Shown piece after piece: positions 1 to 54,852 of a DNA stretch of 54,852 nucleotides. Within the stretch, counting starts at the first letter, position 1. Each line of letters begins with the position of its first letter. Source of the DNA: Candidatus Binatia bacterium. GTDB taxonomy: Bacteria > Desulfobacterota > Binatia > UBA9968. A model generated the notes under the pieces. It worked only from the letters and a program-made list of their open reading frames with translations, was not told the DNA's origin and did not search any database. The stretch is from positions 1 through 54,852 of the forward strand of contig DASTOD010000567.1 of assembly GCA_035762645.1 (NCBI GenBank). Reading direction: 5' to 3'. A program made the translations under genes and the position numbers.

Positions 1-138
1 CGCAATCCGATGAAGTCAGTGGTTCACGCGCTGGCGAACTGGAAGATGAACTGGCAATCGGGCAAGTATCAGAAGCCCGGGAATTTGGAAGTTAAGAGAA
101 GGAAGGAGGATGCGTTATGGGACAAAAAGCTCACGTGA
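1..138 (+). CDS. 3' end of a replication-organizer-like gene, truncated by the window start (45 codons plus stop)
   Basis: Frame 1 is open from nt 1 to TGA 136-138 (RNPMKSVVHALANWKMNWQSGKYQKPGNLEVKRRKEDALWDKKLT). Its end overlaps the helicase start at 117. The sequence continues the motif cut at the right window edge (54325..54852). Confidence 0.5.
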   Translation, partial: RNPMKSVVHALANWKMNWQSGKYQKPGNLEVKRRKEDALWDKKLT

Positions 139-1415
139 AGGAGAAGGAAGAAGATCGACTGCCGGTGCACGATTCGCAGGCGGAATGGTTTCTCCTGGCG
201 TGCGTGGTGAACAAGCCCGAACTCATCGGGGCGATCAACCTTGAGGCGATCTACCAGAGCGACGCGCGGGCGATGGGACAGCGTATGAAGGCGTTGATCC
301 TGGCGGGGCATTCGTCCGTCCAGCGGGCGGAAACGTTCGAGCATCAGTTGATGCTGGAGACGCCTGACCGGGATGTGTTCGGGAATCTGAACCGGGCTTT
401 GAACGAGTTGCCGAGTGCGCACGGATGGGATTACTGGTTGGGCATTGTGACAAACTTCCATCAGTCCCGTACGATCCGGGCGCTGGGCTCGCAATTGGAG
501 GAGGCGGCCGAAGGGATCAGGGGCGGGGACAGCCTCGGTGCGCTGAGACTCGCCGGGGAATTGAAGAGTCTCGCCAGCGGGGGACAGACAGCGGAGGGCA
601 GGACGATGCAGGAATTGGGGCCCGAATTGATTGCCGGCTGGGAGGAGCACTGGAACAAGGGGGGTGGTCTCAAGGGAGTCTCGACCGGGTTTACGAACCT
701 GGACCGGATCACGAGCGGTCTGCAGGACAATCGGCTGTATGTGATCGCCGGACGACCGGCGCAGGGCAAGAGTTCGTTCTGTCTGCAACTGGCGCATCAC
801 GCTTCGGCAGCCGGAGTGAGGACGGTGTTTTATTCACTGGAAATGCCCAACCTGGAACTGGCCGGGCGGCTGGCGGCCGAACAGGGGAGGTTCGATGCCG
901 GAGCGTTCTCGCGCGGCACCGCGGTTGAGACGGATTTCCAGAAGGCGACGATCGCCATACGCCAGACACACAAGTTGCCCCTCGTGTTCGTCGATCATCT
1001 CTGTTCGTTGAGTGAGCTGGTGGCATCCGCGCACCGACATTATGAAGCCGGGGCACGCCTGTTGATCTTCGATTACCTCCAGCGCATTCGGATTCCGAAT
1101 TTCAAGGGAACGCGCAACGATCTGGTGACGGAGATCAGCCTCACGCTGAAGGATCTGGCCATGAGCCTGAAAATTCCCGTCGTGGCCGCCGCGCAGTTGA
1201 ACCGTGGATCGGAGAAGGAAGGGCGGCGCCCCTCGCTCGCGGACCTGCGCGACTCGGGCAGCATCGAGCAGGATGCCGATTTCGTCGGTCTCCTGCACAG
1301 CGAAGGAGGCCAATCCGAGGAGAGCCTGTTGCTGGTCGGCAAAAACCGGAGTGGCGATACCGGGGTGCTCTCGTTCACCTTCCGCCGGCAGTTCACCCGG
1401 TTCGATTGTTTATGA
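117..1415 (+). CDS. dnaB: DnaB-family replicative DNA helicase
   Basis: 432-aa ORF with a GGAAGGAGGA RBS just upstream. Walker A is GRPAQGKSS. It also has FYSLEM, LLIFDYLQ, AAAQLNR and DLRDSGSIEQDAD motifs typical of the DnaB C-terminal RecA-like domain. Confidence 0.9.
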   Translation: MGQKAHVKEKEEDRLPVHDSQAEWFLLACVVNKPELIGAINLEAIYQSDARAMGQRMKALILAGHSSVQRAETFEHQLMLETPDRDVFGNLNRALNELPSAHGWDYWLGIVTNFHQSRTIRALGSQLEEAAEGIRGGDSLGALRLAGELKSLASGGQTAEGRTMQELGPELIAGWEEHWNKGGGLKGVSTGFTNLDRITSGLQDNRLYVIAGRPAQGKSSFCLQLAHHASAAGVRTVFYSLEMPNLELAGRLAAEQGRFDAGAFSRGTAVETDFQKATIAIRQTHKLPLVFVDHLCSLSELVASAHRHYEAGARLLIFDYLQRIRIPNFKGTRNDLVTEISLTLKDLAMSLKIPVVAAAQLNRGSEKEGRRPSLADLRDSGSIEQDADFVGLLHSEGGQSEESLLLVGKNRSGDTGVLSFTFRRQFTRFDCL

Positions 1416-2077
1416 GCGACTTCACTCCGGAGATTGTCGACGACGAACTGTCCGAACTGCTGACGAAGCTCTGCGCTCAACCGGACGTCAATACCGTGCT
1501 CGAGATCGGCAGCGGGGACGGCCGAGGATCCACCCAGGCGATCCTCAAGGGACTCGCCGGGAAGAATCCTCGTGCGACGCTGGGCTGCCTCGAAATCAAG
1601 TCGGACCGGTACGAGGCGTTGCTCAAAAATATCGAACCCTACTCCTCACAACTGTACTGGATTCATTGCGGTCGGCTTTCATCGGTGCCGGTGTCGGAGT
1701 GGATGCGTCGTTCCGAGATCGAACGATTCTATAAAAAGGTGCCCACCAAACTCAATGACTGGCCCCTGGAACAGGTGTTGGGCTGGTGGGATGACGAGGC
1801 CGCGCATGCGATCGTCCTCCGACAGGAGGGGATCCAGATCATGAAGCAACGCTGCGAAGTGACCGCCTTCGACCTCGTGTTGCTCGATGGCTCGCCCTTC
1901 TGCGGGGAGGCGGACCTGAGAAAAGTCTGGGGCGCGAAATACCTTGTGCTCGACGACATCGACGACATCAAAAACCGCGTGGGGTTCATCAAACTGCTCG
2001 ACCGCGTATCGGGCTACAAATTGCTGAAGTTGAATCGGACGCTCAGAAATGGGTACGCAGCCTTTCAAAGAGCATGA
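1412..2077 (+). CDS. class I SAM-dependent methyltransferase-fold protein, substrate unknown
   Basis: ATG 1412 overlaps the dnaB stop (ATGA). 221 aa. Gly-rich motif I is VLEIGSGDGRGST, followed by FDLVLLDGS and YLVLDDIDD strands. Same architecture as the protein at 36190..36891. Confidence 0.65.
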   Translation: MSDFTPEIVDDELSELLTKLCAQPDVNTVLEIGSGDGRGSTQAILKGLAGKNPRATLGCLEIKSDRYEALLKNIEPYSSQLYWIHCGRLSSVPVSEWMRRSEIERFYKKVPTKLNDWPLEQVLGWWDDEAAHAIVLRQEGIQIMKQRCEVTAFDLVLLDGSPFCGEADLRKVWGAKYLVLDDIDDIKNRVGFIKLLDRVSGYKLLKLNRTLRNGYAAFQRA

Positions 2078-2135
2078 ACAAAGTCCGGCGCGCGACGATT
2101 GACGGACGACGACCAACTCAACCGAAAGGACACCC

Positions 2136-2339
2136 ATGAACACCAATCCTGACGAACCGGCTTTTCCGACGCTTAACAGCAGGCGGGCCGGACTTTCGAG
2201 ACTCGAAATCTTCACCCTGGCGGCGATGCAGGGGCTGATCACAACCGGCTGGACTGGCAGAGAGAATGACTTGGGCGCATGCGCCGTGCTCTACGCTCGC
2301 GCGACCCTCGCCGCGCTGGAAAAGGAGGCGAGGCCGTGA
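2136..2339 (+). CDS. hypothetical protein (67 aa)
   Basis: ATG preceded by GAAAGGA. Sits in a same-strand coupled gene array. Confidence 0.6.
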   Translation: MNTNPDEPAFPTLNSRRAGLSRLEIFTLAAMQGLITTGWTGRENDLGACAVLYARATLAALEKEARP

Positions 2340-2584
2340 TTCCATACGAGGTTCTTCTGCTGGTTGTGGTAGCGTGCCTTTTGTTTGGCTTGGATCAGCT
2401 ACGGCGGATGGAAGGCGACTCGGAGTTTTGGTGGGTGGTTGCGCTGCTGTGCGTAATCAGCTTCGTGCTCGGCGCAAGCGTTATGCACCGCGTTTTCAAA
2501 AGCCACGCGGTGCGCAAAGGGCACGCGGAGTACTACCTGGACGACAAAGACTGGCGCCGGTGGCGGTGGAAAGGAGACGAATGA
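2336..2584 (+). CDS. small membrane protein with two predicted TM helices
   Basis: GTG 2336 overlaps the upstream stop (GTGA), with AAGGAGG about 9 nt upstream. Hydrophobic stretches are VLLLVVVACLLFGL and WWVVALLCVISFVLGASV. The ORF-track start at 2279 lacks an RBS. Confidence 0.6.
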   Translation: MIPYEVLLLVVVACLLFGLDQLRRMEGDSEFWWVVALLCVISFVLGASVMHRVFKSHAVRKGHAEYYLDDKDWRRWRWKGDE

Positions 2585-2856
2585 AAGGCGCGGAGTTAGA
2601 TGAAAGGGCGCAAGACTTAAACGTCGCCATCTCCGAAATCCTTTACGCCGGAGGGCACGACCGCCCAGACGAGCTGATTGTGGCGGAAATCAAAAAGGCG
2701 TTGGTTGACGCCTATCGCGCCGGGATGACGGAGGCGGCGGCAGAAGTGCGCTTGCTTTCACCGGGCACCAAGAGTGAGGAACGTGCTATCGCTTTTGAAG
2801 AGGCCATTACGGCTATTCTCGAAGCCCGCGACCGCAAAACCGGGGAGGGAACATGA
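2581..2856 (+). CDS. hypothetical protein (91 aa)
   Basis: ATG 2581 overlaps the upstream stop (ATGA) and is preceded by AAGGAG. It is the internal start of the 2266..2856 track ORF. Confidence 0.65.
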   Translation: MKGAELDERAQDLNVAISEILYAGGHDRPDELIVAEIKKALVDAYRAGMTEAAAEVRLLSPGTKSEERAIAFEEAITAILEARDRKTGEGT

Positions 2857-3137
2857 GCGACGACGAAATCAATGTTGCAGTGGCGGAGGCGTGCGGGTGG
2901 TTGGTGTCCGACTACGCCAACGACCTCAACGCGATGCACGAAGCCGTTTGCTCGCTTCATTCGGCAGATCGTGGGTGTTGGGCTTTGGAATTGAAAAAGC
3001 TTGTTCGCGGTATCGACATTGACGGGGAACCGTTCTTGGATTCTGTGGCCAACGCCACCGCCCGCCAGCGTGCTGAGGCGTTCCTGCGGACGCTGGGCAA
3101 GTGGCCCGATGACGCCGCGCGAAAGGACAGACCATGA
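2853..3137 (+). CDS. hypothetical phage protein, ABA-sandwich-like N-terminus
   Basis: ATGA overlap and a GGAGGG RBS. The N-terminus (DDEINVAVAEACGW...DLNAMHEA) resembles the common phage ABA-sandwich/DUF2591-type start. This is from recall, not a search. Confidence 0.55.
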   Translation: MSDDEINVAVAEACGWLVSDYANDLNAMHEAVCSLHSADRGCWALELKKLVRGIDIDGEPFLDSVANATARQRAEAFLRTLGKWPDDAARKDRP

Positions 3138-3382
3138 AAACCAAACACAACCAACTGAAACTCAAGCAAGCGGTCCTGACCTTGGAGGAGGGGCTGCACC
3201 GTCTCCGCTTTCTGGTCCACCCGGACCAGACTGAGGGCTTTCGCGCCTTGCGGTTGCTGCGAAAGTGGGCGCGCTCGGCACTCGAAGTCCAGGCCCACAC
3301 GCAACTGAACCGAGCCGTGAACGCTGAAGCGAAGCTCGCCGCGCTACGCAAGAAAGAGCGGTCGGGAAAGGAGAAGCCATGA
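3134..3382 (+). CDS. hypothetical protein (82 aa)
   Basis: ATGA overlap with the upstream stop, and an AAGGA RBS. Confidence 0.6.
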   Translation: MKTKHNQLKLKQAVLTLEEGLHRLRFLVHPDQTEGFRALRLLRKWARSALEVQAHTQLNRAVNAEAKLAALRKKERSGKEKP

Positions 3383-3666
3383 CCCCCTCTTTCAAACGTA
3401 AGTTCGACGCGCTATGTCGGGGAATGCGGCGCTTTGAGTGGGAGTTGCTATCTGGTAGAATACGCACAGTGTTCCCGCGCGACTGTCCGCTAACGTGTGG
3501 CACGGACCAGAGTGTTTGTTTTCCGACCGGGGCAGGATTGGATAGGGGCTTTACCATGCGCGAGGTTATGCAAGTCGTAAATGCTGCCGATAACGCACCC
3601 CGCCATAGCAAACCCATCCGCCGCGCCTTGATCAAGGCGGCGGGGTTAAAAGAAAGGAAGCCATGA
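3379..3666 (+). CDS. hypothetical protein (95 aa)
   Basis: ATGA overlap, and an AAGGAG RBS. Confidence 0.6.
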   Translation: MTPSFKRKFDALCRGMRRFEWELLSGRIRTVFPRDCPLTCGTDQSVCFPTGAGLDRGFTMREVMQVVNAADNAPRHSKPIRRALIKAAGLKERKP

Positions 3667-4082
3667 CCCCCAACCTCGAACAACTCGCGCAGGAGACGGC
3701 CGAGAAGTGTGCGAAAGAACTGATGCCGCCACGCAGTATGTGGCCAACAGGTCAAGCACCCAACGACATGCTTGCAGCTAAAATGGTTGCTCCCTACATC
3801 CTCCGCGCCCTCGAAGCGGCGGTGGAGCCGTGGAGGGCGCAGGTGCGGATGCTTGAGCAAAACATTGTCGAACAGCACAACAGGTCAGCCAACGAACTCG
3901 CCCAACTTCGCGCCCGCGAACAGCGGTTGCGGGAGTCTTTAGAGAAAATGGTCAAGTGGTGTCCGCCGATCAGAGACGAGATGGTAAACAATGCCGCTTT
4001 CAAGCAGTTCAAAGCGATTCACGCCGAAGCCCGCCAAGCCCTCGCCGACATCGAATGCGAACCAACCAATGAAAGACGATGA
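3663..4082 (+). CDS. hypothetical coiled-coil protein (139 aa)
   Basis: ATGA overlap, and an AAGGAA RBS. The C-terminal LRAREQRLRESLEKM motif is shared with the next gene. Confidence 0.6.
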   Translation: MTPNLEQLAQETAEKCAKELMPPRSMWPTGQAPNDMLAAKMVAPYILRALEAAVEPWRAQVRMLEQNIVEQHNRSANELAQLRAREQRLRESLEKMVKWCPPIRDEMVNNAAFKQFKAIHAEARQALADIECEPTNERR

Positions 4083-4425
4083 CCATATCACGCAGGTAGC
4101 CTTCGACACGAGGCCGTTTGAGGTCCACATCCCTAATCTCGAAGGCACAGCGACGGCGAGAACCTTCACAATTCAGGTGCCCGTGAGAATTGAAGACGGC
4201 GTGGAGATTCTGACCCCTGAAGCGCACAAAAACATCGCAGCTGCCAAGTTCCCGGAGTTCGCAAAGATGGTTGTAGAACTGCGAGCACGTGAGAAGAGGT
4301 TGCGGGGAGCGCTGGAGCGGATTGCGCGAAGTCACCCCGCGCGAAGCGACTTGAGGTTTGCAGCCGAGGACCTGCGGCAGTTTGCCCAACAAGCCCTCGC
4401 CGACGCGGAGAAAGGAGAAGCGTGA
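4069..4425 (+). CDS. hypothetical protein, tandem paralog of the preceding gene
   Basis: ATG 4069 chosen over the track start 3991, which would overlap the upstream gene by 92 nt. Contains LRAREKRLRGALERI, similar to the upstream protein. Confidence 0.55.
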   Translation: MKDDDHITQVAFDTRPFEVHIPNLEGTATARTFTIQVPVRIEDGVEILTPEAHKNIAAAKFPEFAKMVVELRAREKRLRGALERIARSHPARSDLRFAAEDLRQFAQQALADAEKGEA

Positions 4426-4985
4426 GTTACCGCCCCATCACCGACTTCTGGTTTCTGGCGCGGGCGCGGCTCAAAGGCGGCGTCAAGTATTACGGCGCGT
4501 ATCTTGGCGGTTTCCCTGAGCGGGCGCGGGTGCTGATCGGCTGCGGCATTAACGAGCCGCTGCTGCACGTCTGCGGCGGCATGGCGCGACTGTACCCTTA
4601 CAAGCTGGGTTTTGGCCCCAATGACAAGACGCTTGATCTCGCGCCGGAGTGCGAACCGGACTTTTTGCAGGACGCTTTGGCGCCACTGCCGATGCACGCC
4701 GGCGGTAGTCTCTGGCCCGGCATTCTCATCGACCCGCCGTATTCGCCGGAGGACGCCAAGCACTACACGCCGGGGATCATGAACTACCCCTCACCGCGCA
4801 AGCTGCTGGCCAATGCGCTGCGCTCTGTGGCGGTGGGCGGCAAGGTGGGATTGCTGCACTATGTACCGCCCAAGCCGCCGCCCGATGCGCGTTTTGTGGC
4901 CTGCGTTGCAGTGGCCTGCGGCTTTGAAAACCGGCTGCGATGCTTCAGCGTGTTTGAGCGGCTGGAGGAGAAAGGCCAGCCATGA
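4422..4985 (+). CDS. small DNA (N6-adenine or N4-cytosine) methyltransferase with DPPY motif
   Basis: GTG 4422 overlaps the upstream stop, with an AAGGAG RBS. Catalytic motif IV is ILIDPPYSPEDAKHY. A possible motif I (LLHVCGGMA) lies upstream of it. Confidence 0.7.
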   Translation: MSYRPITDFWFLARARLKGGVKYYGAYLGGFPERARVLIGCGINEPLLHVCGGMARLYPYKLGFGPNDKTLDLAPECEPDFLQDALAPLPMHAGGSLWPGILIDPPYSPEDAKHYTPGIMNYPSPRKLLANALRSVAVGGKVGLLHYVPPKPPPDARFVACVAVACGFENRLRCFSVFERLEEKGQP

Positions 4986-5212
4986 CTCTCTGGTCCGTTC
5001 AATGGCGCTCGCGCAGCAAACTGAGCGGCGCAAGGCGTCACCTGATTTATCGCGAGGGATTGCCGGTCTTGTTCCGTACGCGAAGCAAGGCGCGCGCGTT
5101 CATCGCCAAGGAATACGGCTACATTGCCCGGCGAAAGGGCCTGCGCGCCGAGCCGCACGGCTGGCGGATGCCGAGGCCGGTCAGGGTGAGAATCGTCGAG
5201 GAGAAGGATTGA
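4982..5212 (+). CDS. hypothetical basic protein (76 aa)
   Basis: ATGA overlap. GGAGGAGAAAGG lies upstream. Confidence 0.6.
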   Translation: MTLWSVQWRSRSKLSGARRHLIYREGLPVLFRTRSKARAFIAKEYGYIARRKGLRAEPHGWRMPRPVRVRIVEEKD

Positions 5213-5215
5213 ACT

Positions 5216-5764
5216 ATGCCAACTGAAACACCCATTCCGAAAGATCACCCGCTGATGGTGGCGTGGGAAGCCTACAAGGCGACGCCCGATTACGCCAACA
5301 CACGTAAATGGGCATCTCACGACGAGCACGTTGACGGCTCGCTTTGGGCTGCGTTCTCCCAAGGATGGTTCCTTTGTGAAAATCAACGCACGGAGGAAAA
5401 TTTCAGTCAACCACCAACCACGAAAGGAAACATGGGAAACCCTGCTACGGAATCCGAAAAGCCAGCAACCGCACCAATCGCCAACCTGAACTTCGGCCAG
5501 GCGATCGAAGCCCTCAAAAATGGCAGACGCGTCACGCGACCGGGATGGAACGGCCGCGGAATGTATCTCTGGCTTCTGCCGGCGACCCTGGTCAAAGCTG
5601 AATGGTGCAAGGAACCACACTTGAAGCAACTCGCCGAACAAAACGGAGGAGAGATTCGATGTCTGGGCAGCATCCGCATGCTGACAGCCGACAAAAAAGT
5701 CCTCACGGGATGGCTCGCCAGTCAAAGCGACGTCCTGGCCGAGGACTGGATGATCCTGGAGTGA
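5216..5764 (+). CDS. DUF2829 (Tad2-family)-like domain protein with an extra N-terminal domain
   Basis: GGAGAAGGA RBS. The C-terminal ~90 aa (FGQAIEALKNGRRVTRPGWNGRGMYL...WLASQSDVLAEDWMILE) match the DUF2829 signature as I recall it. Confidence 0.7.
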   Translation: MPTETPIPKDHPLMVAWEAYKATPDYANTRKWASHDEHVDGSLWAAFSQGWFLCENQRTEENFSQPPTTKGNMGNPATESEKPATAPIANLNFGQAIEALKNGRRVTRPGWNGRGMYLWLLPATLVKAEWCKEPHLKQLAEQNGGEIRCLGSIRMLTADKKVLTGWLASQSDVLAEDWMILE

Positions 5765-5973
5765 GCAAGCCGACCAAATTCAAATCGGCATCGGGGGTGA
5801 AGCCTTACCACAAAACCGAAGTGGTGATCTTCATCCCCGATTCCATGAGTGACGCCGAGGCAATTTACTGGATCGAAACGCGCGGGCGCGGATTTGCCAC
5901 CGTCGAGGCGTACCTCGAACCCACCCAACGCTTCGACGAACTGCTCATCGGTGAAAGGAGCTTCAGCGCGTGA
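5761..5973 (+). CDS. hypothetical protein (70 aa)
   Basis: GTG 5761 overlaps the upstream stop (GTGA). An alternative ATG lies at 5845. Confidence 0.5.
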   Translation: MSKPTKFKSASGVKPYHKTEVVIFIPDSMSDAEAIYWIETRGRGFATVEAYLEPTQRFDELLIGERSFSA

Positions 5974-6479
5974 ACGAACAACCTTCACTCTTGAATCCTC
6001 AGATTGGCCTCTCTTCACCGCCAGCACCAACGCCGATCACAAAACCACCCATCAAATTTTTTGTGCCGGGAATTCCAAAGACGGCCGGTAGCAAGCGCGC
6101 GTTCATGAAACCGGGAATGAAATTCCCGATCATCGTCGATGACGCGGGGCAGGCAGGAAAAGACTGGCGTGGGGACATCAAACGTTTCGCCAGCGAATAC
6201 GCGTCGCTGAATCTCATCACGTCTCCGCTCGAAGTCACCTTCACGTTTCAAATGCCCAGACCCAAGGGACATTTCGGTTCGGGTTCAAACAGCCAAGCCG
6301 TGAAGGCATCCGCCCCGAAAGTGCCCACCACGAAACCGGACCTGCTCAAAATGGCGCGTGCGGCTGAGGACGCTTTAACCGGCGTCATCTGGGTAGATGA
6401 TTCGCAGATCGTTGACGAACATCTGCACAAACGCTACGGCGCGCCCGGAATGTGGGTCGAGATAAGGGAACTGGAATGA
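5970..6479 (+). CDS. rusA: RusA-family Holliday junction resolvase
   Basis: GTGA overlap and a GAAAGGAG RBS. PGIPKTAGSKR...KPDLLKMARAAEDALTGVIWVDDSQIV...HKRY matches RusA catalytic-core features. Confidence 0.8.
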   Translation: MNEQPSLLNPQIGLSSPPAPTPITKPPIKFFVPGIPKTAGSKRAFMKPGMKFPIIVDDAGQAGKDWRGDIKRFASEYASLNLITSPLEVTFTFQMPRPKGHFGSGSNSQAVKASAPKVPTTKPDLLKMARAAEDALTGVIWVDDSQIVDEHLHKRYGAPGMWVEIRELE

Positions 6480-6755
6480 AATACCGTATCTCTGAATGGC
6501 ACGGCTGTTACGACGCCTCATGGGGTAATCTGATCACCAAAGCCAGTTTCGCTCATCCTTGAGCATATCGGCTTTCAAACGGTTGAGCGGATTCACGCCA
6601 TGCTGACTTCCGAGAAGCGTCACACGGACCTGTTCGAAGGTGAAACGGTGAAGAAGACCGAACGTAAGAGTTTCTTCCGACGCCTTGCTGAAAAGAAGGG
6701 TTCTCCAAGGATTGATTTTGAAGAAGTGATCATCGCCAGAAAAATTCACGGTTGA
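6476..6755 (+). pseudogene. probable remnant of a DNA methyltransferase gene: a 28-codon N-terminal ORF plus a +1-shifted C-terminal ~66 codons, with the catalytic core missing
   Basis: ATG 6476 (ATGA overlap with rusA) opens MKYRISEWHGCYDASWGNLITKASFAHP and stops at 6560-6562. A second frame, open 6534-6755, reads ...ILEHIGFQTVERIHAMLTSEKRHTDLFEGETVKKTERKSFFRRLAEKKGSPRIDFEEVIIARKIHG. Both pieces resemble the termini of a phage DNA methylase family (AHPAKF... and ...SFFRRL..GSP.ID). This is from recall. Confidence 0.4.
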
Positions 6756-6790
6756 CAACTTTCCCCTGAAGTGGTTCCGTCCCGATGCTG

Positions 6791-6807
6791 ACTCTGAACT
6801 TCAGAGT
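6791..6807. repeat. 17-bp perfect palindrome ACTCTGAA-C-TTCAGAGT upstream of the capsid gene
   Basis: Read directly. It lies about 135 nt upstream of ATG 6940, inside the only sizeable untranslated gap of this region. Confidence 0.5.
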
Positions 6808-6939
6808 GAACCTCGCTCCTTCAGCAAGAGCGCCGCCAGCGAACGGACAGTCCTCCTGAGCCTGGCCAGAAGGCAACGGTTGTAAAGGAACTCACCATTC
6901 CACGACGGTGAAACTGTTGCTCTTAGCAAATTCTGGCTT

Positions 6940-8253
6940 ATGGCAAACGATTGCGACAAGTATAAGGATTACCTTTTCGACCGCGCGCCTCATTTCGACC
7001 TCGACATTCTTCGCGACTGGTTCCCGACCGACGACGCCTTCATGGGCCATTTCATGACGGGCACCTGGGACGCGTTTACCGGCGCCGAACACACCTACGA
7101 CCGCGTCCATGTCGCCTTCCCGAACGTGAGCGGATGCCGTACGCCCGTCACCCGGACGCCCGACACCTGCGAGACGTGCGACCTGCCCGAAAAACTCATC
7201 GGCTGGGGCACGACCCGCAAGACCTACGGCCTCGAGGGTGAGTCCTACCGGACAAACCTGCTGTGTTTCGACCAGATCAATTCGAAGGCCGCGGCCAAGG
7301 AGCAATTCTCCCAGATCCTTCAGGGGTTGAAGGATGCCACGCGAATCATTCAGTCGAACTACCTGCGTCTGCAGGCGCTCAAAGGGGCGGAAAAGTTGTA
7401 CATCGCCAATGGGGCCGATCCGACCAAGTTCGTCACGATCAACGCCGCCCTGTTGGGGACCGATTGCACCGAGTTGCACCTGGCCGTCGGCGATCTGCCG
7501 ACGTCGCAGTTGACCCGGCCGTATCTCGAAAACTTCTGGGAACCGCTGCAGTTGACCGGTTACTTCAAGTCGAAGTACGTGCCCGCGGGCATCATGAAGG
7601 TCATCACCGACCCGACCACGACCCGCAAGCTGCGCAAGGACAATTTCGAGGAGCGTTTCCGCTACTCGGACCTGCAAAAGGGCTCGGAACTCTACAAGTT
7701 CGGGATCTCGGATGGCGTGGGCAATTTCGGTTTTGCCTGGGATCCGTATCCCATGCGCTATCAGCGCGTCGGCGGGGGAGGACTCCTCAAGCGCATCTTC
7801 CCCTGGGACAACGTCCCGGCCACCATCGGCATCAAGCCCGAAGTGCAGGCCGCTTACAGCAAGCGCAGCTACCAGATCAGTTACATCTGGCATCCGGAAG
7901 CCGCGCGCGTGCTGACCCAGCAGCTCGAAGCCATCAACTCCGAGATGCCCTTCCTCGTTCGTAACCTCGGCGGCAAGTGGTACTTTGCCGGCGGGAACAA
8001 GAGCGAGGTCATCACCTGGACCGATCCGGTCACCGGGCAAGTCTGCACGGTCGACAACAAGCGGCACAACAAGGGTCTGTTCTGGGCCGACTTTGTGAAC
8101 GCCATCCGCTACGAGCGTCCGGAACTGGTCCGCGCGATTCTGCACCTGCATGAGCCGCCTTGCGTGGTCGATGATCCGACCTGCTCGGATGAGCCCGCCA
8201 GCGTGGTTCAGGATTACGACAGCGGCAACGCGCTCTGTCCGGAGGTTCCGTAA
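6940..8253 (+). CDS. putative major capsid protein (437 aa)
   Basis: Long ORF heading the structural block, preceded by an untranslated gap and followed at once by a strong intrinsic terminator. No diagnostic motif is readable by eye, so the call rests on context only. Confidence 0.45.
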   Translation: MANDCDKYKDYLFDRAPHFDLDILRDWFPTDDAFMGHFMTGTWDAFTGAEHTYDRVHVAFPNVSGCRTPVTRTPDTCETCDLPEKLIGWGTTRKTYGLEGESYRTNLLCFDQINSKAAAKEQFSQILQGLKDATRIIQSNYLRLQALKGAEKLYIANGADPTKFVTINAALLGTDCTELHLAVGDLPTSQLTRPYLENFWEPLQLTGYFKSKYVPAGIMKVITDPTTTRKLRKDNFEERFRYSDLQKGSELYKFGISDGVGNFGFAWDPYPMRYQRVGGGGLLKRIFPWDNVPATIGIKPEVQAAYSKRSYQISYIWHPEAARVLTQQLEAINSEMPFLVRNLGGKWYFAGGNKSEVITWTDPVTGQVCTVDNKRHNKGLFWADFVNAIRYERPELVRAILHLHEPPCVVDDPTCSDEPASVVQDYDSGNALCPEVP

Positions 8254-8262
8254 TTTTCAATT

Positions 8263-8298
8263 CCGGGGCCGGAGTTAAAATTTCCGGCCTCGGATTTT
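8263..8298 (+). terminator. intrinsic terminator after the capsid gene
   Basis: CCGGGGCCGG (8263-8272) pairs with CCGGCCTCGG (8284-8293). That gives a 10-bp stem with one G-U pair and an 11-nt loop, followed by ATTTTA. Confidence 0.6.
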
Positions 8299-8303
8299 AA
8301 CTC

Positions 8304-8525
8304 ATGAACGATGGCCGTGTTTTAGAGTCGGCGCTCCCGGCTCAACCAGAAGTGAAGAGCATGTATAAATCGGGTGCCCAGCCAGGCATGGGCTTGTCCC
8401 GTCAAAAAGGCGCCTCGTCTGGGGGCATGAAATCCGACAAAAACGTCATTCCCATGGGGAAACCCCTCCCGAACTCGCCCGGGAAGGGATTGGGAAAGAC
8501 CAGCAGCGGCATGTATAAACGCTGA
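8304..8525 (+). CDS. small basic Gly/Lys-rich protein
   Basis: 73-aa ORF. An alternative start is ATG 8361 (MYKSG...). The MYKSG/GMYKR ends are noticeable. Confidence 0.5.
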   Translation: MNDGRVLESALPAQPEVKSMYKSGAQPGMGLSRQKGASSGGMKSDKNVIPMGKPLPNSPGKGLGKTSSGMYKR

Positions 8526-8794
8526 TGGCCCGCATCGCCGCAGAGGAGATGGAAGGCGCTGCTCCAGGGATGGAGGAGGGCGAAGCCACCGCCATTCTGG
8601 GCGCCGAGATGGGTGGCGGCAAACGGTTCAAGCCCGGTGACGTCATCATGCTTGATGTCGTCTCGATTGATGAGTCGGACGGGTCGATGACCGTGAAGTA
8701 TCATCAGGAAGCCGAAGCGCCGGAAGGTCCGATGGAAGCCCTGGATCGGGCGTTCGAGGAAGAAGAAGGCGCCGGCAGCGAACCAACGGATTGA
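8525..8794 (+). CDS. acidic hypothetical protein (89 aa)
   Basis: TGATG overlap with the upstream stop. Glu/Asp-rich. Confidence 0.6.
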   Translation: MARIAAEEMEGAAPGMEEGEATAILGAEMGGGKRFKPGDVIMLDVVSIDESDGSMTVKYHQEAEAPEGPMEALDRAFEEEEGAGSEPTD

Positions 8795-8805
8795 AAGGTT
8801 GAATC

Positions 8806-9177
8806 ATGGCTACGTGTACGCTCGAAGGATTGATTTCCGAGGAATCGGCGAAGTTCACGAACCTGACGAAGCAACAGCGTCGCGCCCTCATGGTTTACAT
8901 GCTCATTCAGGAGCTTGCCGCCCTGGGCGGAACCGATTACTCGGCCGATTTCCTGCAACTCCAGGAGGACGTGAAGCCGTTCAGCGCCATGCGCGAGGAC
9001 CAGCGCGAAGGTGCCCTGATCCAGATTTTCAAGGAGAATGCCGTCGCGGCCGGCGCCACCATCCCCGACGACATCAACGATTTGATGGAAGCAATCAAGT
9101 GCATCGAATGCGCCCGGCCCTCGGACCTGGAATTGATTCTCCTGTTGCTGACCTGCCAACTGGGCGTTCACGCTTGA
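8806..9177 (+). CDS. hypothetical protein with one CxxC-helix unit
   Basis: AAAGG RBS. The C-terminus (KCIECARPSDLELILLLLTCQL) resembles the repeat units of the next gene. Confidence 0.6.
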   Translation: MATCTLEGLISEESAKFTNLTKQQRRALMVYMLIQELAALGGTDYSADFLQLQEDVKPFSAMREDQREGALIQIFKENAVAAGATIPDDINDLMEAIKCIECARPSDLELILLLLTCQLGVHA

Positions 9178-9183
9178 TGTGCA

Positions 9184-9882
9184 ATGCCTATCGACATCAA
9201 CGCGCTTCTGTTGCAAGGCCGTTGTTACGGCTGCCTGAGCCCGCTGGATCGGCGCCGTGTCTATGCGGCCATTCTCTGCGAAATTGTCCGGACCAATGAC
9301 TCCGAGTTCGATTGCGACAGCCTGAGTGATGGTTGCGTGGCCTGCCTGCAACCCGTCAAGCAGGCATTTTTGCAGGTGCAGTTGCTCTGCCTTCTCAACC
9401 AGGTGGATGATCCCACTTTTGACTGTGACCCCGCAACCCTTCTCGCCAACGACCCCTGTCTCGCCTGCCTTGACTCGTCCACACTCCTGACGCTCATCAC
9501 GACGATGGCCGCCAACGCGCTCCTTGCGGAGAACCCGGCCGCCGAGACTGACCCGAACGTTTTGCTGGTCGATCACCCGTGCCTCGCCTGTCTCGACGGG
9601 CGCTTCCTGGAAACCCGCATCAGTTTGCTGCTCGCGGCGTGGCTGGAACAATTCCAGGCCGTGAACATCGCCGCGCTGGTCGCGCAATGCGATTGCGTCG
9701 CCCTGGCGGTGCCGGGAGGCCAAAAAATGCCCTTGTTACCATTACAGGCGCTGCAGTGGGCGCCCGTTTCGGAGTCGCCGCCGACGCCAGTGGACAACGC
9801 GATCGCCCTCGCCGGCCAGACGACCGATGTCTGGAAACGGGCCGGAGCCACTGCGGACGTCGTCCTGCTTTCCGGATTCTGA
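9184..9882 (+). CDS. Cys-repeat protein with four CxxCL units
   Basis: 232 aa. The units are CYGCLSPLD, CVACLQPVK, CLACLDSSTLL and CLACLDGRFLE. Each is followed by a Leu-rich helix-like stretch. Confidence 0.65.
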   Translation: MPIDINALLLQGRCYGCLSPLDRRRVYAAILCEIVRTNDSEFDCDSLSDGCVACLQPVKQAFLQVQLLCLLNQVDDPTFDCDPATLLANDPCLACLDSSTLLTLITTMAANALLAENPAAETDPNVLLVDHPCLACLDGRFLETRISLLLAAWLEQFQAVNIAALVAQCDCVALAVPGGQKMPLLPLQALQWAPVSESPPTPVDNAIALAGQTTDVWKRAGATADVVLLSGF

Positions 9883-9885
9883 TTT

Positions 9886-11832
9886 ATGGCCAACACTGCC
9901 GTCTCCAACTTTCCCGAAACCGGTCCTGCCCTTTCCACCGATCTCCTCGGAGGTTCGCGCAGTCCGCATGCCGTCGGCGATGATCTGAAATTGACCATCA
10001 CCGAAGTTCTGACCTTCATTCAGGCGAACCAGACCACCATGCTGAATCTGGACGGTTCAGCCTTCACCATCGTGGGCGGAGATGCCAATGCCACCACGAA
10101 TGGGACGGCGCTGGTCGATGCCTATGCTGCCGCGAAGCTGGCCACCCCCCACGGGGCGGCGCTATCCACCAGTAATCGCTTCACCATTTTCCTATTACCT
10201 GGTCAGTATTCATTGACTGGTGGAGCATTGAATCTCAACGCTGAGTTCATTGATCTGGTCGGGCTCTCCGCTCACACCGGCCCGCTGCGCTGGGCGAATG
10301 CGGCGGATGAGGCGAGAAGGGGGGACGTGCTCCTCACTTCGACCGGTAACACGATCACCATTACGGCCACCGGCAACACCGATTTGGCCTTGATCAACCT
10401 GTGCGTGGTCACTACAACGGCGGCCAATTTTGCCATCGCCATCAGTGGGGGTGCCCGGACTGCCGAAACCTGGAGGAATCTGTTCCTGGTAAACACCGGC
10501 GGGCTGACCAACGCCTCGATGCAGGTCGATGTCGATTTTCCAGGTAAATATCAGGATGTTCGCACTTTTAATCAACGAGCCTTTGGTTTTCGCATTTCGG
10601 CTGGGGCAGTGTCAGCGTCCGGTGTATTTGATCGATGCAAGGCCGGGTCCCTTTCCTTCGCCTCGGCCCTGGTTGACGGCTTCGGCGCGGCCAGCGGCAC
10701 CTTCAATGAATGTGAGGCAGGAAATCTGTCATTTGGCCGCCTAAGTGCGGGAGGTAATTTCTTTCGCTGCCGGCAACATGAGATTTCGGGCGTCGCCGGG
10801 GGAATGTTTGGGTTTGGGAGCGGTTCCAGCGCCAATGGTTTGTTCATTGACTGTGACACTGGTAGCAGCACTTCAAATTGTTATGGGGTAGGGAACACCA
10901 GCGGCACCTTCGTTAATTCTCAATGTAGAAGTGGAGTGTTTAGTGCTGGTGGAGCAGGCACTACTTACAGTGGAACGTGGATAGATTGCGTTGGTGGTGA
11001 TAACTCCTTCGGTGGTGGTCAGAGCACCTTTAGCGGAATCGCCCGGCACTGCGTCGGCGGCGCCGGATCGTTCGGGGGAAGCACGGCCACGGGTGGCACG
11101 ATGAGCGGGACGTGCGATCATTGCGTTGGCGGCAATGGATCGTTTGGCGGTGGAGTGACGACGGGCGGCACTTGCAGTGGCAATTTAACTCACTGCACCG
11201 GGGGCACGAACTGCTTCGGCGGGGGCGGAACGACCGCCGGCACCTTGTCCGGAAGGCTGTCCAACTGCCGGATGAGCGGCACCCTCAACGCGACCGTCAC
11301 GGGCTCGATCATCGAATCGGACATCGACGGCTGGGGCGATGTGTTTACGCCTCCGACCGCCGATTCGACCGCGATCAACAACACCGCGGCGGAAACCAAC
11401 TTCAGTACGAACATCAGCATCCCGCTTCGGGCCTGGAAAATCGGCAAGATTTACCGGTTCGAATTGAACGGCAAATACTCGACCGACGCCGCGACACCGG
11501 GGACGTTGATCCTACGGGTGAAGCTCGGGACGACCGTGATGGCGCTCTCGAAGACGTTCACTCTTCCAGCGGCCGCCGCGAACGCCGGTTTCAAGATTGT
11601 GGGCAGCATCACCTGCCGGACAACCGGGGCGACCGGAACGGTTTCGGCTGAGGCCGCATTCTTCATCGAGGATAACCTCATCGGCGCGTTTGGCTGCACA
11701 CCCTCGAACGGCACGAAGACCGTGGACACGACCGCCGCGCAGACCTTCCAGGCGTCGGCGCAGTTCAGCGTCGCCGATGTGGACAACAGCATCACGCTAG
11801 AGAACATTCAATTGAGTCCGCTGGCGGCGTAA
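9886..11832 (+). CDS. tail fibre or spike protein with a Gly/Cys-rich beta-helix-like repeat region
   Basis: 648 aa. The centre has ~24-aa repeats (C.GG.NSFGGG....G..SG...C x4). The C-terminal domain differs in composition. Sits in the structural block. Confidence 0.65.
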   Translation: MANTAVSNFPETGPALSTDLLGGSRSPHAVGDDLKLTITEVLTFIQANQTTMLNLDGSAFTIVGGDANATTNGTALVDAYAAAKLATPHGAALSTSNRFTIFLLPGQYSLTGGALNLNAEFIDLVGLSAHTGPLRWANAADEARRGDVLLTSTGNTITITATGNTDLALINLCVVTTTAANFAIAISGGARTAETWRNLFLVNTGGLTNASMQVDVDFPGKYQDVRTFNQRAFGFRISAGAVSASGVFDRCKAGSLSFASALVDGFGAASGTFNECEAGNLSFGRLSAGGNFFRCRQHEISGVAGGMFGFGSGSSANGLFIDCDTGSSTSNCYGVGNTSGTFVNSQCRSGVFSAGGAGTTYSGTWIDCVGGDNSFGGGQSTFSGIARHCVGGAGSFGGSTATGGTMSGTCDHCVGGNGSFGGGVTTGGTCSGNLTHCTGGTNCFGGGGTTAGTLSGRLSNCRMSGTLNATVTGSIIESDIDGWGDVFTPPTADSTAINNTAAETNFSTNISIPLRAWKIGKIYRFELNGKYSTDAATPGTLILRVKLGTTVMALSKTFTLPAAAANAGFKIVGSITCRTTGATGTVSAEAAFFIEDNLIGAFGCTPSNGTKTVDTTAAQTFQASAQFSVADVDNSITLENIQLSPLAA

Positions 11833-11833
11833 T

Positions 11834-12196
11834 ATGAGTGAAATGGAGGCGGAACCACGGATTGCTCCGACCTTGATCCCGCCGACCGTTTCACGGGATA
11901 ATGCTGAAATGCTCGAAAGCGAACATGCGGATTTGAGGCAGATTGACAAACGCTTGTCGGTACTCGAAACCCAATTCACTTTTGAACGACGTATATCGGG
12001 CGCGGAAATCCAGAATGCCAGAATTGTGTCGGATATTGAGAGCGAGAAAGGCACGACGCGAAGGGTGAATGCCCAGATAGACGCCGACATCCGCACGTTG
12101 TCCGGAAGGGTGAGCGCGGTGGAGAAGGCCGTCTGGATGGGTGTAGGAATCATCATCGCCGTACAGACGCTCCTGTCCTACCTGCTAAAGAATTGA
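11834..12196 (+). CDS. tail-anchored coiled-coil membrane protein (XhlA- or holin-like)
   Basis: 120 aa. Long polar, helical N-terminal part and a single C-terminal TM helix (VWMGVGIIIAVQTLLSYLL). Confidence 0.5.
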   Translation: MSEMEAEPRIAPTLIPPTVSRDNAEMLESEHADLRQIDKRLSVLETQFTFERRISGAEIQNARIVSDIESEKGTTRRVNAQIDADIRTLSGRVSAVEKAVWMGVGIIIAVQTLLSYLLKN

Positions 12197-12226
12197 CGGT
12201 GCCGGGCGTTGGCGTAGAGTCCGCCC

Positions 12227-12721
12227 ATGAAAATGAACCGAAGATTCGCCTTTGTCGCTCTCGCCTCCCTCCTGATCACGGCGGGATGTTCAACGATCAA
12301 CCCCGATACGGGCCAGAAGGTTTTCGATCCCATCAGGACCGCCCAGGTCAAGGCCGCCCTTCAGGCGCCGGTCCAGGAGACGATCACCCGGATCATTCGC
12401 AATTCCCCGGAGCACAGCGATCAGATCGCGAATTATTTCCGTTCCGCCGGCAATGTCTTCTGCAAGATGCGGGATACATCGCGCTTCGAGCCACAATTCC
12501 TCATTGCCGAACTTGAGAAGGCGACCGAAGGCCTCCAGCAAGGTTTGGATCCCCTTGCCATCACTGCGAAAAACACGATTATTGCCCTGTACGTCGTCTT
12601 CTATTCGCAGCGTCAAAGCGCAGATCTCTCACCGGAAAAGTTCCTCTGGAATACTTCGGACCTCTTCTGCAACGCCATCAATACCGGACTGAAGGACGCG
12701 GGAAAGCCTGGCACGTCCTGA
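12227..12721 (+). CDS. putative lipoprotein (164 aa)
   Basis: The N-terminus MKMNRRFAFVALASLLITAGC has a basic n-region, a hydrophobic core and a lipobox-like TAGC. Confidence 0.6.
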   Translation: MKMNRRFAFVALASLLITAGCSTINPDTGQKVFDPIRTAQVKAALQAPVQETITRIIRNSPEHSDQIANYFRSAGNVFCKMRDTSRFEPQFLIAELEKATEGLQQGLDPLAITAKNTIIALYVVFYSQRQSADLSPEKFLWNTSDLFCNAINTGLKDAGKPGTS

Positions 12722-12732
12722 ATATCAATGAA

Positions 12733-13077
12733 ATGGTCAAGCGTCCCGGGGAACCTTCGGTTGTCGTCCATGTCACCATCATCAACCCTCTGCGGAAGGT
12801 TAAGAAAACGGTGACCGGCAGCGCCTTTGCACGCACGCCGTCTCCGGCGAGCGTCATGGAAGCGGCCCGCGAGGCCCTGAAAGAAGCGTCGGAATGTTAC
12901 GCGATTGAACGCTGCAACTATTGTGTTCCGGATCATCCGCTCCCCAATGGTTCTTTGCCTGGCGGGAGTTCTGTTTTGGACGGGTTGTCAGTCGCCCCCT
13001 TCTCCGGGCCTGGACTCCGGAACGATGGGCAACCCGCCCATGCCCCCACTGCCCCCAAACCGCCTGAGAATCAGTGA
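12733..13077 (+). CDS. hypothetical protein; the 3' part overlaps the next gene
   Basis: 114-aa ORF with an ATG start. It overlaps 12947..13345 by about 130 nt in another frame. Third-position G+C does not discriminate the two frames. Confidence 0.35.
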   Translation: MVKRPGEPSVVVHVTIINPLRKVKKTVTGSAFARTPSPASVMEAAREALKEASECYAIERCNYCVPDHPLPNGSLPGGSSVLDGLSVAPFSGPGLRNDGQPAHAPTAPKPPENQ

Positions 13078-13345
13078 ATCGAGCCGGAACGAAACGATAG
13101 AGCCGGTGGGGACATGGACACTGGCCGACACGGTAAGGACGAACGGACTCGGGCACGCCGAATTCATATTTCATACCCAAACCGTCTGGCAGGGGTGGGA
13201 ATTCGAACAGTCCGACGATGGATACCAATGGCAGTCCTTCGCCCGGTCAGTTCACACAAACAACACACGAACCGCTTTCGTGGTTGTGAACACCGCCGCG
13301 GCAATACGGACAAACAGGGTGTACCGGATCAGGCGGATTTATTAG
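12947..13345 (+). CDS. putative secreted protein or lipoprotein (132 aa)
   Basis: ATG 12947 gives MVLCLAGVLFWTGCQSPP, a signal-like segment ending in Cys. The track start at 12905 is a TTG. Confidence 0.5.
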   Translation: MVLCLAGVLFWTGCQSPPSPGLDSGTMGNPPMPPLPPNRLRISESSRNETIEPVGTWTLADTVRTNGLGHAEFIFHTQTVWQGWEFEQSDDGYQWQSFARSVHTNNTRTAFVVVNTAAAIRTNRVYRIRRIY

Positions 13346-15599
13346 ACTTGTCTTGGGGGCTCGCGGCGGCGGCTCCGTCCTTCATTCCCTGAGCGGCAAT
13401 CGTGGCGCTCGTCTTCGCGTTCTCCCTCTGAATATCCGCGGCCGCGGCGGCATTGTCCCGGCGTTGCTCAGCCTGAAACTCCAGTTCATCGTGACGCATG
13501 CGCTGTGCGGCTTCAGCCTCGTTGGCCTGCAATTCGGCCGCTGTTTTCATCTGCTCGCTCTGAATCTCGGCAATGACCTTTGGATCCGGCTGTCCGTTGC
13601 CATTCCTTTCCTGCTGCCGTTGCTGGAATCCTTTCACATCGTTGACCATCTTGCCCAACGCCTTCCCGTAGGCCGCCACCTTTTCCCGGGCCGATTCGTC
13701 CTGCGCCAGCAAGTCAATGTGCCGCTGAATGAATCGGGCCACGTTCATCAGTCCAACCACGTCGTCGGGAGTCCCGACGTTGTCCTGACGCTGGATCCGG
13801 GCGATTTTGATTCCCATCTGCCGGCCAAGCGTTTCAATCTGTTCGCTGTGATCCATGCCTGCCTTTGGCTCCATCGGTACGCCTTGCATCAGCGCCCCAA
13901 AAGACAGTTCTGCGTCGTGAACGCTGTCGCTGACCTCCTGGTCCCTGTCCAGCGGCATGAGTTCAGTCGCCAGCTTGGAGTCGGACAAAGCCTCAACGTA
14001 CATGTGCGTCGCCAGCCGTTGCCCGGGCGGATCCAGTAATTGACGAATTCCCATGATCTCCTTGGTCTGTGCGATCTCCAGCATCTTGTTGCCGCCGCCG
14101 ACAACCTTGTCCGCGCTGATCTCCCAGGACTCGACGTCCATGACCTCGGCCGGTATGCCTTTGTTCGCACATTCGGCCTGGAACTTCCTGGCGTCCGCGT
14201 TCTCCGACTTTTTCAGGCAGAAACGCCGGCAGATTTCGTGATAGGCAAACTCCTCCTGGTTGTAGGCCAGCGTCAATAAGCCGCTCATCAGGGCGTTGAC
14301 CTGGTTCACCCGGGCGATAACTTCGGTCGCCGTCGTCTCCTTCTGGGTGCCCGTGTCAATGTCCTGCGTGTAGGCGCTCGAACTCTCGCTCATCAGTTGC
14401 CGGTAGCTCGACATCAGCAATTGGAACAACTCCGGACGCACTTCGTATCGCTGTTCGCGAGGCACGATCGAAACGCCCTCTGGCAAAATGCCCTTGTCGA
14501 AGAAACTCAGCCGATTCAGCCTGGCCAGATCAGCTGGATTTCCCACTCTCAGCCAGACCTGGGCATCGGTATGAACCAATTCGGTGAGCTTGGATCGGAT
14601 CCGGTTCATCAGATGACACACGTCGTACAACTGGAATCCCAGTGAGCGCACGGCCCAATGGTGAAACGGTGGTTTGTTCGAAAGATCCCCGTACTGAATA
14701 TGCAACAGTTGCCCCAGCTCGCTGGCTGCGATCCTGTTTTTTCCGTCATAAACCCACTTGGCGTCGTTCGCCTTGAAATCGCTGTAGGGGGAACCTGCCG
14801 TCGGACCTTCGATGTCCCGAATCATCCGCCGTTTCCAGTTGCCCTTGTCGTCCTTGAAGAAGAAATCCCAGAGGGTGACCGTCGGGGCGCTGTCCGTAGA
14901 CCAGAAGACCTGATTCTGCTTGTAGAGTTCATACATCTTTTCCGGATCATCCGCCCAGGTGTAATTGGCGGCCGTCGTGTTCGTGTTCTTGAGTTCATCA
15001 AGGATGACTCGCACTACGGATTGATTCCATCCCGGGTCTACGTTCTTGCGCTGGGTCTTTCGGGCCAACTGATCCGGAGTCCAGACACGGCGCACGGCGA
15101 AAAAGGGAAGGTTCTCCAGAGAGGTTTCCGTATCCGTCGGGACCAGCAAATCCTCAATCGCCACAAACTGCGGACGCCAGCCGTAGCGCGTTTCCCACAT
15201 TTGCGGACCAATCCCATGCAGGACGACGCTGGCGAACTTCGATCGGACGTGTTGCAGGTACGCCCAACTGCGTTTCATCACCCGGTTGATTCGTCTCGTG
15301 ATGAACTGGCTCCATTCCTGGCGCTTGGCGGACGTACCTCGATCGACCCGGACCGTGAAGAAGTTCTCCGGTTTCAGGAACGCATTTTCATACTGTCGGC
15401 GCGCCTCCTGGGCGAGAGTCACCGATTCCTTCCAATTCACGTTGACCGGAATCTTGTTCTCTTTGACCTCCTCGGGGGTGTAGGGAGGCCACCCGTCGAA
15501 AAGCTGATTGATCTTTTTCCGGTTGTTGGACCGCAACAGGTCCGTCCATTTCATGTCCCAGATGACGGAGCCGACGTGGGCAGGGGTGCTAAAATTCAC
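13329..15599 (-). CDS. putative portal protein (756 aa)
   Basis: Size, same strand and downstream of terL, and a long Gln/Glu/Ala-rich helical C-terminus. No motif-level proof. Confidence 0.5.
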   Translation of the reverse strand: MNFSTPAHVGSVIWDMKWTDLLRSNNRKKINQLFDGWPPYTPEEVKENKIPVNVNWKESVTLAQEARRQYENAFLKPENFFTVRVDRGTSAKRQEWSQFITRRINRVMKRSWAYLQHVRSKFASVVLHGIGPQMWETRYGWRPQFVAIEDLLVPTDTETSLENLPFFAVRRVWTPDQLARKTQRKNVDPGWNQSVVRVILDELKNTNTTAANYTWADDPEKMYELYKQNQVFWSTDSAPTVTLWDFFFKDDKGNWKRRMIRDIEGPTAGSPYSDFKANDAKWVYDGKNRIAASELGQLLHIQYGDLSNKPPFHHWAVRSLGFQLYDVCHLMNRIRSKLTELVHTDAQVWLRVGNPADLARLNRLSFFDKGILPEGVSIVPREQRYEVRPELFQLLMSSYRQLMSESSSAYTQDIDTGTQKETTATEVIARVNQVNALMSGLLTLAYNQEEFAYHEICRRFCLKKSENADARKFQAECANKGIPAEVMDVESWEISADKVVGGGNKMLEIAQTKEIMGIRQLLDPPGQRLATHMYVEALSDSKLATELMPLDRDQEVSDSVHDAELSFGALMQGVPMEPKAGMDHSEQIETLGRQMGIKIARIQRQDNVGTPDDVVGLMNVARFIQRHIDLLAQDESAREKVAAYGKALGKMVNDVKGFQQRQQERNGNGQPDPKVIAEIQSEQMKTAAELQANEAEAAQRMRHDELEFQAEQRRDNAAAAADIQRENAKTSATIAAQGMKDGAAAASPQDKSNKSA

Positions 15600-15764
15600 G
15601 ACGCCCGTATACTCCCAGGGTCGTGAAGTGTAAAGACAGAGAAACGGGCGGGCGCGTCACTTAACCAGCCCAAGGACGCTACTCGGCCAGTGTGCGCTGA
15701 GGCGATTGCCAGACCGATGAACGTTCTATGGAAACGTCCCGGCCACGTCGCCGACCCGGCCCGT

Positions 15765-16619
15765 TCAAGCGTTCGGAATCAGGGCGCCGGACGCAAGTTC
15801 TTTTTCCGCTTTGGTTGGACGTCCAACCGGCTTGCCTTCCATCGCCTTCCTGAGATCCGGCGAGAGATCCTTCGGGATGATCAACTGCGGCCTGAGCACG
15901 TCGATGAGCGTTCCATCCTTGCTCTGATGAAACAGGACCGTCTCAGGGAACAGACTCTTGGGTGTTCGTACGTTCACCGGATCCTCATCAACCCGTTCCG
16001 CCTTGAAGGTGATCATCTGGTCGCGCGGCGGGAAGAATTGCTGAATCAACTTCGTATCCGTGGCGCGCGGCACAAGGAATTCATGCGCGGCGAGATCAAA
16101 GGCACGCTGCCCTTCCAAGTACGGTTTCAAATCGGAAAACGCGTCCTGCGGATAAACGGCCACCATTGCCATGTGCTTCTTGATGTCCGCCGGCGCAACC
16201 TTCGCGTCCTGACTGTCGATGATTCTGCCCAGATAACGCTTCGGCTGTTCGTGGTACCCGTCGCTGAGTTGATCCAGCCAGTCCTTCTTCACCGGGACGC
16301 AATCAGGCTCCAGCCAGAGAAACGGATGGCGACAGGTCTGCTGAATCTGATTGGCCATGCGCGAGAACATCCGGTTGCAGGCAATCTGGTAGGCCGACAC
16401 TTCACCGATGTTGCAGCGGATCGTCCAGGCATACCCGAAAGCCTCCGCGGCGATCTTCTTCAGTTCGGCACTCTGTTCCTCGGGCACGGCCGAGTCGGCG
16501 CCCAGAAGGCAAAAGTGCTTTTCCACGCCGCCCAGTTCGGCGATCCACAGGAGGAGCTTGCGCGCAAGATCAACGTCCTTGGTGCAATAGGGGATAGCTA
16601 CGATCAAACTTTGGTTCAT
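15765..16619 (-). CDS. possible nucleotide-sugar (GT-A-like) transferase
   Basis: ATG 16619 overlaps the upstream stop (ATGA). LIVAIPYCTKD... and FLWLEPDCVPVKKDWLDQL resemble glycosyltransferase-like motifs. This is a weak call. Confidence 0.4.
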   Translation of the reverse strand: MNQSLIVAIPYCTKDVDLARKLLLWIAELGGVEKHFCLLGADSAVPEEQSAELKKIAAEAFGYAWTIRCNIGEVSAYQIACNRMFSRMANQIQQTCRHPFLWLEPDCVPVKKDWLDQLSDGYHEQPKRYLGRIIDSQDAKVAPADIKKHMAMVAVYPQDAFSDLKPYLEGQRAFDLAAHEFLVPRATDTKLIQQFFPPRDQMITFKAERVDEDPVNVRTPKSLFPETVLFHQSKDGTLIDVLRPQLIIPKDLSPDLRKAMEGKPVGRPTKAEKELASGALIPNA

Positions 16620-16807
16620 GTGAGTCCTAATTGTCTGGCCTTCCATTCAGGCAGTTCGATTTGGTGAAGATTGCTGTCAGGAAATTTGACCGTGCGTTTG
16701 ATGATGCTGCGCGGCAACCAGACTTCGGTTCCGTCCTTGAACCGGTAGCAGCGCGCCAGATCCGTCTCGGCGCGGAATTCAAGAGTGACGGTGATCGGTT
16801 CGCTCAT
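16616..16807 (-). CDS. hypothetical protein (63 aa)
   Basis: ATGA overlaps at both ends. Confidence 0.6.
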   Translation of the reverse strand: MSEPITVTLEFRAETDLARCYRFKDGTEVWLPRSIIKRTVKFPDSNLHQIELPEWKARQLGLT

Positions 16808-16998
16808 GCAGAAGTTACGAATCGGTATTCTTCAGTGCTCAATCCGGCAAGAAAAGTTTCTTTCCACTCTGCCGGACAGTTACGGTAGTCCTCGGCCAAT
16901 TGTGCCAATCGTTTGTCGACATAATCTGGATCAGTCCTCTCGTATACTCCCTTTTCCCCTTCATGCTTAATATGCCCGCGCTCTGCTAGTCTTCTCAC
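16804..16998 (-). CDS. hypothetical protein (64 aa)
   Basis: GTG start. Same-strand array. Confidence 0.5.
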   Translation of the reverse strand: MRRLAERGHIKHEGEKGVYERTDPDYVDKRLAQLAEDYRNCPAEWKETFLAGLSTEEYRFVTSA

Positions 16999-17121
16999 TT
17001 CAGGAGCTTCGGGTTGAGACGGACCAGTTCGCCAGATGGAGCACTTATGAATCGCACGGCTTCAAATCTCACAAGGGTACCATTCTTTAATCTGTAACGG
17101 ACCGGATGAAGATCCAGTCCT

Positions 17122-17994
17122 TCACACGGTTCTAGGTTCGATGGCCGGAACGGGTTGGGTTTTGGTTTCATCGGTAACGTCTACTTGGTCTTCACGAATT
17201 GTCCCACTTTCCGTTTGTGGGGACGGATCAGCCGAGGGAATATCACGCATTTCGGTGGGTATCCCTCCTCCCGAATGATGTGCCGGATCTCGTGTTGGGT
17301 CACTTGTCTCTCGTGGTGTTTCATTGCTTCTTCCTCCTTCTTTGAGCACCCAGCAAAAGTCTGGGAACTCCTTCCATTCGGATTCGAGTGTGCGTGCGGC
17401 AATCACGTCGTACGGAACAAACAATTTCAAAGGTAGATGGCAACTGCACACGCTGCACGTGTGAATCCTATCCTCGCCGTTCACGCGCAGTCCCATCCTC
17501 AGTTTCTCGCGACGTTGGTCGTGGATTGCCTTCGCAACGAAAGCTGTAAGTTTCGCCACGAAATGCCCCTCCTGGTTCTTCGGGCATTGAAGACAGACAT
17601 CCGCACGTGCCTGGGCCAGTTCCTGAGCTACGGGCTGGCCGCCTGATCCCAGCCAATCAATGATGATCTTACTTCCGACCGCCGCATGTCTTGCACTTCG
17701 GACGATGTGACTCGCGCTCTGTTTGAGCGTTTGCCACCCCGACGTGTTTTTTTTTGACTCACACCAGCGAGGGTCAAAGCCCAGCCGTTCGCAGGTGAAA
17801 GCGTCCAGTTCTTCGCCGATGGCATACAGATCCGTCGGCATGAGGTTGTTTCCAATGCGATAATCGCGAATGCGCTTGCACTGGTCGTTGAAGCCGTACG
17901 TCAGGCCGTCAAACTTGTGAACGGCGCCATCGGCCTTCTTCTGTTCGAAAGGAAAGCCGCCCGGGGGCATCGTGTTTCGAGTGATGAGGGACAT
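17122..17994 (-). CDS. Cys-rich hypothetical protein (290 aa)
   Basis: ATG start. CLQCP and CSVCSCH clusters suggest metal binding. Confidence 0.6.
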   Translation of the reverse strand: MSLITRNTMPPGGFPFEQKKADGAVHKFDGLTYGFNDQCKRIRDYRIGNNLMPTDLYAIGEELDAFTCERLGFDPRWCESKKNTSGWQTLKQSASHIVRSARHAAVGSKIIIDWLGSGGQPVAQELAQARADVCLQCPKNQEGHFVAKLTAFVAKAIHDQRREKLRMGLRVNGEDRIHTCSVCSCHLPLKLFVPYDVIAARTLESEWKEFPDFCWVLKEGGRSNETPRETSDPTRDPAHHSGGGIPTEMRDIPSADPSPQTESGTIREDQVDVTDETKTQPVPAIEPRTV

Positions 17995-17997
17995 AGG

Positions 17998-18411
17998 CTA
18001 GGGTCCGGTTTCTTGGCCCACTGTATCGGCGAGAGTGATGCAATCGTCAATGCGAACGTAACAGCAACTTTCCTGCGGTTCTTCGTCCTCAGACAACACA
18101 TCAAAAATCTGTCCGCATTTACGGCAGGTGAAGTGACTTCCCTGATTGTAATACCCCTGCAAACCGCATTTTGGGCAGCAAAGAACTGCGATGTCTTCAG
18201 GCGGACGGCCATCCGCAAGAGCCTCCTGGACCATCGGGTCTTTCCAGATGTCGAACTTGTTTTCGCGCGCGGCGGTTTCGTCGCGAACGAAAGCATTCCA
18301 AGCGGTATCGAATGGCATCAGACACTTTCGGCGAATGTTGCCGATATTCCCTGATGTGATCTCTTGTGAATCCAGCCACGTGAGGAGTTCCTGTTTGAGG
18401 ATGTCAGTCAT
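17998..18411 (-). CDS. zinc-ribbon protein (137 aa)
   Basis: ATG 18411 (MTDILKQ...) chosen, because the longer track ORF would run through the tRNA-like element. Contains CCPKCG...CRKCG. Confidence 0.6.
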   Translation of the reverse strand: MTDILKQELLTWLDSQEITSGNIGNIRRKCLMPFDTAWNAFVRDETAARENKFDIWKDPMVQEALADGRPPEDIAVLCCPKCGLQGYYNQGSHFTCRKCGQIFDVLSEDEEPQESCCYVRIDDCITLADTVGQETGP

Positions 18412-18419
18412 GAGAGCGG

Positions 18420-18492
18420 TGGACGGGGAGGGAGTCGAACCCTCATTGGCAACCTCATTAAGCACGTGCGCCTTCCGTTGGCAGACCCGCCC
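18420..18492 (-). tRNA. tRNA-like element with canonical acceptor, D and T arms but a non-canonical anticodon arm
   Basis: The reverse complement reads GGGCGGG-TC-TGCC-AACGGAA-GGCG-...-GAGGG-TTCGACT-CCCTC-CCCGTCC-A. The acceptor stem has 7 bp (one G-U), the D stem 4 bp and the T stem 5 bp with a TTCGACT loop. The best anticodon fold is CGTGC/TTAATGA/GGTTG, which has two internal mismatches. It fills the 89-nt gap between two CDSs. Confidence 0.45.
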
Positions 18493-18500
18493 ACTCAAAA

Positions 18501-19031
18501 TCATTCACCGATAAGCTGCGGGAAGAACAACTGGCCGGCCTGCTCGAAAATCTGCCGGGCCTGTTTGACTTCCTGAGCGTTCTTCCCGTGGCGTTCGGCG
18601 ATCACCTTGAACCAGCCGAACTGGTAGTCATGCTTGCGCAGAGTGATCTTCGGACGATGCAGATCATCAGTGATCGCCACGCCATCAGATTTCGTCGAAA
18701 CCTGAATGTGATGCAGTTCGTGATCAAGCAACGCCTTTTGCTCCTCCTCCGACGCCTCTTCCCACCATTCGCCATCCAGGGCGATTTCAGCGTCGCCACG
18801 GCCAAGCGCGCGTTCCTTCAGGGCGATCTTCTTCGCGATGCCCAGCGCGCGGACACCATGCAATTTCAAGGCGTCGTTCTTGGGCTTGTCCTCTTCGTCG
18901 TAGTCAGGATACGCGAAGACAAAGTCGATACGGACCTTGGCGTCCAGAAGAGGTTTGTGGGATTCGAATTCACACAGGATTTCATTGGCGAGATCACTGA
19001 CTGCCTTGGGGCACCGTTGGAAGGTTGGCAT
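18501..19031 (-). CDS. putative phage metallopeptidase (HExxH)
   Basis: 176 aa with the LDHELHHIQ zinc motif. The layout resembles the 'putative phage metallopeptidase' family often found beside terminase genes. This is from recall. Confidence 0.65.
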   Translation of the reverse strand: MPTFQRCPKAVSDLANEILCEFESHKPLLDAKVRIDFVFAYPDYDEEDKPKNDALKLHGVRALGIAKKIALKERALGRGDAEIALDGEWWEEASEEEQKALLDHELHHIQVSTKSDGVAITDDLHRPKITLRKHDYQFGWFKVIAERHGKNAQEVKQARQIFEQAGQLFFPQLIGE

Positions 19032-19037
19032 AAGGTT

Positions 19038-20831
19038 TTATGAAAAGGTTAATTGTTGATTTGCGATTAAATTTTGAGTTTTTTCCTCCTCTTTGGCAAG
19101 AAAATTGTCCGGGTCAGATTCGAAGACACCGATCATCCTCGAAATCTGGAAGCCCAGCCGGCGTGCTCCCTCAATCGCCGTGGCCAGCCAATCGAACAGG
19201 TCCGGCGAACGGCCGACACGCTCTTTCATGTCCTTTTTGGGTTCAACCTGGATTTTGTTGCCACGGCATTCCACCCATTCGCGCAGGCAGCCTTCCTCCA
19301 TCACATCAGGAGGGAGTCCACGCATCTGGCCGGCCTCGATGGTGTAGCGGACTGAGTACCAGAGTTCGGTGACAAAATTGGCATACTTTTCGTGACACAG
19401 AACGAGCCTCTTTTCTCCGGTTCTAGGGTCGATCATGAATGTGTCATTGGTGACCGGACGCGCGCTGGCGGATCCACCGAACTCCACCGGGTTGACCTTG
19501 GGGCTCCAGAGCCGTCCGAACGATGTTCCGAGCGAACCACGACCGGTCGCGTCGTGGAACACGTTCTCGGGCGGGATGTCCAGGGAGATACAATCGTCGC
19601 GGACCCAGGTCGCGATCTGGTCCTCTGGGGTGACTCCGTTGCCAATCTCAATCGGGATGATCTTTTGACGCGGAACGTAAAGAATCAGGTTGCCCTCGGG
19701 GTCCGGTCCAAATTCGATGTGGCCGGCGACGCAACGGTCCCCTCCGACGTTCCCGTAAGCGGCGTCAATCGCGTAGACCTTCGTGCGCATCGTTCCCAGC
19801 CATTCGGGCTCGCGTTCGGCGCCGTGTTGCTTGCACAGGTCGGCCGTGATGACCTTCCGGGCAATCAGACCCGTGATTCGGGCACCCTTGCACTGCGACC
19901 AGAACTCAGCGGAGTTTGGACCGTAATCCCGCAAGGTGGCTTCGATCGTGTCCGGCCTCGTGAGGTAGGGGAAACGGATCTCTCCCGGATGATCGAAGTT
20001 GGGACTGTCCGTGCCAATGAGATTGACACACGCCCCGCGGAACTTTCGGGTTTTCCAGACGCTTGTTTTTTCAGGAATCGGGTGTTTGTGCCAGCCGCAT
20101 TCCGGCTCCGCGACGATGTCCAGGGGATCACCCAGGCCGAGAGGGTTGCCGAGGAACACTGCCTTGAAATCGGGATTGTTTCGAAGGTTGGCAATGGCTC
20201 CCAGGAAGCTCGAAGACATGAACTGGCACTCATCCGCGAACAGACGCACGCGATTGTTCTTGGCGCCGGCGTATCTTCCGAGTCCCTTGAACTGGCCACG
20301 GTCGGAAAGACAGGGAATGCAGATCATTCCCTGCCGAAGATCCCTGACTTGACCTGAACCGGCTTGCTGAGTGGAAACAGCGTGCAAATAGTCGATGACC
20401 GTCCCCGGGAAGTGTTCATCATGTTCGAAGGCGCGTTCCCAAAGCGATTTGAGCGCACCCCAGACCCGCAACTCCAGACCTCGAACGTCCGTGCTACTGA
20501 TGAGTGTCAGCGTTTCGTCGGGGAAACAGGCGTAATCGGTGAGCCCGATCTTCGCGACCGTGTAGGTCTTGCTCGAACTGGCGGCACCCATCACCGTCAG
20601 GTACTGGTTTTCGAGGTAGTTTTTGAGGATGAGATCCGCCCAGCGATGTTCGTCGTCCTCGGGCCACCAGATTTTCCACAGCTCCTTGTAATGGTGGAAT
20701 AGACCTTTGCCGCACAGCGTGCCGTTACCGTCGCGCCAGTAGCCTCCTTTGGCGATGCAGGATTTCTCAATCTCGATGGTATCGTCGTCCGCCCAGAGCG
20801 CGCCGTATCGGATGAACTTACCAGTTTTCAC
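19038..20831 (-). CDS. terL: terminase large subunit
   Basis: 597 aa. Walker A is GAASSSKT and Walker B is RLFADECQF, followed by a nuclease-sized C-terminal half. GTG start. Confidence 0.85.
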   Translation of the reverse strand: MKTGKFIRYGALWADDDTIEIEKSCIAKGGYWRDGNGTLCGKGLFHHYKELWKIWWPEDDEHRWADLILKNYLENQYLTVMGAASSSKTYTVAKIGLTDYACFPDETLTLISSTDVRGLELRVWGALKSLWERAFEHDEHFPGTVIDYLHAVSTQQAGSGQVRDLRQGMICIPCLSDRGQFKGLGRYAGAKNNRVRLFADECQFMSSSFLGAIANLRNNPDFKAVFLGNPLGLGDPLDIVAEPECGWHKHPIPEKTSVWKTRKFRGACVNLIGTDSPNFDHPGEIRFPYLTRPDTIEATLRDYGPNSAEFWSQCKGARITGLIARKVITADLCKQHGAEREPEWLGTMRTKVYAIDAAYGNVGGDRCVAGHIEFGPDPEGNLILYVPRQKIIPIEIGNGVTPEDQIATWVRDDCISLDIPPENVFHDATGRGSLGTSFGRLWSPKVNPVEFGGSASARPVTNDTFMIDPRTGEKRLVLCHEKYANFVTELWYSVRYTIEAGQMRGLPPDVMEEGCLREWVECRGNKIQVEPKKDMKERVGRSPDLFDWLATAIEGARRLGFQISRMIGVFESDPDNFLAKEEEKTQNLIANQQLTFS

Positions 20832-20882
20832 GCTTGATGTCTCTGGGGGTTATGCCTACGTTCGCGACAGACTGCAAATCCT

Positions 20883-21845
20883 ATGACACCAGCCAACTGC
20901 TGCAGCCCTTGCCCGGAGTCGGAGGTAATCAACACGCCTGGTTTAGAAGGCGATCCAGGAACCGACGGCACCGACGGTTCAAATGGGGCAAACGCTTATA
21001 CTTTCACCACGGCCGACTTTCTAATGCCAGCCGCCTCTGGCCTGGAGACGATCCAGGTCGTTTCGACCGATTGGATGGTTGTCGGACAGCCGATTTTCAT
21101 TCAAGTCGCCGGGTTCATGCGGGTCAACTCCATCATCGACGTCAACAATGTCGAGGTTGAGAACGTCAATTTCGAGAACAATGCCGCGGGCGGGACCAAC
21201 ATCCCCAGTGGCAGTGGGGTGAGCCCAGGTGGGGAACAACCCGATGTCAGCGGCTTTGCGCAGTCAGGGGCCAATACGGACATCACCAGCCTCGGAGGGC
21301 TTACGACGCCCCTGTCTGTCGCACAAGGGGGAACTGGCGGTGCAACGGCGGCGGCCGCGCGCTCGAATCTCGGTCTGAACCGTTGCCCCCAGGATTTCAT
21401 TGAACTGGAGGAACAACAGGCGGCGGGCACGGATGCCGGGGATTTCCTGCTGGGTGCCTGGCGCACGCGGGACATCAATACCGAGGTGGTCGATACAGGG
21501 GGCCATGCGGCGCTTCTGGGGGCTGGCCAATTCAGTCTTTCAGCGGGAACGTACCGTGTTTGGGGTTGTACCACTGGCTTCAAAGTGGCTGGATTCGTCT
21601 GTCGGCTCCAAAATATAACCGATGCAACAACAGCGTTGGTGGGTTCTGCTGAATCATCCGCCGCGGCCGATAATGTCCAAACGAAATCTTTCGTATCTGG
21701 ACGGTTTACAATCGGCGGCACAAAAACATTCGAACTGCAGGCACAATCCATTGCTTCCCAACCTGGCAATGGGGCTGGCGATGCAGCCAATCTCGGCGTC
21801 GTTGAAGTTTATTCGATCCTTCGAATCGAACGTGAAGCCGGATGA
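20883..21845 (+). CDS. tail fibre protein
   Basis: Short collagen-like GDPGTDGTDGSNG near the N-terminus. It also has TDITSLGGLTTPLSVAQGGTGGATAAAARSNLGL, a motif common in phage tail fibres. Confidence 0.7.
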   Translation: MTPANCCSPCPESEVINTPGLEGDPGTDGTDGSNGANAYTFTTADFLMPAASGLETIQVVSTDWMVVGQPIFIQVAGFMRVNSIIDVNNVEVENVNFENNAAGGTNIPSGSGVSPGGEQPDVSGFAQSGANTDITSLGGLTTPLSVAQGGTGGATAAAARSNLGLNRCPQDFIELEEQQAAGTDAGDFLLGAWRTRDINTEVVDTGGHAALLGAGQFSLSAGTYRVWGCTTGFKVAGFVCRLQNITDATTALVGSAESSAAADNVQTKSFVSGRFTIGGTKTFELQAQSIASQPGNGAGDAANLGVVEVYSILRIEREAG

Positions 21846-21880
21846 TCACCCAGGTAGGCGCTGAACTGGTGTTTTGAACC

Positions 21881-24001
21881 ATGGCACGCTCCCGGGATTC
21901 CAATGACCTTTTTGACGGCCTGACGACCTTCGAGGGAGGCGTCAATTCCGGCGTTGTTCCTTCGCTTGTTCGGCATAACCAGCTTCATCAGGCATTCAAT
22001 GCTTCGCTGCGTGGCGGTTACATCGCTCCGCGCTCCATGTTTCGCCAGCGCACACTGGACTTCGACGGGAACTCCGTGCTCGAAACACGCTTTCGTCAGG
22101 GCCGCTGGCAAGGGGCGGAAACCTACCGATCCGATAGCGGTCATATTTCCCTGATTGCCGTCATCAATGGGCGAGTGTTCCGGATTGACCCAACCGGTAA
22201 CTCCTACAAGGTGATGGAGATCACGCCTATCATTCAGACGTTGACGACGGTCGCCTTCGTCGCGCCAGCGGTGGGAGCCGTGGTCGCCATCACCGTCAGT
22301 GATACGTCCAATTTCAAGGCTGGATACGAAATCGAGATTTTCGGAAAAAACTACGTCATTGAGTCCATAACCGGTCCAACGGACATGACGGTCCGAAATG
22401 TCGATGAGATCGCCGGTACGATCGTACCCAGTGGCACACCGGTTATTCGCTGGGACGTGAATCCGGCCAGCCGTCCGCACGCGTGGCTCTGGCAATCCGA
22501 GAAGTGGATGATCGTGAATGACGGCCAAAGCGTTCCCATCTTCTTCGACGGCGCTACAGCAAGGAGATCCCGACCGCTGTCGGGTGAACTCACCGCCGGG
22601 CGAATGGGAGTCTACTGGAAGGGGCGTAACTGGTGGGTTAATCCGGACGGACTCACCTTCCGAGCCGGAGACGCCGTGTACTCGAGCAGTGGCACCATCG
22701 GCGAAAACAAGCGCGATGCGGTCCTGAAACAGACTCAAAACACCTTCCTGACGACGGGTCAATTCTCGGTTCCGACGAACGCGGGGGAGATTCTCGCCAT
22801 GCGCGACGTTGCTAATCTTGACGTCAGCCTCGGGCAAGGTCCGCTGCAGGTTCTCACCGCGACGACGATCTTCAACTGCGACGCGCCGGCCGATGAAACC
22901 CAGTGGCAAGCGACGAGTAATGTCCTGTTAAGTGTCAGTCAGGTCGACGGGGGAGGGCTTTCACAGTACTCGACGGTCGTGGCCAACGGGGATCTTTTCT
23001 ACCGGAGTTTCCCTGGAATTCAGACGCTGATCCTCGGACGTCGGGATTTCCAGCAACGCTGGGGAAACAAACCCATCAGCCGGGAGATGAACAGCATCCT
23101 AAAGACGGACAATCCCGCACTGCTGGATTTTTCGACGGCGCTGAAGTTCGACAACCGGCTGCTGATGAGCACGCAGCCGACGGTCTCCGATCGAGGCGTG
23201 TATCACCGCGGATTGATCTCCCTGGACTTCGACATCCTGTCCACGTTGCAGGGGAGCACCCCTCCCGTCTATGACGGTGCGTGGAGCGGCCTGCAGACGC
23301 TTCAGATGGTCAAGGGCACCTTCGGAGTCGTCGAGCGCGCGTTTTCATTCAGCCTGAATGCCGGACTGATCGACCTCTTCGAAATCATGCCCTGGGAAAA
23401 GGAGTTCGAGGACACCAACGATGGGCAACCCTATCCGGTCGTCTGGTCCTTCGAGACTGGAGATCTGTTCAATCGTACCGGCCCGGAAGGTTTTGAACTG
23501 GTTCGATTGCAGGACGGTGAAATCTACGTTGAAGACGTTCGAGGCAGAGTCGACATCCGGGTGTTCTATTATCCGGACACGCACCCATGCCCGATTTTCT
23601 GGCACGGGTGGTCCGTGTGCTCCGAACAGGCCGAATGCCTGCCGGACCCATTTACCTGTCTCAGTGTGCTTAATCCCCAACCGCAATACCGTGTGCGCAT
23701 GGGGTTTGGTGAACCCAAAAATGACTGCGATCCGATCACGAACAAACTGTTCAGGGACTTCTATACCTGTCGGCTCAGGATCGTCATTCAGGGATGGTGC
23801 AAGGTCACCGGCATCAAACTGCGCGCGGCGAAGCTGTACGAATCCCGGATGGCCCCGGTCATGTGCCAGTCTCCAGAGTGTGATCTGTTGCCGACTGAAC
23901 CGGAGCCGGGGCTGGAGGAAAACATCGTCGACGCCTGGTTGACCGATACAAACGATTACATCACCATCGACGAGGATGAGTATTTTCAGATAGCCCCTTA
24001 A
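21881..24001 (+). CDS. large virion or tail structural protein (706 aa)
   Basis: Long ORF in the tail block. No motif-level assignment. Confidence 0.55.
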   Translation: MARSRDSNDLFDGLTTFEGGVNSGVVPSLVRHNQLHQAFNASLRGGYIAPRSMFRQRTLDFDGNSVLETRFRQGRWQGAETYRSDSGHISLIAVINGRVFRIDPTGNSYKVMEITPIIQTLTTVAFVAPAVGAVVAITVSDTSNFKAGYEIEIFGKNYVIESITGPTDMTVRNVDEIAGTIVPSGTPVIRWDVNPASRPHAWLWQSEKWMIVNDGQSVPIFFDGATARRSRPLSGELTAGRMGVYWKGRNWWVNPDGLTFRAGDAVYSSSGTIGENKRDAVLKQTQNTFLTTGQFSVPTNAGEILAMRDVANLDVSLGQGPLQVLTATTIFNCDAPADETQWQATSNVLLSVSQVDGGGLSQYSTVVANGDLFYRSFPGIQTLILGRRDFQQRWGNKPISREMNSILKTDNPALLDFSTALKFDNRLLMSTQPTVSDRGVYHRGLISLDFDILSTLQGSTPPVYDGAWSGLQTLQMVKGTFGVVERAFSFSLNAGLIDLFEIMPWEKEFEDTNDGQPYPVVWSFETGDLFNRTGPEGFELVRLQDGEIYVEDVRGRVDIRVFYYPDTHPCPIFWHGWSVCSEQAECLPDPFTCLSVLNPQPQYRVRMGFGEPKNDCDPITNKLFRDFYTCRLRIVIQGWCKVTGIKLRAAKLYESRMAPVMCQSPECDLLPTEPEPGLEENIVDAWLTDTNDYITIDEDEYFQIAP

Positions 24002-24011
24002 AAGGAACCTT

Positions 24012-24572
24012 ATGGCACTCCAAGGAAAAAGAATCAATCAACTGGCGGTCGCCGCAACGTCGATCGAGGACGACGATCTGTTCGGCATAGACCAGGACAT
24101 CGGCGGCGGAGTCTTTCAGACTAAAAAAGCCAAAAGGAAATTGCTGCCCAACATTTCGATGGTCAGTCGGACCAGCGATTTGCTCCGCACCCCTGCGGCG
24201 GGGATAATTGATGATCCTGAACTCATCTTCCCGGTGATTGCGGGAGCCACCTATCTGATTCAGGGACGACTGATTTTCGTGGCTGGAGGGGGTTCCGCGG
24301 CTTACACGCGCCAGTGGATCACGCCGGCGCTCACCAGCGGCATTCTGGACTGGATTCAATTTGAGTCGGTCGCCGGGGTGGCCCATTCCTACTCGGTGGC
24401 TCCTTTCTTTCTTGCCTTCGGAAACACTGCCGGGAATGACGCCGTGCTCGAGGACCGGTTGATTATTATTCCTTCAGCCGCCGGCAATGTCGCCGTGCGG
24501 TGGGGATCCACAGTTACGGGAGTGACGATCAAAGCAGGCAGTTTCCTGCAAATTCAGAAATTCGTGCCCTGA
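24012..24572 (+). CDS. hypothetical structural protein (186 aa)
   Basis: AAAAGGAA RBS. Tail block. Confidence 0.6.
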   Translation: MALQGKRINQLAVAATSIEDDDLFGIDQDIGGGVFQTKKAKRKLLPNISMVSRTSDLLRTPAAGIIDDPELIFPVIAGATYLIQGRLIFVAGGGSAAYTRQWITPALTSGILDWIQFESVAGVAHSYSVAPFFLAFGNTAGNDAVLEDRLIIIPSAAGNVAVRWGSTVTGVTIKAGSFLQIQKFVP

Positions 24573-26467
24573 TGCCCGAACCAGGAACAATGTGTCCGGA
24601 ATGCGTCGTCCTCGACTGTTGTCCGCCGAGCGGTCTGGACGATTATCTCCTCGTTGGAGGCATCGTCCTGAACAACGAAGTGTCGGTCGTTTTCCAATGC
24701 CCTGAAGGTTACAGTTGCGCCCCGGGAACCTACCCAAAAACCATCGTAATCGAAGAAGGACGACTTCGCTGGCATCCGCCTCCGACTCCGCGTCCTCAAC
24801 CAGAATCCTACCCGATTCGGCTCCAGTGCTGCGATGGCGTGATCATTCGACAGGTGTCGGCCGGTATTACTCAAACCGCCTACGACGCTCTATTGCAGGA
24901 GATGGCCGACGAATGGGCTCGGCGGCAGGCCGGGTGTGAGGAAAAAGGTTTCCGCTCACGCCGCAAACGGCAGACCAACGACGCGCAAACGATCAACTGC
25001 CCCAATGGCGACGACTTGTTCAATGTGTCCGGCCTTCCGTTGAGCGCCTTCCTGCCAACTGCCTTCCGGATCTCCGTCGATGGCAAAGGGCTTACGGTCC
25101 TGGCGGGTGTTGTTGCGGTCGATAACACCGGAGCCAACGCCTTCCTTACGGACGCGGAGTTGAAGGCACAGGCGAATGAACAGGCATTGGCCCTAGTGAC
25201 CGCCCGGTTCAATTCCGCCATCTCGGCCGGACAACTGCAGTGCGGCGTTGTACCGGCGCCGTGCGATCTTGGGGTATCGGACAACACGATCATCGCCGCA
25301 GCCTCGGCACCAAACCCTCAACCGTTGAATGACCAACTCAGCTACAACGTTGGCATTGGGAATTACGAGTGGTTCTACCTCAACGGATTTTACAAGTCTG
25401 ACGACAATCCTTGTCCCGGCGAATTCAAAGTCACTCAGGAAACGGCGATTGTGAACGACGGAGCGAGCGTGAACAATCTGCTCCAGGGACAGCCGTATTG
25501 TGATCCCGCCGATCCAGGAGTCGTCGAGGCGGCGGCATCGAACGATCTCACACGCAGCCTGACGCTCTACCATCACCTGACTCAAATCCGGCATAGGTTT
25601 GTCGGTCAAAATCCGACTAACTTCGTCGCAGGCAGTCCAAATCCCACCTGGAGAATTCGCCGGACAAAGAAGCCGAAGATCCAACCGCCGGCGAGATTGA
25701 GAGTACGGGATTTTGCCACAGTTTTTGCACCTACTTTGGTGGGTTGCGATGGCGCGGCGAATCCAGCAGCCGAACCGGTCTGGGATGGAACCTTTCCGAA
25801 CGACGATTTTTCAGGAGTGTTCGTGAACTGGGCGTGGCGTCCGGACTTCTCCCTTGGACTGCAATTGAACGGGAAGGTCCTGAGCACTGCGACTCGGCTC
25901 TATCACAGCACGGCGGCCGAGCCGACCGCGACAGGATGTGCCTGGGTGTTGGGTGTGGATTTCGACACCGGTTTCGGTTCCTGGGTGGGATTGGGCGGAA
26001 ACGGTTACCAGCCGGCCGGCGAGTATGTCTTCAATCCCGCGGCGTCAGGCTGGAGCCTTTGCAGCCAGAAGGCCGATGCGCGCGTCGCGACCGTGGCGGC
26101 GTTGCCGGCGAACACGCGCCTTGCGAACGTGATCACGGCGAACTCGAACGGGGCTTTGCCGGCGATTGATGGGGTGAGTCTGGCGGTCAGTGACCGGATC
26201 CTATTGAAGAACGAGGCGGCCTTCGCGAATAACGGGATCTACACGGTGACCGATCTCGGAAGCGCCGGAACACCCTGGGTACTTACGCGTTCAACGGACG
26301 CCGATACATCTCCAGAGGTCACTCAGGGGATCTTCCTGCAGGTCACCCAGGGAGTTGTCAATGCGCTCGGATACTTCCGACTCGTGACGACTGGCGCCAT
26401 CACCCTGAACACGACCGGCCTGACGTTCCTGAGAATGCCTTCCTCGGTCATCGTCGAAACGTATTGA
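24572..26467 (+). CDS. hypothetical structural protein (631 aa)
   Basis: ATG 24572 overlaps the upstream TGA (TGATG). The track start at 24500 would overlap the upstream gene. Confidence 0.6.
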   Translation: MPEPGTMCPECVVLDCCPPSGLDDYLLVGGIVLNNEVSVVFQCPEGYSCAPGTYPKTIVIEEGRLRWHPPPTPRPQPESYPIRLQCCDGVIIRQVSAGITQTAYDALLQEMADEWARRQAGCEEKGFRSRRKRQTNDAQTINCPNGDDLFNVSGLPLSAFLPTAFRISVDGKGLTVLAGVVAVDNTGANAFLTDAELKAQANEQALALVTARFNSAISAGQLQCGVVPAPCDLGVSDNTIIAAASAPNPQPLNDQLSYNVGIGNYEWFYLNGFYKSDDNPCPGEFKVTQETAIVNDGASVNNLLQGQPYCDPADPGVVEAAASNDLTRSLTLYHHLTQIRHRFVGQNPTNFVAGSPNPTWRIRRTKKPKIQPPARLRVRDFATVFAPTLVGCDGAANPAAEPVWDGTFPNDDFSGVFVNWAWRPDFSLGLQLNGKVLSTATRLYHSTAAEPTATGCAWVLGVDFDTGFGSWVGLGGNGYQPAGEYVFNPAASGWSLCSQKADARVATVAALPANTRLANVITANSNGALPAIDGVSLAVSDRILLKNEAAFANNGIYTVTDLGSAGTPWVLTRSTDADTSPEVTQGIFLQVTQGVVNALGYFRLVTTGAITLNTTGLTFLRMPSSVIVETY

Positions 26468-26501
26468 ATATGCTGAGCAAACTCGCTAAACGTCGAACGT
26501 A

Positions 26502-27041
26502 ATGCCCACTCCGATTGTCATTCAGATACCCCCTCTGCCCGCCGGTTTCTGTCTGAGCCCGGTGGCGGTCCATAACCTGCTGACCCAGATCACGGGCGAG
26601 TTGCCCGGGGAATTCACGGTCTGGAACGTCGGACCCAATGAACCGAGCGTGGAGAATCGTTCGAAGCCATGGCTTAAAATTGACAGTTCCACTGGCGTCT
26701 GGACCGGCATCTTCAGTTACAGTCCGGCGTTTGGGCTCTGGCTACAGCCGCACTGGCATAACGGTGTGCCACCCTTCAATGAACGACGCCTCTTTGTGGG
26801 CAGCCTGACCGATCTGGAAACTTATGACGGTGGGTCTCCAGGAACAGTTTCGGATGTAACCGGTCCATTTTGGGAAAGAGCTACCGAGTTTGATAATAAG
26901 TGGCCTCTGGGAGTTGGAACGCTGATTCCCAATGTAGCTACAGATGCCCAAATCTTCGACGATGCTGTCCCCGGAGATCCAAAAGCACGCGGTGTATATT
27001 TCATAAAATGTACGAGTCGTCTTTATGATCGAAGTAGCTGA
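26502..27041 (+). CDS. hypothetical structural protein (179 aa)
   Basis: ATG start. The 3' end overlaps the convergent HNH gene by 19 nt. Confidence 0.6.
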   Translation: MPTPIVIQIPPLPAGFCLSPVAVHNLLTQITGELPGEFTVWNVGPNEPSVENRSKPWLKIDSSTGVWTGIFSYSPAFGLWLQPHWHNGVPPFNERRLFVGSLTDLETYDGGSPGTVSDVTGPFWERATEFDNKWPLGVGTLIPNVATDAQIFDDAVPGDPKARGVYFIKCTSRLYDRSS

Positions 27042-27532
27042 CGGCGATTTTTAGGCAACGGAATACCAGTCACATGATTCCAGGAACGACCATGACGAAT
27101 GTCAGAAATGGTAGCTGGGCTTACTCCGAATTTTCTGGCAAGCTGTCGTCCAATTCCGTACGCCCTCGGAGCCGAAAGGATTTCAAGAACATCCTTCTCG
27201 GAAAGAGCAGCGCTTCCGATTTGTTCTCCATTCACCTGAGCTTTGCGTCCTTTTTCAATCATGTCGTAAGCATTATCTTTTGGTGTCCCAAGGAAAAGAT
27301 GATGCGGGTTGCAGCACAATTTAACGTCGCATTTGTGGCATACGTAAAGTCCCTCTGGAATAATCCCATTTGTGAGCACCCACGAAACTCTATGGGTGCG
27401 CCAGTTCTCGTTGTTCCAACTGGTTTTACCGTATCCGTGCTTTCCGACCGCACCAGTCCACAACCAACATTGATCTGGAGCTGCCCGGGCGACATTCGAC
27501 CAGAATCGTTTTTCAAAAGTTGCCTTGCACAT
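27023..27532 (-). CDS. free-standing HNH homing endonuclease
   Basis: ATG 27532 with a GGAGGAAAGAG RBS. CWLWTG...GYG...HRVSW...CHKCD...CCNPHHL...GT..DN is the classical phage HNH signature. The C-terminus has an HTH-like segment (FGVSPATISDI). It is antisense to its neighbours and visibly more A+T-rich. Confidence 0.85.
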   Translation of the reverse strand: MCKATFEKRFWSNVARAAPDQCWLWTGAVGKHGYGKTSWNNENWRTHRVSWVLTNGIIPEGLYVCHKCDVKLCCNPHHLFLGTPKDNAYDMIEKGRKAQVNGEQIGSAALSEKDVLEILSAPRAYGIGRQLARKFGVSPATISDIRHGRSWNHVTGIPLPKNRRQLLRS

Positions 27533-27588
27533 CTCTTTCCTCCAAATACCGATGTTCATACAAAGAACCATGCACACGTGAATTAAAA

Positions 27589-28602
27589 GTGGAAGACCTA
27601 ATTTTATACGCGGACATTAAATCGAATCACCAGATTCAGAAGGCCGCTGGTGTATGTCCGACTTCCGAGGAGTTTCGGCAGTACGGCAACACGGCGATTC
27701 GACAGCTTTACCGCAAGGGTGATTGGAACTCCTCGTTGCGCAAGGCCCAGTTCTGCATTCAGAATGGGTGCATCGTGTGGCCGAGATTTGTCGGCCGTCT
27801 GCGCGCGCTCACCTGGTCGAAGAGTCCCGTGCTCGTGAATGGCCAATGGTACGAGTTTCTGCCATGGGGCCCCGGTCTCGTGACGCCCGGCTGTTTCTGT
27901 TCGGACTTCGCCGTCGTGAACCATGGGACATCACCCGTCTTCCGCAATGTCCCGTGCGGCGCGGAGAACATAAAAATCAGAGCGTACACCCAGTGCCAGG
28001 CGGACCTCGGGAAACAAATCAAGCTCTTTGGGACTGATTCGAATGGCAATCCGCTGGTCACCAAAGACACCACCACGAACACCTGGAGCGAAGGAATCAC
28101 GCTGACGCTCGCGGCTCCGTTTGCGAGTACGACTCAGGACATCCAGACGATTACACGGGTCATAAAGCCGGAAACCGAGTGTCGCATTCGACTGTTCATG
28201 TACGACACGGTTCGAGATGTTCTGATCGACATGGCGGTTTACGAGCCTTCGGAGAAGAACCCGAACTATCTGGCCAGTATCATCGGGGGAGGTCGTTGCC
28301 AGTGTCCGACCGGCTGCGATAGCACTTCGATCACGGCTCTCTTCAAACTCACGCTTTACGATCTGGTCGAGGACACCGACATCAGCCCGATTCAAAGCCT
28401 TGATGCCATCGCCTCAATGATCAATTCATTGAAAGCGGCGTCTGAGAACAACCCCCAAAAACGGCTTGAGCACGACGTTGAAGCTACGAATTTCATGAAC
28501 ATCCTCGAACGCGATTATCTGCCGACGGACCAGGTTCCCGTCGAGATGGCGACCTGGGGAAGCGCACGTCTGGAGCGGGCAGGGATCGGATGGAACTTTT
28601 GA
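27589..28602 (+). CDS. hypothetical virion protein; start uncertain
   Basis: The frame is open from TTG 27520, but that start would overlap the HNH start region. GTG 27589 is the next in-frame start. There is no ATG near the 5' end. Confidence 0.5.
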   Translation: MEDLILYADIKSNHQIQKAAGVCPTSEEFRQYGNTAIRQLYRKGDWNSSLRKAQFCIQNGCIVWPRFVGRLRALTWSKSPVLVNGQWYEFLPWGPGLVTPGCFCSDFAVVNHGTSPVFRNVPCGAENIKIRAYTQCQADLGKQIKLFGTDSNGNPLVTKDTTTNTWSEGITLTLAAPFASTTQDIQTITRVIKPETECRIRLFMYDTVRDVLIDMAVYEPSEKNPNYLASIIGGGRCQCPTGCDSTSITALFKLTLYDLVEDTDISPIQSLDAIASMINSLKAASENNPQKRLEHDVEATNFMNILERDYLPTDQVPVEMATWGSARLERAGIGWNF

Positions 28603-28605
28603 CCT

Positions 28606-29691
28606 ATGCCAAGAGGATATGCAAATACCCGGACAGTCCTGCGCGGAGTGGGGCTTCCTTCAGTAGCGGGCGGCGGTGGCGGGGCGACGGCTCCGCTCTC
28701 AACTAATTACAATCTGAACCCGGCTCCGCGCAGTGGCAAGGGGCCTTACGGGCTCGTGCCCGGCTCACAAGGGCTGCCTGATCCGTTTCCGGATCTCGCC
28801 AAACGATTCCCAGGCCTTGAGCAATCGAATGCGCAATTGGCTCAGAACATCATGTCGGAGTTGTCCGGTGAACTGCCCCCGGACGTCATTGCTGCAATCG
28901 AGGACGAGGCCGCGCGGTTCGGGATCACGAGCGGCATGCCGGGGAGCGACCTCGCGCGGCGACGGGGTGCGCGCAACCTCGGATTGAGCACGCTGGATCT
29001 GACGCGCGCCGGCCTTCAGGATTACCTGAACGCCACGGCCGGCATTTCGCGAACGCAGACAGTTGATCCTGCACTCAAGGCGCAGATCGCAGCCCACAAC
29101 GCCCTTCTGAATGCCGCTCCGGATCCGGCGGCCGCGGCCGCAGCCATGGAGGCGTCCTTCCGGCGTGGTCTGGATATTCCCGGCGTCCGCGGCGGGGGTG
29201 GTGGGATTTCGTCGTTCAACCCCGGAATGCCGAATTTGAGTGCTCCGCGCGGATCTCCCGCCGGGATGGGTGTTCCGGGCCAGACACCGATTTATACCGG
29301 GCCGATCTCGGGGACACGCGCACCGGATACCGGATCGCTTGGCTTTGGCGCCGGCGCCCCATTTGGGTCTACGCCGGGAGTCAATCCCTATACGGGAATG
29401 CCGATCGCACAATTGCCTTCGAATGATATTTTCTCGAGCGACTTCGGAGGCGGTGGCAGTCCAATCCAGTATTACGGCACGGGCGAGCCCTGGGCCGGGA
29501 GCACGGACATGCAGGATTTGTTTGACCCGAATTGGGACGATCCGTTTGCCAATCTGTATCAAGGGACTGGAGAATATGGCTATGATGCTGGACAGAGTAG
29601 TCTGGCTGGATTTGATCCGAACGATCCCTTCGGTCTTGGCGATTTCGACTGGAGTTTGCTCGAACCGTTTGACCCAAATTGGGATTATTGA
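28606..29691 (+). CDS. Gly/Pro-rich virion (internal or ejection?) protein
   Basis: 361 aa of low-complexity G/P-rich sequence. Lies immediately upstream of the giant protein gene. Confidence 0.55.
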   Translation: MPRGYANTRTVLRGVGLPSVAGGGGGATAPLSTNYNLNPAPRSGKGPYGLVPGSQGLPDPFPDLAKRFPGLEQSNAQLAQNIMSELSGELPPDVIAAIEDEAARFGITSGMPGSDLARRRGARNLGLSTLDLTRAGLQDYLNATAGISRTQTVDPALKAQIAAHNALLNAAPDPAAAAAAMEASFRRGLDIPGVRGGGGGISSFNPGMPNLSAPRGSPAGMGVPGQTPIYTGPISGTRAPDTGSLGFGAGAPFGSTPGVNPYTGMPIAQLPSNDIFSSDFGGGGSPIQYYGTGEPWAGSTDMQDLFDPNWDDPFANLYQGTGEYGYDAGQSSLAGFDPNDPFGLGDFDWSLLEPFDPNWDY

Positions 29692-30530
29692 TGGCCTTTC
29701 CGATTCCAAGTTGGATTTCAGTTTCGCCTGCGCAGTTTCAGCAGGCGTATGAAAGTGGGGCGCGCACAGGACTTTCGCTGGCCGAGATGCGTGATCGGAT
29801 GGCCGCGCGCGAGCAACAACGCCGACTGGCCGAACAGGAGATGATTGCTCGCTCCTCGGAAAGGGCTGCGGATCGAGAGGCGCGTCGGCAGGAACAGGAA
29901 ACCGAGGCCGACATCGCTAGGGAACGCATCGCCAGCACGGAGAGGATCTCCATGCAGCGTCAGAACGCACTGGACGACTGGCGCGACGCCCAACTGGACC
30001 TGCGCGAGGCAGGACTCAGGCTCCAGGGAGGCAACCTGGAACTGGCGCGCGAAAGGGCTGAAACAGCGGCCAAAATGGGAGACCAAAGAGCGGCGAATGC
30101 TCTGGTTCAACTGGACCTGCAGAAGGAACGTCTGGAACTGGCCCGGGAACGGCTTGAGGACGCGCGCAACAAGCCGCCGAAAGAACCGACTGTGCGCGTT
30201 GATGTAGACAGTTTCGGAAAACCTACCGTTAGTCGCAGCGGACCAGCCAGTCTCATGGAGCAGTACCTCCCGAAGCCCGAACCGACGCCAGAGCCTGAAC
30301 CCGAGACGCCTTCACTGCCTTTGATGCAAAGGATGAGAAATTTCTGGCTGGGAGCGCCCGAAGAAGTTCCTCAGAACGTGAACGTCGGGGCGATCCGTGG
30401 CCCAACCACTCCGGGCGCTTCGGCTGGTCTGGACATCGTTTACGAGTCCGAAGATGACGCGCGCGCCAATGGCAAACGCGCTGGAGATATTGTTCGCCTT
30501 CGCGGGGTGGGTCGTGTACGACTGAAATGA
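29691..30530 (+). CDS. Arg/Glu-rich coiled-coil protein
   Basis: ATG 29691 overlaps the upstream TGA. The track start at 29679 is a TTG. Charged heptad-like sequence. Confidence 0.55.
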   Translation: MAFPIPSWISVSPAQFQQAYESGARTGLSLAEMRDRMAAREQQRRLAEQEMIARSSERAADREARRQEQETEADIARERIASTERISMQRQNALDDWRDAQLDLREAGLRLQGGNLELARERAETAAKMGDQRAANALVQLDLQKERLELARERLEDARNKPPKEPTVRVDVDSFGKPTVSRSGPASLMEQYLPKPEPTPEPEPETPSLPLMQRMRNFWLGAPEEVPQNVNVGAIRGPTTPGASAGLDIVYESEDDARANGKRAGDIVRLRGVGRVRLK

Positions 30531-30531
30531 A

Positions 30532-33500
30532 ATGCCGTACGAAATCCTTTCAGAGGAGTCGCAGGGCTACGAGGTGATCGAGCCAGAGGCGCCCTCTCTT
30601 CCTGGACCTTCCTTTTCCCGTGGCACACCGGCCGATATTCCGCTTGAAGAGGCTGAACCGAGCCGGACCGAGCTTCGTCAGCGATTGCAATCCGAACTGG
30701 AGGAGACACGCGCCGACAATCTTCTGGCCCGAGCGTTTTCCAGTCCGGAATCGATCATTCCTCCCTTGCTCCTTCCGCCCGAGGATCCCGGTTCGCTCGA
30801 GAACATCCTTCGGAAGCTGCCCCTGGGCGCTGGTGAGGACAAGGATCTGCGCGAGGATCGAGTCAAGGGAATCTCTTCGGCGCTGCGTGCCATTGAGGGT
30901 GGTATCCGGAGCGCGGGTCTTCCTGAAAATCTGCCTCTGATTCCACTGGCCGGAGGCAATCTTCTACGATTGGCCATGGGTGCCCTGTTTGGCGGCGAGG
31001 CTCTTGGCGCCGGCGCCGGTCAGGCGTCCGTCGGATTCGAACAGGGCGAACCGGAGACGGCCGGCGCTGGAGTAGGAACTGGTACTCTGGGTCTAGGATT
31101 AGCCAGCCCATTGGCTCGCCGAGGACTCGAGCTTACTCCCTCGAGATTTGACCCAGCCGCCATCGAGGAAGCCCGATTTCAAATGGCCAAGCCGGTTGGG
31201 CCAAGAGCCCCGGAGCGACCGGTCGCTTTGATTCCTGAACGAGTTGAACCAGTAACCACGGAGGTACCACGTGCCGAGCGTATCACAGAACCAACAGAAG
31301 TTTATGGCGATCTGCAGCCACGACCCGTCGAAGGCGCGAAAGAAGTGCCCGTCGAAGAAGGTGGCGCGGGAGTTCGCCCGGACATCCCACAAGAACCTGC
31401 CGCGGCGGGTGAAGGATTACTGGGAGCATTGACGGAACGCTTGAAGGTCGAGACTCCCGAAGCCTTGCGCCCGGTTGTCGACCAGATTTTCACGCCCGAG
31501 AAGATTCAGGCCAAGATCGAGCGAACATTGAAACCGTTTGAGGACCGGCCGGCCGAAGAACTCCGGATCATTCGAGAGCCGCAGAAGATGATCGAGTTGG
31601 TGAACCCCAAAACCGGAGAATCCATTCCCGCACGGTTTGATGGCTGGAACCGGCTTGGTGAACAGATTGCCGAACAAGTTGGCGACCCGGCGATTCTGGT
31701 GAATGAATCGGTGCCACCGGTTGATTTCCAGATCACGACGACGCGCGACATGGAATCGCTGGTCCGACCTGGACAGTACATCAAGGGGACCGGACCTGGG
31801 GGAACGCTTCAGAACGGCTCCACGCTCGCGTTGCACGGCTGGGAGGTCCGCGGGTTGCCGGAAGCTCCGAAAGTTGAAGCCGCGCCACAAGCGCCAGTGA
31901 CAGAAGCTCAAGTCGCATTGACTCCAGCCGAGCGCGTAGAACTCAACGAATTGAGGATCATTCGGGAGGACCGAGGACGTCTGGGGCGCTTGAACAGCGA
32001 ACGACTGTCCGAATTGGAAGCCAAGGAAGCCGTCCCCGTGGCTGAATCCCGCATCTCCCCGCAACCGGAAGCCGGGAACATCTTCGACATGGACGAAGGC
32101 GATCTCGGCGACTTCTTTGATGAGAAGTTCGGGGAGCAACCGGCCGCGGGTGTTCCTGGCCAGATCCGGCGTGCGGGCGAATTCAGCTTCCCCAATTACA
32201 CGGCGTTCGCGAAGTGGATGGAGGAACGGTACGCCGCCCTGGACATAGAGGGGATGCGCAACGCATTCGCCGAGGCTCCGACAGAGCACAAGATCAAATA
32301 CATCAAGGCGAACAAGGACGCTGATCCTCATAAGAAAGCATGGATCACGCATCTGGCTACGGGCGCTGAACTGCCGAAGGAACGTCCGCCCGTCGCGCAG
32401 CCCAAGGTGACTCCGGGGCAGCCGGTCCCGAAGCCTGGTCAGGCGCCGCCGAAGCCGCCGTATCCTGAACCGCCACCACCCCCGCCTCGGGCACGCACGC
32501 CTTACCGGAAGTTCGACACGATGGCGCTGGTTCAATTGATGCGTGAGTTTGGGAACCTGCCGAAGATCAACGATCAACTGATTCATGCCTACGGCCGTTT
32601 CCTGCCCAAGACTGAACTCTTGGAACTCAAGGACCGTCTCTTCTGGGACAGGGCTCTCGCTGAACGAGTCCTCGGGCATGAGATCGGTCATTTCATCGAC
32701 CTAGCCGTCCAGATCACGGGCAAAGGCAGAAAGTTCGGGGAACGTCTGGAGCCCTTTGACGACCTGCGCGCGAGGATTGGAACAAACCAGGAACTCAGGA
32801 ACGAAGCGCGCAGTCTAAGCGGTCAATGGCGTGGTCCCTTCAACAAAGGGGACCGGTACCGGGACAGCGCGGAGGAACTGTTCGCCGACTTCATGTCGGC
32901 GATGTTCAACAACCCGGAGTGGGTCAACCAGAATTTTCCTAAGCTCCACGACATTTTCACGAACCTGCTGGGAAGCAAACCGTCGTTTCGAGAGACCTAT
33001 CGGGAGATTGAAAGCTGGCTGGCGGGAGACACCATGGTTGCTGAATGGATCGGCCAACAACGCGAATCCGTGAAGCGGACCATGGACGATCTCCTCAAAG
33101 AGAAACCGCGTCATCGCGAGGGATTTGCGGATTGGCTCAAGGGCGCAACCGTTTCCATGTGGCATCGGGCTTTCGAGAAGGAAGGAAAACCGGCCAAGCT
33201 GGGAACGTCCATCACGGACGAACTCGAATACTCGGCTTTGTGGGCCGCTAAGGAAAATGCGCTCTTTGCCGACGACTGGACTAAAACTGTCCAGCCCGAA
33301 CTGGACAAAGTTAATGCGGATCCCATTCAGGCGCGCACGGACCTGCACGCCTATTCCCAGGCGAGGCGTACGATCGGCGAGCGTCGTGCGGCCGGCGTTT
33401 GGATCGAACAACATCCGGTCGAGGCGCGAGCAATGCTGACGGCGATACTGGACTTGAGTGACAATCTGCGAACGAAGTACGGAAATCAGTTAGCGTCCGC

Positions 33501-36012
33501 AGGTGATGCGGAGCTTTACGATTTGTCGGCGGCCATCTTCCGCGAGATCCACGACGGCGGGGAACGATTCGTCGAGAGGATTTCCAAGGAGATCGATAAA
33601 CTGAATCTGGGCGTCGGTGGGGATGCCGCCCTGCAGGCGTTCAATGTCCGTGGCAAACTGCTCAATCCCGGAGGGCTGAATGAGGCCAATGCCGTGAAGG
33701 TCATCCGCGATCTGCGCGCGCGACTTACTCCCGAACAGTTTCGCGCTCTGACCACGGCTTCGGAACGGATGCGGGATCTTTTGTTCCGAACGCAGCAAGC
33801 CGCCCATAAAGAAGGACTGATTTCGGACCGGGTGTGGAATGAACTGATCGCTCCGAACCGCGGCAATTACGTCCCCTATGCCGTGCTGGATTATTGGGAG
33901 GGGAAGGTCCGCGCTGGAGTCATGCCACAGAAAGGCACGGCCAAAGAGATTGCTGACGTCACGGTCAGTTCCCAGTTGAAAGCGGCCGCTCTGAACGTGT
34001 GGCGCCAGAGACAACGGCAGGTGCAACTTTTGCGGGATGCCTACCAGAAAGGCGGTCTGGAAATCCCCATCGGGGAACGTCTGAGACAGGCTTCCGACAT
34101 CGACAAGATTCGCAAACAGCATCCGAACGACGACATCAGCCGTGCGGTCCTTTGGCAGGATGGCCAGCCGCATCTGGTCGAGTTTCCGGGCGATCCGGGA
34201 AAGACTCTCGAAAAGGCCATGGACAGCGGCTCCTTTTACGAACACATGGAATGGTTGACCGATGCCAGCCGGCTCACGCACGGCATGATGCAGCTTTATA
34301 CCACCCTGAGCATTCCCTTCCTCGTCTACCGCAATCCCATTCGGGGAGCACGAACAGGGGCGCTCAGGGTTGGTTTCCGTTCGATTGGTAAGCAGTATCT
34401 CAATCCGGATGATCTGGCTTACGCGACCAGGCTGGCGAAGAACTACGCGGATGCGGCATTCGGTGCTTCGATGCTGCCCGAGGTCCGTGAACTGGTCGAA
34501 AAGCAAATGCTGTTACCACCACGACTTTCGAGCGCGATGGTCCGCGACGCTGGCAATCTTCGGGAAATTCTCGAAAACGGCGGAATTCTCGCCAGCCAGC
34601 TTCGGCAGGTGACGGGGCAGGAATGGCCCTGGTGGAAGGGCGGACAATTCGGTCAGGAAACTTACAAGTTCGCAGAGAAGGTATTCGCCGGATATGAAGC
34701 CTTCGAGAAGATCCAGAGTTACCTGGCCGCGAAGGCGCGCGGAGCCTCGCCAGAACAGGCGGTTGCCATCGGCCGGCGTGCAGGCATCCCGAAGCCTGGG
34801 GTGGGCGGTCATTTCAGCGGACCCATGGAAGTCTTCTTTCCCTGGACTCGCGTGCACATTCAAGGAGTTCGCTCTACTCTGGATTTCCTGCGAGATCCGG
34901 AATACCGGAAGGGCTTCGCCGCCAGATTCATGATCACCGAAGGCATGCCGCGCCTGCTGAAAGTCGGAATCGGCCTTGGAATTGCCTCTGGATTGGTTAG
35001 CTGGCTCCTTGCACCCGATGAAGATGAGAAGGATCCGGTGATGGCCGAAGTCTTTCGGCGCGTGAGCCCGTACAAGATGGCCCTGGACGACATCATTCCG
35101 CTGATGCTCTACGATCCTCGCAAGGGGCAGTACCACTACTTCAACGAGTTCAAAAAGGGGAGTGCCATACCCCAACACTACGAAGTGGTGAGCTTCCGCG
35201 TGCCAGCGTCAGAAGAGGGGCGTCTATGGGGAACGCTCCTTTACAACACATTGGTTTCGATTCCAGGTGCTAAGGAGCGTTTGGCCCGGCCGGGAGAGGA
35301 TTTGCTTTCGAATACAGCAAAATGGGCAGGCAATTACCTGTTGCCGGGAATTTCTCCGGCCATCACGACGACCAGAAATCTCGAGAAGATGATCCTCGAG
35401 GGCAAGAACCCCGAAGACCCTTACCGCGGGCAGCCATCCGCCAACAAGCAGCTTTTCGACGCCGGCGGGGTTGACCGTGCCCAAGCGATCGCCGGTTACA
35501 CGCTCAACGAACTGGGTGGACCAGGGGAAATCGCCGCCGTGATGGCCATGAACTTCGGGGTTCTGGATCCGCGCGCGGCCGATGCACTCAAGAAAAGGCT
35601 TGCGATGGACAAGACGCCGCTGCCCGAACGTGTACCGCTGGCGAAGAACATGTTCTCATACGACAATTACGCTCAGTACCGCACCGAGAAGATGGCCGAG
35701 TTGGAGGAGAACCAGCTACGGGCCCGGGCACGGCTCGTGATGTCCGATTCGGTCCGCGGGTTGTACGACTATTATTGGAAGAACATCGAGCGGAAGAAGA
35801 GCCTGACGCCCGAGGAGTTGAACAAGCTCAGTGCGGCAGCGTACTTCGTGAATCATCTCTGGGGGAACCTGAACAACCCGGACAGCTTCTACGCACGGGC
35901 GGCTCGATCGGCCGGTCCTGACGGCTCTAAGCAGTCCCGGGAGACGGTTCGCCGCGATCTGGACCAGGCGGCGGCGCCGGCGCTGGCGAGGTTTTCTGGG
36001 CGTAGGCCTTAG
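30532..36012 (+). CDS. giant virion-associated protein (1826 aa) with a zincin HExxH motif
   Basis: Uninterrupted 5.5-kb ORF. VLGHEIGHFIDL (nt 32677-32691 encode HEIGH), with downstream EELFADF as a possible third ligand. A Pro-rich linker (PPKPPYPEPPPPPP) precedes the motif. Confidence 0.8.
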   Translation: MPYEILSEESQGYEVIEPEAPSLPGPSFSRGTPADIPLEEAEPSRTELRQRLQSELEETRADNLLARAFSSPESIIPPLLLPPEDPGSLENILRKLPLGAGEDKDLREDRVKGISSALRAIEGGIRSAGLPENLPLIPLAGGNLLRLAMGALFGGEALGAGAGQASVGFEQGEPETAGAGVGTGTLGLGLASPLARRGLELTPSRFDPAAIEEARFQMAKPVGPRAPERPVALIPERVEPVTTEVPRAERITEPTEVYGDLQPRPVEGAKEVPVEEGGAGVRPDIPQEPAAAGEGLLGALTERLKVETPEALRPVVDQIFTPEKIQAKIERTLKPFEDRPAEELRIIREPQKMIELVNPKTGESIPARFDGWNRLGEQIAEQVGDPAILVNESVPPVDFQITTTRDMESLVRPGQYIKGTGPGGTLQNGSTLALHGWEVRGLPEAPKVEAAPQAPVTEAQVALTPAERVELNELRIIREDRGRLGRLNSERLSELEAKEAVPVAESRISPQPEAGNIFDMDEGDLGDFFDEKFGEQPAAGVPGQIRRAGEFSFPNYTAFAKWMEERYAALDIEGMRNAFAEAPTEHKIKYIKANKDADPHKKAWITHLATGAELPKERPPVAQPKVTPGQPVPKPGQAPPKPPYPEPPPPPPRARTPYRKFDTMALVQLMREFGNLPKINDQLIHAYGRFLPKTELLELKDRLFWDRALAERVLGHEIGHFIDLAVQITGKGRKFGERLEPFDDLRARIGTNQELRNEARSLSGQWRGPFNKGDRYRDSAEELFADFMSAMFNNPEWVNQNFPKLHDIFTNLLGSKPSFRETYREIESWLAGDTMVAEWIGQQRESVKRTMDDLLKEKPRHREGFADWLKGATVSMWHRAFEKEGKPAKLGTSITDELEYSALWAAKENALFADDWTKTVQPELDKVNADPIQARTDLHAYSQARRTIGERRAAGVWIEQHPVEARAMLTAILDLSDNLRTKYGNQLASAGDAELYDLSAAIFREIHDGGERFVERISKEIDKLNLGVGGDAALQAFNVRGKLLNPGGLNEANAVKVIRDLRARLTPEQFRALTTASERMRDLLFRTQQAAHKEGLISDRVWNELIAPNRGNYVPYAVLDYWEGKVRAGVMPQKGTAKEIADVTVSSQLKAAALNVWRQRQRQVQLLRDAYQKGGLEIPIGERLRQASDIDKIRKQHPNDDISRAVLWQDGQPHLVEFPGDPGKTLEKAMDSGSFYEHMEWLTDASRLTHGMMQLYTTLSIPFLVYRNPIRGARTGALRVGFRSIGKQYLNPDDLAYATRLAKNYADAAFGASMLPEVRELVEKQMLLPPRLSSAMVRDAGNLREILENGGILASQLRQVTGQEWPWWKGGQFGQETYKFAEKVFAGYEAFEKIQSYLAAKARGASPEQAVAIGRRAGIPKPGVGGHFSGPMEVFFPWTRVHIQGVRSTLDFLRDPEYRKGFAARFMITEGMPRLLKVGIGLGIASGLVSWLLAPDEDEKDPVMAEVFRRVSPYKMALDDIIPLMLYDPRKGQYHYFNEFKKGSAIPQHYEVVSFRVPASEEGRLWGTLLYNTLVSIPGAKERLARPGEDLLSNTAKWAGNYLLPGISPAITTTRNLEKMILEGKNPEDPYRGQPSANKQLFDAGGVDRAQAIAGYTLNELGGPGEIAAVMAMNFGVLDPRAADALKKRLAMDKTPLPERVPLAKNMFSYDNYAQYRTEKMAELEENQLRARARLVMSDSVRGLYDYYWKNIERKKSLTPEELNKLSAAAYFVNHLWGNLNNPDSFYARAARSAGPDGSKQSRETVRRDLDQAAAPALARFSGRRP

Positions 36013-36146
36013 CAATGCGGCGTTTCTTAGCGATTTCCAGTGCCCATTTTTTGGAATGACCGAACGGCCACAAGATAAAATTTCGTTTCTCGATCACATC
36101 CGCCATCTGTAGCACATGCTCAGGGGCTTCGCTCTCTGGTGGAAAT

Positions 36147-36176
36147 TCCTGCGAACCGCAGGAGTCTTTGGTTTTT
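36147..36176 (+). terminator. possible intrinsic terminator downstream of the giant gene
   Basis: TCCTGCG-AAC-CGCAGGA gives a 7-bp stem (36147-36163), followed by GTCTTTGGTTTTT. The T-tract is not adjacent to the stem. Confidence 0.3.
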
Positions 36177-36189
36177 CAGTAACGTCGGT

Positions 36190-36891
36190 TCATGGTCCGA
36201 TGAATTGAGTCTCTGGATACAATACTCTGCCCAGGGAAAGACACCTTGCGATTCCCCAACCAAATCGCTCGGGACCTTGCTCGATAATTTCCCATCCTGA
36301 ACTATGTTGGATTTGCTTCCAGGTGCGATGGTGCTTCACGTGCATCCGGTCATCAACGATGAGAACGAACGTTCCTTTGACCAGCGACATCAGGTATTCG
36401 AATTCGATGAACCCCAAGTGCCCGGCGCTGTCGAGGAGAACCAGGTCCGGTTTGCACTCGAACGCGGCACAGGCGACACGAAGCAATGCGTCTGGTCCCT
36501 CTGACGCCTGTTCGCTGAGGTACATGTCCACGCGGACGTTCGGGTCGTGATCGTAGTAGATGCCTGGAATCTGTTCGTCGATCACCAGAGCTTTGACCTG
36601 CTCCCGTGTGGGCAGCAGTTCTTCGGGAATGCTCAGGCCGTGCAGACAGACGACCTCGGGAGTGCGTTCGTAACGAGCCGCTGCCTTCATGAACAATTTG
36701 CGCGCGACTTCGATAGTTACCAATGTCCAGTCGTGAGCCTCACCCAGACTGTAGAGACTTTCGAAGAGGATTCGCGTGGTCCCCTCGCCGGTGCAAGTAC
36801 CGGTTTCGATGACGTACTTCGGCTTGCATCGTTCGACCGTGCGACGAATCGCCGCAGCGAACTCCCCGTCCTGGGTGGGGCTGATGTTCAT
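36190..36891 (-). CDS. class I SAM-dependent methyltransferase-fold protein (paralog-like of 1412..2077)
   Basis: ATG 36891 overlaps the upstream stop (ATGA). VIETGTCTGEGTT (motif I), PDLVLLDSAGH and FVLIVDDRMH occur in the same order as in the 1412 gene product. Confidence 0.6.
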   Translation of the reverse strand: MNISPTQDGEFAAAIRRTVERCKPKYVIETGTCTGEGTTRILFESLYSLGEAHDWTLVTIEVARKLFMKAAARYERTPEVVCLHGLSIPEELLPTREQVKALVIDEQIPGIYYDHDPNVRVDMYLSEQASEGPDALLRVACAAFECKPDLVLLDSAGHLGFIEFEYLMSLVKGTFVLIVDDRMHVKHHRTWKQIQHSSGWEIIEQGPERFGWGIARCLSLGRVLYPETQFIGP

Positions 36892-37112
36892 AGACTTCCC
36901 GAAACCATCGGCGGTGGCTCCCAATCCCATGGGACAAAAATTTGTTTGAAATAACCGGATCGAGTATTCGACAACCACGCCCATCCCTCACGGCCATCTT
37001 CAAGGGTTACCACGACTGTACGGAAGATTTCACCATCATTCGGACCGCCAATGGCGCTCACGCTCATTTGATATTCGTCCGGGGACGCATCACGATGGCT
37101 GACAATCTTCAC
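36888..37112 (-). CDS. hypothetical protein (74 aa)
   Basis: GTG 37112 overlaps the upstream stop (GTGA), with AAGGAG 8 nt upstream. The track start at 37121 sits directly on the RBS. Confidence 0.5.
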   Translation of the reverse strand: MKIVSHRDASPDEYQMSVSAIGGPNDGEIFRTVVVTLEDGREGWAWLSNTRSGYFKQIFVPWDWEPPPMVSGSL

Positions 37113-37339
37113 GGTCGCCACTCCTTCGTGTTGGCGAGCAGTTCTAGGTCTTTTGGGTCGGTCGCGTTGCCGGTGTAGCTTTGGAAATTATCCCACTGGC
37201 CGGCACACTTGTAAACGACCCAGATCACGATGGCGTTCCAGGATTTGATGCGTCCGATTTCCGGCTGGCCTACCCCCGAAGAATAACGCACCCATCGGCC
37301 AACGTGCTCGGGTGAGAGGGATGCAATCGCAATCGGCAT
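37109..37339 (-). CDS. hypothetical protein (76 aa), first gene of the leftward operon
   Basis: ATG 37339. Divergent from the RHH gene. Confidence 0.6.
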   Translation of the reverse strand: MPIAIASLSPEHVGRWVRYSSGVGQPEIGRIKSWNAIVIWVVYKCAGQWDNFQSYTGNATDPKDLELLANTKEWRP

Positions 37340-37364
37340 GATTCAATTTTTACTTGTAAACGTT

Positions 37365-37376
37365 TTGCATCTGCAA
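37365..37376. promoter_or_regulatory. palindrome TTGCA-TC-TGCAA in the 51-bp divergent intergenic region (candidate operator)
   Basis: Read directly. The surrounding A+T-rich sequence contains TTGTAA-N18-AATAAT on the + strand and TTGCAG-N18-TAAAAA on the - strand. Confidence 0.3.
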
Positions 37377-37390
37377 GAATAATCTCTTCC

Positions 37391-37579
37391 GTGCCACGAG
37401 CCAATTACATCCGCAAACGCGATGGGGGCGGGAAAACCCTGTTCTCGGTCTGGCTGGACAGACGCTACGAAAAACCGCTCCTGAACCTTTCGCAACAATC
37501 CGGCAAATCGGTCAACACGTTGCTCGTGGAATTCTGCGAGCGCGGCGGCCTCAGAAAACTGCTCCCGAAACATGCGTGA
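37391..37579 (+). CDS. ribbon-helix-helix (Arc/CopG-like) DNA-binding protein
   Basis: GTG start. KTLFSVWLDRRYEKPLLNLSQQSGKSVNTLLVEFCERG fits a beta-strand/helix/helix pattern. Sits at a divergent junction. Confidence 0.5.
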   Translation: MPRANYIRKRDGGGKTLFSVWLDRRYEKPLLNLSQQSGKSVNTLLVEFCERGGLRKLLPKHA

Positions 37580-37887
37580 TTATGTCGAATACAACAAAGC
37601 TGGTTGATGAGTTAGCCAAGAAACTTGCGGATGATGGTAAGCTCATCGAAGCCGGATTCGCAGCACTGAGACTCACCGTGATCCCAGCCGATGCGTCGGC
37701 AATTCAAGTGCGCGAGATGCGGATGGCATTCATGGCTGGCGCGCAACACTTGTTCAGCAGTATCATATCTGTTTTGGATCCGGGATCGGAGCCGACGGAC
37801 GCCGACTTGCGACGGATGAATCTCATCAACGCTGAGCTGGAAGCATTCGTACAAGAGATGAAACTGCGCGTGGCTCCGAAAGGCTGA
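37576..37887 (+). CDS. hypothetical protein (about 101-103 aa)
   Basis: GTG 37576 (GTGA overlap) or ATG 37582. Confidence 0.6.
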   Translation: MIMSNTTKLVDELAKKLADDGKLIEAGFAALRLTVIPADASAIQVREMRMAFMAGAQHLFSSIISVLDPGSEPTDADLRRMNLINAELEAFVQEMKLRVAPKG

Positions 37888-37903
37888 TGAACTTCTAAAG
37901 ATC

Positions 37904-38209
37904 ATGATGTCACCCCGCCAACTTTTTCAGAAACAGCCGTTCGCCCGGGAACTCATGCAAGGCGTGTCGATCATGGACGTACTGGTTCAGGAGCAATTCA
38001 AGAACACGCTCTCGTATGCCCTAGCCGAGATGGCGTACCAGTATCCGTTGACAGCCGAACAGCTTTCGGGCGCCAAGATGCTCGTTCGTGAAATCCTGGC
38101 GATGCCCTACGTGCCCGAGGCCGAGGACGAGTTCAAATCGCAAACGCTGGATCAACCGCTCGACCCGAGCCAGATTCGGCAGACGATGAACGCACCAAAA
38201 GCGACGTGA
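37904..38209 (+). CDS. hypothetical protein (101 aa)
   Basis: ATG start. Coupled to the next gene. Confidence 0.6.
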   Translation: MMSPRQLFQKQPFARELMQGVSIMDVLVQEQFKNTLSYALAEMAYQYPLTAEQLSGAKMLVREILAMPYVPEAEDEFKSQTLDQPLDPSQIRQTMNAPKAT

Positions 38210-39906
38210 GTTCGATTCGTATAGGTTCAACGCGCATACCCCTGTTGGATTACGCAGTCAGTTGCAATGCGATTCTTGGAGTGCGTGACTCAGGCAAAAC
38301 AGTCACCGCCAAAGGAATCGCCGAACAACTACTGGAGGCGGGCATTCCGATTGTCGTCTTTGATGCCGTCGGCAAATGGCGCTGGATGAAAGTCCCCGGG
38401 GATGGTGACCGCGCGAAAGCGTTCAAGGTCGTCGTGGCCGGCGGTCGCGCGCCCGATCTGGCTTTGGATCCTCACAGCGTTGCAGAGATTGTGCGTTCCG
38501 CTGTTCACGAAAAGATTCCACTGATCATCGACCTGTACGATCCGAAACTGAGCAAACACGATTGGAGAAAGATCGTGCAGCAAAGCATCCGGATCATTCA
38601 CTACGAAGCCAACGGTGTTGCCCATGTGTTCCTGGAGGAGGCCGCCGAGTACATCCCGCAAAAGGTGATTGATGGGGAAACCTACGCGGAAGTCGAGAAA
38701 CTGGCGCGCATGGGTGGAAACGCCTCAGTGGGTCTGACGCTCATCAACCAGCGATCGCAGGAAGTAAACAAGGCTGTCCTGGACCTCTCACACAATCTCA
38801 TCCTCGGTTGCCAGATCGGCAACAAGGCGATCGAGGCAGTTGAGAAATGGGTTGACCGTCTGTCGCCCGAGACGGCCGAGGAGTTGACGACATCGCTGCC
38901 GCATCTCAAGTCGGGCGAATGCTGGGTGTGGGTGCGGGAACGTCCAGATGCACCGACGCGTGAGAAGATTCCCATGTGTCGTTCGTTCCATCCAGATCGC
39001 CGCACGCCCGAAGTCGTCCTGCAATCGGTGAAGCCGGTTGATCCGGATGAATTCGTTCAACGTTTGCAGACGGCGATTCCGAAGCTGATCGAGGAAGCAA
39101 AGGCGAACGATCCATCCGAACTCAAAAAGATGATCGCGAAGCTGAAGCGTGAACTGGCCAGCCGTCCTTCTGAGACTAAAGAAGTTCCGATTTTGAGCGA
39201 GAAAGACCTCACAGCCCTAGATCGGGCTGTGACTCTGGTGGACGGCATGTTCGCTGCAATCCAGTGCGCCACGGATAAAGCCGAACGGTCCGCACAAGAT
39301 GTCAAAGCTCTCTTCGACAAATTGCTGCCGAAACTGGCAACGGTTCATTCGAACCCATCAAGGGTTACGAATAAAGGAGTGGCCGTGCGCAGCGCAGCGA
39401 CGATTGTTCGACGCGCGCCGGCCGCTCCCGCGCAGTCAAACGGCACACTTGGCAATCCGGAGCGCCGTGTCCTAGCTGTGCTCGCGCAGTACGAGGATTG
39501 CGAGATCCACAAAATCGCACTGCTGAGTGGCTACCGGGTTAGCGGAGGATTCAGAAATATCCTCTCCTCTCTGCGAACTGCAGGACTCATCGAAGGAGAA
39601 AATACCGGACTGATGCGAATTACTCGAGAGGGATTGTCTCACGGACCATTTGAATCATTGCCCGAACCTGGTGAGGAATTCGTCACGTTCTGGCTCAATC
39701 ACCCGCGGCTTGGCAGTCCGGAAAAACGCGTGCTCTCTGCATTGATTGATCACCCGAAAGGTTTGACCATTGAGGAACTGGCGGACGCGACTGACTATAC
39801 CGTCTCTGGTGGATTCCGGAACATCCTGAGCACCCTCCGGACAGCCAATTTGCTCGTCGGTAAGAACACGCAGAAAATGGTCGCCGCGCCTGAGTTTTTC
39901 GGATAA
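38206..39906 (+). CDS. HerA/DUF87-like P-loop ATPase with two C-terminal winged-helix repeats
   Basis: GTGA overlap. Walker A is GVRDSGKT and Walker B-like is HVFLEEAAEYIPQ. The C-terminal duplicated units are Y(R/T)VSGGFRNILS(S/T)LRTA(G/N)L. Confidence 0.7.
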   Translation: MSSIRIGSTRIPLLDYAVSCNAILGVRDSGKTVTAKGIAEQLLEAGIPIVVFDAVGKWRWMKVPGDGDRAKAFKVVVAGGRAPDLALDPHSVAEIVRSAVHEKIPLIIDLYDPKLSKHDWRKIVQQSIRIIHYEANGVAHVFLEEAAEYIPQKVIDGETYAEVEKLARMGGNASVGLTLINQRSQEVNKAVLDLSHNLILGCQIGNKAIEAVEKWVDRLSPETAEELTTSLPHLKSGECWVWVRERPDAPTREKIPMCRSFHPDRRTPEVVLQSVKPVDPDEFVQRLQTAIPKLIEEAKANDPSELKKMIAKLKRELASRPSETKEVPILSEKDLTALDRAVTLVDGMFAAIQCATDKAERSAQDVKALFDKLLPKLATVHSNPSRVTNKGVAVRSAATIVRRAPAAPAQSNGTLGNPERRVLAVLAQYEDCEIHKIALLSGYRVSGGFRNILSSLRTAGLIEGENTGLMRITREGLSHGPFESLPEPGEEFVTFWLNHPRLGSPEKRVLSALIDHPKGLTIEELADATDYTVSGGFRNILSTLRTANLLVGKNTQKMVAAPEFFG

Positions 39907-39919
39907 CCACAGGAAATCT

Positions 39920-41200
39920 ATGCCAGCCGCAACTGAAGCCCCTCCAGCCCCGTCCACCACGACTCCAGCGCCATCCCCTGATGCTGGCGCCGGCGCTCAA
40001 CCTGTTCAGATGCCAGCGGCAGCCGGCGCACCGGATACGCCGGATCCAGATTCATTTTTCAATACGCTTGACGGAGGGGAGACATCACCCGAAGCGGGCG
40101 CCGGCGCTCCCGATGGTGGCGAGAAGCCGCCCGGCGAAAAGCCCGCTGCCAGGACTCCTCCTGCACCGGCAAAGCCAGCCCCAAAGTCGGGGGAGAAGCC
40201 TGCGCCGGCCGCTGGTGAAAAGCCGAAGCCGGCCGCGGCTGCTCCTGTTCCGGGGAGTCCAAAGGAACTGCGCGTCGCGTATGAGCGAAGCCAAAACGAG
40301 TTGAAGGCCGCCAATGCGGAGAAAGTCCGTCTGCTGCAACAGGTCGAAACGCTCAGGAAAACTCCTCAATCCAACCCGGCCGAATTGCAGGCCGTGACTC
40401 AGCAGTTGGCTCAGGAACAGAAAGCGCGCCAAGATCTCGAAACGGAATTGAAGTATTTGCGCTATGAGCATTCGGAGGAGTACAAGCAGAAGTACGAGCA
40501 GCCGTGGAACGCCGCCCAAAAGCGCGCCTTTGATACGGTCAAAGACCTCATGGTCAAAGTCCAGGGCGCGGATGGGACCGTGAGCGAACGGAACGCGACC
40601 GCGGCAGATTTTCACACGGTGTTCAATCTCCCCGAAGGGGCGGCGTGGCGCAAGGCCCGGGAATTGTTTGGAGAGGACGCTCCCGTCGTGATGACTCACT
40701 ACACGAAGCTGAATGAAATCCTCACGGCCTCTCGCGAAGACATCAATAAATATCGAACCGAGGGGGCTGAGCGCGACAAACAGGAAGCCGCTCGCAAGGC
40801 ACAGGAAAAGCAAGCCGATGCGGCCATGGGGCGAAAGGCCGATGAGGCGTACCTGAATCATGCGAAGTGGGGACCGCACTTCAAGCCGGTCGAAGGCGAT
40901 GAAGCCGGCAACAAGGATCTGGAGATGGGATTCAGGCGGGCGAATGTTGACCTGGACACGTTGAGCCCGGGTAATCGCGCGCTGGCAAAGTCGTGGCTGA
41001 AACACGCCGCGGCAGCTTTCCCGCGGCTGGTGTCGAAGGTGACCGCTTACGAGGCGCGCATCGCCGATCTGGAAGCCAAACTCAAGGAGTTCGAAGATTC
41101 CGGACCTGGACCCGGCGAGGAAGCCGGCGGCGGCCGACCGCCCCAGGCCAATGATCGCGAAACGGATCCTCTCAAGGCGCTGGATCGAGCCCTCGGATAG
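39920..41200 (+). CDS. Pro/Ala/Lys-rich low-complexity plus coiled-coil protein
   Basis: AGGAA RBS. The N-terminal ~110 aa contain GEKP repeats. The rest is charged and helical. Confidence 0.6.
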   Translation: MPAATEAPPAPSTTTPAPSPDAGAGAQPVQMPAAAGAPDTPDPDSFFNTLDGGETSPEAGAGAPDGGEKPPGEKPAARTPPAPAKPAPKSGEKPAPAAGEKPKPAAAAPVPGSPKELRVAYERSQNELKAANAEKVRLLQQVETLRKTPQSNPAELQAVTQQLAQEQKARQDLETELKYLRYEHSEEYKQKYEQPWNAAQKRAFDTVKDLMVKVQGADGTVSERNATAADFHTVFNLPEGAAWRKARELFGEDAPVVMTHYTKLNEILTASREDINKYRTEGAERDKQEAARKAQEKQADAAMGRKADEAYLNHAKWGPHFKPVEGDEAGNKDLEMGFRRANVDLDTLSPGNRALAKSWLKHAAAAFPRLVSKVTAYEARIADLEAKLKEFEDSGPGPGEEAGGGRPPQANDRETDPLKALDRALG

Positions 41201-41252
41201 AACATAATAATTTGTTTGACACATTGGAGCGCCTGGCCGATTCTCTCCGCTC

Positions 41253-41546
41253 GTGAACGCGCGTGCTCGCAAGACCTATCTCAAACGGCTGAACGCCCTG
41301 CGCGAACGCGGTCACCGCAATTCTCAGTCGGTCGACGTGGTGTTGCGTCCATCGGATCGTCTGCTCAAGCTGATTGCCCAGTTCGACACGTTGAATGCTG
41401 CGGCCTGCGAATGGGGTCTGGCGTCTCCGACCCTAGAACGTTTCGTCAACGGACGTCATGGCATCAGCGGCAACACCGTGGCGAAGATCCTCGTGAAGAC
41501 GGGACTCAGGTACGACGAGGCGTTCGTGCATGTGAAGGGAGTCTGA
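41253..41546 (+). CDS. small HTH-type DNA-binding protein
   Basis: GTG start. ACEWGLASPTLERFVNGRHGISGNTVAKIL resembles a Cro/C1-type HTH. Confidence 0.45.
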   Translation: MNARARKTYLKRLNALRERGHRNSQSVDVVLRPSDRLLKLIAQFDTLNAAACEWGLASPTLERFVNGRHGISGNTVAKILVKTGLRYDEAFVHVKGV

Positions 41547-42661
41547 TGGGCGAAGGAACTAGCATTCAGTGGGCGGATGACACGCACAACTTCTGGCGGA
41601 TCTGCACCAAGGTCAGTCCGGGTTGCAAAAATTGCTATGCCGAAACCCTGCTCAAGAATCGTCGCGGTGAGAAATGGGGCAAAGGCGCACCGCGCATCCG
41701 ACTCAAGGCTTTCGACGCACCGATCCGATGGAATAAGAAGCCCTGGGTGTGCGACCTATGCGGCTCGCGAAGTGCCGCCAATCGCCGCGACAATGGGAGT
41801 TGTCTGAACCCCTTGTGTCCTTACCGGGATGGATCAGCGGGCAGCTTTCATCGCCGCCGCGTTTTCTCGCTGTCGCTCGGCGACTGGCTCGATGAGGAGG
41901 TTCCGATTGAGTGGCTGGCGGACATGCTCAACGTGATTCACCAATGCCCGAACTTGGATTTTCTGCTGCTGACGAAGCGCCCTGAGAATTGGTCGCCACG
42001 AATGGAGTCTATTCGCCTTCATGGGCTTGATCAGAAATGGGTCAGCACGAAATGGGACATGGAGAATCAGCCTCCGCACAACGTTTGGATCGGCGTCTCG
42101 GTCGAGGATCAGCAACGTGCGGACGAACGGATTCCGCAACTGCTGAAGATTCCGGCGCGCATTCGGTTCCTGAGTGTCGAGCCGCTGCTGGGGCCAGTGC
42201 GGTTGGATTTCGAGTGGCGTAACGATTTGCAGCGATGGGATTCAGCCGGGCGCGAACTCGAACCGCGTAGGATCGACTGGGTGATCGTCGGGGGCGAGAG
42301 TGGTCCCGGCGCGCGCCCATGCAAAGTTGATTGGATCAGAAGCGTCCGCGACCAATGCAAAGCAGCCGGTGTTCCAATGTTCGTGAAACAGTTGGGATCC
42401 AATCCTCACCGCAATGGCGAAGACGAATCGGAAACTACTATCCTACTTGATCACAAAAAGGGTGGTGACATCTCCGAGTGGGCCGAGGATTTACGCATTC
42501 GAGAATTTCCATACCAACCAATGAGAGACGCGAATCCTAGGCATCTTCGCGTCACGTCCGGCGAGGCTATGGTCCGTGGTCGTTCGGCCTGCGCTGGGAA
42601 CTTGATAGACGGGGACTCGCTCGATCACGGCGGGCGAGCCCCGAAGGCGGAAAACTTATGA
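41546..42661 (+). CDS. phage Gp37/Gp68 family (DUF5131) protein
   Basis: ATG 41546 overlaps the upstream TGA. The N-terminus (TSIQWADDTHNFWRICTKVSPGCKNCYAE) and later GGESGPGARP...WIRSVRDQC...GVPMFVKQLG are the family signature. Confidence 0.8.
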   Translation: MGEGTSIQWADDTHNFWRICTKVSPGCKNCYAETLLKNRRGEKWGKGAPRIRLKAFDAPIRWNKKPWVCDLCGSRSAANRRDNGSCLNPLCPYRDGSAGSFHRRRVFSLSLGDWLDEEVPIEWLADMLNVIHQCPNLDFLLLTKRPENWSPRMESIRLHGLDQKWVSTKWDMENQPPHNVWIGVSVEDQQRADERIPQLLKIPARIRFLSVEPLLGPVRLDFEWRNDLQRWDSAGRELEPRRIDWVIVGGESGPGARPCKVDWIRSVRDQCKAAGVPMFVKQLGSNPHRNGEDESETTILLDHKKGGDISEWAEDLRIREFPYQPMRDANPRHLRVTSGEAMVRGRSACAGNLIDGDSLDHGGRAPKAENL

Positions 42662-43680
42662 GCAACCAAACCCAGGCCATCACCAAACCCGAAGCCGGCA
42701 CACTGGAATACGTTCCCTTCGGTTCGCAGGACAAAATCAAACTCAACGTCAAGATCGTTCAGGACTTGATCGCCGTTCCGACGAAGTCCGGCAAAACCTG
42801 TTCGCAACGTGACGCCCTCAAGTTCATGGCCATGTGTCAGGCCAAACGACTCAATCCCTTTGAGGGTGATTCGTACCTCATCGGGTATGACACACAAAAC
42901 GGACCCGAGTTCAGTTTGATTACTGCCCATCAGGCGTTTCTGAAACGCGCGGAGATTCATCCCGAGTACGACGGGATGCGGTCCGGAATAATTCTTCTGA
43001 CCCAAGAGGGTGTTCTCGTGGACCGTGAGGGTGACTTCCACTTGCAAAATGAAAACGTCGTCGGCGGATGGGCGACGGTCTTCTTCAAAAACCGGAAGTA
43101 TCCGACAACTCGAAGGATCCGGCTCGAGCGGTTCAACAAGGGTTTCGCGCAGTGGAAGGTCGATCCGGCTGGTATGATCGTAAAATGCGCAGAAAGTGAC
43201 GCACTCCGATCTTCATTTCCGACGATGTTGGGTGGTCTGTATCTGCGCGAGGAAGTAAGTGCGTTTATCGACGGTGCGGCCGGTGCCGGTCCGTCGATCG
43301 AGATTGCGGAGTCACGATTGATTCCGCCTCCCAAACCAAAGGATTCGGCGGAACCAAAGCAGTCCGGTGGGGCTGCCGCGGAACAGCCGGAGCCGACTCC
43401 CGCGACTGCCGCTTCGGAGTCTTCCTCTCACCCCACAGAGGGCGACGGTCCGGGGGTCATTCCTTTGGAGCACGGGGACGGCGAAGACCCGACGGCGCTC
43501 ATCCGAATCATCATGACGAACGCGAGCGATCACGACATCACCGAGGCGAGCATCATGCAGTGGGCGGCGGCGGCGAAGATGGCCACGCCCAAACAGAAAC
43601 AGTTGAGCGACCTCGCTGCGCACAAGCTGCGCACCATCTGCGAGCAGTGGCCAACCGTGGTCAAAGACATCAACGGATGA
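42658..43680 (+). CDS. recT: RecT/Bet-family single-strand annealing protein
   Basis: ATGA overlap. ...FMAMCQAKRLNPFEGDSYLIGYD...ITAHQAFLKRAE...VKCAESDALRSSFP matches RecT features. Confidence 0.8.
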   Translation: MSNQTQAITKPEAGTLEYVPFGSQDKIKLNVKIVQDLIAVPTKSGKTCSQRDALKFMAMCQAKRLNPFEGDSYLIGYDTQNGPEFSLITAHQAFLKRAEIHPEYDGMRSGIILLTQEGVLVDREGDFHLQNENVVGGWATVFFKNRKYPTTRRIRLERFNKGFAQWKVDPAGMIVKCAESDALRSSFPTMLGGLYLREEVSAFIDGAAGAGPSIEIAESRLIPPPKPKDSAEPKQSGGAAAEQPEPTPATAASESSSHPTEGDGPGVIPLEHGDGEDPTALIRIIMTNASDHDITEASIMQWAAAAKMATPKQKQLSDLAAHKLRTICEQWPTVVKDING

Positions 43681-43683
43681 TGA

Positions 43684-44817
43684 ATGAGGCATCTGGATCT
43701 GTTCACTGGGATTGGCGGCTTCACGATCGCGGCCGAGTCCGTCGGATTTGAAACCGTTGCGTTCAGCGAGATCCACAAGGACAAGTGCATCGTTTTGAAA
43801 CATTACTGGCCGCACGTGCCGAATCTCGGAGACATCTGTGATGAGCACTTCCTTGAGCGAGCCAGAGCGATTGAACCGTTTGATCTCGTTACGGGCGGCG
43901 TTCCTTGCCAGCCTGCGAGCGCGCTCGGACAAATGCGCGGTGCTTCTGACGAACGCTGGCTCTGGCCCGAATTTGTCAGAGTGGTACGCACGTTTCGACC
44001 CAGAGTGGCGGTCGCTGAAAACCCGCCAAGTGTCCTTGTTCTGCCGGAATTCCACGGAGTCCTTGGAGAGATTGCCGCGCTCGGGTATGATCTGTTGTGG
44101 GATGTTATTCCCGCTGCCGCGTTTGGTGCAGGGCATCTCCGAGAACGCGTGTTCATTGTCGCTGCCGACGCCCGTCGCTGCCGACGGCAAACGCGGACCG
44201 GATTATGCACGGTCGAACCGACCGGAGAAAAGCGGCGACGATCTGGTGACCCGGATGGCGAAACTTCTGCCAACTCCAACGGCCAACGACGGAGTGAAGA
44301 GGGGCGACGCCTATCTATTCGAGAAACGGACAGAAAAGGGCAAATGGAATCCCTGCGACAATCTTCCGAGATCAATCGCGAAGCAGTTGCTTCCAACACC
44401 GACCACCCGCGATTACAAGGACACGCCGGGGATGCTGTTCGAGACGAAGGACAGAAGCAGGAACGATCAGTTGCCGAGACGGGTATTCAAGACGCTGTTG
44501 CCGACGCCGAATACTTGGGATCACAAAATAGGATACAGCGACGCGATAAACAGGCGGGAGCCGAAACTCAAGATGCGTGGCTACACGGCAACGAGACCGT
44601 TGGCGAATCGCATCATCGAGAAGCAACACTCCCAGACCTGCGGGGCCGTGTCACCGGCCCGGACTGGTGGCATGAAGCTCACACCGGAATTCCTGTGCTG
44701 GCTCCAGGGATTCCCGGTCGATTGGCTGAAGCCGTTAGTCTCTGCGTTGGCGACTCGGTCGTCCCGCAAGTCGCCGCGGCGGTCCTCCAGCCCATCTACG
44801 AAATGCTGAAGCGATGA
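43684..44817 (+). CDS. DNA (cytosine-5) methyltransferase; 'frame A', the full-length ORF
   Basis: Motif I is DLFTGIGGF, IV is GGVPCQ, VI is AENP and VIII is GAGHLRERVFIV. The C-terminus is WW.E...GIPVLAPGIPGRL....VGDSVVPQVAAAV (motif X-like). The central ~190 codons are an R/E/Q/G-rich stretch with low third-position G+C. Confidence 0.75.
   Translation: MRHLDLFTGIGGFTIAAESVGFETVAFSEIHKDKCIVLKHYWPHVPNLGDICDEHFLERARAIEPFDLVTGGVPCQPASALGQMRGASDERWLWPEFVRVVRTFRPRVAVAENPPSVLVLPEFHGVLGEIAALGYDLLWDVIPAAAFGAGHLRERVFIVAADARRCRRQTRTGLCTVEPTGEKRRRSGDPDGETSANSNGQRRSEEGRRLSIRETDRKGQMESLRQSSEINREAVASNTDHPRLQGHAGDAVRDEGQKQERSVAETGIQDAVADAEYLGSQNRIQRRDKQAGAETQDAWLHGNETVGESHHREATLPDLRGRVTGPDWWHEAHTGIPVLAPGIPGRLAEAVSLCVGDSVVPQVAAAVLQPIYEMLKR
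43838..44809 (+). CDS. nested +1-frame ORF ('frame B', 323 codons) carrying LPTP repeats and a motif IX-like segment
   Basis: Open from 43799 (first start GTG 43838, ATG 43841) to 44809. Contains LPTPVAADGKRG, LLPTPTANDGVKRG, LLPTPTTRDYKD, LLPTPNTWDHK and LTPEFLCWLQGFPVDW. Third-position G+C is about 72-76% by hand count. It is unresolved whether this is a separate product, a frameshifted part of the methyltransferase, or neither. Confidence 0.35.
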   Translation: MMSTSLSEPERLNRLISLRAAFLASLRARSDKCAVLLTNAGSGPNLSEWYARFDPEWRSLKTRQVSLFCRNSTESLERLPRSGMICCGMLFPLPRLVQGISENACSLSLPTPVAADGKRGPDYARSNRPEKSGDDLVTRMAKLLPTPTANDGVKRGDAYLFEKRTEKGKWNPCDNLPRSIAKQLLPTPTTRDYKDTPGMLFETKDRSRNDQLPRRVFKTLLPTPNTWDHKIGYSDAINRREPKLKMRGYTATRPLANRIIEKQHSQTCGAVSPARTGGMKLTPEFLCWLQGFPVDWLKPLVSALATRSSRKSPRRSSSPSTKC

Positions 44818-44843
44818 ACGATCAAGAAACAGAGTGAAGAGAA

Positions 44844-45044
44844 ATGGAGCGAAGAGCCAACGCGAGAATCGTGCGACTGGCGCTGCGTCTCTTCCGGAAA
44901 AAAGACAAATTTGTTGGTGTGCAATTCAAAAGCCATGCCGCTGCCGCGGATGCCTGGTGCGCTTTTGTGAACCAGATGCACGTGCCGGTGCAGGATTTGA
45001 ACGACGTGAAACGCTGGAGATTGGAACGCAAAACCAAAGTATGA
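44844..45044 (+). CDS. hypothetical protein (66 aa)
   Basis: ATG start. Its stop overlaps the ATG of the next gene (ATGA). Confidence 0.5.
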   Translation: MERRANARIVRLALRLFRKKDKFVGVQFKSHAAAADAWCAFVNQMHVPVQDLNDVKRWRLERKTKV

Positions 45045-46126
45045 TCCGAACTGCATTCAGTGCTTCGAACTTCCACCGGCGCGTTCTTTGCGAAGGTAGC
45101 CTCGCAATGGAGCGTAACCTTCCAGAGGTTGACACCGAGTATTCGGTCGCCGGCCAGCGCCTTCACCACGCCGCGGCGACGCTGGACTTTCGCGGGCTCG
45201 ACGAACCAGAGATCGAACTCGTTCAGGAGAAGTTGGAGCAACGAGATCGTTTTCTGGAGAGCCTTGGGCTGCCGCTCAAATCCGAAGCGTATCACACGGA
45301 ACATACGTTGCCGTATGTGCTTCCTGGTGGGGCTGAGATCCTGAACCATGCGGATTTTGTCGGCACCTTCCCGGCCAAGGGCGCCGTCGTCGATTACAAG
45401 TTTGGCTTCGAGGAAGTGGACCCTCCCGACCAGAATCATCAGCTCATGGTGTACATCGGCGCCCTTGCTCAGAAAACCGTGTGTGATGAGTATTACGGGT
45501 TGATCATCCCGCGGTTCGGCCGGCCGGCGCCACCGGTCATCTATCGTCGCGACCTGATGCCCGCAGTCTGGACGCTCATCAACATGACTTACGCGAAGGC
45601 AATGGCTCCGGGAGCACGGCGGATTCCGTCATTCGACGCCTGCAGATATTGCAAGGGTCTTCAGTTGGGTGTCTGTCCCGAGGCGAGAAGTCTGGCGCTG
45701 TCGACGACGGAGGCTTCCAAGCTGATCGCCTCACCCGAGGTTGAGTTGACGAAGATGAGTCCAGAGACGCGCACCAAACTGTTTGACGCGTTCAAGCTGG
45801 CAGAAACTCTGAAAGCGCAGTTCAGTAAGGCGGCGAAAGTGCTGCTCGAAAAGGACCCGGAGTTCATTCCCGGCTACCGTCTGAGCAAGGAAGGTGAAGT
45901 CAGAACGAAGGTGACGGATTTAATCGCACTACGGGATCGCTTGAATGATTTGATGATCATGACGGATGACTTTCTGAAAATCTGTTCGATCTCGAACAAA
46001 GCCTTGAGCGCCGCTGTGCGTTCAGCAACCGGACTCAAGGGACGGGCGCTCGAAGCCAGGATAGAGCAACTGACCAAAGGTCTCGTGGATAGTACCCCCG
46101 TCGAGAGAAGTCTGGAGCGCGTATGA
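45041..46126 (+). CDS. PD-(D/E)XK, Cas4/RecB-like exonuclease (DUF2800-like)
   Basis: ATG 45041 (MIRTAFSASNFHRRVLCEGS...) chosen over the track start 44834. Has HADF...VVDYKFG nuclease motifs and a C-terminal CRYCKGLQLGVC cysteine cluster. It is the partner of recT. Confidence 0.65.
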   Translation: MIRTAFSASNFHRRVLCEGSLAMERNLPEVDTEYSVAGQRLHHAAATLDFRGLDEPEIELVQEKLEQRDRFLESLGLPLKSEAYHTEHTLPYVLPGGAEILNHADFVGTFPAKGAVVDYKFGFEEVDPPDQNHQLMVYIGALAQKTVCDEYYGLIIPRFGRPAPPVIYRRDLMPAVWTLINMTYAKAMAPGARRIPSFDACRYCKGLQLGVCPEARSLALSTTEASKLIASPEVELTKMSPETRTKLFDAFKLAETLKAQFSKAAKVLLEKDPEFIPGYRLSKEGEVRTKVTDLIALRDRLNDLMIMTDDFLKICSISNKALSAAVRSATGLKGRALEARIEQLTKGLVDSTPVERSLERV

Positions 46127-46290
46127 GCAAACTGCGTTATCTGTCGGTGCCCTTGAATCAGGTGCTCTGGATCCGTGGGCAGCCCTGCGAAATTATCGGG
46201 CGCCGCTCCATCCTTCACAACGGCGGGGCGAACACGCTCATCAAGGTCAAATGGGGCCGCCATCTGATCGAGGAGATCGCCGTCACGTAA
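46123..46290 (+). CDS. small hypothetical protein (55 aa; below the ORF-track cutoff)
   Basis: ATG 46123 overlaps the upstream TGA (ATGA). Translation is MSKLRYLSVPLNQVLWIRGQPCEIIGRRSILHNGGANTLIKVKWGRHLIEEIAVT. TAA at 46288-46290. Confidence 0.45.
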   Translation: MSKLRYLSVPLNQVLWIRGQPCEIIGRRSILHNGGANTLIKVKWGRHLIEEIAVT

Positions 46291-46314
46291 CTCGAGGAAA
46301 TGATTTTGTAATTT

Positions 46315-46665
46315 ATGGATGAGCAACAACTGATTGATCAAACGACCGAAGCTCTCGACTTGTGGGCGATGGTTGAAATCTTTGGACATACGAAGGTGGC
46401 CGGTCGCCTGACCGAGCGGAAGATCGGCGTGAACGTCATGCTGCAAGTGGACGTTCCAAAGGGTGATAAGGAATTCAGTCACTCACGTCTGTTCGGACCG
46501 GCAGCGATTTTCTCCATCAATCCGACGACGGAAGCGTGGTGTCGTAAATGGACGGCTTCGCAGGCGCAGTACGAGCGGTCGCCTTTGCCGTACGTTCCGG
46601 AAGCACCAAAGCAGCTCAATGAAGTGCAAGGACCGGATGACGATGTAACTCTATTCGACAATTGA
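46315..46665 (+). CDS. hypothetical protein (116 aa)
   Basis: ATG start. WAMVEIFGHTKVAGRLTE...VDVP...LFGPAAIFSINPTTE resembles a conserved phage protein of unknown function. This is from recall. Confidence 0.6.
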   Translation: MDEQQLIDQTTEALDLWAMVEIFGHTKVAGRLTERKIGVNVMLQVDVPKGDKEFSHSRLFGPAAIFSINPTTEAWCRKWTASQAQYERSPLPYVPEAPKQLNEVQGPDDDVTLFDN

Positions 46666-46825
46666 ACGCTTACAACCAAAACGAGAAGCCTCTGGGTCAT
46701 GCGTGCGTCAACGGGTCTGACATCTCAGCCGAAGCGTTTCCGATGTCGAGACGCCAAGCCGAAGATCAGTTGAACGCGCGTGATTCAGGGGCGTTTTAAA
46801 ACTAAAAGGTGACGCCCTTCGACCA

Positions 46826-48268
46826 ATGAGCATCGCTTACTGTTGCCTCGGCAGACTCGGCGACATCATCAACGCGTTGCCACTCGCCTGGGAGGATTCG
46901 CGCGTTGCCGGGCCCGTGCCCTGGATCGTCTCGCGCGAGTTCGCTACCGTACTTGAGGGGGTCTCGTACTGCAGGCCAGTCATTTACGACGGCGAATACT
47001 GGGATCTCCAGGGGGCCGTCCGCAAGTTCAAGGACACGTTCAGCGAGTTGCGCATCGTCCAGGCGTGGTCCTCGAACTATCCTAGTTGCGTGCTGGGGGA
47101 TTCCTTCGCGCGCTCGGCCTGGGCGCAGGTGGGCCGCGGCGGGTGGCCCGGCCGGCTGGTGTTCGACCGGCGCGACATCGACCGCGAGTTGCGCCTATGG
47201 AATTTGTTCCACGCGGCACACCTGGGGAGCGCCGATCCGATCCTGGTCGCGCTGGACTCGACTTCGAGCCCCTTCCCTCACCGCCGGCACCTTCTGGATC
47301 TGCTCCGCGCCGCCTGTGGGACGCGTGTTTGGGAACTGGATCCAAAGGCGACGAGGGTTTACGACCTCCTAGGGCTCTTCGAGCGCGCCGCTGCCCTTGT
47401 GACGGTCGACACGATGCACCTGCACCTGTCCTGGGCCGTCCCGCGGCTACCGGTCATCGCCTTGATCGCCGACCATCCGAACCGTTGGCACGGCACGGCC
47501 TGCCGGCCGAATCAGGCCTTTCGGGCCCGCTACAAGGAATATCCGGCGAAAGCTCAGGAACTCATGGCAGCGGTCGCCGTCGCCATCGGTGGGAAAACCT
47601 GCCCACGACTCATTCATTGCTGGTCCGATTACGAGCGAAGCGCGGGTGCTAAATCGCGTCACGGTATGGCGTTGGGAAGCTGGACCGTCGAGAAGAATCG
47701 TCGACATGAAGTTTGGGATAGTGTGCCCACAAGCGGCAAAGGCAGTCTGTTCGAAGGGCGCCTGCTGCATTCCGTGAAGTCCATTCTGGACTCCGGCCTC
47801 GCCGCAGCACGCAGCGACGACGATCTACTGGTCCTGACCAACGATGACACGGGCTTTGTGCCCGGGATCACGGAAAGCCTCCTCGAGGTTGCCTCCTGGC
47901 CGTTGCCAGCGTGCTACGCGCACCGGATGGATGTCGACCGAAGCGACGGTGCACTGTCGAGCACGATCGACGGTGGCGCCTACCCTGGCGTTGATCTCTT
48001 TGCCATGGGTGTAAGACTTTGGAAAGAGTGGCGAAAGGAGTTCCCCGAGTGCGTTGTGGGCGCCGAACAATGGGATCTGGCGATGCTGGCCTTGATGCGG
48101 CGCGTCGGGGCCATCGAACTGCCCGGGATCATCTGGCATCAGGCGCATCATCCCGCATGGGTGGGTCCGAATGCGCACAAGGCCAACCAGTTCAACCGCC
48201 GGGCATGCGGGTTGTGGTTCGCGAAGCTGGGGGTGACGGCCGACCAGGTGATCGAAGGACTAGTATGA
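46826..48268 (+). CDS. two-domain glycosyltransferase (GT9/heptosyltransferase-like N-terminus, GT-A-like C-terminus)
   Basis: The N-terminus has LGRLGDIINALPLA and VTVDTMHLHLSWAVPRLPVIAL, typical of GT9. The C-terminal half has DDDLLVLTNDDTGF, which is DxD-like. Confidence 0.6.
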   Translation: MSIAYCCLGRLGDIINALPLAWEDSRVAGPVPWIVSREFATVLEGVSYCRPVIYDGEYWDLQGAVRKFKDTFSELRIVQAWSSNYPSCVLGDSFARSAWAQVGRGGWPGRLVFDRRDIDRELRLWNLFHAAHLGSADPILVALDSTSSPFPHRRHLLDLLRAACGTRVWELDPKATRVYDLLGLFERAAALVTVDTMHLHLSWAVPRLPVIALIADHPNRWHGTACRPNQAFRARYKEYPAKAQELMAAVAVAIGGKTCPRLIHCWSDYERSAGAKSRHGMALGSWTVEKNRRHEVWDSVPTSGKGSLFEGRLLHSVKSILDSGLAAARSDDDLLVLTNDDTGFVPGITESLLEVASWPLPACYAHRMDVDRSDGALSSTIDGGAYPGVDLFAMGVRLWKEWRKEFPECVVGAEQWDLAMLALMRRVGAIELPGIIWHQAHHPAWVGPNAHKANQFNRRACGLWFAKLGVTADQVIEGLV

Positions 48269-48615
48269 TCCGAACCTTCAAATGCAATTTCGGGAAGGAC
48301 GTCGGATGCAGCGTCGAGATTGACGACACCCCGCCAGCGGTGACCAGCGAATATAGCCAGATGGCGGCGCGCAAGGTCGAGTGGACGGGAAAACCGACGG
48401 CGGCCGTCATGCGTCCGTACGTCGGGTGGATGAACTCGGTCAATCAACAGATGGCTAACGAATGGGGACGCAAACTCATGCACGTGTTCATGTTCGACAA
48501 GCTGGGCCAGTCATTCGAAATTTGGGCCTACGAACCTCACGTGCCGGCAATACTGGTGGCCCGTCACAATGTTCCTGGGCTTCCGGACAAGAAACCGACA
48601 AGGGAAAAACGATGA
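48265..48615 (+). CDS. hypothetical protein (116 aa)
   Basis: ATG 48265 overlaps the upstream TGA (ATGA). Confidence 0.6.
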   Translation: MIRTFKCNFGKDVGCSVEIDDTPPAVTSEYSQMAARKVEWTGKPTAAVMRPYVGWMNSVNQQMANEWGRKLMHVFMFDKLGQSFEIWAYEPHVPAILVARHNVPGLPDKKPTREKR

Positions 48616-48857
48616 ATCTTGCACTTTCCACGGTGCCAAAATTGATTCGCGAGCGGGATGTTAGAGAGCCTTCGTTCGTTGTTCGTAAGAGCGATGGCCA
48701 AATCGGTCAGGTATTGGACCAGGCTTTCGACGGCTGGCTGTATGTCATTTGGGATCATCCCGCTTGGGATCGCACTTGGCAAACGTCATTCATCAACCCA
48801 AATGCCGTCATCTGGATTCGGCCCGCGAGCCACCGGCGCAGAAAGGCAATCGGATGA
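48612..48857 (+). CDS. hypothetical protein (81 aa)
   Basis: ATGA overlap at 48612. Confidence 0.6.
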   Translation: MNLALSTVPKLIRERDVREPSFVVRKSDGQIGQVLDQAFDGWLYVIWDHPAWDRTWQTSFINPNAVIWIRPASHRRRKAIG

Positions 48858-49081
48858 TCAATCGAGACTGGAAGGAACCCTGGGTTGATCGGATGGGTCT
48901 GGTCGTTGCGCTGAGTGGCGAGGACCGATTCACGCATTTGCAGCGGCTCAAACGGGACATGGCGCCGCTCGCGCCGGAGCAACAAGCGGAGCTTCGCGAG
49001 TGCTTCCGGCAACGCTTCACACCCAGCAACGGAGTTGATGGCTGTCAAAGTGCAACTCAGGCAGTTAGGGAGGTTATGTGA
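48854..49081 (+). CDS. hypothetical protein (75 aa)
   Basis: ATGA overlap at 48854. Confidence 0.6.
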   Translation: MINRDWKEPWVDRMGLVVALSGEDRFTHLQRLKRDMAPLAPEQQAELRECFRQRFTPSNGVDGCQSATQAVREVM

Positions 49082-49668
49082 TCGAGAAGTGGGGCTGCTA
49101 TACGCAACCAGAACCGGTTTGGAAAGGCATACCTGGCTTCTTCGACTTCCAGGACGTTTATAACGAAATCGCCGACTGGGCTCAGGACGGCTTTACTCTG
49201 GTTGAAGTCGGTTCATTCCTCGGCCGCTCAGCCTGTTATCTGGGCGAGCAACTGCAGGCGCGGGGCAAGCGCGTCACTCTGATCTGTGTCGATACCTGGC
49301 CCGCGGCGTACAACTGGGGTCCGGAGCATTTTCCACAGCTCGTCATCGAGTCGCCTTTCGAGACGTTCTATGCAAACGTGCGGCAGTCCGGGTTGCTCGG
49401 TACGATCGTACCTATACGGGCTTCATCTGCACGGGCTTCAGACTTCATCAAAGATGGTCTGGACTTCGTTTACATCGACGCCGGCCACGATTATCCGAAC
49501 ATCGCGAATGACATTTCGGTTTGGCTTCCAAAGGTGCGCTCCGGCGGGATCCTGGCTGGCCACGACTACAACCTGGAGAGCTTCCCCGGGGTGGTGCAGG
49601 CGGTCAACGAGTCGTTCGGACCTGATCAACGTGAGATCCGCGGGGCTTCCTGGGTGGTGAAATTATGA
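49078..49668 (+). CDS. class I SAM-dependent methyltransferase (Methyltransf_24/CmcI-like)
   Basis: GTG 49078 with a GGGAGG RBS. LVEVGSFLGRSACYL (motif I), DFVYIDAGHDY and GGILAGHDY. Confidence 0.7.
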   Translation: MIEKWGCYTQPEPVWKGIPGFFDFQDVYNEIADWAQDGFTLVEVGSFLGRSACYLGEQLQARGKRVTLICVDTWPAAYNWGPEHFPQLVIESPFETFYANVRQSGLLGTIVPIRASSARASDFIKDGLDFVYIDAGHDYPNIANDISVWLPKVRSGGILAGHDYNLESFPGVVQAVNESFGPDQREIRGASWVVKL

Positions 49669-49801
49669 GAAACGCTCCAGAATCGCCCAGGACGCGCCGG
49701 GGGGCTATCATACCGCACCCCCCACCCTTCCGATTGCAGGGCGCCCATGCAGCGGAAGCGGGCTGCGGCAAATCCTGGAGCCACCCCCTTTTCCAAAACC
49801 T

Positions 49802-50584
49802 ATGAAATGGCAATCCCTGACCATCGTCTGCAACGAGGCGCCCTGGATCGAGGTTCAGGTCCGCTCACTCCTGGACCAGTTCGACCGGGTGGTCGTCGTC
49901 GATGGCGCCGCGGCCGGCGACACCGGGGGCGCCGGCGACGGGCACAACCTGACCGGAGGCCTCCATCATTCGACCGATGGCACGGTCGAGATCCTTCAAC
50001 GCCTCGAGCGCGAGGTCCCGAAGCTCAAGGTGGTTTACGCTCCGGCGGGCGGGTGGCTCAACAAAACTGCCATGTGCAACGCTGGCCTGTTCCACATGGA
50101 ACCGGGCTGGATCGTCCAGCGCGACGTCGACGAGTTCTTCGCTCCGACGGCTTTTCAGCTTCTGAAATGGCTGGTCGACGACTCGGATTACACCGACGTT
50201 GAGTTTTTCGCGTATCATTTCTGGGGCGATCGTCGGCATTACATGCGGCTCTCGCGCGAGATCTGGGGCAACGTGATTCCATGGCGCCGTGTGTTTCGCT
50301 GGCAGGGCGAGCCCTGGGCGTCTCACGAGCCGCCGCGGTTCAAACGCAAGACCGCCGAGAAGTTGCTGACGATGGAAGAGACGCGGGCCCTCGGAATCAT
50401 CCTCTGGCATTACAGCTATTGCGACCTGGGCCAGTTGCGAAAAAAGGAAATCTTCTACGGGATCCAGGGGCAGCTCGTCCCGACCGTCGAGCAGTGGCGC
50501 AAGGATCCGAAGTCAATCCCGAAGAATGCGGACCTCGAGGAGTTCAACGGACTCCATCCAGTCAAGCTGCCGGTGGTGGACTAG
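49802..50584 (+). CDS. family-2-like (GT-A) glycosyltransferase
   Basis: SLTIVCNEAPWIE...VVVVDGAA...STDGT...QRDVDEFF gives a GT2-like N-terminal signature with a DxD. Confidence 0.65.
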   Translation: MKWQSLTIVCNEAPWIEVQVRSLLDQFDRVVVVDGAAAGDTGGAGDGHNLTGGLHHSTDGTVEILQRLEREVPKLKVVYAPAGGWLNKTAMCNAGLFHMEPGWIVQRDVDEFFAPTAFQLLKWLVDDSDYTDVEFFAYHFWGDRRHYMRLSREIWGNVIPWRRVFRWQGEPWASHEPPRFKRKTAEKLLTMEETRALGIILWHYSYCDLGQLRKKEIFYGIQGQLVPTVEQWRKDPKSIPKNADLEEFNGLHPVKLPVVD

Positions 50585-50997
50585 TTTTCGGGGAGTGCGC
50601 TTGAGGTAGTCCAGGCGATCCGGATCCCGGAAAAGGGCAGGCCGTGCTGGGCGTCAAACCAGGCTTTCAGTGACTCATAGCAGTTGAAGCCATCCTGACG
50701 GGCGTACTCCTCTGTCTGTTCAACCGAGAGCCAAAGATGATTGACGTGGTGCGCGTGGAAATCGAAATCAGCCCGCATGATCCTCCAGCGCCCTACAGAA
50801 ACCCATTCCACCTGAGAGATGACTCCCCGGCCAATCTCCCGTTGCTTCGAGCGATACGGGCGACCGGTCCAGACGCGCAGACTGATCAATTCACCGATCC
50901 GCGGCAGGCGCCCTCGCGGGAAGGGCCGGATGGTCGATGTCTTCCGGCCGCTCGCGATGGCCTCCGCAAACTCCGGTTTGAACAGCTTCACGATCAC
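50581..50997 (-). CDS. ASCH (PUA-like) domain protein
   Basis: GTG 50997 overlaps the upstream stop (GTGA), with AAGGAG 5 nt upstream. FKPEFAEAIASGRKTSTIRP...GELISLRV resembles the ASCH N-terminal motif. Confidence 0.6.
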   Translation of the reverse strand: MIVKLFKPEFAEAIASGRKTSTIRPFPRGRLPRIGELISLRVWTGRPYRSKQREIGRGVISQVEWVSVGRWRIMRADFDFHAHHVNHLWLSVEQTEEYARQDGFNCYESLKAWFDAQHGLPFSGIRIAWTTSSALPEN

Positions 50998-51626
50998 GCC
51001 CACTCCTTCATGCCTTCGAAGCGCAACCGCTGTGATTGATTCGCTAGCGCCGTCAATTCCAGTCCTTCACTGCGAAGCCACGCGTGCAATTCGTGCTCCA
51101 GGTGAAAGGCGACGTGAGAGTAGGCGTGTTTGACAATGCGGAAGCGGTAGTCCCTCGGCTCTTTTGGTTCCCAGACGTGCAGATAAAACGGACAGTGCAA
51201 TTCGTAGAGCCCGTCAATCTTCGCTCCGGGCCGCAATTCGAAGACACGCAGCGGAATCACAAACTCCACCCCGCCGTCGGCTCGCGCATCGTTGTGATCA
51301 AAAAACCAGAGGCGCCCCTCCTTTTGTTCGGTCGTCGCCAGCAAATCCGCGTGCGCAACACCAGGGTTCAGACTGCCCGAGTACGACAGATACCCGGAGC
51401 CCAGATAATAACTTCCGTTCTCCGTCCCTCCGGTCTGAATGTGATCTCCCCAGTCATGGGTAAAACGCGTCCACGACGGCAGACGCGGATGCAAGGCCGG
51501 CAACCGGAGAAAGTCGCCCACACGTGCTCTAGGTCGCGCGTCGAATTTCTCAACTCGTGTTTTCAAGATTTCGAGGTTGCGCGGATCTTTCGCGCGCTCC
51601 AGACGGGGATCAGAAAACGTGTTCAT
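50994..51626 (-). CDS. hypothetical protein (210 aa)
   Basis: ATG start. Same operon. Confidence 0.6.
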   Translation of the reverse strand: MNTFSDPRLERAKDPRNLEILKTRVEKFDARPRARVGDFLRLPALHPRLPSWTRFTHDWGDHIQTGGTENGSYYLGSGYLSYSGSLNPGVAHADLLATTEQKEGRLWFFDHNDARADGGVEFVIPLRVFELRPGAKIDGLYELHCPFYLHVWEPKEPRDYRFRIVKHAYSHVAFHLEHELHAWLRSEGLELTALANQSQRLRFEGMKEWA

Positions 51627-51858
51627 AGCGTCCTTCCTTTTCGTTGTAGGTCGGCAGTTCGATTTTGCCAGCCACTCGCCGGCATTTGAGCCACTGGGCC
51701 AACCGCCAGCGAAACTTATTGGTGCGTTCGTGGCGATACAGACGAAGGAGTCGAATCACCGGGCAATTCGCTTCCAGTTCGTTGGCCAGACTCCAAGTGT
51801 AAACGTGTACCCGGGCGACCGGTCGGTTCATCCACCGATGGAATGCAGTCGTGCTCAT
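51610..51858 (-). CDS. hypothetical protein (82 aa)
   Basis: ATG 51858 overlaps the upstream stop (ATGA). Confidence 0.5.
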
Positions 51859-52502
51859 GGCATCATCTCCCCCGCTTCAATCGCGCTCAGCATCGCGCGC
51901 AGATTGTTCCGATGTTCCTTGGCCAGCCGCACGTACGCTTCCGCCGGCTTCCCGTTCAATCCCTCCTTGTCCGCAATCTCCCGGGCCCGTGTCGCAAACG
52001 CCCCGGCGAGATCCCGCCGCGAGAGTTCAATTCGAATGCACCGGCTGAGCAGCGGATTGGCGTCGTCGCTCTCGAAGAGCAAATCGGCCTGTCCCTCGTT
52101 CGTCGTCGTGAACACCCAGGCCACGTGTCCAGGAATCCGTTCGAGCGTGACGAGTACCTGCCGAACCGAATCCTTCCGCAGACCGTGCGCCTCATTCACG
52201 ATGAACACCCGCCCGTTGCGTTGCCCCATTCCGAGTGTCGCGCAATCCCTTTCCAGTTCGCGCACCCTTTGCGGCGTCATCTCGCCCGCGTCCAATTCCA
52301 CGACGTTCCAATCATCCGCCATGTCGCGGGCGAGCAGTTTCGCGATGGTCGTTTTGCCGGTCCCTGACTGGCCGGCAATCCAATACGCCCGGCCGCCAAA
52401 CCCGCCGGCCTGGCGCACCGTCAGCAACCGGTTGACCGCCTTGTCCTGCGCGACGACTTCTGCCCAGGTTCCCGGGCGATACTTTTCGAAGAGTGGTTTC
52501 AT
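51855..52502 (-). CDS. AAA+ ATPase, clamp-loader (RFC/DnaX)-like
   Basis: ATG 52502 ([23 protein letters not shown]...). Walker A is GQSGTGKTT, Walker B is VFIVNEAH and the sensor-like segment is VFTTTN. Confidence 0.8.
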
Positions 52503-52579
52503 GCTGTCCTTTGTGGTTTGAGTGTTGCTTCCATGCCCCGCAACTCTCCTCCTCATCGGAACGTGTGTCAAACATTTTG

Positions 52580-52608
52580 TTGACACTCAGACAGTGAGGC
52601 TTTACTGT
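52580..52608 (+). promoter_or_regulatory. sigma70-like promoter TTGACA-N17-TACTGT overlapping two inverted repeats
   Basis: TTGACA at 52580-52585 and TACTGT at 52603-52608. The inverted repeats are GTGTCAA (52565-71)/TTGACAC (52580-86) and GACAGT (52590-95)/ACTGTC (52604-09), each with an 8-nt spacer. Host sigma specificity is unknown. Confidence 0.35.
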
Positions 52609-52658
52609 CCAATCCAGTCAGGGGAATGAACCCCCGACCGAACCACGAAGGACAAGTC

Positions 52659-52832
52659 ATGCAAGCCGAAGTCAAAAACGGAAACCTCATCATCACCCTC
52701 CCGATCTCGCCCAGACCATCGAAAACGGGCAAGACCATCGTCGTCGCCGGCACGGCCGGTTTCGCCCAAACCCTCGCCACCCATGACGGAAAGCAAATCT
52801 CAGTCTCCGTCAACGCCACCATCCCAAACTGA
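52659..52832 (+). CDS. small hypothetical protein (57 aa)
   Basis: ATG 52659 has GAAGGA 7 nt upstream. The track start at 52626 lacks a spaced RBS. Confidence 0.5.
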   Translation: MQAEVKNGNLIITLPISPRPSKTGKTIVVAGTAGFAQTLATHDGKQISVSVNATIPN

Positions 52833-52865
52833 CGAGCGCAAAGAGCGCGAAACCTTGAAACAACT

Positions 52866-53084
52866 ATGCGAACAAAACCCTACGTCGGATTCCGAGCTGG
52901 CAAGCGGCCAGTAGTCTTTCGGGCCACTGCAACACCCACCGAGGCCAGCCACGGCAACCTCTATCTCGCGGTCATGGGTCCGTTTCGGACGGTCCGGGCA
53001 GCGCGCCTTACGGCCCGGACACACCCTAACCCGCATATCTATCACGTAACGGACGCGGAGCGAATCGCGGAAAGGAAAGTATGA
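52866..53084 (+). CDS. hypothetical protein (72 aa)
   Basis: ATG start, followed by a terminator about 100 nt downstream. Confidence 0.5.
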   Translation: MRTKPYVGFRAGKRPVVFRATATPTEASHGNLYLAVMGPFRTVRAARLTARTHPNPHIYHVTDAERIAERKV

Positions 53085-53183
53085 ACCATCGACGAGGGGC
53101 GCAGAACGCACCCGCTCGGCCACAACCTCACGTCGAAATCTTCCCCTGGATTGCTCTCGACTGAACGAATCCTTCCCTCCCTC

Positions 53184-53216
53184 AAAACGCGCTCCTTGAC
53201 CTCGAGCGCGTTTTTT
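53184..53216 (+). terminator. intrinsic terminator
   Basis: AAAACGCGCTC-(9-nt loop)-GAGCGCGTTTTTT. The G+C-rich stem is 7 bp (53188-94 with 53204-10), extendable by A/T pairs, and is followed by T6. Confidence 0.6.
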
Positions 53217-53235
53217 CGTTCCATTCCCCCATCAA

Positions 53236-53658
53236 ATGTTCAAAGCCGCTACAGTGACTCGAAAAACTTTGGACGGCGGAACCAAAAGTTATCCGCCCCC
53301 TCGCAAACGTAATCGGCCCGGTTTCATCCGCGACGCCGTTGAAATGCAAGAAGTTCTTCGCAACATCGTCATTCAAACCGAACCCAATGGTAACTTGAAG
53401 CCAGCTTGCGCTCGCGACAAGGCGGCCTGCGCACGTGCCTGGGATGTTCTCCAGGAGCGCATCCGTATCCTGCGCGGTCAGCCTCTCCCTGGGCAACTCA
53501 GACCGGATGCGAATGTCCAGGTCCGCGGCAAGGGCAAGCGCCGTCCACGCCTTGAGCCGATGACGGCGCCTGTCACACCGCTACAGGTTGTGCCGCATTC
53601 TAGCGCGCCGTCGGATAACACTGGCGAAACGGACGCCAAACAGGCATCAAACGCCTGA
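53236..53658 (+). CDS. hypothetical basic protein (140 aa)
   Basis: ATG start directly after the terminator. Confidence 0.5.
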   Translation: MFKAATVTRKTLDGGTKSYPPPRKRNRPGFIRDAVEMQEVLRNIVIQTEPNGNLKPACARDKAACARAWDVLQERIRILRGQPLPGQLRPDANVQVRGKGKRRPRLEPMTAPVTPLQVVPHSSAPSDNTGETDAKQASNA

Positions 53659-53919
53659 CTGGCTGGCCGGATCTCCAATCCAGCTGAAGTAAAGACTTCT
53701 CACATTGTGCGAAACCCGGCGTGATCTCGCGCTCGGTGGCGATCCCTAGGTTCCGCTCCTTCACCCCCGTTTGCCAGCTGTTTGCCCGCGGTGACCACGC
53801 GAAAAATTGTGCTCTCAGACCAGACCGTCCCCACACCACCGGCCTGGCACCCCCGCTGCCGGGCTCCATCGTATCAATGAGGCTCCATTTTTGCTGGACC
53901 TGTAGTTTGGAAAACAATT

Positions 53920-53948
53920 GTCCGGGACATTGAGGGACAGTCCGGGAC
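53920..53948. repeat. GTCCGGGAC x2 (20-bp period) containing GGGAC x3 at 10-bp phasing
   Basis: GGGAC at 53924-28, 53934-38 and 53944-48. GTCC-G-GGAC is itself a 4-1-4 inverted repeat. Confidence 0.6.
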
Positions 53949-54023
53949 GCGAAATTGATCAGGGATTGGAGGAGGAGGAGGGCGATCGGAGCGAGCTTTT
54001 GGGTCTGAAGTTGGGCATGGGCT

Positions 54024-54067
54024 AACGAAGACAACGAAGTCATACCTTGGTCAACGTAGTGTCAACG
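54024..54067. repeat. short direct repeats AACGAAG x2 and GTCAACG x2
   Basis: AACGAAG at 54024-30 and 54033-39. GTCAACG at 54050-56 and 54061-67, an 11-bp period. Confidence 0.6.
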
Positions 54068-54089
54068 CGGAGCGAAGAGCTGGAGGGAC

Positions 54090-54138
54090 GTGTGTCCGAG
54101 CTATGCGAGGACACACACAGTGCCTCTGCCTCTGCCTC
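54090..54138. repeat. 8-bp-stem hairpin GTGTGTCC/GGACACAC followed by (TGCCTC)x3
   Basis: Stem 54090-97 pairs with 54109-16, with an 11-nt loop. The tandem hexamer lies at 54121-54138. Confidence 0.6.
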
Positions 54139-54324
54139 TGAGTACGCAACATCTTGTACAGAATTGTTCGCCAAGCAACAGTATGTTTCTACGCACCACA
54201 AAAAGCAACAAAACGCAACGGTTGCGAGAAATGTTTTGACTGGGGTAAGGTGGGGAGGTAGAAGGAGGGAGGCAATGCACTTCAAGATTAAACCGAAGCT
54301 GTTCACTTATGAAAGGAACGAGGC

Positions 54325-54852
54325 ATGTATGGGAAGCAATTTGCGTCTATGTATACGGGCTCGATGATGGGGAGTGGGCCGTTAGCATTTGCGGTTTGGG
54401 GGTGGGTAATCAGTCATCAGGTTCCCAACCAGGGTCGGACGGAATTTACGGTGGAACTGAATCCTCGGATGGTGGCGTTTCAAATTGGTAAGTGTAGTGA
54501 AGAGGAGGTTGCCTTGCAGGTATTGGAGTTCGAGAAGCCGGATCCTGAATCACGCTCGAAGGAGGAAGAGGGGAGGAAGTTGATCCGGCTGAGTCCGTAC
54601 TTATATCGGGTCGTGAACGGGGCGCATTACGACAAGATGAAGCGGGAGGAGGATCGGCGGGAGTACAACCGGACACGGCTGAAGGAAATTCGAAAGGCGG
54701 ACCGTGCGGCTCAGGAAGTGAATCCGGACACGGCGACAAAAAAAGTGGGGCAGAAATTCAGGAAGCCGGCTTTTGAGGAGTTGAAGTTGATTGGGGCAAA
54801 GATTGGGTTACCGGATGAGGAAGTGACGAAATTTTTCAATTATTACGAGGCG
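54325..54852 (+). CDS. replication-organizer-like protein, 5' part (176 codons, open at the window end; absent from the ORF track)
   Basis: ATG 54325 with an AGGAACGAGG RBS. Translation is MYGKQFASMYTGSMMGSGPLAFAVWGWVISHQ...LPDEEVTKFFNYYEA, with no stop before nt 54852. The C-terminal F..YYE motif resembles DnaD/replisome-organizer-type phage proteins. This is from recall. Confidence 0.65.
   Translation, partial: MYGKQFASMYTGSMMGSGPLAFAVWGWVISHQVPNQGRTEFTVELNPRMVAFQIGKCSEEEVALQVLEFEKPDPESRSKEEEGRKLIRLSPYLYRVVNGAHYDKMKREEDRREYNRTRLKEIRKADRAAQEVNPDTATKKVGQKFRKPAFEELKLIGAKIGLPDEEVTKFFNYYEA

Follow-up and report, generated by a model that had tools for sequence, protein, structure and literature searches.

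The cytosine-5 methyltransferase locus at 43684-44817 of the window (the whole stretch of 54,852 nucleotides that we analysed) is most probably a nested pair of genes on the same strand, encoding a heterodimeric DNA cytosine-5 methyltransferase. Frame A, here called alpha, starts with ATG and encodes 377 aa. Frame B, here called beta, starts with GTG at 43838, ends at 44809, encodes 323 aa, and lies wholly inside alpha on the same strand in the alternate (+1) frame. An ORF check of the sequence confirmed the statement of a preliminary description that both frames are uninterrupted. When the two frames were joined as an A-B-A chimera, Pfam profile PF00145 was matched over positions 1-322 of 324 with 132 bits, and no other arrangement gave such coverage.

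In the enzyme that we propose, alpha would supply the catalytic large domain (motifs I-VIII), read on through a disordered linker of about 180 codons that would be the off-frame image of beta, and end in motif X and a helix that would complete the large domain. The N-terminal module of beta probably docks onto alpha, and together with this module the LPTP-repeat target-recognition region (TRD) and motif IX of beta would form the small domain. We infer that beta is initiated independently, at its own GTG or ATG (43838 or 43841) downstream of a GGAGA sequence, and that alpha and beta associate non-covalently, which would restore the order I-VIII, TRD-IX, X. The methyltransferase activity and the specificity of this enzyme are predictions from sequence. 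Purifying selection on both frames suggests indirectly that both polypeptides are produced and needed.

Open frames and motifs of the locus

The gene lies in a phage recombination module with the order RecT, methyltransferase, exonuclease, and no restriction enzyme was identified adjoining the methyltransferase gene. Alpha is identical to a deposited protein (P0001) and is the sole product listed for the locus in the public record of the contig, which has no beta. A blastn search of the locus against GenBank phages gave no match, indicating that it has no close cultured relative at the DNA level. The features of the locus are as follows.

43684 to 44817, + strand: alpha ORF (catalytic large domain, then linker, then motif X)
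43702 to 43719, + strand: alpha motif I, FTGIGG, predicted AdoMet binding; G9 and G12 invariant (alignment A1)
43828 to 43832, + strand: Shine-Dalgarno-like GGAGA, located within the L-G-D codons of the conserved PNLGD in alpha
43838 to 44809, + strand: beta ORF, +1 frame, from GTG 43838 or ATG 43841, 322-323 aa
43841 to 44155, + strand: beta N-terminal module, ...SLRAAFLASL...SLKTRQVSLF...LPRSGMICCGMLFPLPRLV..., overlapping alpha motifs IV-VIII
43894 to 43911, + strand: alpha motif IV, GGVPCQ, with the predicted catalytic Cys; P74, C75 and Q76 invariant
44017 to 44025, + strand: alpha motif VI, ENP; E112 and N113 invariant
44134 to 44160, + strand: alpha motif VIII, HLRERVFIV; the first LPTP unit of beta overlaps its final codons
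44158 to 44170 and 44174 to 44186, + strand: two copies of GTCGCTGCCGACG, read in beta as S-L-P-T and then V-A-A-D
44162 to 44509, + strand: beta target-recognition region, with four LPTP-x3-D units, GPDYARSNRPEKSGDDLV and RDYKDTPGM
44162, 44267, 44390 and 44498, + strand: the LPTP-x3-D units of beta
44195 to 44248, + strand: GPDYARSNRPEKSGDDLV in beta
44239 to 44655, + strand: alpha central linker, R/E/Q/G-rich, residues ~186-324; predicted disordered (AF2 pLDDT <50)
44408 to 44434, + strand: RDYKDTPGM in beta
44678 to 44725, + strand: beta motif IX, LTPEFLCWLQGFPVDW; F284, W287, G290 and W295 invariant (alignment A2)
44746 to 44784, + strand: alpha motif X, VGDSVVPQVAAAV, then the C-terminal helix (AF2 pLDDT ~94)

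Frame A matched PF00145 with E=1.7e-34 and 120 bits over profile positions 1-227 of 324, and matched phrog_363 with E=1e-58. Motifs I, IV, VI and VIII were all located in the frame to which they had been assigned, and they are invariant in homologs. Motifs IX and X of the same family are also present, spread over two polypeptides. The motif X-like end reported for frame A exists, at 44746-44784 rather than 44749-44766, and G356, V360, P361 and Q362 in this tail are nearly invariant (alignment A3). In the AF2 model of alpha, residues 1-175 have pLDDT >90, and the disordered centre is flanked by confident structure on both sides. The model matches the M.HaeIII and M.HhaI structures at about E=1e-13, so alpha is predicted to have the large-domain fold of C5 methyltransferases. 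The linker is an off-frame reading of the beta TRD; it is not conserved as protein, yet it is free of stops.

The GGAGA sequence is spaced 5 nt from the GTG and 8 nt from the ATG of beta, and with a loose motif list similar signals were found before the candidate beta starts of 35 of 71 relatives. All four LPTP units that had been claimed for frame B were located. The motif IX that looked canonical is present as well, although it starts at 44678 and not at 44672. The N-terminal module is conserved across 46 beta proteins. The preliminary description had pointed to a likeness of this part to stand-alone phage proteins, which proved a good lead: beta matches phrog_1008 with E=3e-30. Database homologs of beta number 81, most of them at 92-99% coverage and with E down to 1e-82, and its relatives make up 3129 representative clusters at E<=1e-3. 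These matches indicate that frame-B proteins are a real and large protein family.

Beta alone had no match in Pfam (PF00145 included) or NCBIfam, its profile had none among PDB sequences, and its AF2 model (pLDDT 58) was too poor for a fold search; the small-domain assignment therefore comes from the alignment with single-chain relatives. In that alignment, beta 102-296 matches residues 219-375 of the metagenomic protein P0116, including the variable region, with E=8e-12, and beta motif IX LTPEFLCWLQGFPVDW aligns to RLSPAFSEWMMGWPAGW. Alpha 1-160 aligns to residues 18-185 of the same protein (E=1e-34), and VGDSVVPQ in the alpha tail matches its IGNGVVPQ. Judged by this alignment, beta and the TRD-IX part that single-chain enzymes carry in frame are homologous, and we regard beta as a putative small-domain subunit.

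Hand counts of third-position G+C had been given for both frames, and they hold on recount. The values for frame A are 0.54 (43838-44157) and 0.50 (44158-44730), and those for frame B over the same segments are 0.745 and 0.72. In the other genes of the window GC1 (~0.63) and GC3 (~0.65) are about equal. Because of this, GC3 cannot separate the frames here, and we rejected it as a frame discriminator.

Layout and selection across relatives

Homologs keep both frames open, and the two-frame layout is found again in relatives. Across about 100 divergent loci of phage contigs, MAGs and cultured phages, the TRD/motif-IX segment, where it could be detected, was +1 relative to the catalytic domain with one exception. 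Eighty IMG/VR loci have N-domains 35-50% identical to that of the window; all their tblastn matches to the frame-B segment (34 loci, near-identical ones included) were +1 and never frame 0. The layout was also +1 in 9 of 10 bacterial MAG loci, a set obtained from a scan of genome contigs with narrow search patterns. Nesting like that of the pair in the window occurs in most of the 71 unique relatives. The loci compared are phylogenetically non-independent, with about 25 near-identical layouts coming from one Firmicutes clade, so fewer independent events underlie the data than the counts suggest. Translation of nt 44180-44650 in frame B found 15 of 98 loci and translation in frame A found none of 98, which points to conservation of the locus centre as protein only in frame B.

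Stop codons are avoided in each frame where it overlaps the other (expected values are from synonymous shuffles, and the centre counts are on full loci). Frame A is stop-free across the centre of beta in 65 of 69 unique loci versus 10.6 expected. For centres of at least 100 codons this holds in 25 of 28 loci versus 1.5 expected. No such avoidance is seen in the third frame, which has 4.48 stops across the centre where 4.14 are expected. Conversely, 65 of 71 loci lack any frame-B stop over alpha nt 181-474, versus 7.7 expected. Synonymous shuffles of the window's own sequence placed 5.8 stops in the frame A centre, and none of 300 left it open.

We also measured dual constraint in pairs with <55% alpha identity, scoring frame B by BLOSUM62 against a synonymous-shuffle null. 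Over alpha codons 55-158, which lie in the overlap, the frame-B score was 0.409 compared to a null of -0.086 +/- 0.016 (z=30.5). The control, alpha codons 1-48 upstream of the window's beta start, gave -0.411 compared to -0.277 +/- 0.028 (z=-4.8). Frame C was also above the null in the overlap region (z=14), so the shuffle test is not perfectly frame-specific; synonymous constraint would be expected to produce such an excess as a side effect. The shuffle test shows frame B constrained as protein where it overlaps alpha motifs IV-VIII, and the comparisons indicate that both frames are under constraint. The recurrent layout, the stop avoidance, the frame-B constraint and the beta family support a genuinely overlapping second gene, one of the possibilities raised earlier.

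Split, nested and single-chain relatives

In M.EcoHK31I of E. coli HK31 (Lee, Kam & Shaw 1995), beta lies wholly within the alternate frame of alpha, alpha carries motifs I-VIII and X, beta carries motif IX, and both are required (PMC2836561, PMC3404938). The N-terminal part of its beta is needed to associate with alpha, and its TRD has been placed in alpha (PMC2836561, PMC3404938). Compared by description only, the window has the same two-polypeptide layout, with beta nested on the same strand and the motifs divided in the same way. It differs in the place of the TRD, since in the window beta is the subunit with the TRD homology (LPTP repeats, GPDYAR...GDDLV), and the centre of alpha is a disordered by-product. 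The sizes differ too, with 377 aa for alpha and 322 aa for beta in the window and 309 aa and 176 aa, respectively, in M.EcoHK31I. M.EcoHK31I is part of a restriction-modification system, whereas the window gene belongs to a phage RecT/exonuclease module. To our knowledge, M.EcoHK31I is the sole characterised precedent of the nested layout.

M.AquI of Agmenellum quadruplicatum and the split 'DNA methylase' pairs of actinophages (Sebastisaurus gp34/gp35, Andrew gp43/gp44 and PrincessTrina gp81/gp82) are divided into two polypeptides after motif VIII, as here. In the actinophage pairs the second gene is +1 and overlaps the first, like that of the window, and their betas resemble the window beta in having the N-module, the LPTP repeats, GPDYAR..GGDDL and motif IX. 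Unlike the window, M.AquI and the actinophage pairs have an alpha that ends soon after motif VIII and a beta that carries both IX and X. The window therefore falls outside the M.AquI type, in which the first subunit stops inside the variable region and the second has motifs IX and X, and to which its actinophage relatives belong. The actinophage overlap is partial and un-nested (32-239 nt as annotated, ~300 nt by conservation), whereas that of the window is nested. With motif X kept in, or returned to, the alpha frame, the window alpha must traverse the whole beta gene.

The same nested layout is found in Paenibacillus phage Lily gp62/gp63, where gp63 is annotated as 'g62 internal gene' and starts at +184 in the +1 frame. 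Its alpha is about 250 aa and its beta about 164 aa, ending before the alpha stop; in the related L048-type loci motif X is in the alpha tail. The alpha N-domain of the Lily type is only ~36-38% identical to that of the window, and the beta of this type is much shorter and has one ATPT-type unit instead of repeated LPTP units. Phages of Bacillus, Paenibacillus and Lactobacillus carry Lily-type relatives; among them, the internal gene is annotated in Lily alone, and Harrison and others have an annotation for just alpha.

Single-chain relatives (P0116 and P0117, both metagenomic, and Mycobacterium phage WillSterrel gp071) have the N-domain, the LLPTP-repeat TRD, motif IX (P.F.EWMMGWP.GW) and motif X (IGNGVVPQ) found here, but every motif is in one frame, unlike the window, and no subunits have to be brought together. 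WillSterrel nevertheless still has the beta N-module, encoded in a +1 ORF.

Alternative readings and wider implications

The motif order VIII-TRD-IX-X can be read as A to B to A, and the preliminary description had considered recoding by ribosomal frameshifting. A +1 shift near 44160 and a -1 shift near 44728 would then give one single-chain methyltransferase, with or without separate products. Such a protein would account for the Pfam coverage of the A-B-A chimera, which is the best obtained, it would be collinear with the single-chain relatives, and its switch points would fall exactly at motif VIII/first LPTP and motif IX/pre-X. We nevertheless consider this reading very unlikely. A slippery heptamer (X_XXY_YYZ) was present in none of the 16 junctions inspected, a repeat of at least 9 nt lay at the junction in only 4 of 71 relatives, and the frame A junction has neither a stop nor another known +1 shift signal. 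We know of no gene with two consecutive efficient shifts, which also counts against it. Furthermore, protein-level constraint on frame B extends ~300 nt upstream from the supposed shift site, and frame A stays open for 100-240 codons downstream of it; a frame switch at the junction needs neither, so the conservation of both frames beyond that need disfavours frameshifting. A conserved shift site and a 0-frame closed downstream, as in a frameshift gene, were both lacking. The M.EcoHK31I precedent, too, acts as two polypeptides (PMC2836561).

It had also been proposed that the gene was broken by a 16-bp duplication at 44158-44186 and a compensating indel near 44730, and the same picture could come from assembly errors; in either case the locus would be a pseudogene. 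The 13-bp direct repeat with its 16-nt period does exist, and it is arithmetically true that removing 16 nt would fuse A to B in frame. The window has no other repeat of at least 13 bp within 40 nt except a hexamer tandem repeat near 54121; a pair like this one arises in about 3% of Markov-1 simulated windows, which makes it mildly unusual. Together the two copies encode a single beta motif, LSLPTPVAAD, equal in length to the family consensus 'sslwPTPxAxD', so the repeat is not an insertion. The whole repeat region of beta reads LSLPTPVAADGKRG, again of consensus length with nothing inserted, and relatives lack the repeat at the corresponding position, so that it is specific to this window. 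We therefore rejected the 16-nt repeat as a duplication or a shift site. The term 'frame junction' is itself misleading, as the nucleotides at the end of alpha motif VIII (F-I-V-A) are simply used again in the first beta LPTP unit. The two-frame layout, moreover, occurs in about 100 contigs of different studies and hosts, and both frames are open over ~970 nt although shuffling never left the frame A centre open. A broken gene or an assembly artefact is hardly credible on these grounds, and the comparative data effectively refute this reading.

Labour might instead be divided differently, with only the alpha N-domain mattering and motif X either dispensable or joined to beta by a -1 shift at the end of motif IX, giving a layout akin to that of the actinophages and M.AquI, whose betas have IX and X. 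The actinophage arrangement, with an alpha that stops soon after VIII and a +1 beta that carries TRD, IX and X, shows that the family can work with motif X on beta. In the clade of the window, however, beta ends before any motif X and X is found in frame A only, selection keeps frame A open across the centre as far as X, and the alpha tail is nearly invariant and confidently modelled by AF2. This division is thus very unlikely for the window.

If the locus encodes a nested heterodimer as we propose, it adds to a known but rare gene arrangement, whose family seems large and largely unannotated. The literature searched contained no account of nested phage methyltransferase genes as a family. We tentatively suggest, at somewhat below an even chance, that nested alpha/beta genes are an ancient architecture of thousands of phage and prophage C5 methyltransferases and not the curiosity of one E. 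coli enzyme. The beta N-module may have been overprinted in the +1 frame on alpha motifs IV-VIII, with dual purifying selection over 300-1000 nt across Actinobacteria, Firmicutes, Planctomycetes and Proteobacteria hosts, and the forms with a single chain, with partial overlap and with full nesting may be interconverting states of one system. If this is true, few same-strand dual-coding regions of prokaryotic viruses would match this one in length and breadth of conservation. In bacteria and phages, long same-strand overlaps with selection on both frames are rare and their reality is often contested, and the pair in the window has unusually clean comparative support plus a biochemical precedent. 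The family could show how one coding frame tolerates a second functional frame over its catalytic motifs. Naturally split methyltransferases are also candidate scaffolds for targeted methylation tools, as M.EcoHK31I has served.

To predict phage anti-restriction methylation, it is important to recognise the pair. Annotation usually overlooks this layout, and gene callers may miss it systematically, reporting alpha or beta but rarely both. Relatives in the databases appear either as an alpha 'DNA cytosine methyltransferase' or as a beta 'hypothetical protein' with no Pfam assignment; with only one of the two on record, the enzymes look truncated or odd and the specificity subunit is invisible. 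At two of the related loci, L085 and L086, the gene caller chose frame B and not frame A.

Two open frames and their neighbourhood

The methyltransferase locus of the window is predicted, by comparison with its relatives, to be an unannotated nested two-subunit DNA cytosine-5 (C5) methyltransferase, an arrangement previously known but rare. A preliminary description had reported C5 methyltransferase motifs in two open frames, and both the frames and the motifs were located in the sequence as follows.

Features of the locus
42658-43680, +: RecT-like gene, stop TGA at 43678-43680
43684-44817, +: frame A (alpha, catalytic subunit), ATG start, 377 aa, uninterrupted
43702-43719, +: alpha motif I, FTGIGG, frame A
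43828-43832, +: GGAGA ahead of the beta starts
43838-44809, +: frame B (beta), +1 frame, GTG then ATG at 43841, 323 aa, uninterrupted, wholly within frame A
43894-43911, +: alpha motif IV, GGVPCQ, frame A
44017-44025, +: alpha motif VI, ENP, frame A
44134-44160, +: alpha motif VIII, HLRERVFIV, frame A
44162, 44267, 44390 and 44498, +: four beta LPTP-x3-D units, frame B
44678-44725, +: beta motif IX, LTPEFLCWLQGFPVDW, frame B
44746-44784, +: alpha motif X, VGDSVVPQVAAAV, frame A
from 44834: exonuclease-like gene, after alpha

Pfam PF00145 did not match frame B; its match to frame A covered profile positions 1-227, and its match to a chimera joining frames A, B and A covered positions 1-322 of 324. 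The deposited protein of the public contig (labelled Candidatus Binatia) is exactly frame A, and frame B of the window was absent from the protein collection searched. The third-position G+C (GC3) counts made earlier for the two frames were correct on recounting, but GC3 cannot pick the coding frame here because GC1 is close to GC3 in ordinary genes of the window.

The alpha ATG lies 3 nt beyond the RecT-like stop (GGATGATGAATG, 43676-43686), a spacing which suggests that the methyltransferase is translationally coupled to the recombination genes. A comparable module occurs in Arthrobacter phage Andrew, where RecE- and RecT-like genes immediately precede the methyltransferase pair. GTG 43838 and ATG 43841 are the sole start codons ahead of the conserved beta N-terminus, and the GGAGA before them falls within the codons with which alpha specifies L-G-D in its conserved PNLGD. 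The window also holds a second, unrelated methyltransferase-like ORF about 4 kb downstream (49078-49668, +, 196 aa, phrog_2675, E=7e-17) and a very large ORF (30532-36012, +, 1826 aa) for which no PHROG match at E<=1e-5 was found.

Predicted roles of alpha and beta

Frame B represents a genuine protein family. Beta matched phrog_1008 (E=3e-30) and 81 database homologs (E down to 1e-82, most with >90% query coverage), all without Pfam domains or names, and a full HMMER scan gave 3129 representative clusters at E<=1e-3. The beta alignment has a conserved N-terminal module (L.SLR.ACLASL...SLRTRQ.SL...DWPRSGMICGGMYFPLPRLV), LPTP units in variable number, and a conserved third part (RDYKDTPGM...DQLPRR...GGMRLTPEFLCWLMGFPPDW).

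Against P0116, a single-chain metagenomic methyltransferase, alpha 1-160 aligned to residues 18-185 (E=1e-34) and beta 102-296 to residues 219-375, the variable region and motif IX (E=8e-12); alpha VGDSVVPQ corresponds to IGNGVVPQ. The AlphaFold model of alpha is confident over residues 1-175 and 345-376, disordered over 186-324, and superposes on the M.HaeIII and M.HhaI large domain. Beta alone gave a poor model, which is unsurprising for a subunit needing its partner and DNA. These alignments and models indicate that alpha is the large domain (motifs I-VIII plus X), in which a linker, beta read off-frame, connects the two parts, and that beta consists of a probable docking module, the target-recognition region (TRD) and motif IX. 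We infer that beta is translated and assembles with alpha into an active methyltransferase with a target sequence.

Recurrence of the layout and selection on both frames

Metagenomic homologs (~40% identity) were in many cases called in the style of frame A; their N-domain is followed by a variable centre rich in R/E/G/S and by a conserved tail that ends in GNxVVPQV. We collected 80 viral contigs encoding N-domain relatives. In tblastn, the frame-B segment of the window matched 34 loci (near-identical ones counted), always in the +1 frame relative to the N-domain and never in frame 0. With few exceptions, the loci have an open +1 frame that begins ~+100 to +250 nt past the alpha start and ends 8-130 nt short of the alpha stop; their third frame is broken up. 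The same arrangement was found in 9 of 10 bacterial MAG loci (Phycisphaerae, Desulfovibrio, Methylocystis, Planctomycetales and others). Gene calling picked frame B, not A, in two contigs, leaving ~130-160 nt uncalled upstream, where the alpha ORF begins (at 2871 in one of them, L086).

Two sequences differ in layout. A Phormidesmis sp. MAG locus (L097, JAAUPS010000129, 745-1622) is the sole one with a short beta-like match in the N-domain frame, its alpha-tail match being in frame 2; it may have a different arrangement or an indel between domains. P0036 (341 aa, ENA metagenome contig of ~1.6 kb) joins the alpha N-domain in a single frame to a TRD, motif IX and tail of beta type (...WKPIADALATRLSRTSSSP) and lacks motif X. 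Either this is a naturally occurring fusion or the short contig contains a frameshift error.

Both frames are under selection. Across the centre, frame A was open in 65 of 69 unique loci, compared with 10.6 expected from shuffling synonymous codons of frame B (25 of 28, against 1.5, for centres of at least 100 codons); the third frame showed no stop avoidance (4.48 stops observed, 4.14 expected). Conversely, 65 of 71 loci had no frame-B stop between alpha nt 181 and 474 (7.7 expected). For locus pairs with <55% alpha identity, mean frame-B BLOSUM62 over the overlap region (alpha codons 55-158) was 0.409 versus a synonymous-shuffle null of -0.086 +/- 0.016 (z=30.5). The corresponding mean for alpha codons 1-48, which precede the beta start of the window, was -0.411 versus -0.277 +/- 0.028 (z=-4.8). 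In the overlap region frame C also scored above its null (z=14, about half as strong an effect as frame B), as is expected when alpha synonymous sites are constrained. Within nt 44180-44650, the frame-B translation found 15 of 98 loci at E<=1e-3 and the frame-A translation none of the 98. Apparent alpha conservation islands in the centre mirror invariant beta motifs: LQGHAG mirrors RDYKDTPGM, and PDLRGRV..DWWHE mirrors GGMRLTPEFLCW.

The preliminary description had offered three explanations for the two frames: a 16-bp duplication plus an indel, ribosomal frameshifting, or an overlapping second gene. An assembly artefact or a one-off mutation is ruled out by the recurrence of the layout across the family. 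The 13-mer GTCGCTGCCGACG on which the duplication was based does occur twice, at 44158 and 44174, and ~3% of simulated windows hold such a repeat. Throughout the family, alpha motif VIII ends (F-I-V-A) on the very nucleotides that encode the first WPTP/LPTP unit of beta. In the beta of the window the first copy yields S-L-P-T and the second V-A-A-D, and the resulting LSLPTPVAADGKRG is as long as the consensus 'sslwPTPxAxDxkxG', so nothing has been inserted. Repeats of at least 9 nt occur in this stretch in only 4 of 71 relatives, and the 13-mer repeat reflects codon choice peculiar to this genome. Frameshifting is opposed by the lack of an X_XXY_YYZ slippery site in the 16 junctions displayed. 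The overlapping gene is the only one of the three that the family-wide layout and the selection on both frames support. The sole other direct repeat of at least 13 nt within 40 nt in the window is a short hexamer tandem repeat, (TGCCTC)n, near the contig end (54121-54140).

Comparison with known split methyltransferases

M.EcoHK31I is described as a heterodimeric C5 methyltransferase in which the beta gene is contained wholly in the alpha gene, in a different frame; alpha carries motifs I-VIII, X and the TRD and beta carries motif IX, the beta N-terminus being required for association (PMC2836561; PMC3404938). The window locus has the same layout except that its TRD homology is in beta. In M.AquI and many actinobacteriophage pairs the split follows motif VIII and the second polypeptide carries IX and X; in the actinophage pairs the second gene is in the +1 frame and partially overlaps the first. 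In Paenibacillus phage Lily gp63 is annotated 'g62 internal gene', whereas in its relative Harrison alpha alone is annotated. No paper treating the nested arrangement as a family-wide feature was found in open-access text, and our sequence comparisons suggest that nested two-subunit C5 methyltransferases occur far more often in phages than published work implies.

The second 'DNA methylase' of Streptomyces phage Sebastisaurus (L081), gp35, has its annotated start at 1672, and its frame is open and conserved from ~1400. Ahead of this start is the conserved N-module of beta (FDPDTSSWRT...FTKSGMTLRGQLYELP), overlapping gp34 by ~300 nt; the annotated start seems too far downstream. Andrew gp44, unlike gp35, is annotated with the longer overlap. 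In Mycobacterium phage WillSterrel (L083, NC_051719), gp071 (1242-2417) encodes every motif in the same frame, as a single-chain methyltransferase. Within it, an unannotated +1 ORF (1294-1827, ~175 aa) nevertheless encodes a beta-type N-module (YDPDTRSWK...YSETWPKTGYMSGG...SLLPTPE); this ORF may be left over from a split ancestor, or it may yield a small protein of its own.

Follow-up and report, generated by a model that had tools for sequence, protein, structure and literature searches.

A phage-borne glycosyltransferase and methyltransferase cluster as a candidate system for glycosylating a virion or assembly protein

Known glycan systems and the layout of the locus

To our knowledge, mycobacteriophages and giant algal viruses are so far the only viruses for which self-encoded glycosylation of virion proteins is proven. 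Glycosylation clusters of mycobacteriophages also include methyltransferases. Phage modules of the Gtr type (GtrABC, Oac) change a glycan of the host, require membrane proteins (a flippase and the polytopic GtrC), and occur in phages that are temperate. Among GT9 enzymes, TibC and Aah are protein O-heptosyltransferases, and TibC is proof that the GT9 fold can glycosylate proteins. In the summaries of Freeman et al. 2023 (Cell Host Microbe) given in PMC11256854 and PMC12582341, soluble glycosyltransferases (GTs) of mycobacteriophage Che8 and its relatives are thought to decorate the phages' own capsid or tail proteins. The major capsid protein of the chlorovirus PBCV-1 carries a methylated oligosaccharide made by virus-encoded soluble multi-domain GTs and sugar O-methyltransferases, with enzymes such as A064R (two GT domains and a methyltransferase), A111/114R (three GT domains), and A061L (PMC9614988). 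Glycosylation of 5hmC, with heptose transfer among the reactions, has been shown for phage GT-A and GT-B enzymes that have relatives among LPS enzymes (Pyle et al., bioRxiv 10.1101/2023.12.21.572611).

The stretch of DNA analysed here (the window; 54,852 nt) represents an uncultivated phage of ~55 kb. The original prediction of six co-directional, mostly translationally coupled genes in a phage genome is borne out. All six open reading frames are present on the + strand at 46826-50584, and four 4-nt start/stop overlaps (ATGA at 48265, 48612, and 48854; GTGA at 49078) link the first five; the last gene, encoding a GT2 enzyme (49802..50584), is separated from the upstream methyltransferase gene by a 133-nt gap. 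The window encodes DnaB, RecT, and a tail-fibre domain, the family at 19038-20831 is a large terminase, and relatives in IMG/VR have complete genomes, 55-56 kb long, that carry terminal repeats. A C5 cytosine methylase gene lies 2 kb upstream of the cluster in the same operon. No tyrosine integrase was found on the contig, no nucleotide-sugar synthesis or export genes in the window, no transmembrane segment in any of the 7 proteins checked, and no prominent Ser/Thr tract in a scan of the window's real genes.

As far as the mycobacteriophage system is described in those summaries, the window module resembles it in its phage-encoded soluble GTs and in having several GTs per cluster. It differs in its enzyme families (no GenBank phage carries a homologue of its two-domain glycosyltransferase, FUS), in its hosts (diderm environmental bacteria rather than actinobacteria), in that no acceptor tail was found for it, and in being known from genes alone. 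The likeness to PBCV-1 lies in virus-encoded soluble multi-domain GTs combined with a methyltransferase, and a Foldseek search against viral models returned PBCV-1 and other giant-virus GTs among its matches. However, PBCV-1 is a eukaryotic giant virus whose domains are not GT9-like and have negligible sequence similarity to the window enzymes, and its methyltransferase is fused to GTs, whereas that of the window is a separate gene.

Enzymes of the cluster

The AlphaFold2 model of FUS (46826..48268, + strand, 480 aa; pLDDT 91.5) shows a GT9-like GT-B domain of compact build over residues about 1-255 and a GT-A domain over residues about 260-480. Foldseek matched the GT9-like half to 3tov (E 1.8e-6) and to WaaC, WaaF, and TibC (about 2e-5) in the PDB, and the GT-A half to LARGE1, K4CP, WrtF, and SpsA. 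In a profile alignment, the invariant D13, D195, and H200 of the GT9-like half fall on D13, D261, and H266 of WaaC, in keeping with the GT-B fold, N-terminal G-D catalytic motif, and C-terminal D-x4-H motif of the heptosyltransferases WaaC/WaaF and TibC/Aah; the GT-A half has an invariant 'TNDD' (D341) and D390. By sequence alone, the Pfam GT9 match is below threshold (15.1 vs 22 bits), and the GT9 family thresholds of NCBIfam were not reached. We nevertheless accept the proposed fusion of a GT9-like and a GT-A-like domain because of the high-confidence model and the Foldseek matches. FUS differs from GT9 enzymes of about 320-350 aa in that its GT9-like domain has only about 250 aa, is fused to a GT-A domain, and is virus-restricted.

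The SAM-dependent methyltransferase gene (49078..49668, + strand, 196 aa) has a GTG start preceded by a strong AGGGAGG ribosome-binding site. Its product matches Methyltransf_24 in Pfam (E 4.4e-20; 73 bits vs a cut-off of 26.3), and D134, H137, H162, and D163 are invariant in 7/7 phage homologues. The only sequence relative in the PDB is 6g7d (E 5.9e-4), which we take to be the 1-O-methyltransferase of mycobacterial methylmannose polysaccharide, a cytoplasmic product. NCBIfam gave a weak match to rhamnosyl O-methyltransferase (E 0.045), and the best PHROG match is labelled 'DNA methyltransferase'. The enzyme is probably a sugar O-methyltransferase.

The GT2-family (GT-A) enzyme (49802..50584, + strand, 260 aa) exceeds the Pfam cut-off for Glycos_transf_2 (PF00535; E 1.6e-7, 31.8 vs 23.3 bits). 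Its DxD motif (D108-x-D110-E111) is kept in at least 13 of 14 homologues, and it shares 93% identity with its counterpart in the sister phage L082. Homologues lie within 8 kb of FUS in 17/69 loci.

A fourth GT domain is encoded away from the cluster, at 15765..16646 on the - strand (293 aa), between the terminase block and a portal-like gene in the terminase/portal operon. Pfam gave no match for this gene; the AlphaFold2 model of its product (pLDDT 85.4) is a GT-A fold of the GT8 type, with Foldseek matches to AgtA (6mw5, 1.3e-6), glycogenin, LH3, XylT1, and LgtC and with invariant E113-x-D115 and H240. The gene is found in 13/30 FUS-bearing viral genomes. Since FUS homologues in L004, L025, L060, and L064 carry a fused GT8-like domain at the N-terminus, we assign this gene to the FUS system.

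At the level of fold and motif, the phage encodes four GT catalytic domains (GT9-like GT-B, the fused GT-A, GT2, and GT8-like GT-A) and a Methyltransf_24 enzyme. In profile and structure searches, the folds that had been predicted held for all of these, including the GT-like gene outside the cluster. Two further genes that had been given a methyltransferase fold (1406-2077 and 36190-36984) found no match in Pfam or NCBIfam and stand unconfirmed.

Gene neighbourhoods, candidate acceptor, and competing readings

FUS homologues comprise 30 metagenomic ones and 62 IMG/VR viral loci, with none in GenBank phages. Cellular data yielded 6 MAG contigs among 185,579 species genomes, all from bins of diderm phyla. 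The family is almost confined to viruses, and its members do not sit in bacterial LPS loci, the setting that the original prediction had named as evidence against a phage function.

Among 57 non-redundant loci, all picked for carrying FUS and not compared with FUS-free loci as a control, 38 contain further GT, methyltransferase, or sugar-modifying genes (Methyltransf_11/23/24, Gly_transf_sug, DUF5672, DegT, and PglD, in varying sets), and in 37, markers of head or packaging functions lie no more than 8 kb away from FUS. A recurrent order runs terminase, w17122, GT8-like, and portal-like, followed by scaffold-like, GT2/FUS/methyltransferase, and coat-like genes; the portal-like, scaffold-like, and coat-like labels come only from size and gene order, and profile searches of Pfam, PHROG, and PDB gave no match for them. 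In the unrelated phage L003, FUS lies between a terminase and a portal that are both confirmed by Pfam. The order shifts in L006 and L015 relative to the window, but the partnership stays. These neighbourhoods point to a place for the glycan genes in the head-assembly module. Against this, the FUS/methyltransferase/GT2 core follows genes for RecT, a C5 methylase, and a DUF2800 nuclease, outside the structural block, both in the window and in the phages nearest to it (L002, L008, and L082).

The rightward operon that contains FUS also encodes, 5.6 kb before it (39920..41200, + strand), a coiled-coil protein that is scaffold-like and has an N-terminus rich in Pro/Ala/Thr/Ser. Its putative scaffold role derives from gene order and one PHROG scaffold match within the scanned set. 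Homologues occur in 25 FUS loci, often immediately 5' of GT2 or FUS (L015, L006, and L058), and the N-terminus is of low complexity in 25/25. Speculatively, this Pro/Ala/Thr-rich N-terminus is a candidate glycan acceptor.

We put a probability of roughly 45% on the cluster being the core of a virus-encoded, soluble glycan system of the cytoplasm that places a methylated oligosaccharide on a virion or assembly protein. The GT domains would work one after another on host nucleotide sugars, possibly with ADP-heptose as donor for the GT9-like domain, and assemble a chain of three to four sugars, to be O-methylated by the methyltransferase. The acceptor would be a phage structural or assembly protein, and progeny particles would therefore bear a methylated glycan, comparable to the glycans on mycobacteriophage capsids and tails and on chlorovirus capsids. 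Characterised GT9 enzymes mostly use LPS core as substrate, which counts against a protein acceptor.

The original prediction had left the substrate open among host glycan, virion proteins, and DNA; the evidence ranks a virion or assembly protein ahead of a host envelope glycan, and the latter ahead of DNA. An envelope target is unlikely. In this reading, soluble enzymes working on the cytoplasmic side would modify LPS core or a lipid-linked precursor of O-antigen or capsule, and a receptor altered during infection could give superinfection exclusion or spare progeny from adsorbing to debris. Such a target would suit the WaaC-type active-site residues of the GT9-like domain and its kinship with WaaC and WaaF, since heptosyltransferases act on such substrates, as well as the diderm MAG bins, the early-looking operon of the core in the window, and terminal O-methylation as a known chain-end mark in O-antigen synthesis. 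However, a membrane, flippase, or Und-P-linked component is missing, the proteins have no transmembrane segment, the FUS family is nearly missing from cellular genomes and LPS loci, the genes lie within head-assembly blocks in most relatives, and the GT9-like half is far shorter than lipid-A-binding enzymes. In a search limited to tyrosine integrases, 3/30 related genomes exceeded the cut-off; stable lysogenic conversion is therefore not the rule here. The cluster shares with Gtr modules a phage-borne GT2-family enzyme, but its all-soluble proteins and the few integrases (no tyrosine integrase on this contig) make Gtr-type seroconversion unlikely. A free or non-protein product, such as a cytoplasmic oligo- or polysaccharide with methyl groups, or a small molecule that has been glycosylated, acting on host physiology, or 'moron' cargo without a particle role, is improbable. 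The presumed cytoplasmic role of 6g7d, the highly variable gene content of these islands, and a two-GT-domain layout like that of the polymerases K4CP and LARGE1 speak for it, but the window has no genes for making or exporting the sugars, and a metabolic accessory would hardly be expected to keep a steady place among head genes through lineages that have diverged.

We consider it very improbable that the cluster acts on a modified base of phage DNA, with the GTs attaching a glycan and the methyltransferase trimming it, as in T-even phages and C5-MT/5mYOX/GT clusters. The latter share with the window GT-A and GT-B enzymes of LPS or teichoic-acid descent, tandem GTs, and a nearby C5 methylase; here that methylase is in the same operon and the cluster adjoins recombination genes. 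The PHROG label and the 5hmC-glycosylating phage enzymes (bioRxiv 10.1101/2023.12.21.572611) favour this reading too. However, the defining 5mYOX/ThyS partner is missing: neither Tet_JBP (5mYOX) nor a thymidylate-synthase-like hydroxymethylase was found on the contig or, over the cut-off, in any of 30 viral genomes that carry FUS (22 being >=90% complete), which makes DNA glycosylation unlikely. Conservation of the cluster does not extend to the C5 methylase, which is beside FUS in 1/69 loci, absent from L002, and replaced by MT-A70 in L008; the best Foldseek matches of FUS include no T4 beta-GT, JGT, or TarP types; and the methyltransferase resembles a sugar O-methyltransferase structure.

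Small genes within the cluster

The three small ORFs between FUS and the methyltransferase gene had been counted as members of the cluster, a grouping that its relatives do not bear out: none was found in the 69 related loci, and only S1 is well conserved in L082. S1-S3 do not belong to the glycan module and are variable inserts in slots of small-gene turnover. S3 (48854..49081, + strand, 75 aa) has a coding-like codon-position GC pattern and no match in those loci or in GenBank phages, and its slot in L082 holds an unrelated 70-aa ORF (17% identity). The fast-evolving S2 (48612..48857, + strand, 81 aa) has a weak coding signal (GC3 0.57) and a single homologue, at the matching position in L082 (59% by BLASTP, 52% by global alignment). 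S1 (48265..48615, + strand, 116 aa) has no Pfam or PDB match and is 90% identical to its counterpart in L082; its family comprises 93 representative clusters at E<=1e-3, and its homologues in L071, L072, and L075 adjoin C5-methylase genes.

Enzymes of the cluster

All six ORFs of the cluster were confirmed on the forward strand: a two-domain glycosyltransferase (FUS, 46826-48268), three small ORFs (S1, 48265-48615; S2, 48612-48857; S3, 48854-49081), a Methyltransf_24 methyltransferase (49078-49668), and a GT2 glycosyltransferase (49802-50584). Four of the junctions are 4-nt start/stop overlaps (three ATGA and one GTGA), and a 133-nt gap lies ahead of GT2, the last gene. Codon-position GC was coding-like in the three enzymes, S1, and S3, and weaker in S2, while a promoter and terminator scan gave signals no better than shuffles. 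The window spans one complete contig of 54,852 bp, one of 832 in a 6.16-Mb MAG. This contig carries phage-like genes (DnaB, RecT, and a tail-fibre domain; a tail-fibre-like gene lies at 24500-26467) together with a C5 methylase, a DUF2800 nuclease, and an ASCH protein, and the family of 19038-20831 is that of a large terminase. No terminal repeat was found on the contig; the IMG/VR genomes nearest to it measure 55.7-55.9 kb and have completeness ratings of 99-100%, one of them carrying direct terminal repeats.

The 480-aa FUS protein was modeled by AlphaFold2 from an alignment of 30 homologues (pLDDT 91.5). Residues 1-255 are predicted to form a GT-B fold of two Rossmann-like halves, in agreement with solved GT9 structures in Foldseek searches of the PDB (3tov, 1.8e-6; WaaF 1psw, 2.2e-5; WaaC 2gt1, 2.7e-5; and 4rap of TibC, a protein heptosyltransferase, 1.9e-5; all with probability 1.00). 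The FUS family profile matched WaaC with an E-value of 0.012, aligning D13, D195, and H200, invariant across the 30 homologues, with WaaC D13, D261, and H266, known in HepI as the catalytic base and the residues that bind heptose. The GT9 signature comprises a catalytic Asp in an N-terminal G-D motif and a C-terminal D-x4-H sugar-binding motif. The N-terminal half scored under the Pfam PF01075 cut-off (15.1 vs. 22 bits) and far under that of TIGR02193 (16.8 vs. 185 bits). In fold and active-site motifs FUS resembles GT9 enzymes, yet it stays below the family sequence thresholds; we treat it as a new virus-restricted relative. The family is un-annotated, with no Pfam model over threshold and no GenBank phage homologue.

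The C-terminal half of FUS (residues ~260-480) has no Pfam family match and is predicted to adopt a GT-A Rossmann-like fold, with Foldseek matches in the PDB to LARGE1 (4.4e-6), the chondroitin polymerase K4CP (1.4e-5), WrtF (1.7e-4), SpsA (1.5e-3), and POMGNT2. Among the 30 homologues, D341 of its TNDD motif is invariant and D390 nearly so. In four other FUS homologues (P0025, P0029, P0030, and P0032) the GT-A half is swapped for another domain of ~300 aa; one swapped-domain homologue has a precomputed sequence match to GH130 (PF04041), which hints at mannoside chemistry and modular exchange of the second domain.

The methyltransferase scored 73 bits with PF13578 (Methyltransf_24; cut-off 26.3), the match spanning all 105 positions of the profile, and contains the glycine-rich SAM motif VEVGSFLGRS. 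D134, H137, H162, and D163 are invariant among its phage homologues. Its sole solved relative is 6g7d (E 5.9e-4), presumably the M. hassiacum MeT1 enzyme, and it matched the NCBIfam rhamnosyl O-methyltransferase family NF045824 far under the cut-off (E 0.045). These two matches are hints only toward a putative sugar O-methyltransferase function. By its sequence, the product of 49802-50584 is assigned to PF00535 (Glycos_transf_2; 31.8 bits vs. a cut-off of 23.3), and its DxD motif, D108-V-D110-E111, is kept in at least 13 of 14 homologues. Single-protein sequence searches of the PDB gave no match for FUS or GT2. We regard the enzyme assignments as secure.

The original prediction had also pointed to a distant GT-like gene and two methyltransferase-fold genes. 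The former, 15765-16646 (-), is borne out by its model (pLDDT 85.4), which suggests a GT-A fold whose nearest counterparts are retaining GT8-type enzymes; Foldseek matched it to AgtA 6mw5 (1.3e-6), glycogenin (~3e-6), LH3, XylT1, LgtC (8e-6), and GlyE. Its acidic metal motif E113-x-D115 and H240 are invariant in the family. The protein has no Pfam or NCBIfam match, and its family profile found no solved relative by sequence in the PDB, so that the class rests on fold, not on CAZy family membership. In four loci (L004, L025, L060, and L064) a GT8-like domain is joined to the N-terminus of a FUS homologue, a Rosetta-stone link that ties 15765-16646 to the cluster. The methyltransferase label found no such backing at 1406-2077 or 36190-36984 (-), neither of which has a Pfam or NCBIfam match. 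In one related locus (L019, 1330 onwards, +), the gene immediately after FUS is a homologue of 36190-36984 (E 2e-44), and this window gene may therefore belong to the glycan system; a further copy occurs in a close relative of the window (L002, 4710-5369, -).

Small-ORF turnover and distribution of the FUS family

S1, S2, and S3 have no relative in any of 69 FUS loci. In the closest relatives, FUS and the methyltransferase are separated by a 39-aa ORF (L002) or an unrelated 111-aa ORF (L008). A sister phage fragment, L082, located via the only homologue of S2, shares with the window 89% identity in FUS, 90% in S1, 52% in S2, 90% in the methyltransferase, and 93% in GT2. Its S3 slot holds an unrelated 70-aa ORF (17%), and two additional small ORFs take the place of the 133-nt spacer before GT2. 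Hot spots of small-gene turnover thus lie between the enzymes, at 48612-49081 and 49669-49801 in the window and at 5177-5653 and 6249-6851 in L082.

S1 is a member of a genuine but un-annotated family, 93 representative clusters of which were recovered at E ≤ 1e-3. Its proteins are ~95-120 aa long, share the motifs FxCxFGxG...WMNSVN...EWG...YEPGKPPK, and match nothing in Pfam or the PDB. In other viral contigs, S1 homologues adjoin C5 DNA methylase genes (L071, 4001-4285; L072, ~3956-4285; and L075), and in L071 the S1 ATG overlaps the methylase stop. A methylase-associated role may fit S1 better than one in the glycan system. A role of the small ORFs as glycosyltransferase partners was rejected, as they are absent from the relatives in the 69 loci. 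Together with the differing slot contents in L002, L008, and L082 and the C5 methylases beside S1, this absence marks them as turnover cargo, not glycan-pathway subunits.

FUS homologues are rare: 5.8 billion clusters yielded 30, each of metagenomic origin. Pattern scans found 62 IMG/VR loci with FUS relatives and six in 185,579 species genomes, all six on MAG contigs, five of them 7-26 kb long; the scans of species genomes for FUS and of viral contigs for S1 were run with narrower alignments. The MAG contigs (L076-L081) are assigned to Ignavibacteriaceae, Verrucomicrobiales, Hydrogenedentales, Rheinheimera, Pirellulales, and one Planctomycetaceae chromosome, the last record having the FUS N-terminal half alone at 26% identity. 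These assignments hint at diderm environmental hosts. Among GenBank phages, neither nucleotide nor protein searches turned up a match to the cluster, FUS, the coat-like gene, or S1-S3.

Partner genes were counted by phmmer over the 69 loci with ±8 kb flanks. GT2 lies near FUS in 17, a GT8-like domain in 15, and a Methyltransf_24 relative in eight. Clustering of neighbors revealed further, variable partners: Methyltransf_11/23/24, Gly_transf_sug, DUF5672, a DegT aminotransferase, a PglD-type acetyltransferase, and a weak GT11-like protein. The partnership of FUS with glycosyltransferase and methyltransferase genes is kept despite changed gene order (L006, L015, and L058 vs. the window). Across whole genomes, the GT8-like gene is present in 13 of 30 FUS-bearing viruses, including both closest relatives.

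Head-assembly neighborhood

In 37 of 57 non-redundant loci, all chosen for FUS, the 8 kb around FUS hold head or packaging markers, namely homologues of the window's terminase (19038-20831), a 290-aa protein (17122-17994), a 756-aa portal-like protein (13329-15599), a scaffold-like protein (39920-41200), or a 437-aa coat-like protein. Two gene orders recur: terminase, 290-aa gene, GT8-like gene, and portal-like gene; and scaffold-like gene, GT2/FUS/methyltransferases, and coat-like gene. Both resemble the P22-type order of terminase, portal, scaffold, and coat. The portal-, scaffold-, and coat-like families have no naming match in Pfam, PHROGs, or PDB profiles, only the terminase being confirmed, and we infer their roles from gene order and size. 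In an unrelated phage (L003), FUS has a Pfam-confirmed GpA terminase on one side and a Phage_portal_2 portal on the other.

Within the window, precisely this place between terminase and portal-like gene is taken by the GT8-like gene, the sole glycan gene in the packaging/head operon. The three-enzyme core of FUS, methyltransferase, and GT2 lies on a long rightward operon that begins with the scaffold-like gene, the core being relocated beside RecT and nuclease genes in the phage's own sub-lineage. Between the scaffold-like gene and RecT, 41216-42661 codes for 481 aa; the product strongly matches DUF5131 (phage Gp37/Gp68; E 4e-69) and has ~110 additional N-terminal residues.

Candidate acceptors and rival substrates

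Virus-encoded soluble glycosyltransferases, with or without methyltransferases, linked to structural genes are the mark of virion-glycosylation systems, and this linkage was found here, although in the window only the GT8-like gene is inside the head operon. We tentatively favor a phage protein, of the virion or its assembly, as the acceptor, with a probability of about 0.45. The chloroviruses glycosylate their capsids with multi-domain glycosyltransferases and sugar O-methyltransferases (A064R, A111/114R, and A061L; PMC9614988), and mycobacteriophages are reported to glycosylate their virions (Freeman 2023, as summarized in PMC11256854 and PMC12582341). Both machineries resemble the window system in mode of work but differ from it in enzyme families. 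We know of no demonstration of virion glycosylation outside the mycobacteriophages and giant algal viruses.

The C5 methylase near the cluster (43684-44817) prompted consideration of DNA as the sugar acceptor. Described phage DNA-glycosylation clusters require a 5mYOX/TET or thymidylate-synthase-like hydroxymethylase (bioRxiv 10.1101/2023.12.21.572611). Neither Tet_JBP (PF12851) nor thymidylate synthase (PF00303) had a match on the contig, and neither exceeded its cut-off in any of 30 viral genomes that carry FUS, of which 22 are at least 90% complete. A Dcm-like gene occurs in one of 69 related loci, and the C5 methylase is not beside FUS in L002 or L008. Because TET and ThyS-like genes are absent from the contig and its 30 relatives, DNA hypermodification was rejected as the main reading and is very improbable. 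An envelope glycan of the host is a stronger contender, yet still unlikely. Modification through lysogenic conversion is opposed by the lack of membrane partners in the seven-protein set: no 19-residue stretch in any of the seven reaches a hydropathy of 1.5, and all are therefore soluble. The integrase search covered the tyrosine family (PF00589), which is absent from the contig and over the cut-off in three of 30 relatives; only the six MAG-contig loci turned up in the species genomes. Gtr-type seroconversion, which depends on a membrane flippase and a polytopic transferase in an integrase-bearing temperate phage, was rejected on the lack of TM segments and of a tyrosine integrase on the contig. 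If host LPS were nevertheless the target, mostly non-temperate phages would be remodeling receptors independently of the membrane. Some other non-protein product, such as a free glycan, is improbable.

TibC and Aah O-glycosylate bacterial autotransporters. For the favored phage-protein acceptor, one can envisage by analogy a virus-restricted line in which the heptosyltransferase-like GT9 domain of FUS would initiate O-glycosylation, the fused GT-A domain, GT2, and the GT8-like enzyme would extend the chain, and the Methyltransf_24 enzyme would cap it by O-methylation; as a whole, this scheme is distinctly unlikely. A possible acceptor would be the scaffold-like protein, at its conserved Pro/Ala/Thr-rich N-terminus, or else the coat protein. 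All 25 homologues of the scaffold-like coiled-coil family have a Pro/Ala/Thr/Ser-rich low-complexity N-terminus of 60-120 residues, and the gene very often stands immediately before the glycosyltransferase genes. No Ser/Thr tracts that could serve as acceptor tags were found in the window's real genes. The scaffold-like N-terminus is the sole candidate acceptor segment and, speculatively, a conceivable O-glycosylation target.

The GT9-like/GT-A fusion is virus-specific and occurs in at least 62 uncultivated phage genomes, usually amid head-assembly genes. If particles are decorated, sugar-coated virions would be widespread among environmental phages, with a bearing on host recognition, particle stability, grazing, and antibody or lectin recognition. 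A GT9-initiated protein line, if true, would be the first protein heptosylation system in a phage and, among phages infecting diderm environmental bacteria (Planctomycetota/Verrucomicrobiota-type hosts), the first described case of virion glycosylation. The family is a predicted source of new soluble glycosyltransferase and O-methyltransferase activities, possibly including a protein heptosyltransferase.

In the 437-aa putative coat family (window 6940-8253), C5, C80, C369, and C433, near both termini, are invariant or nearly so, which is unusual for a major capsid protein. The terminase homologue of L033 (11678-14521, -) is 948 aa long and apparently contains an intein; one Hom_end_hint and one Hom_end match were found among the scanned proteins, and their assignment to the terminase is suggested by its length.
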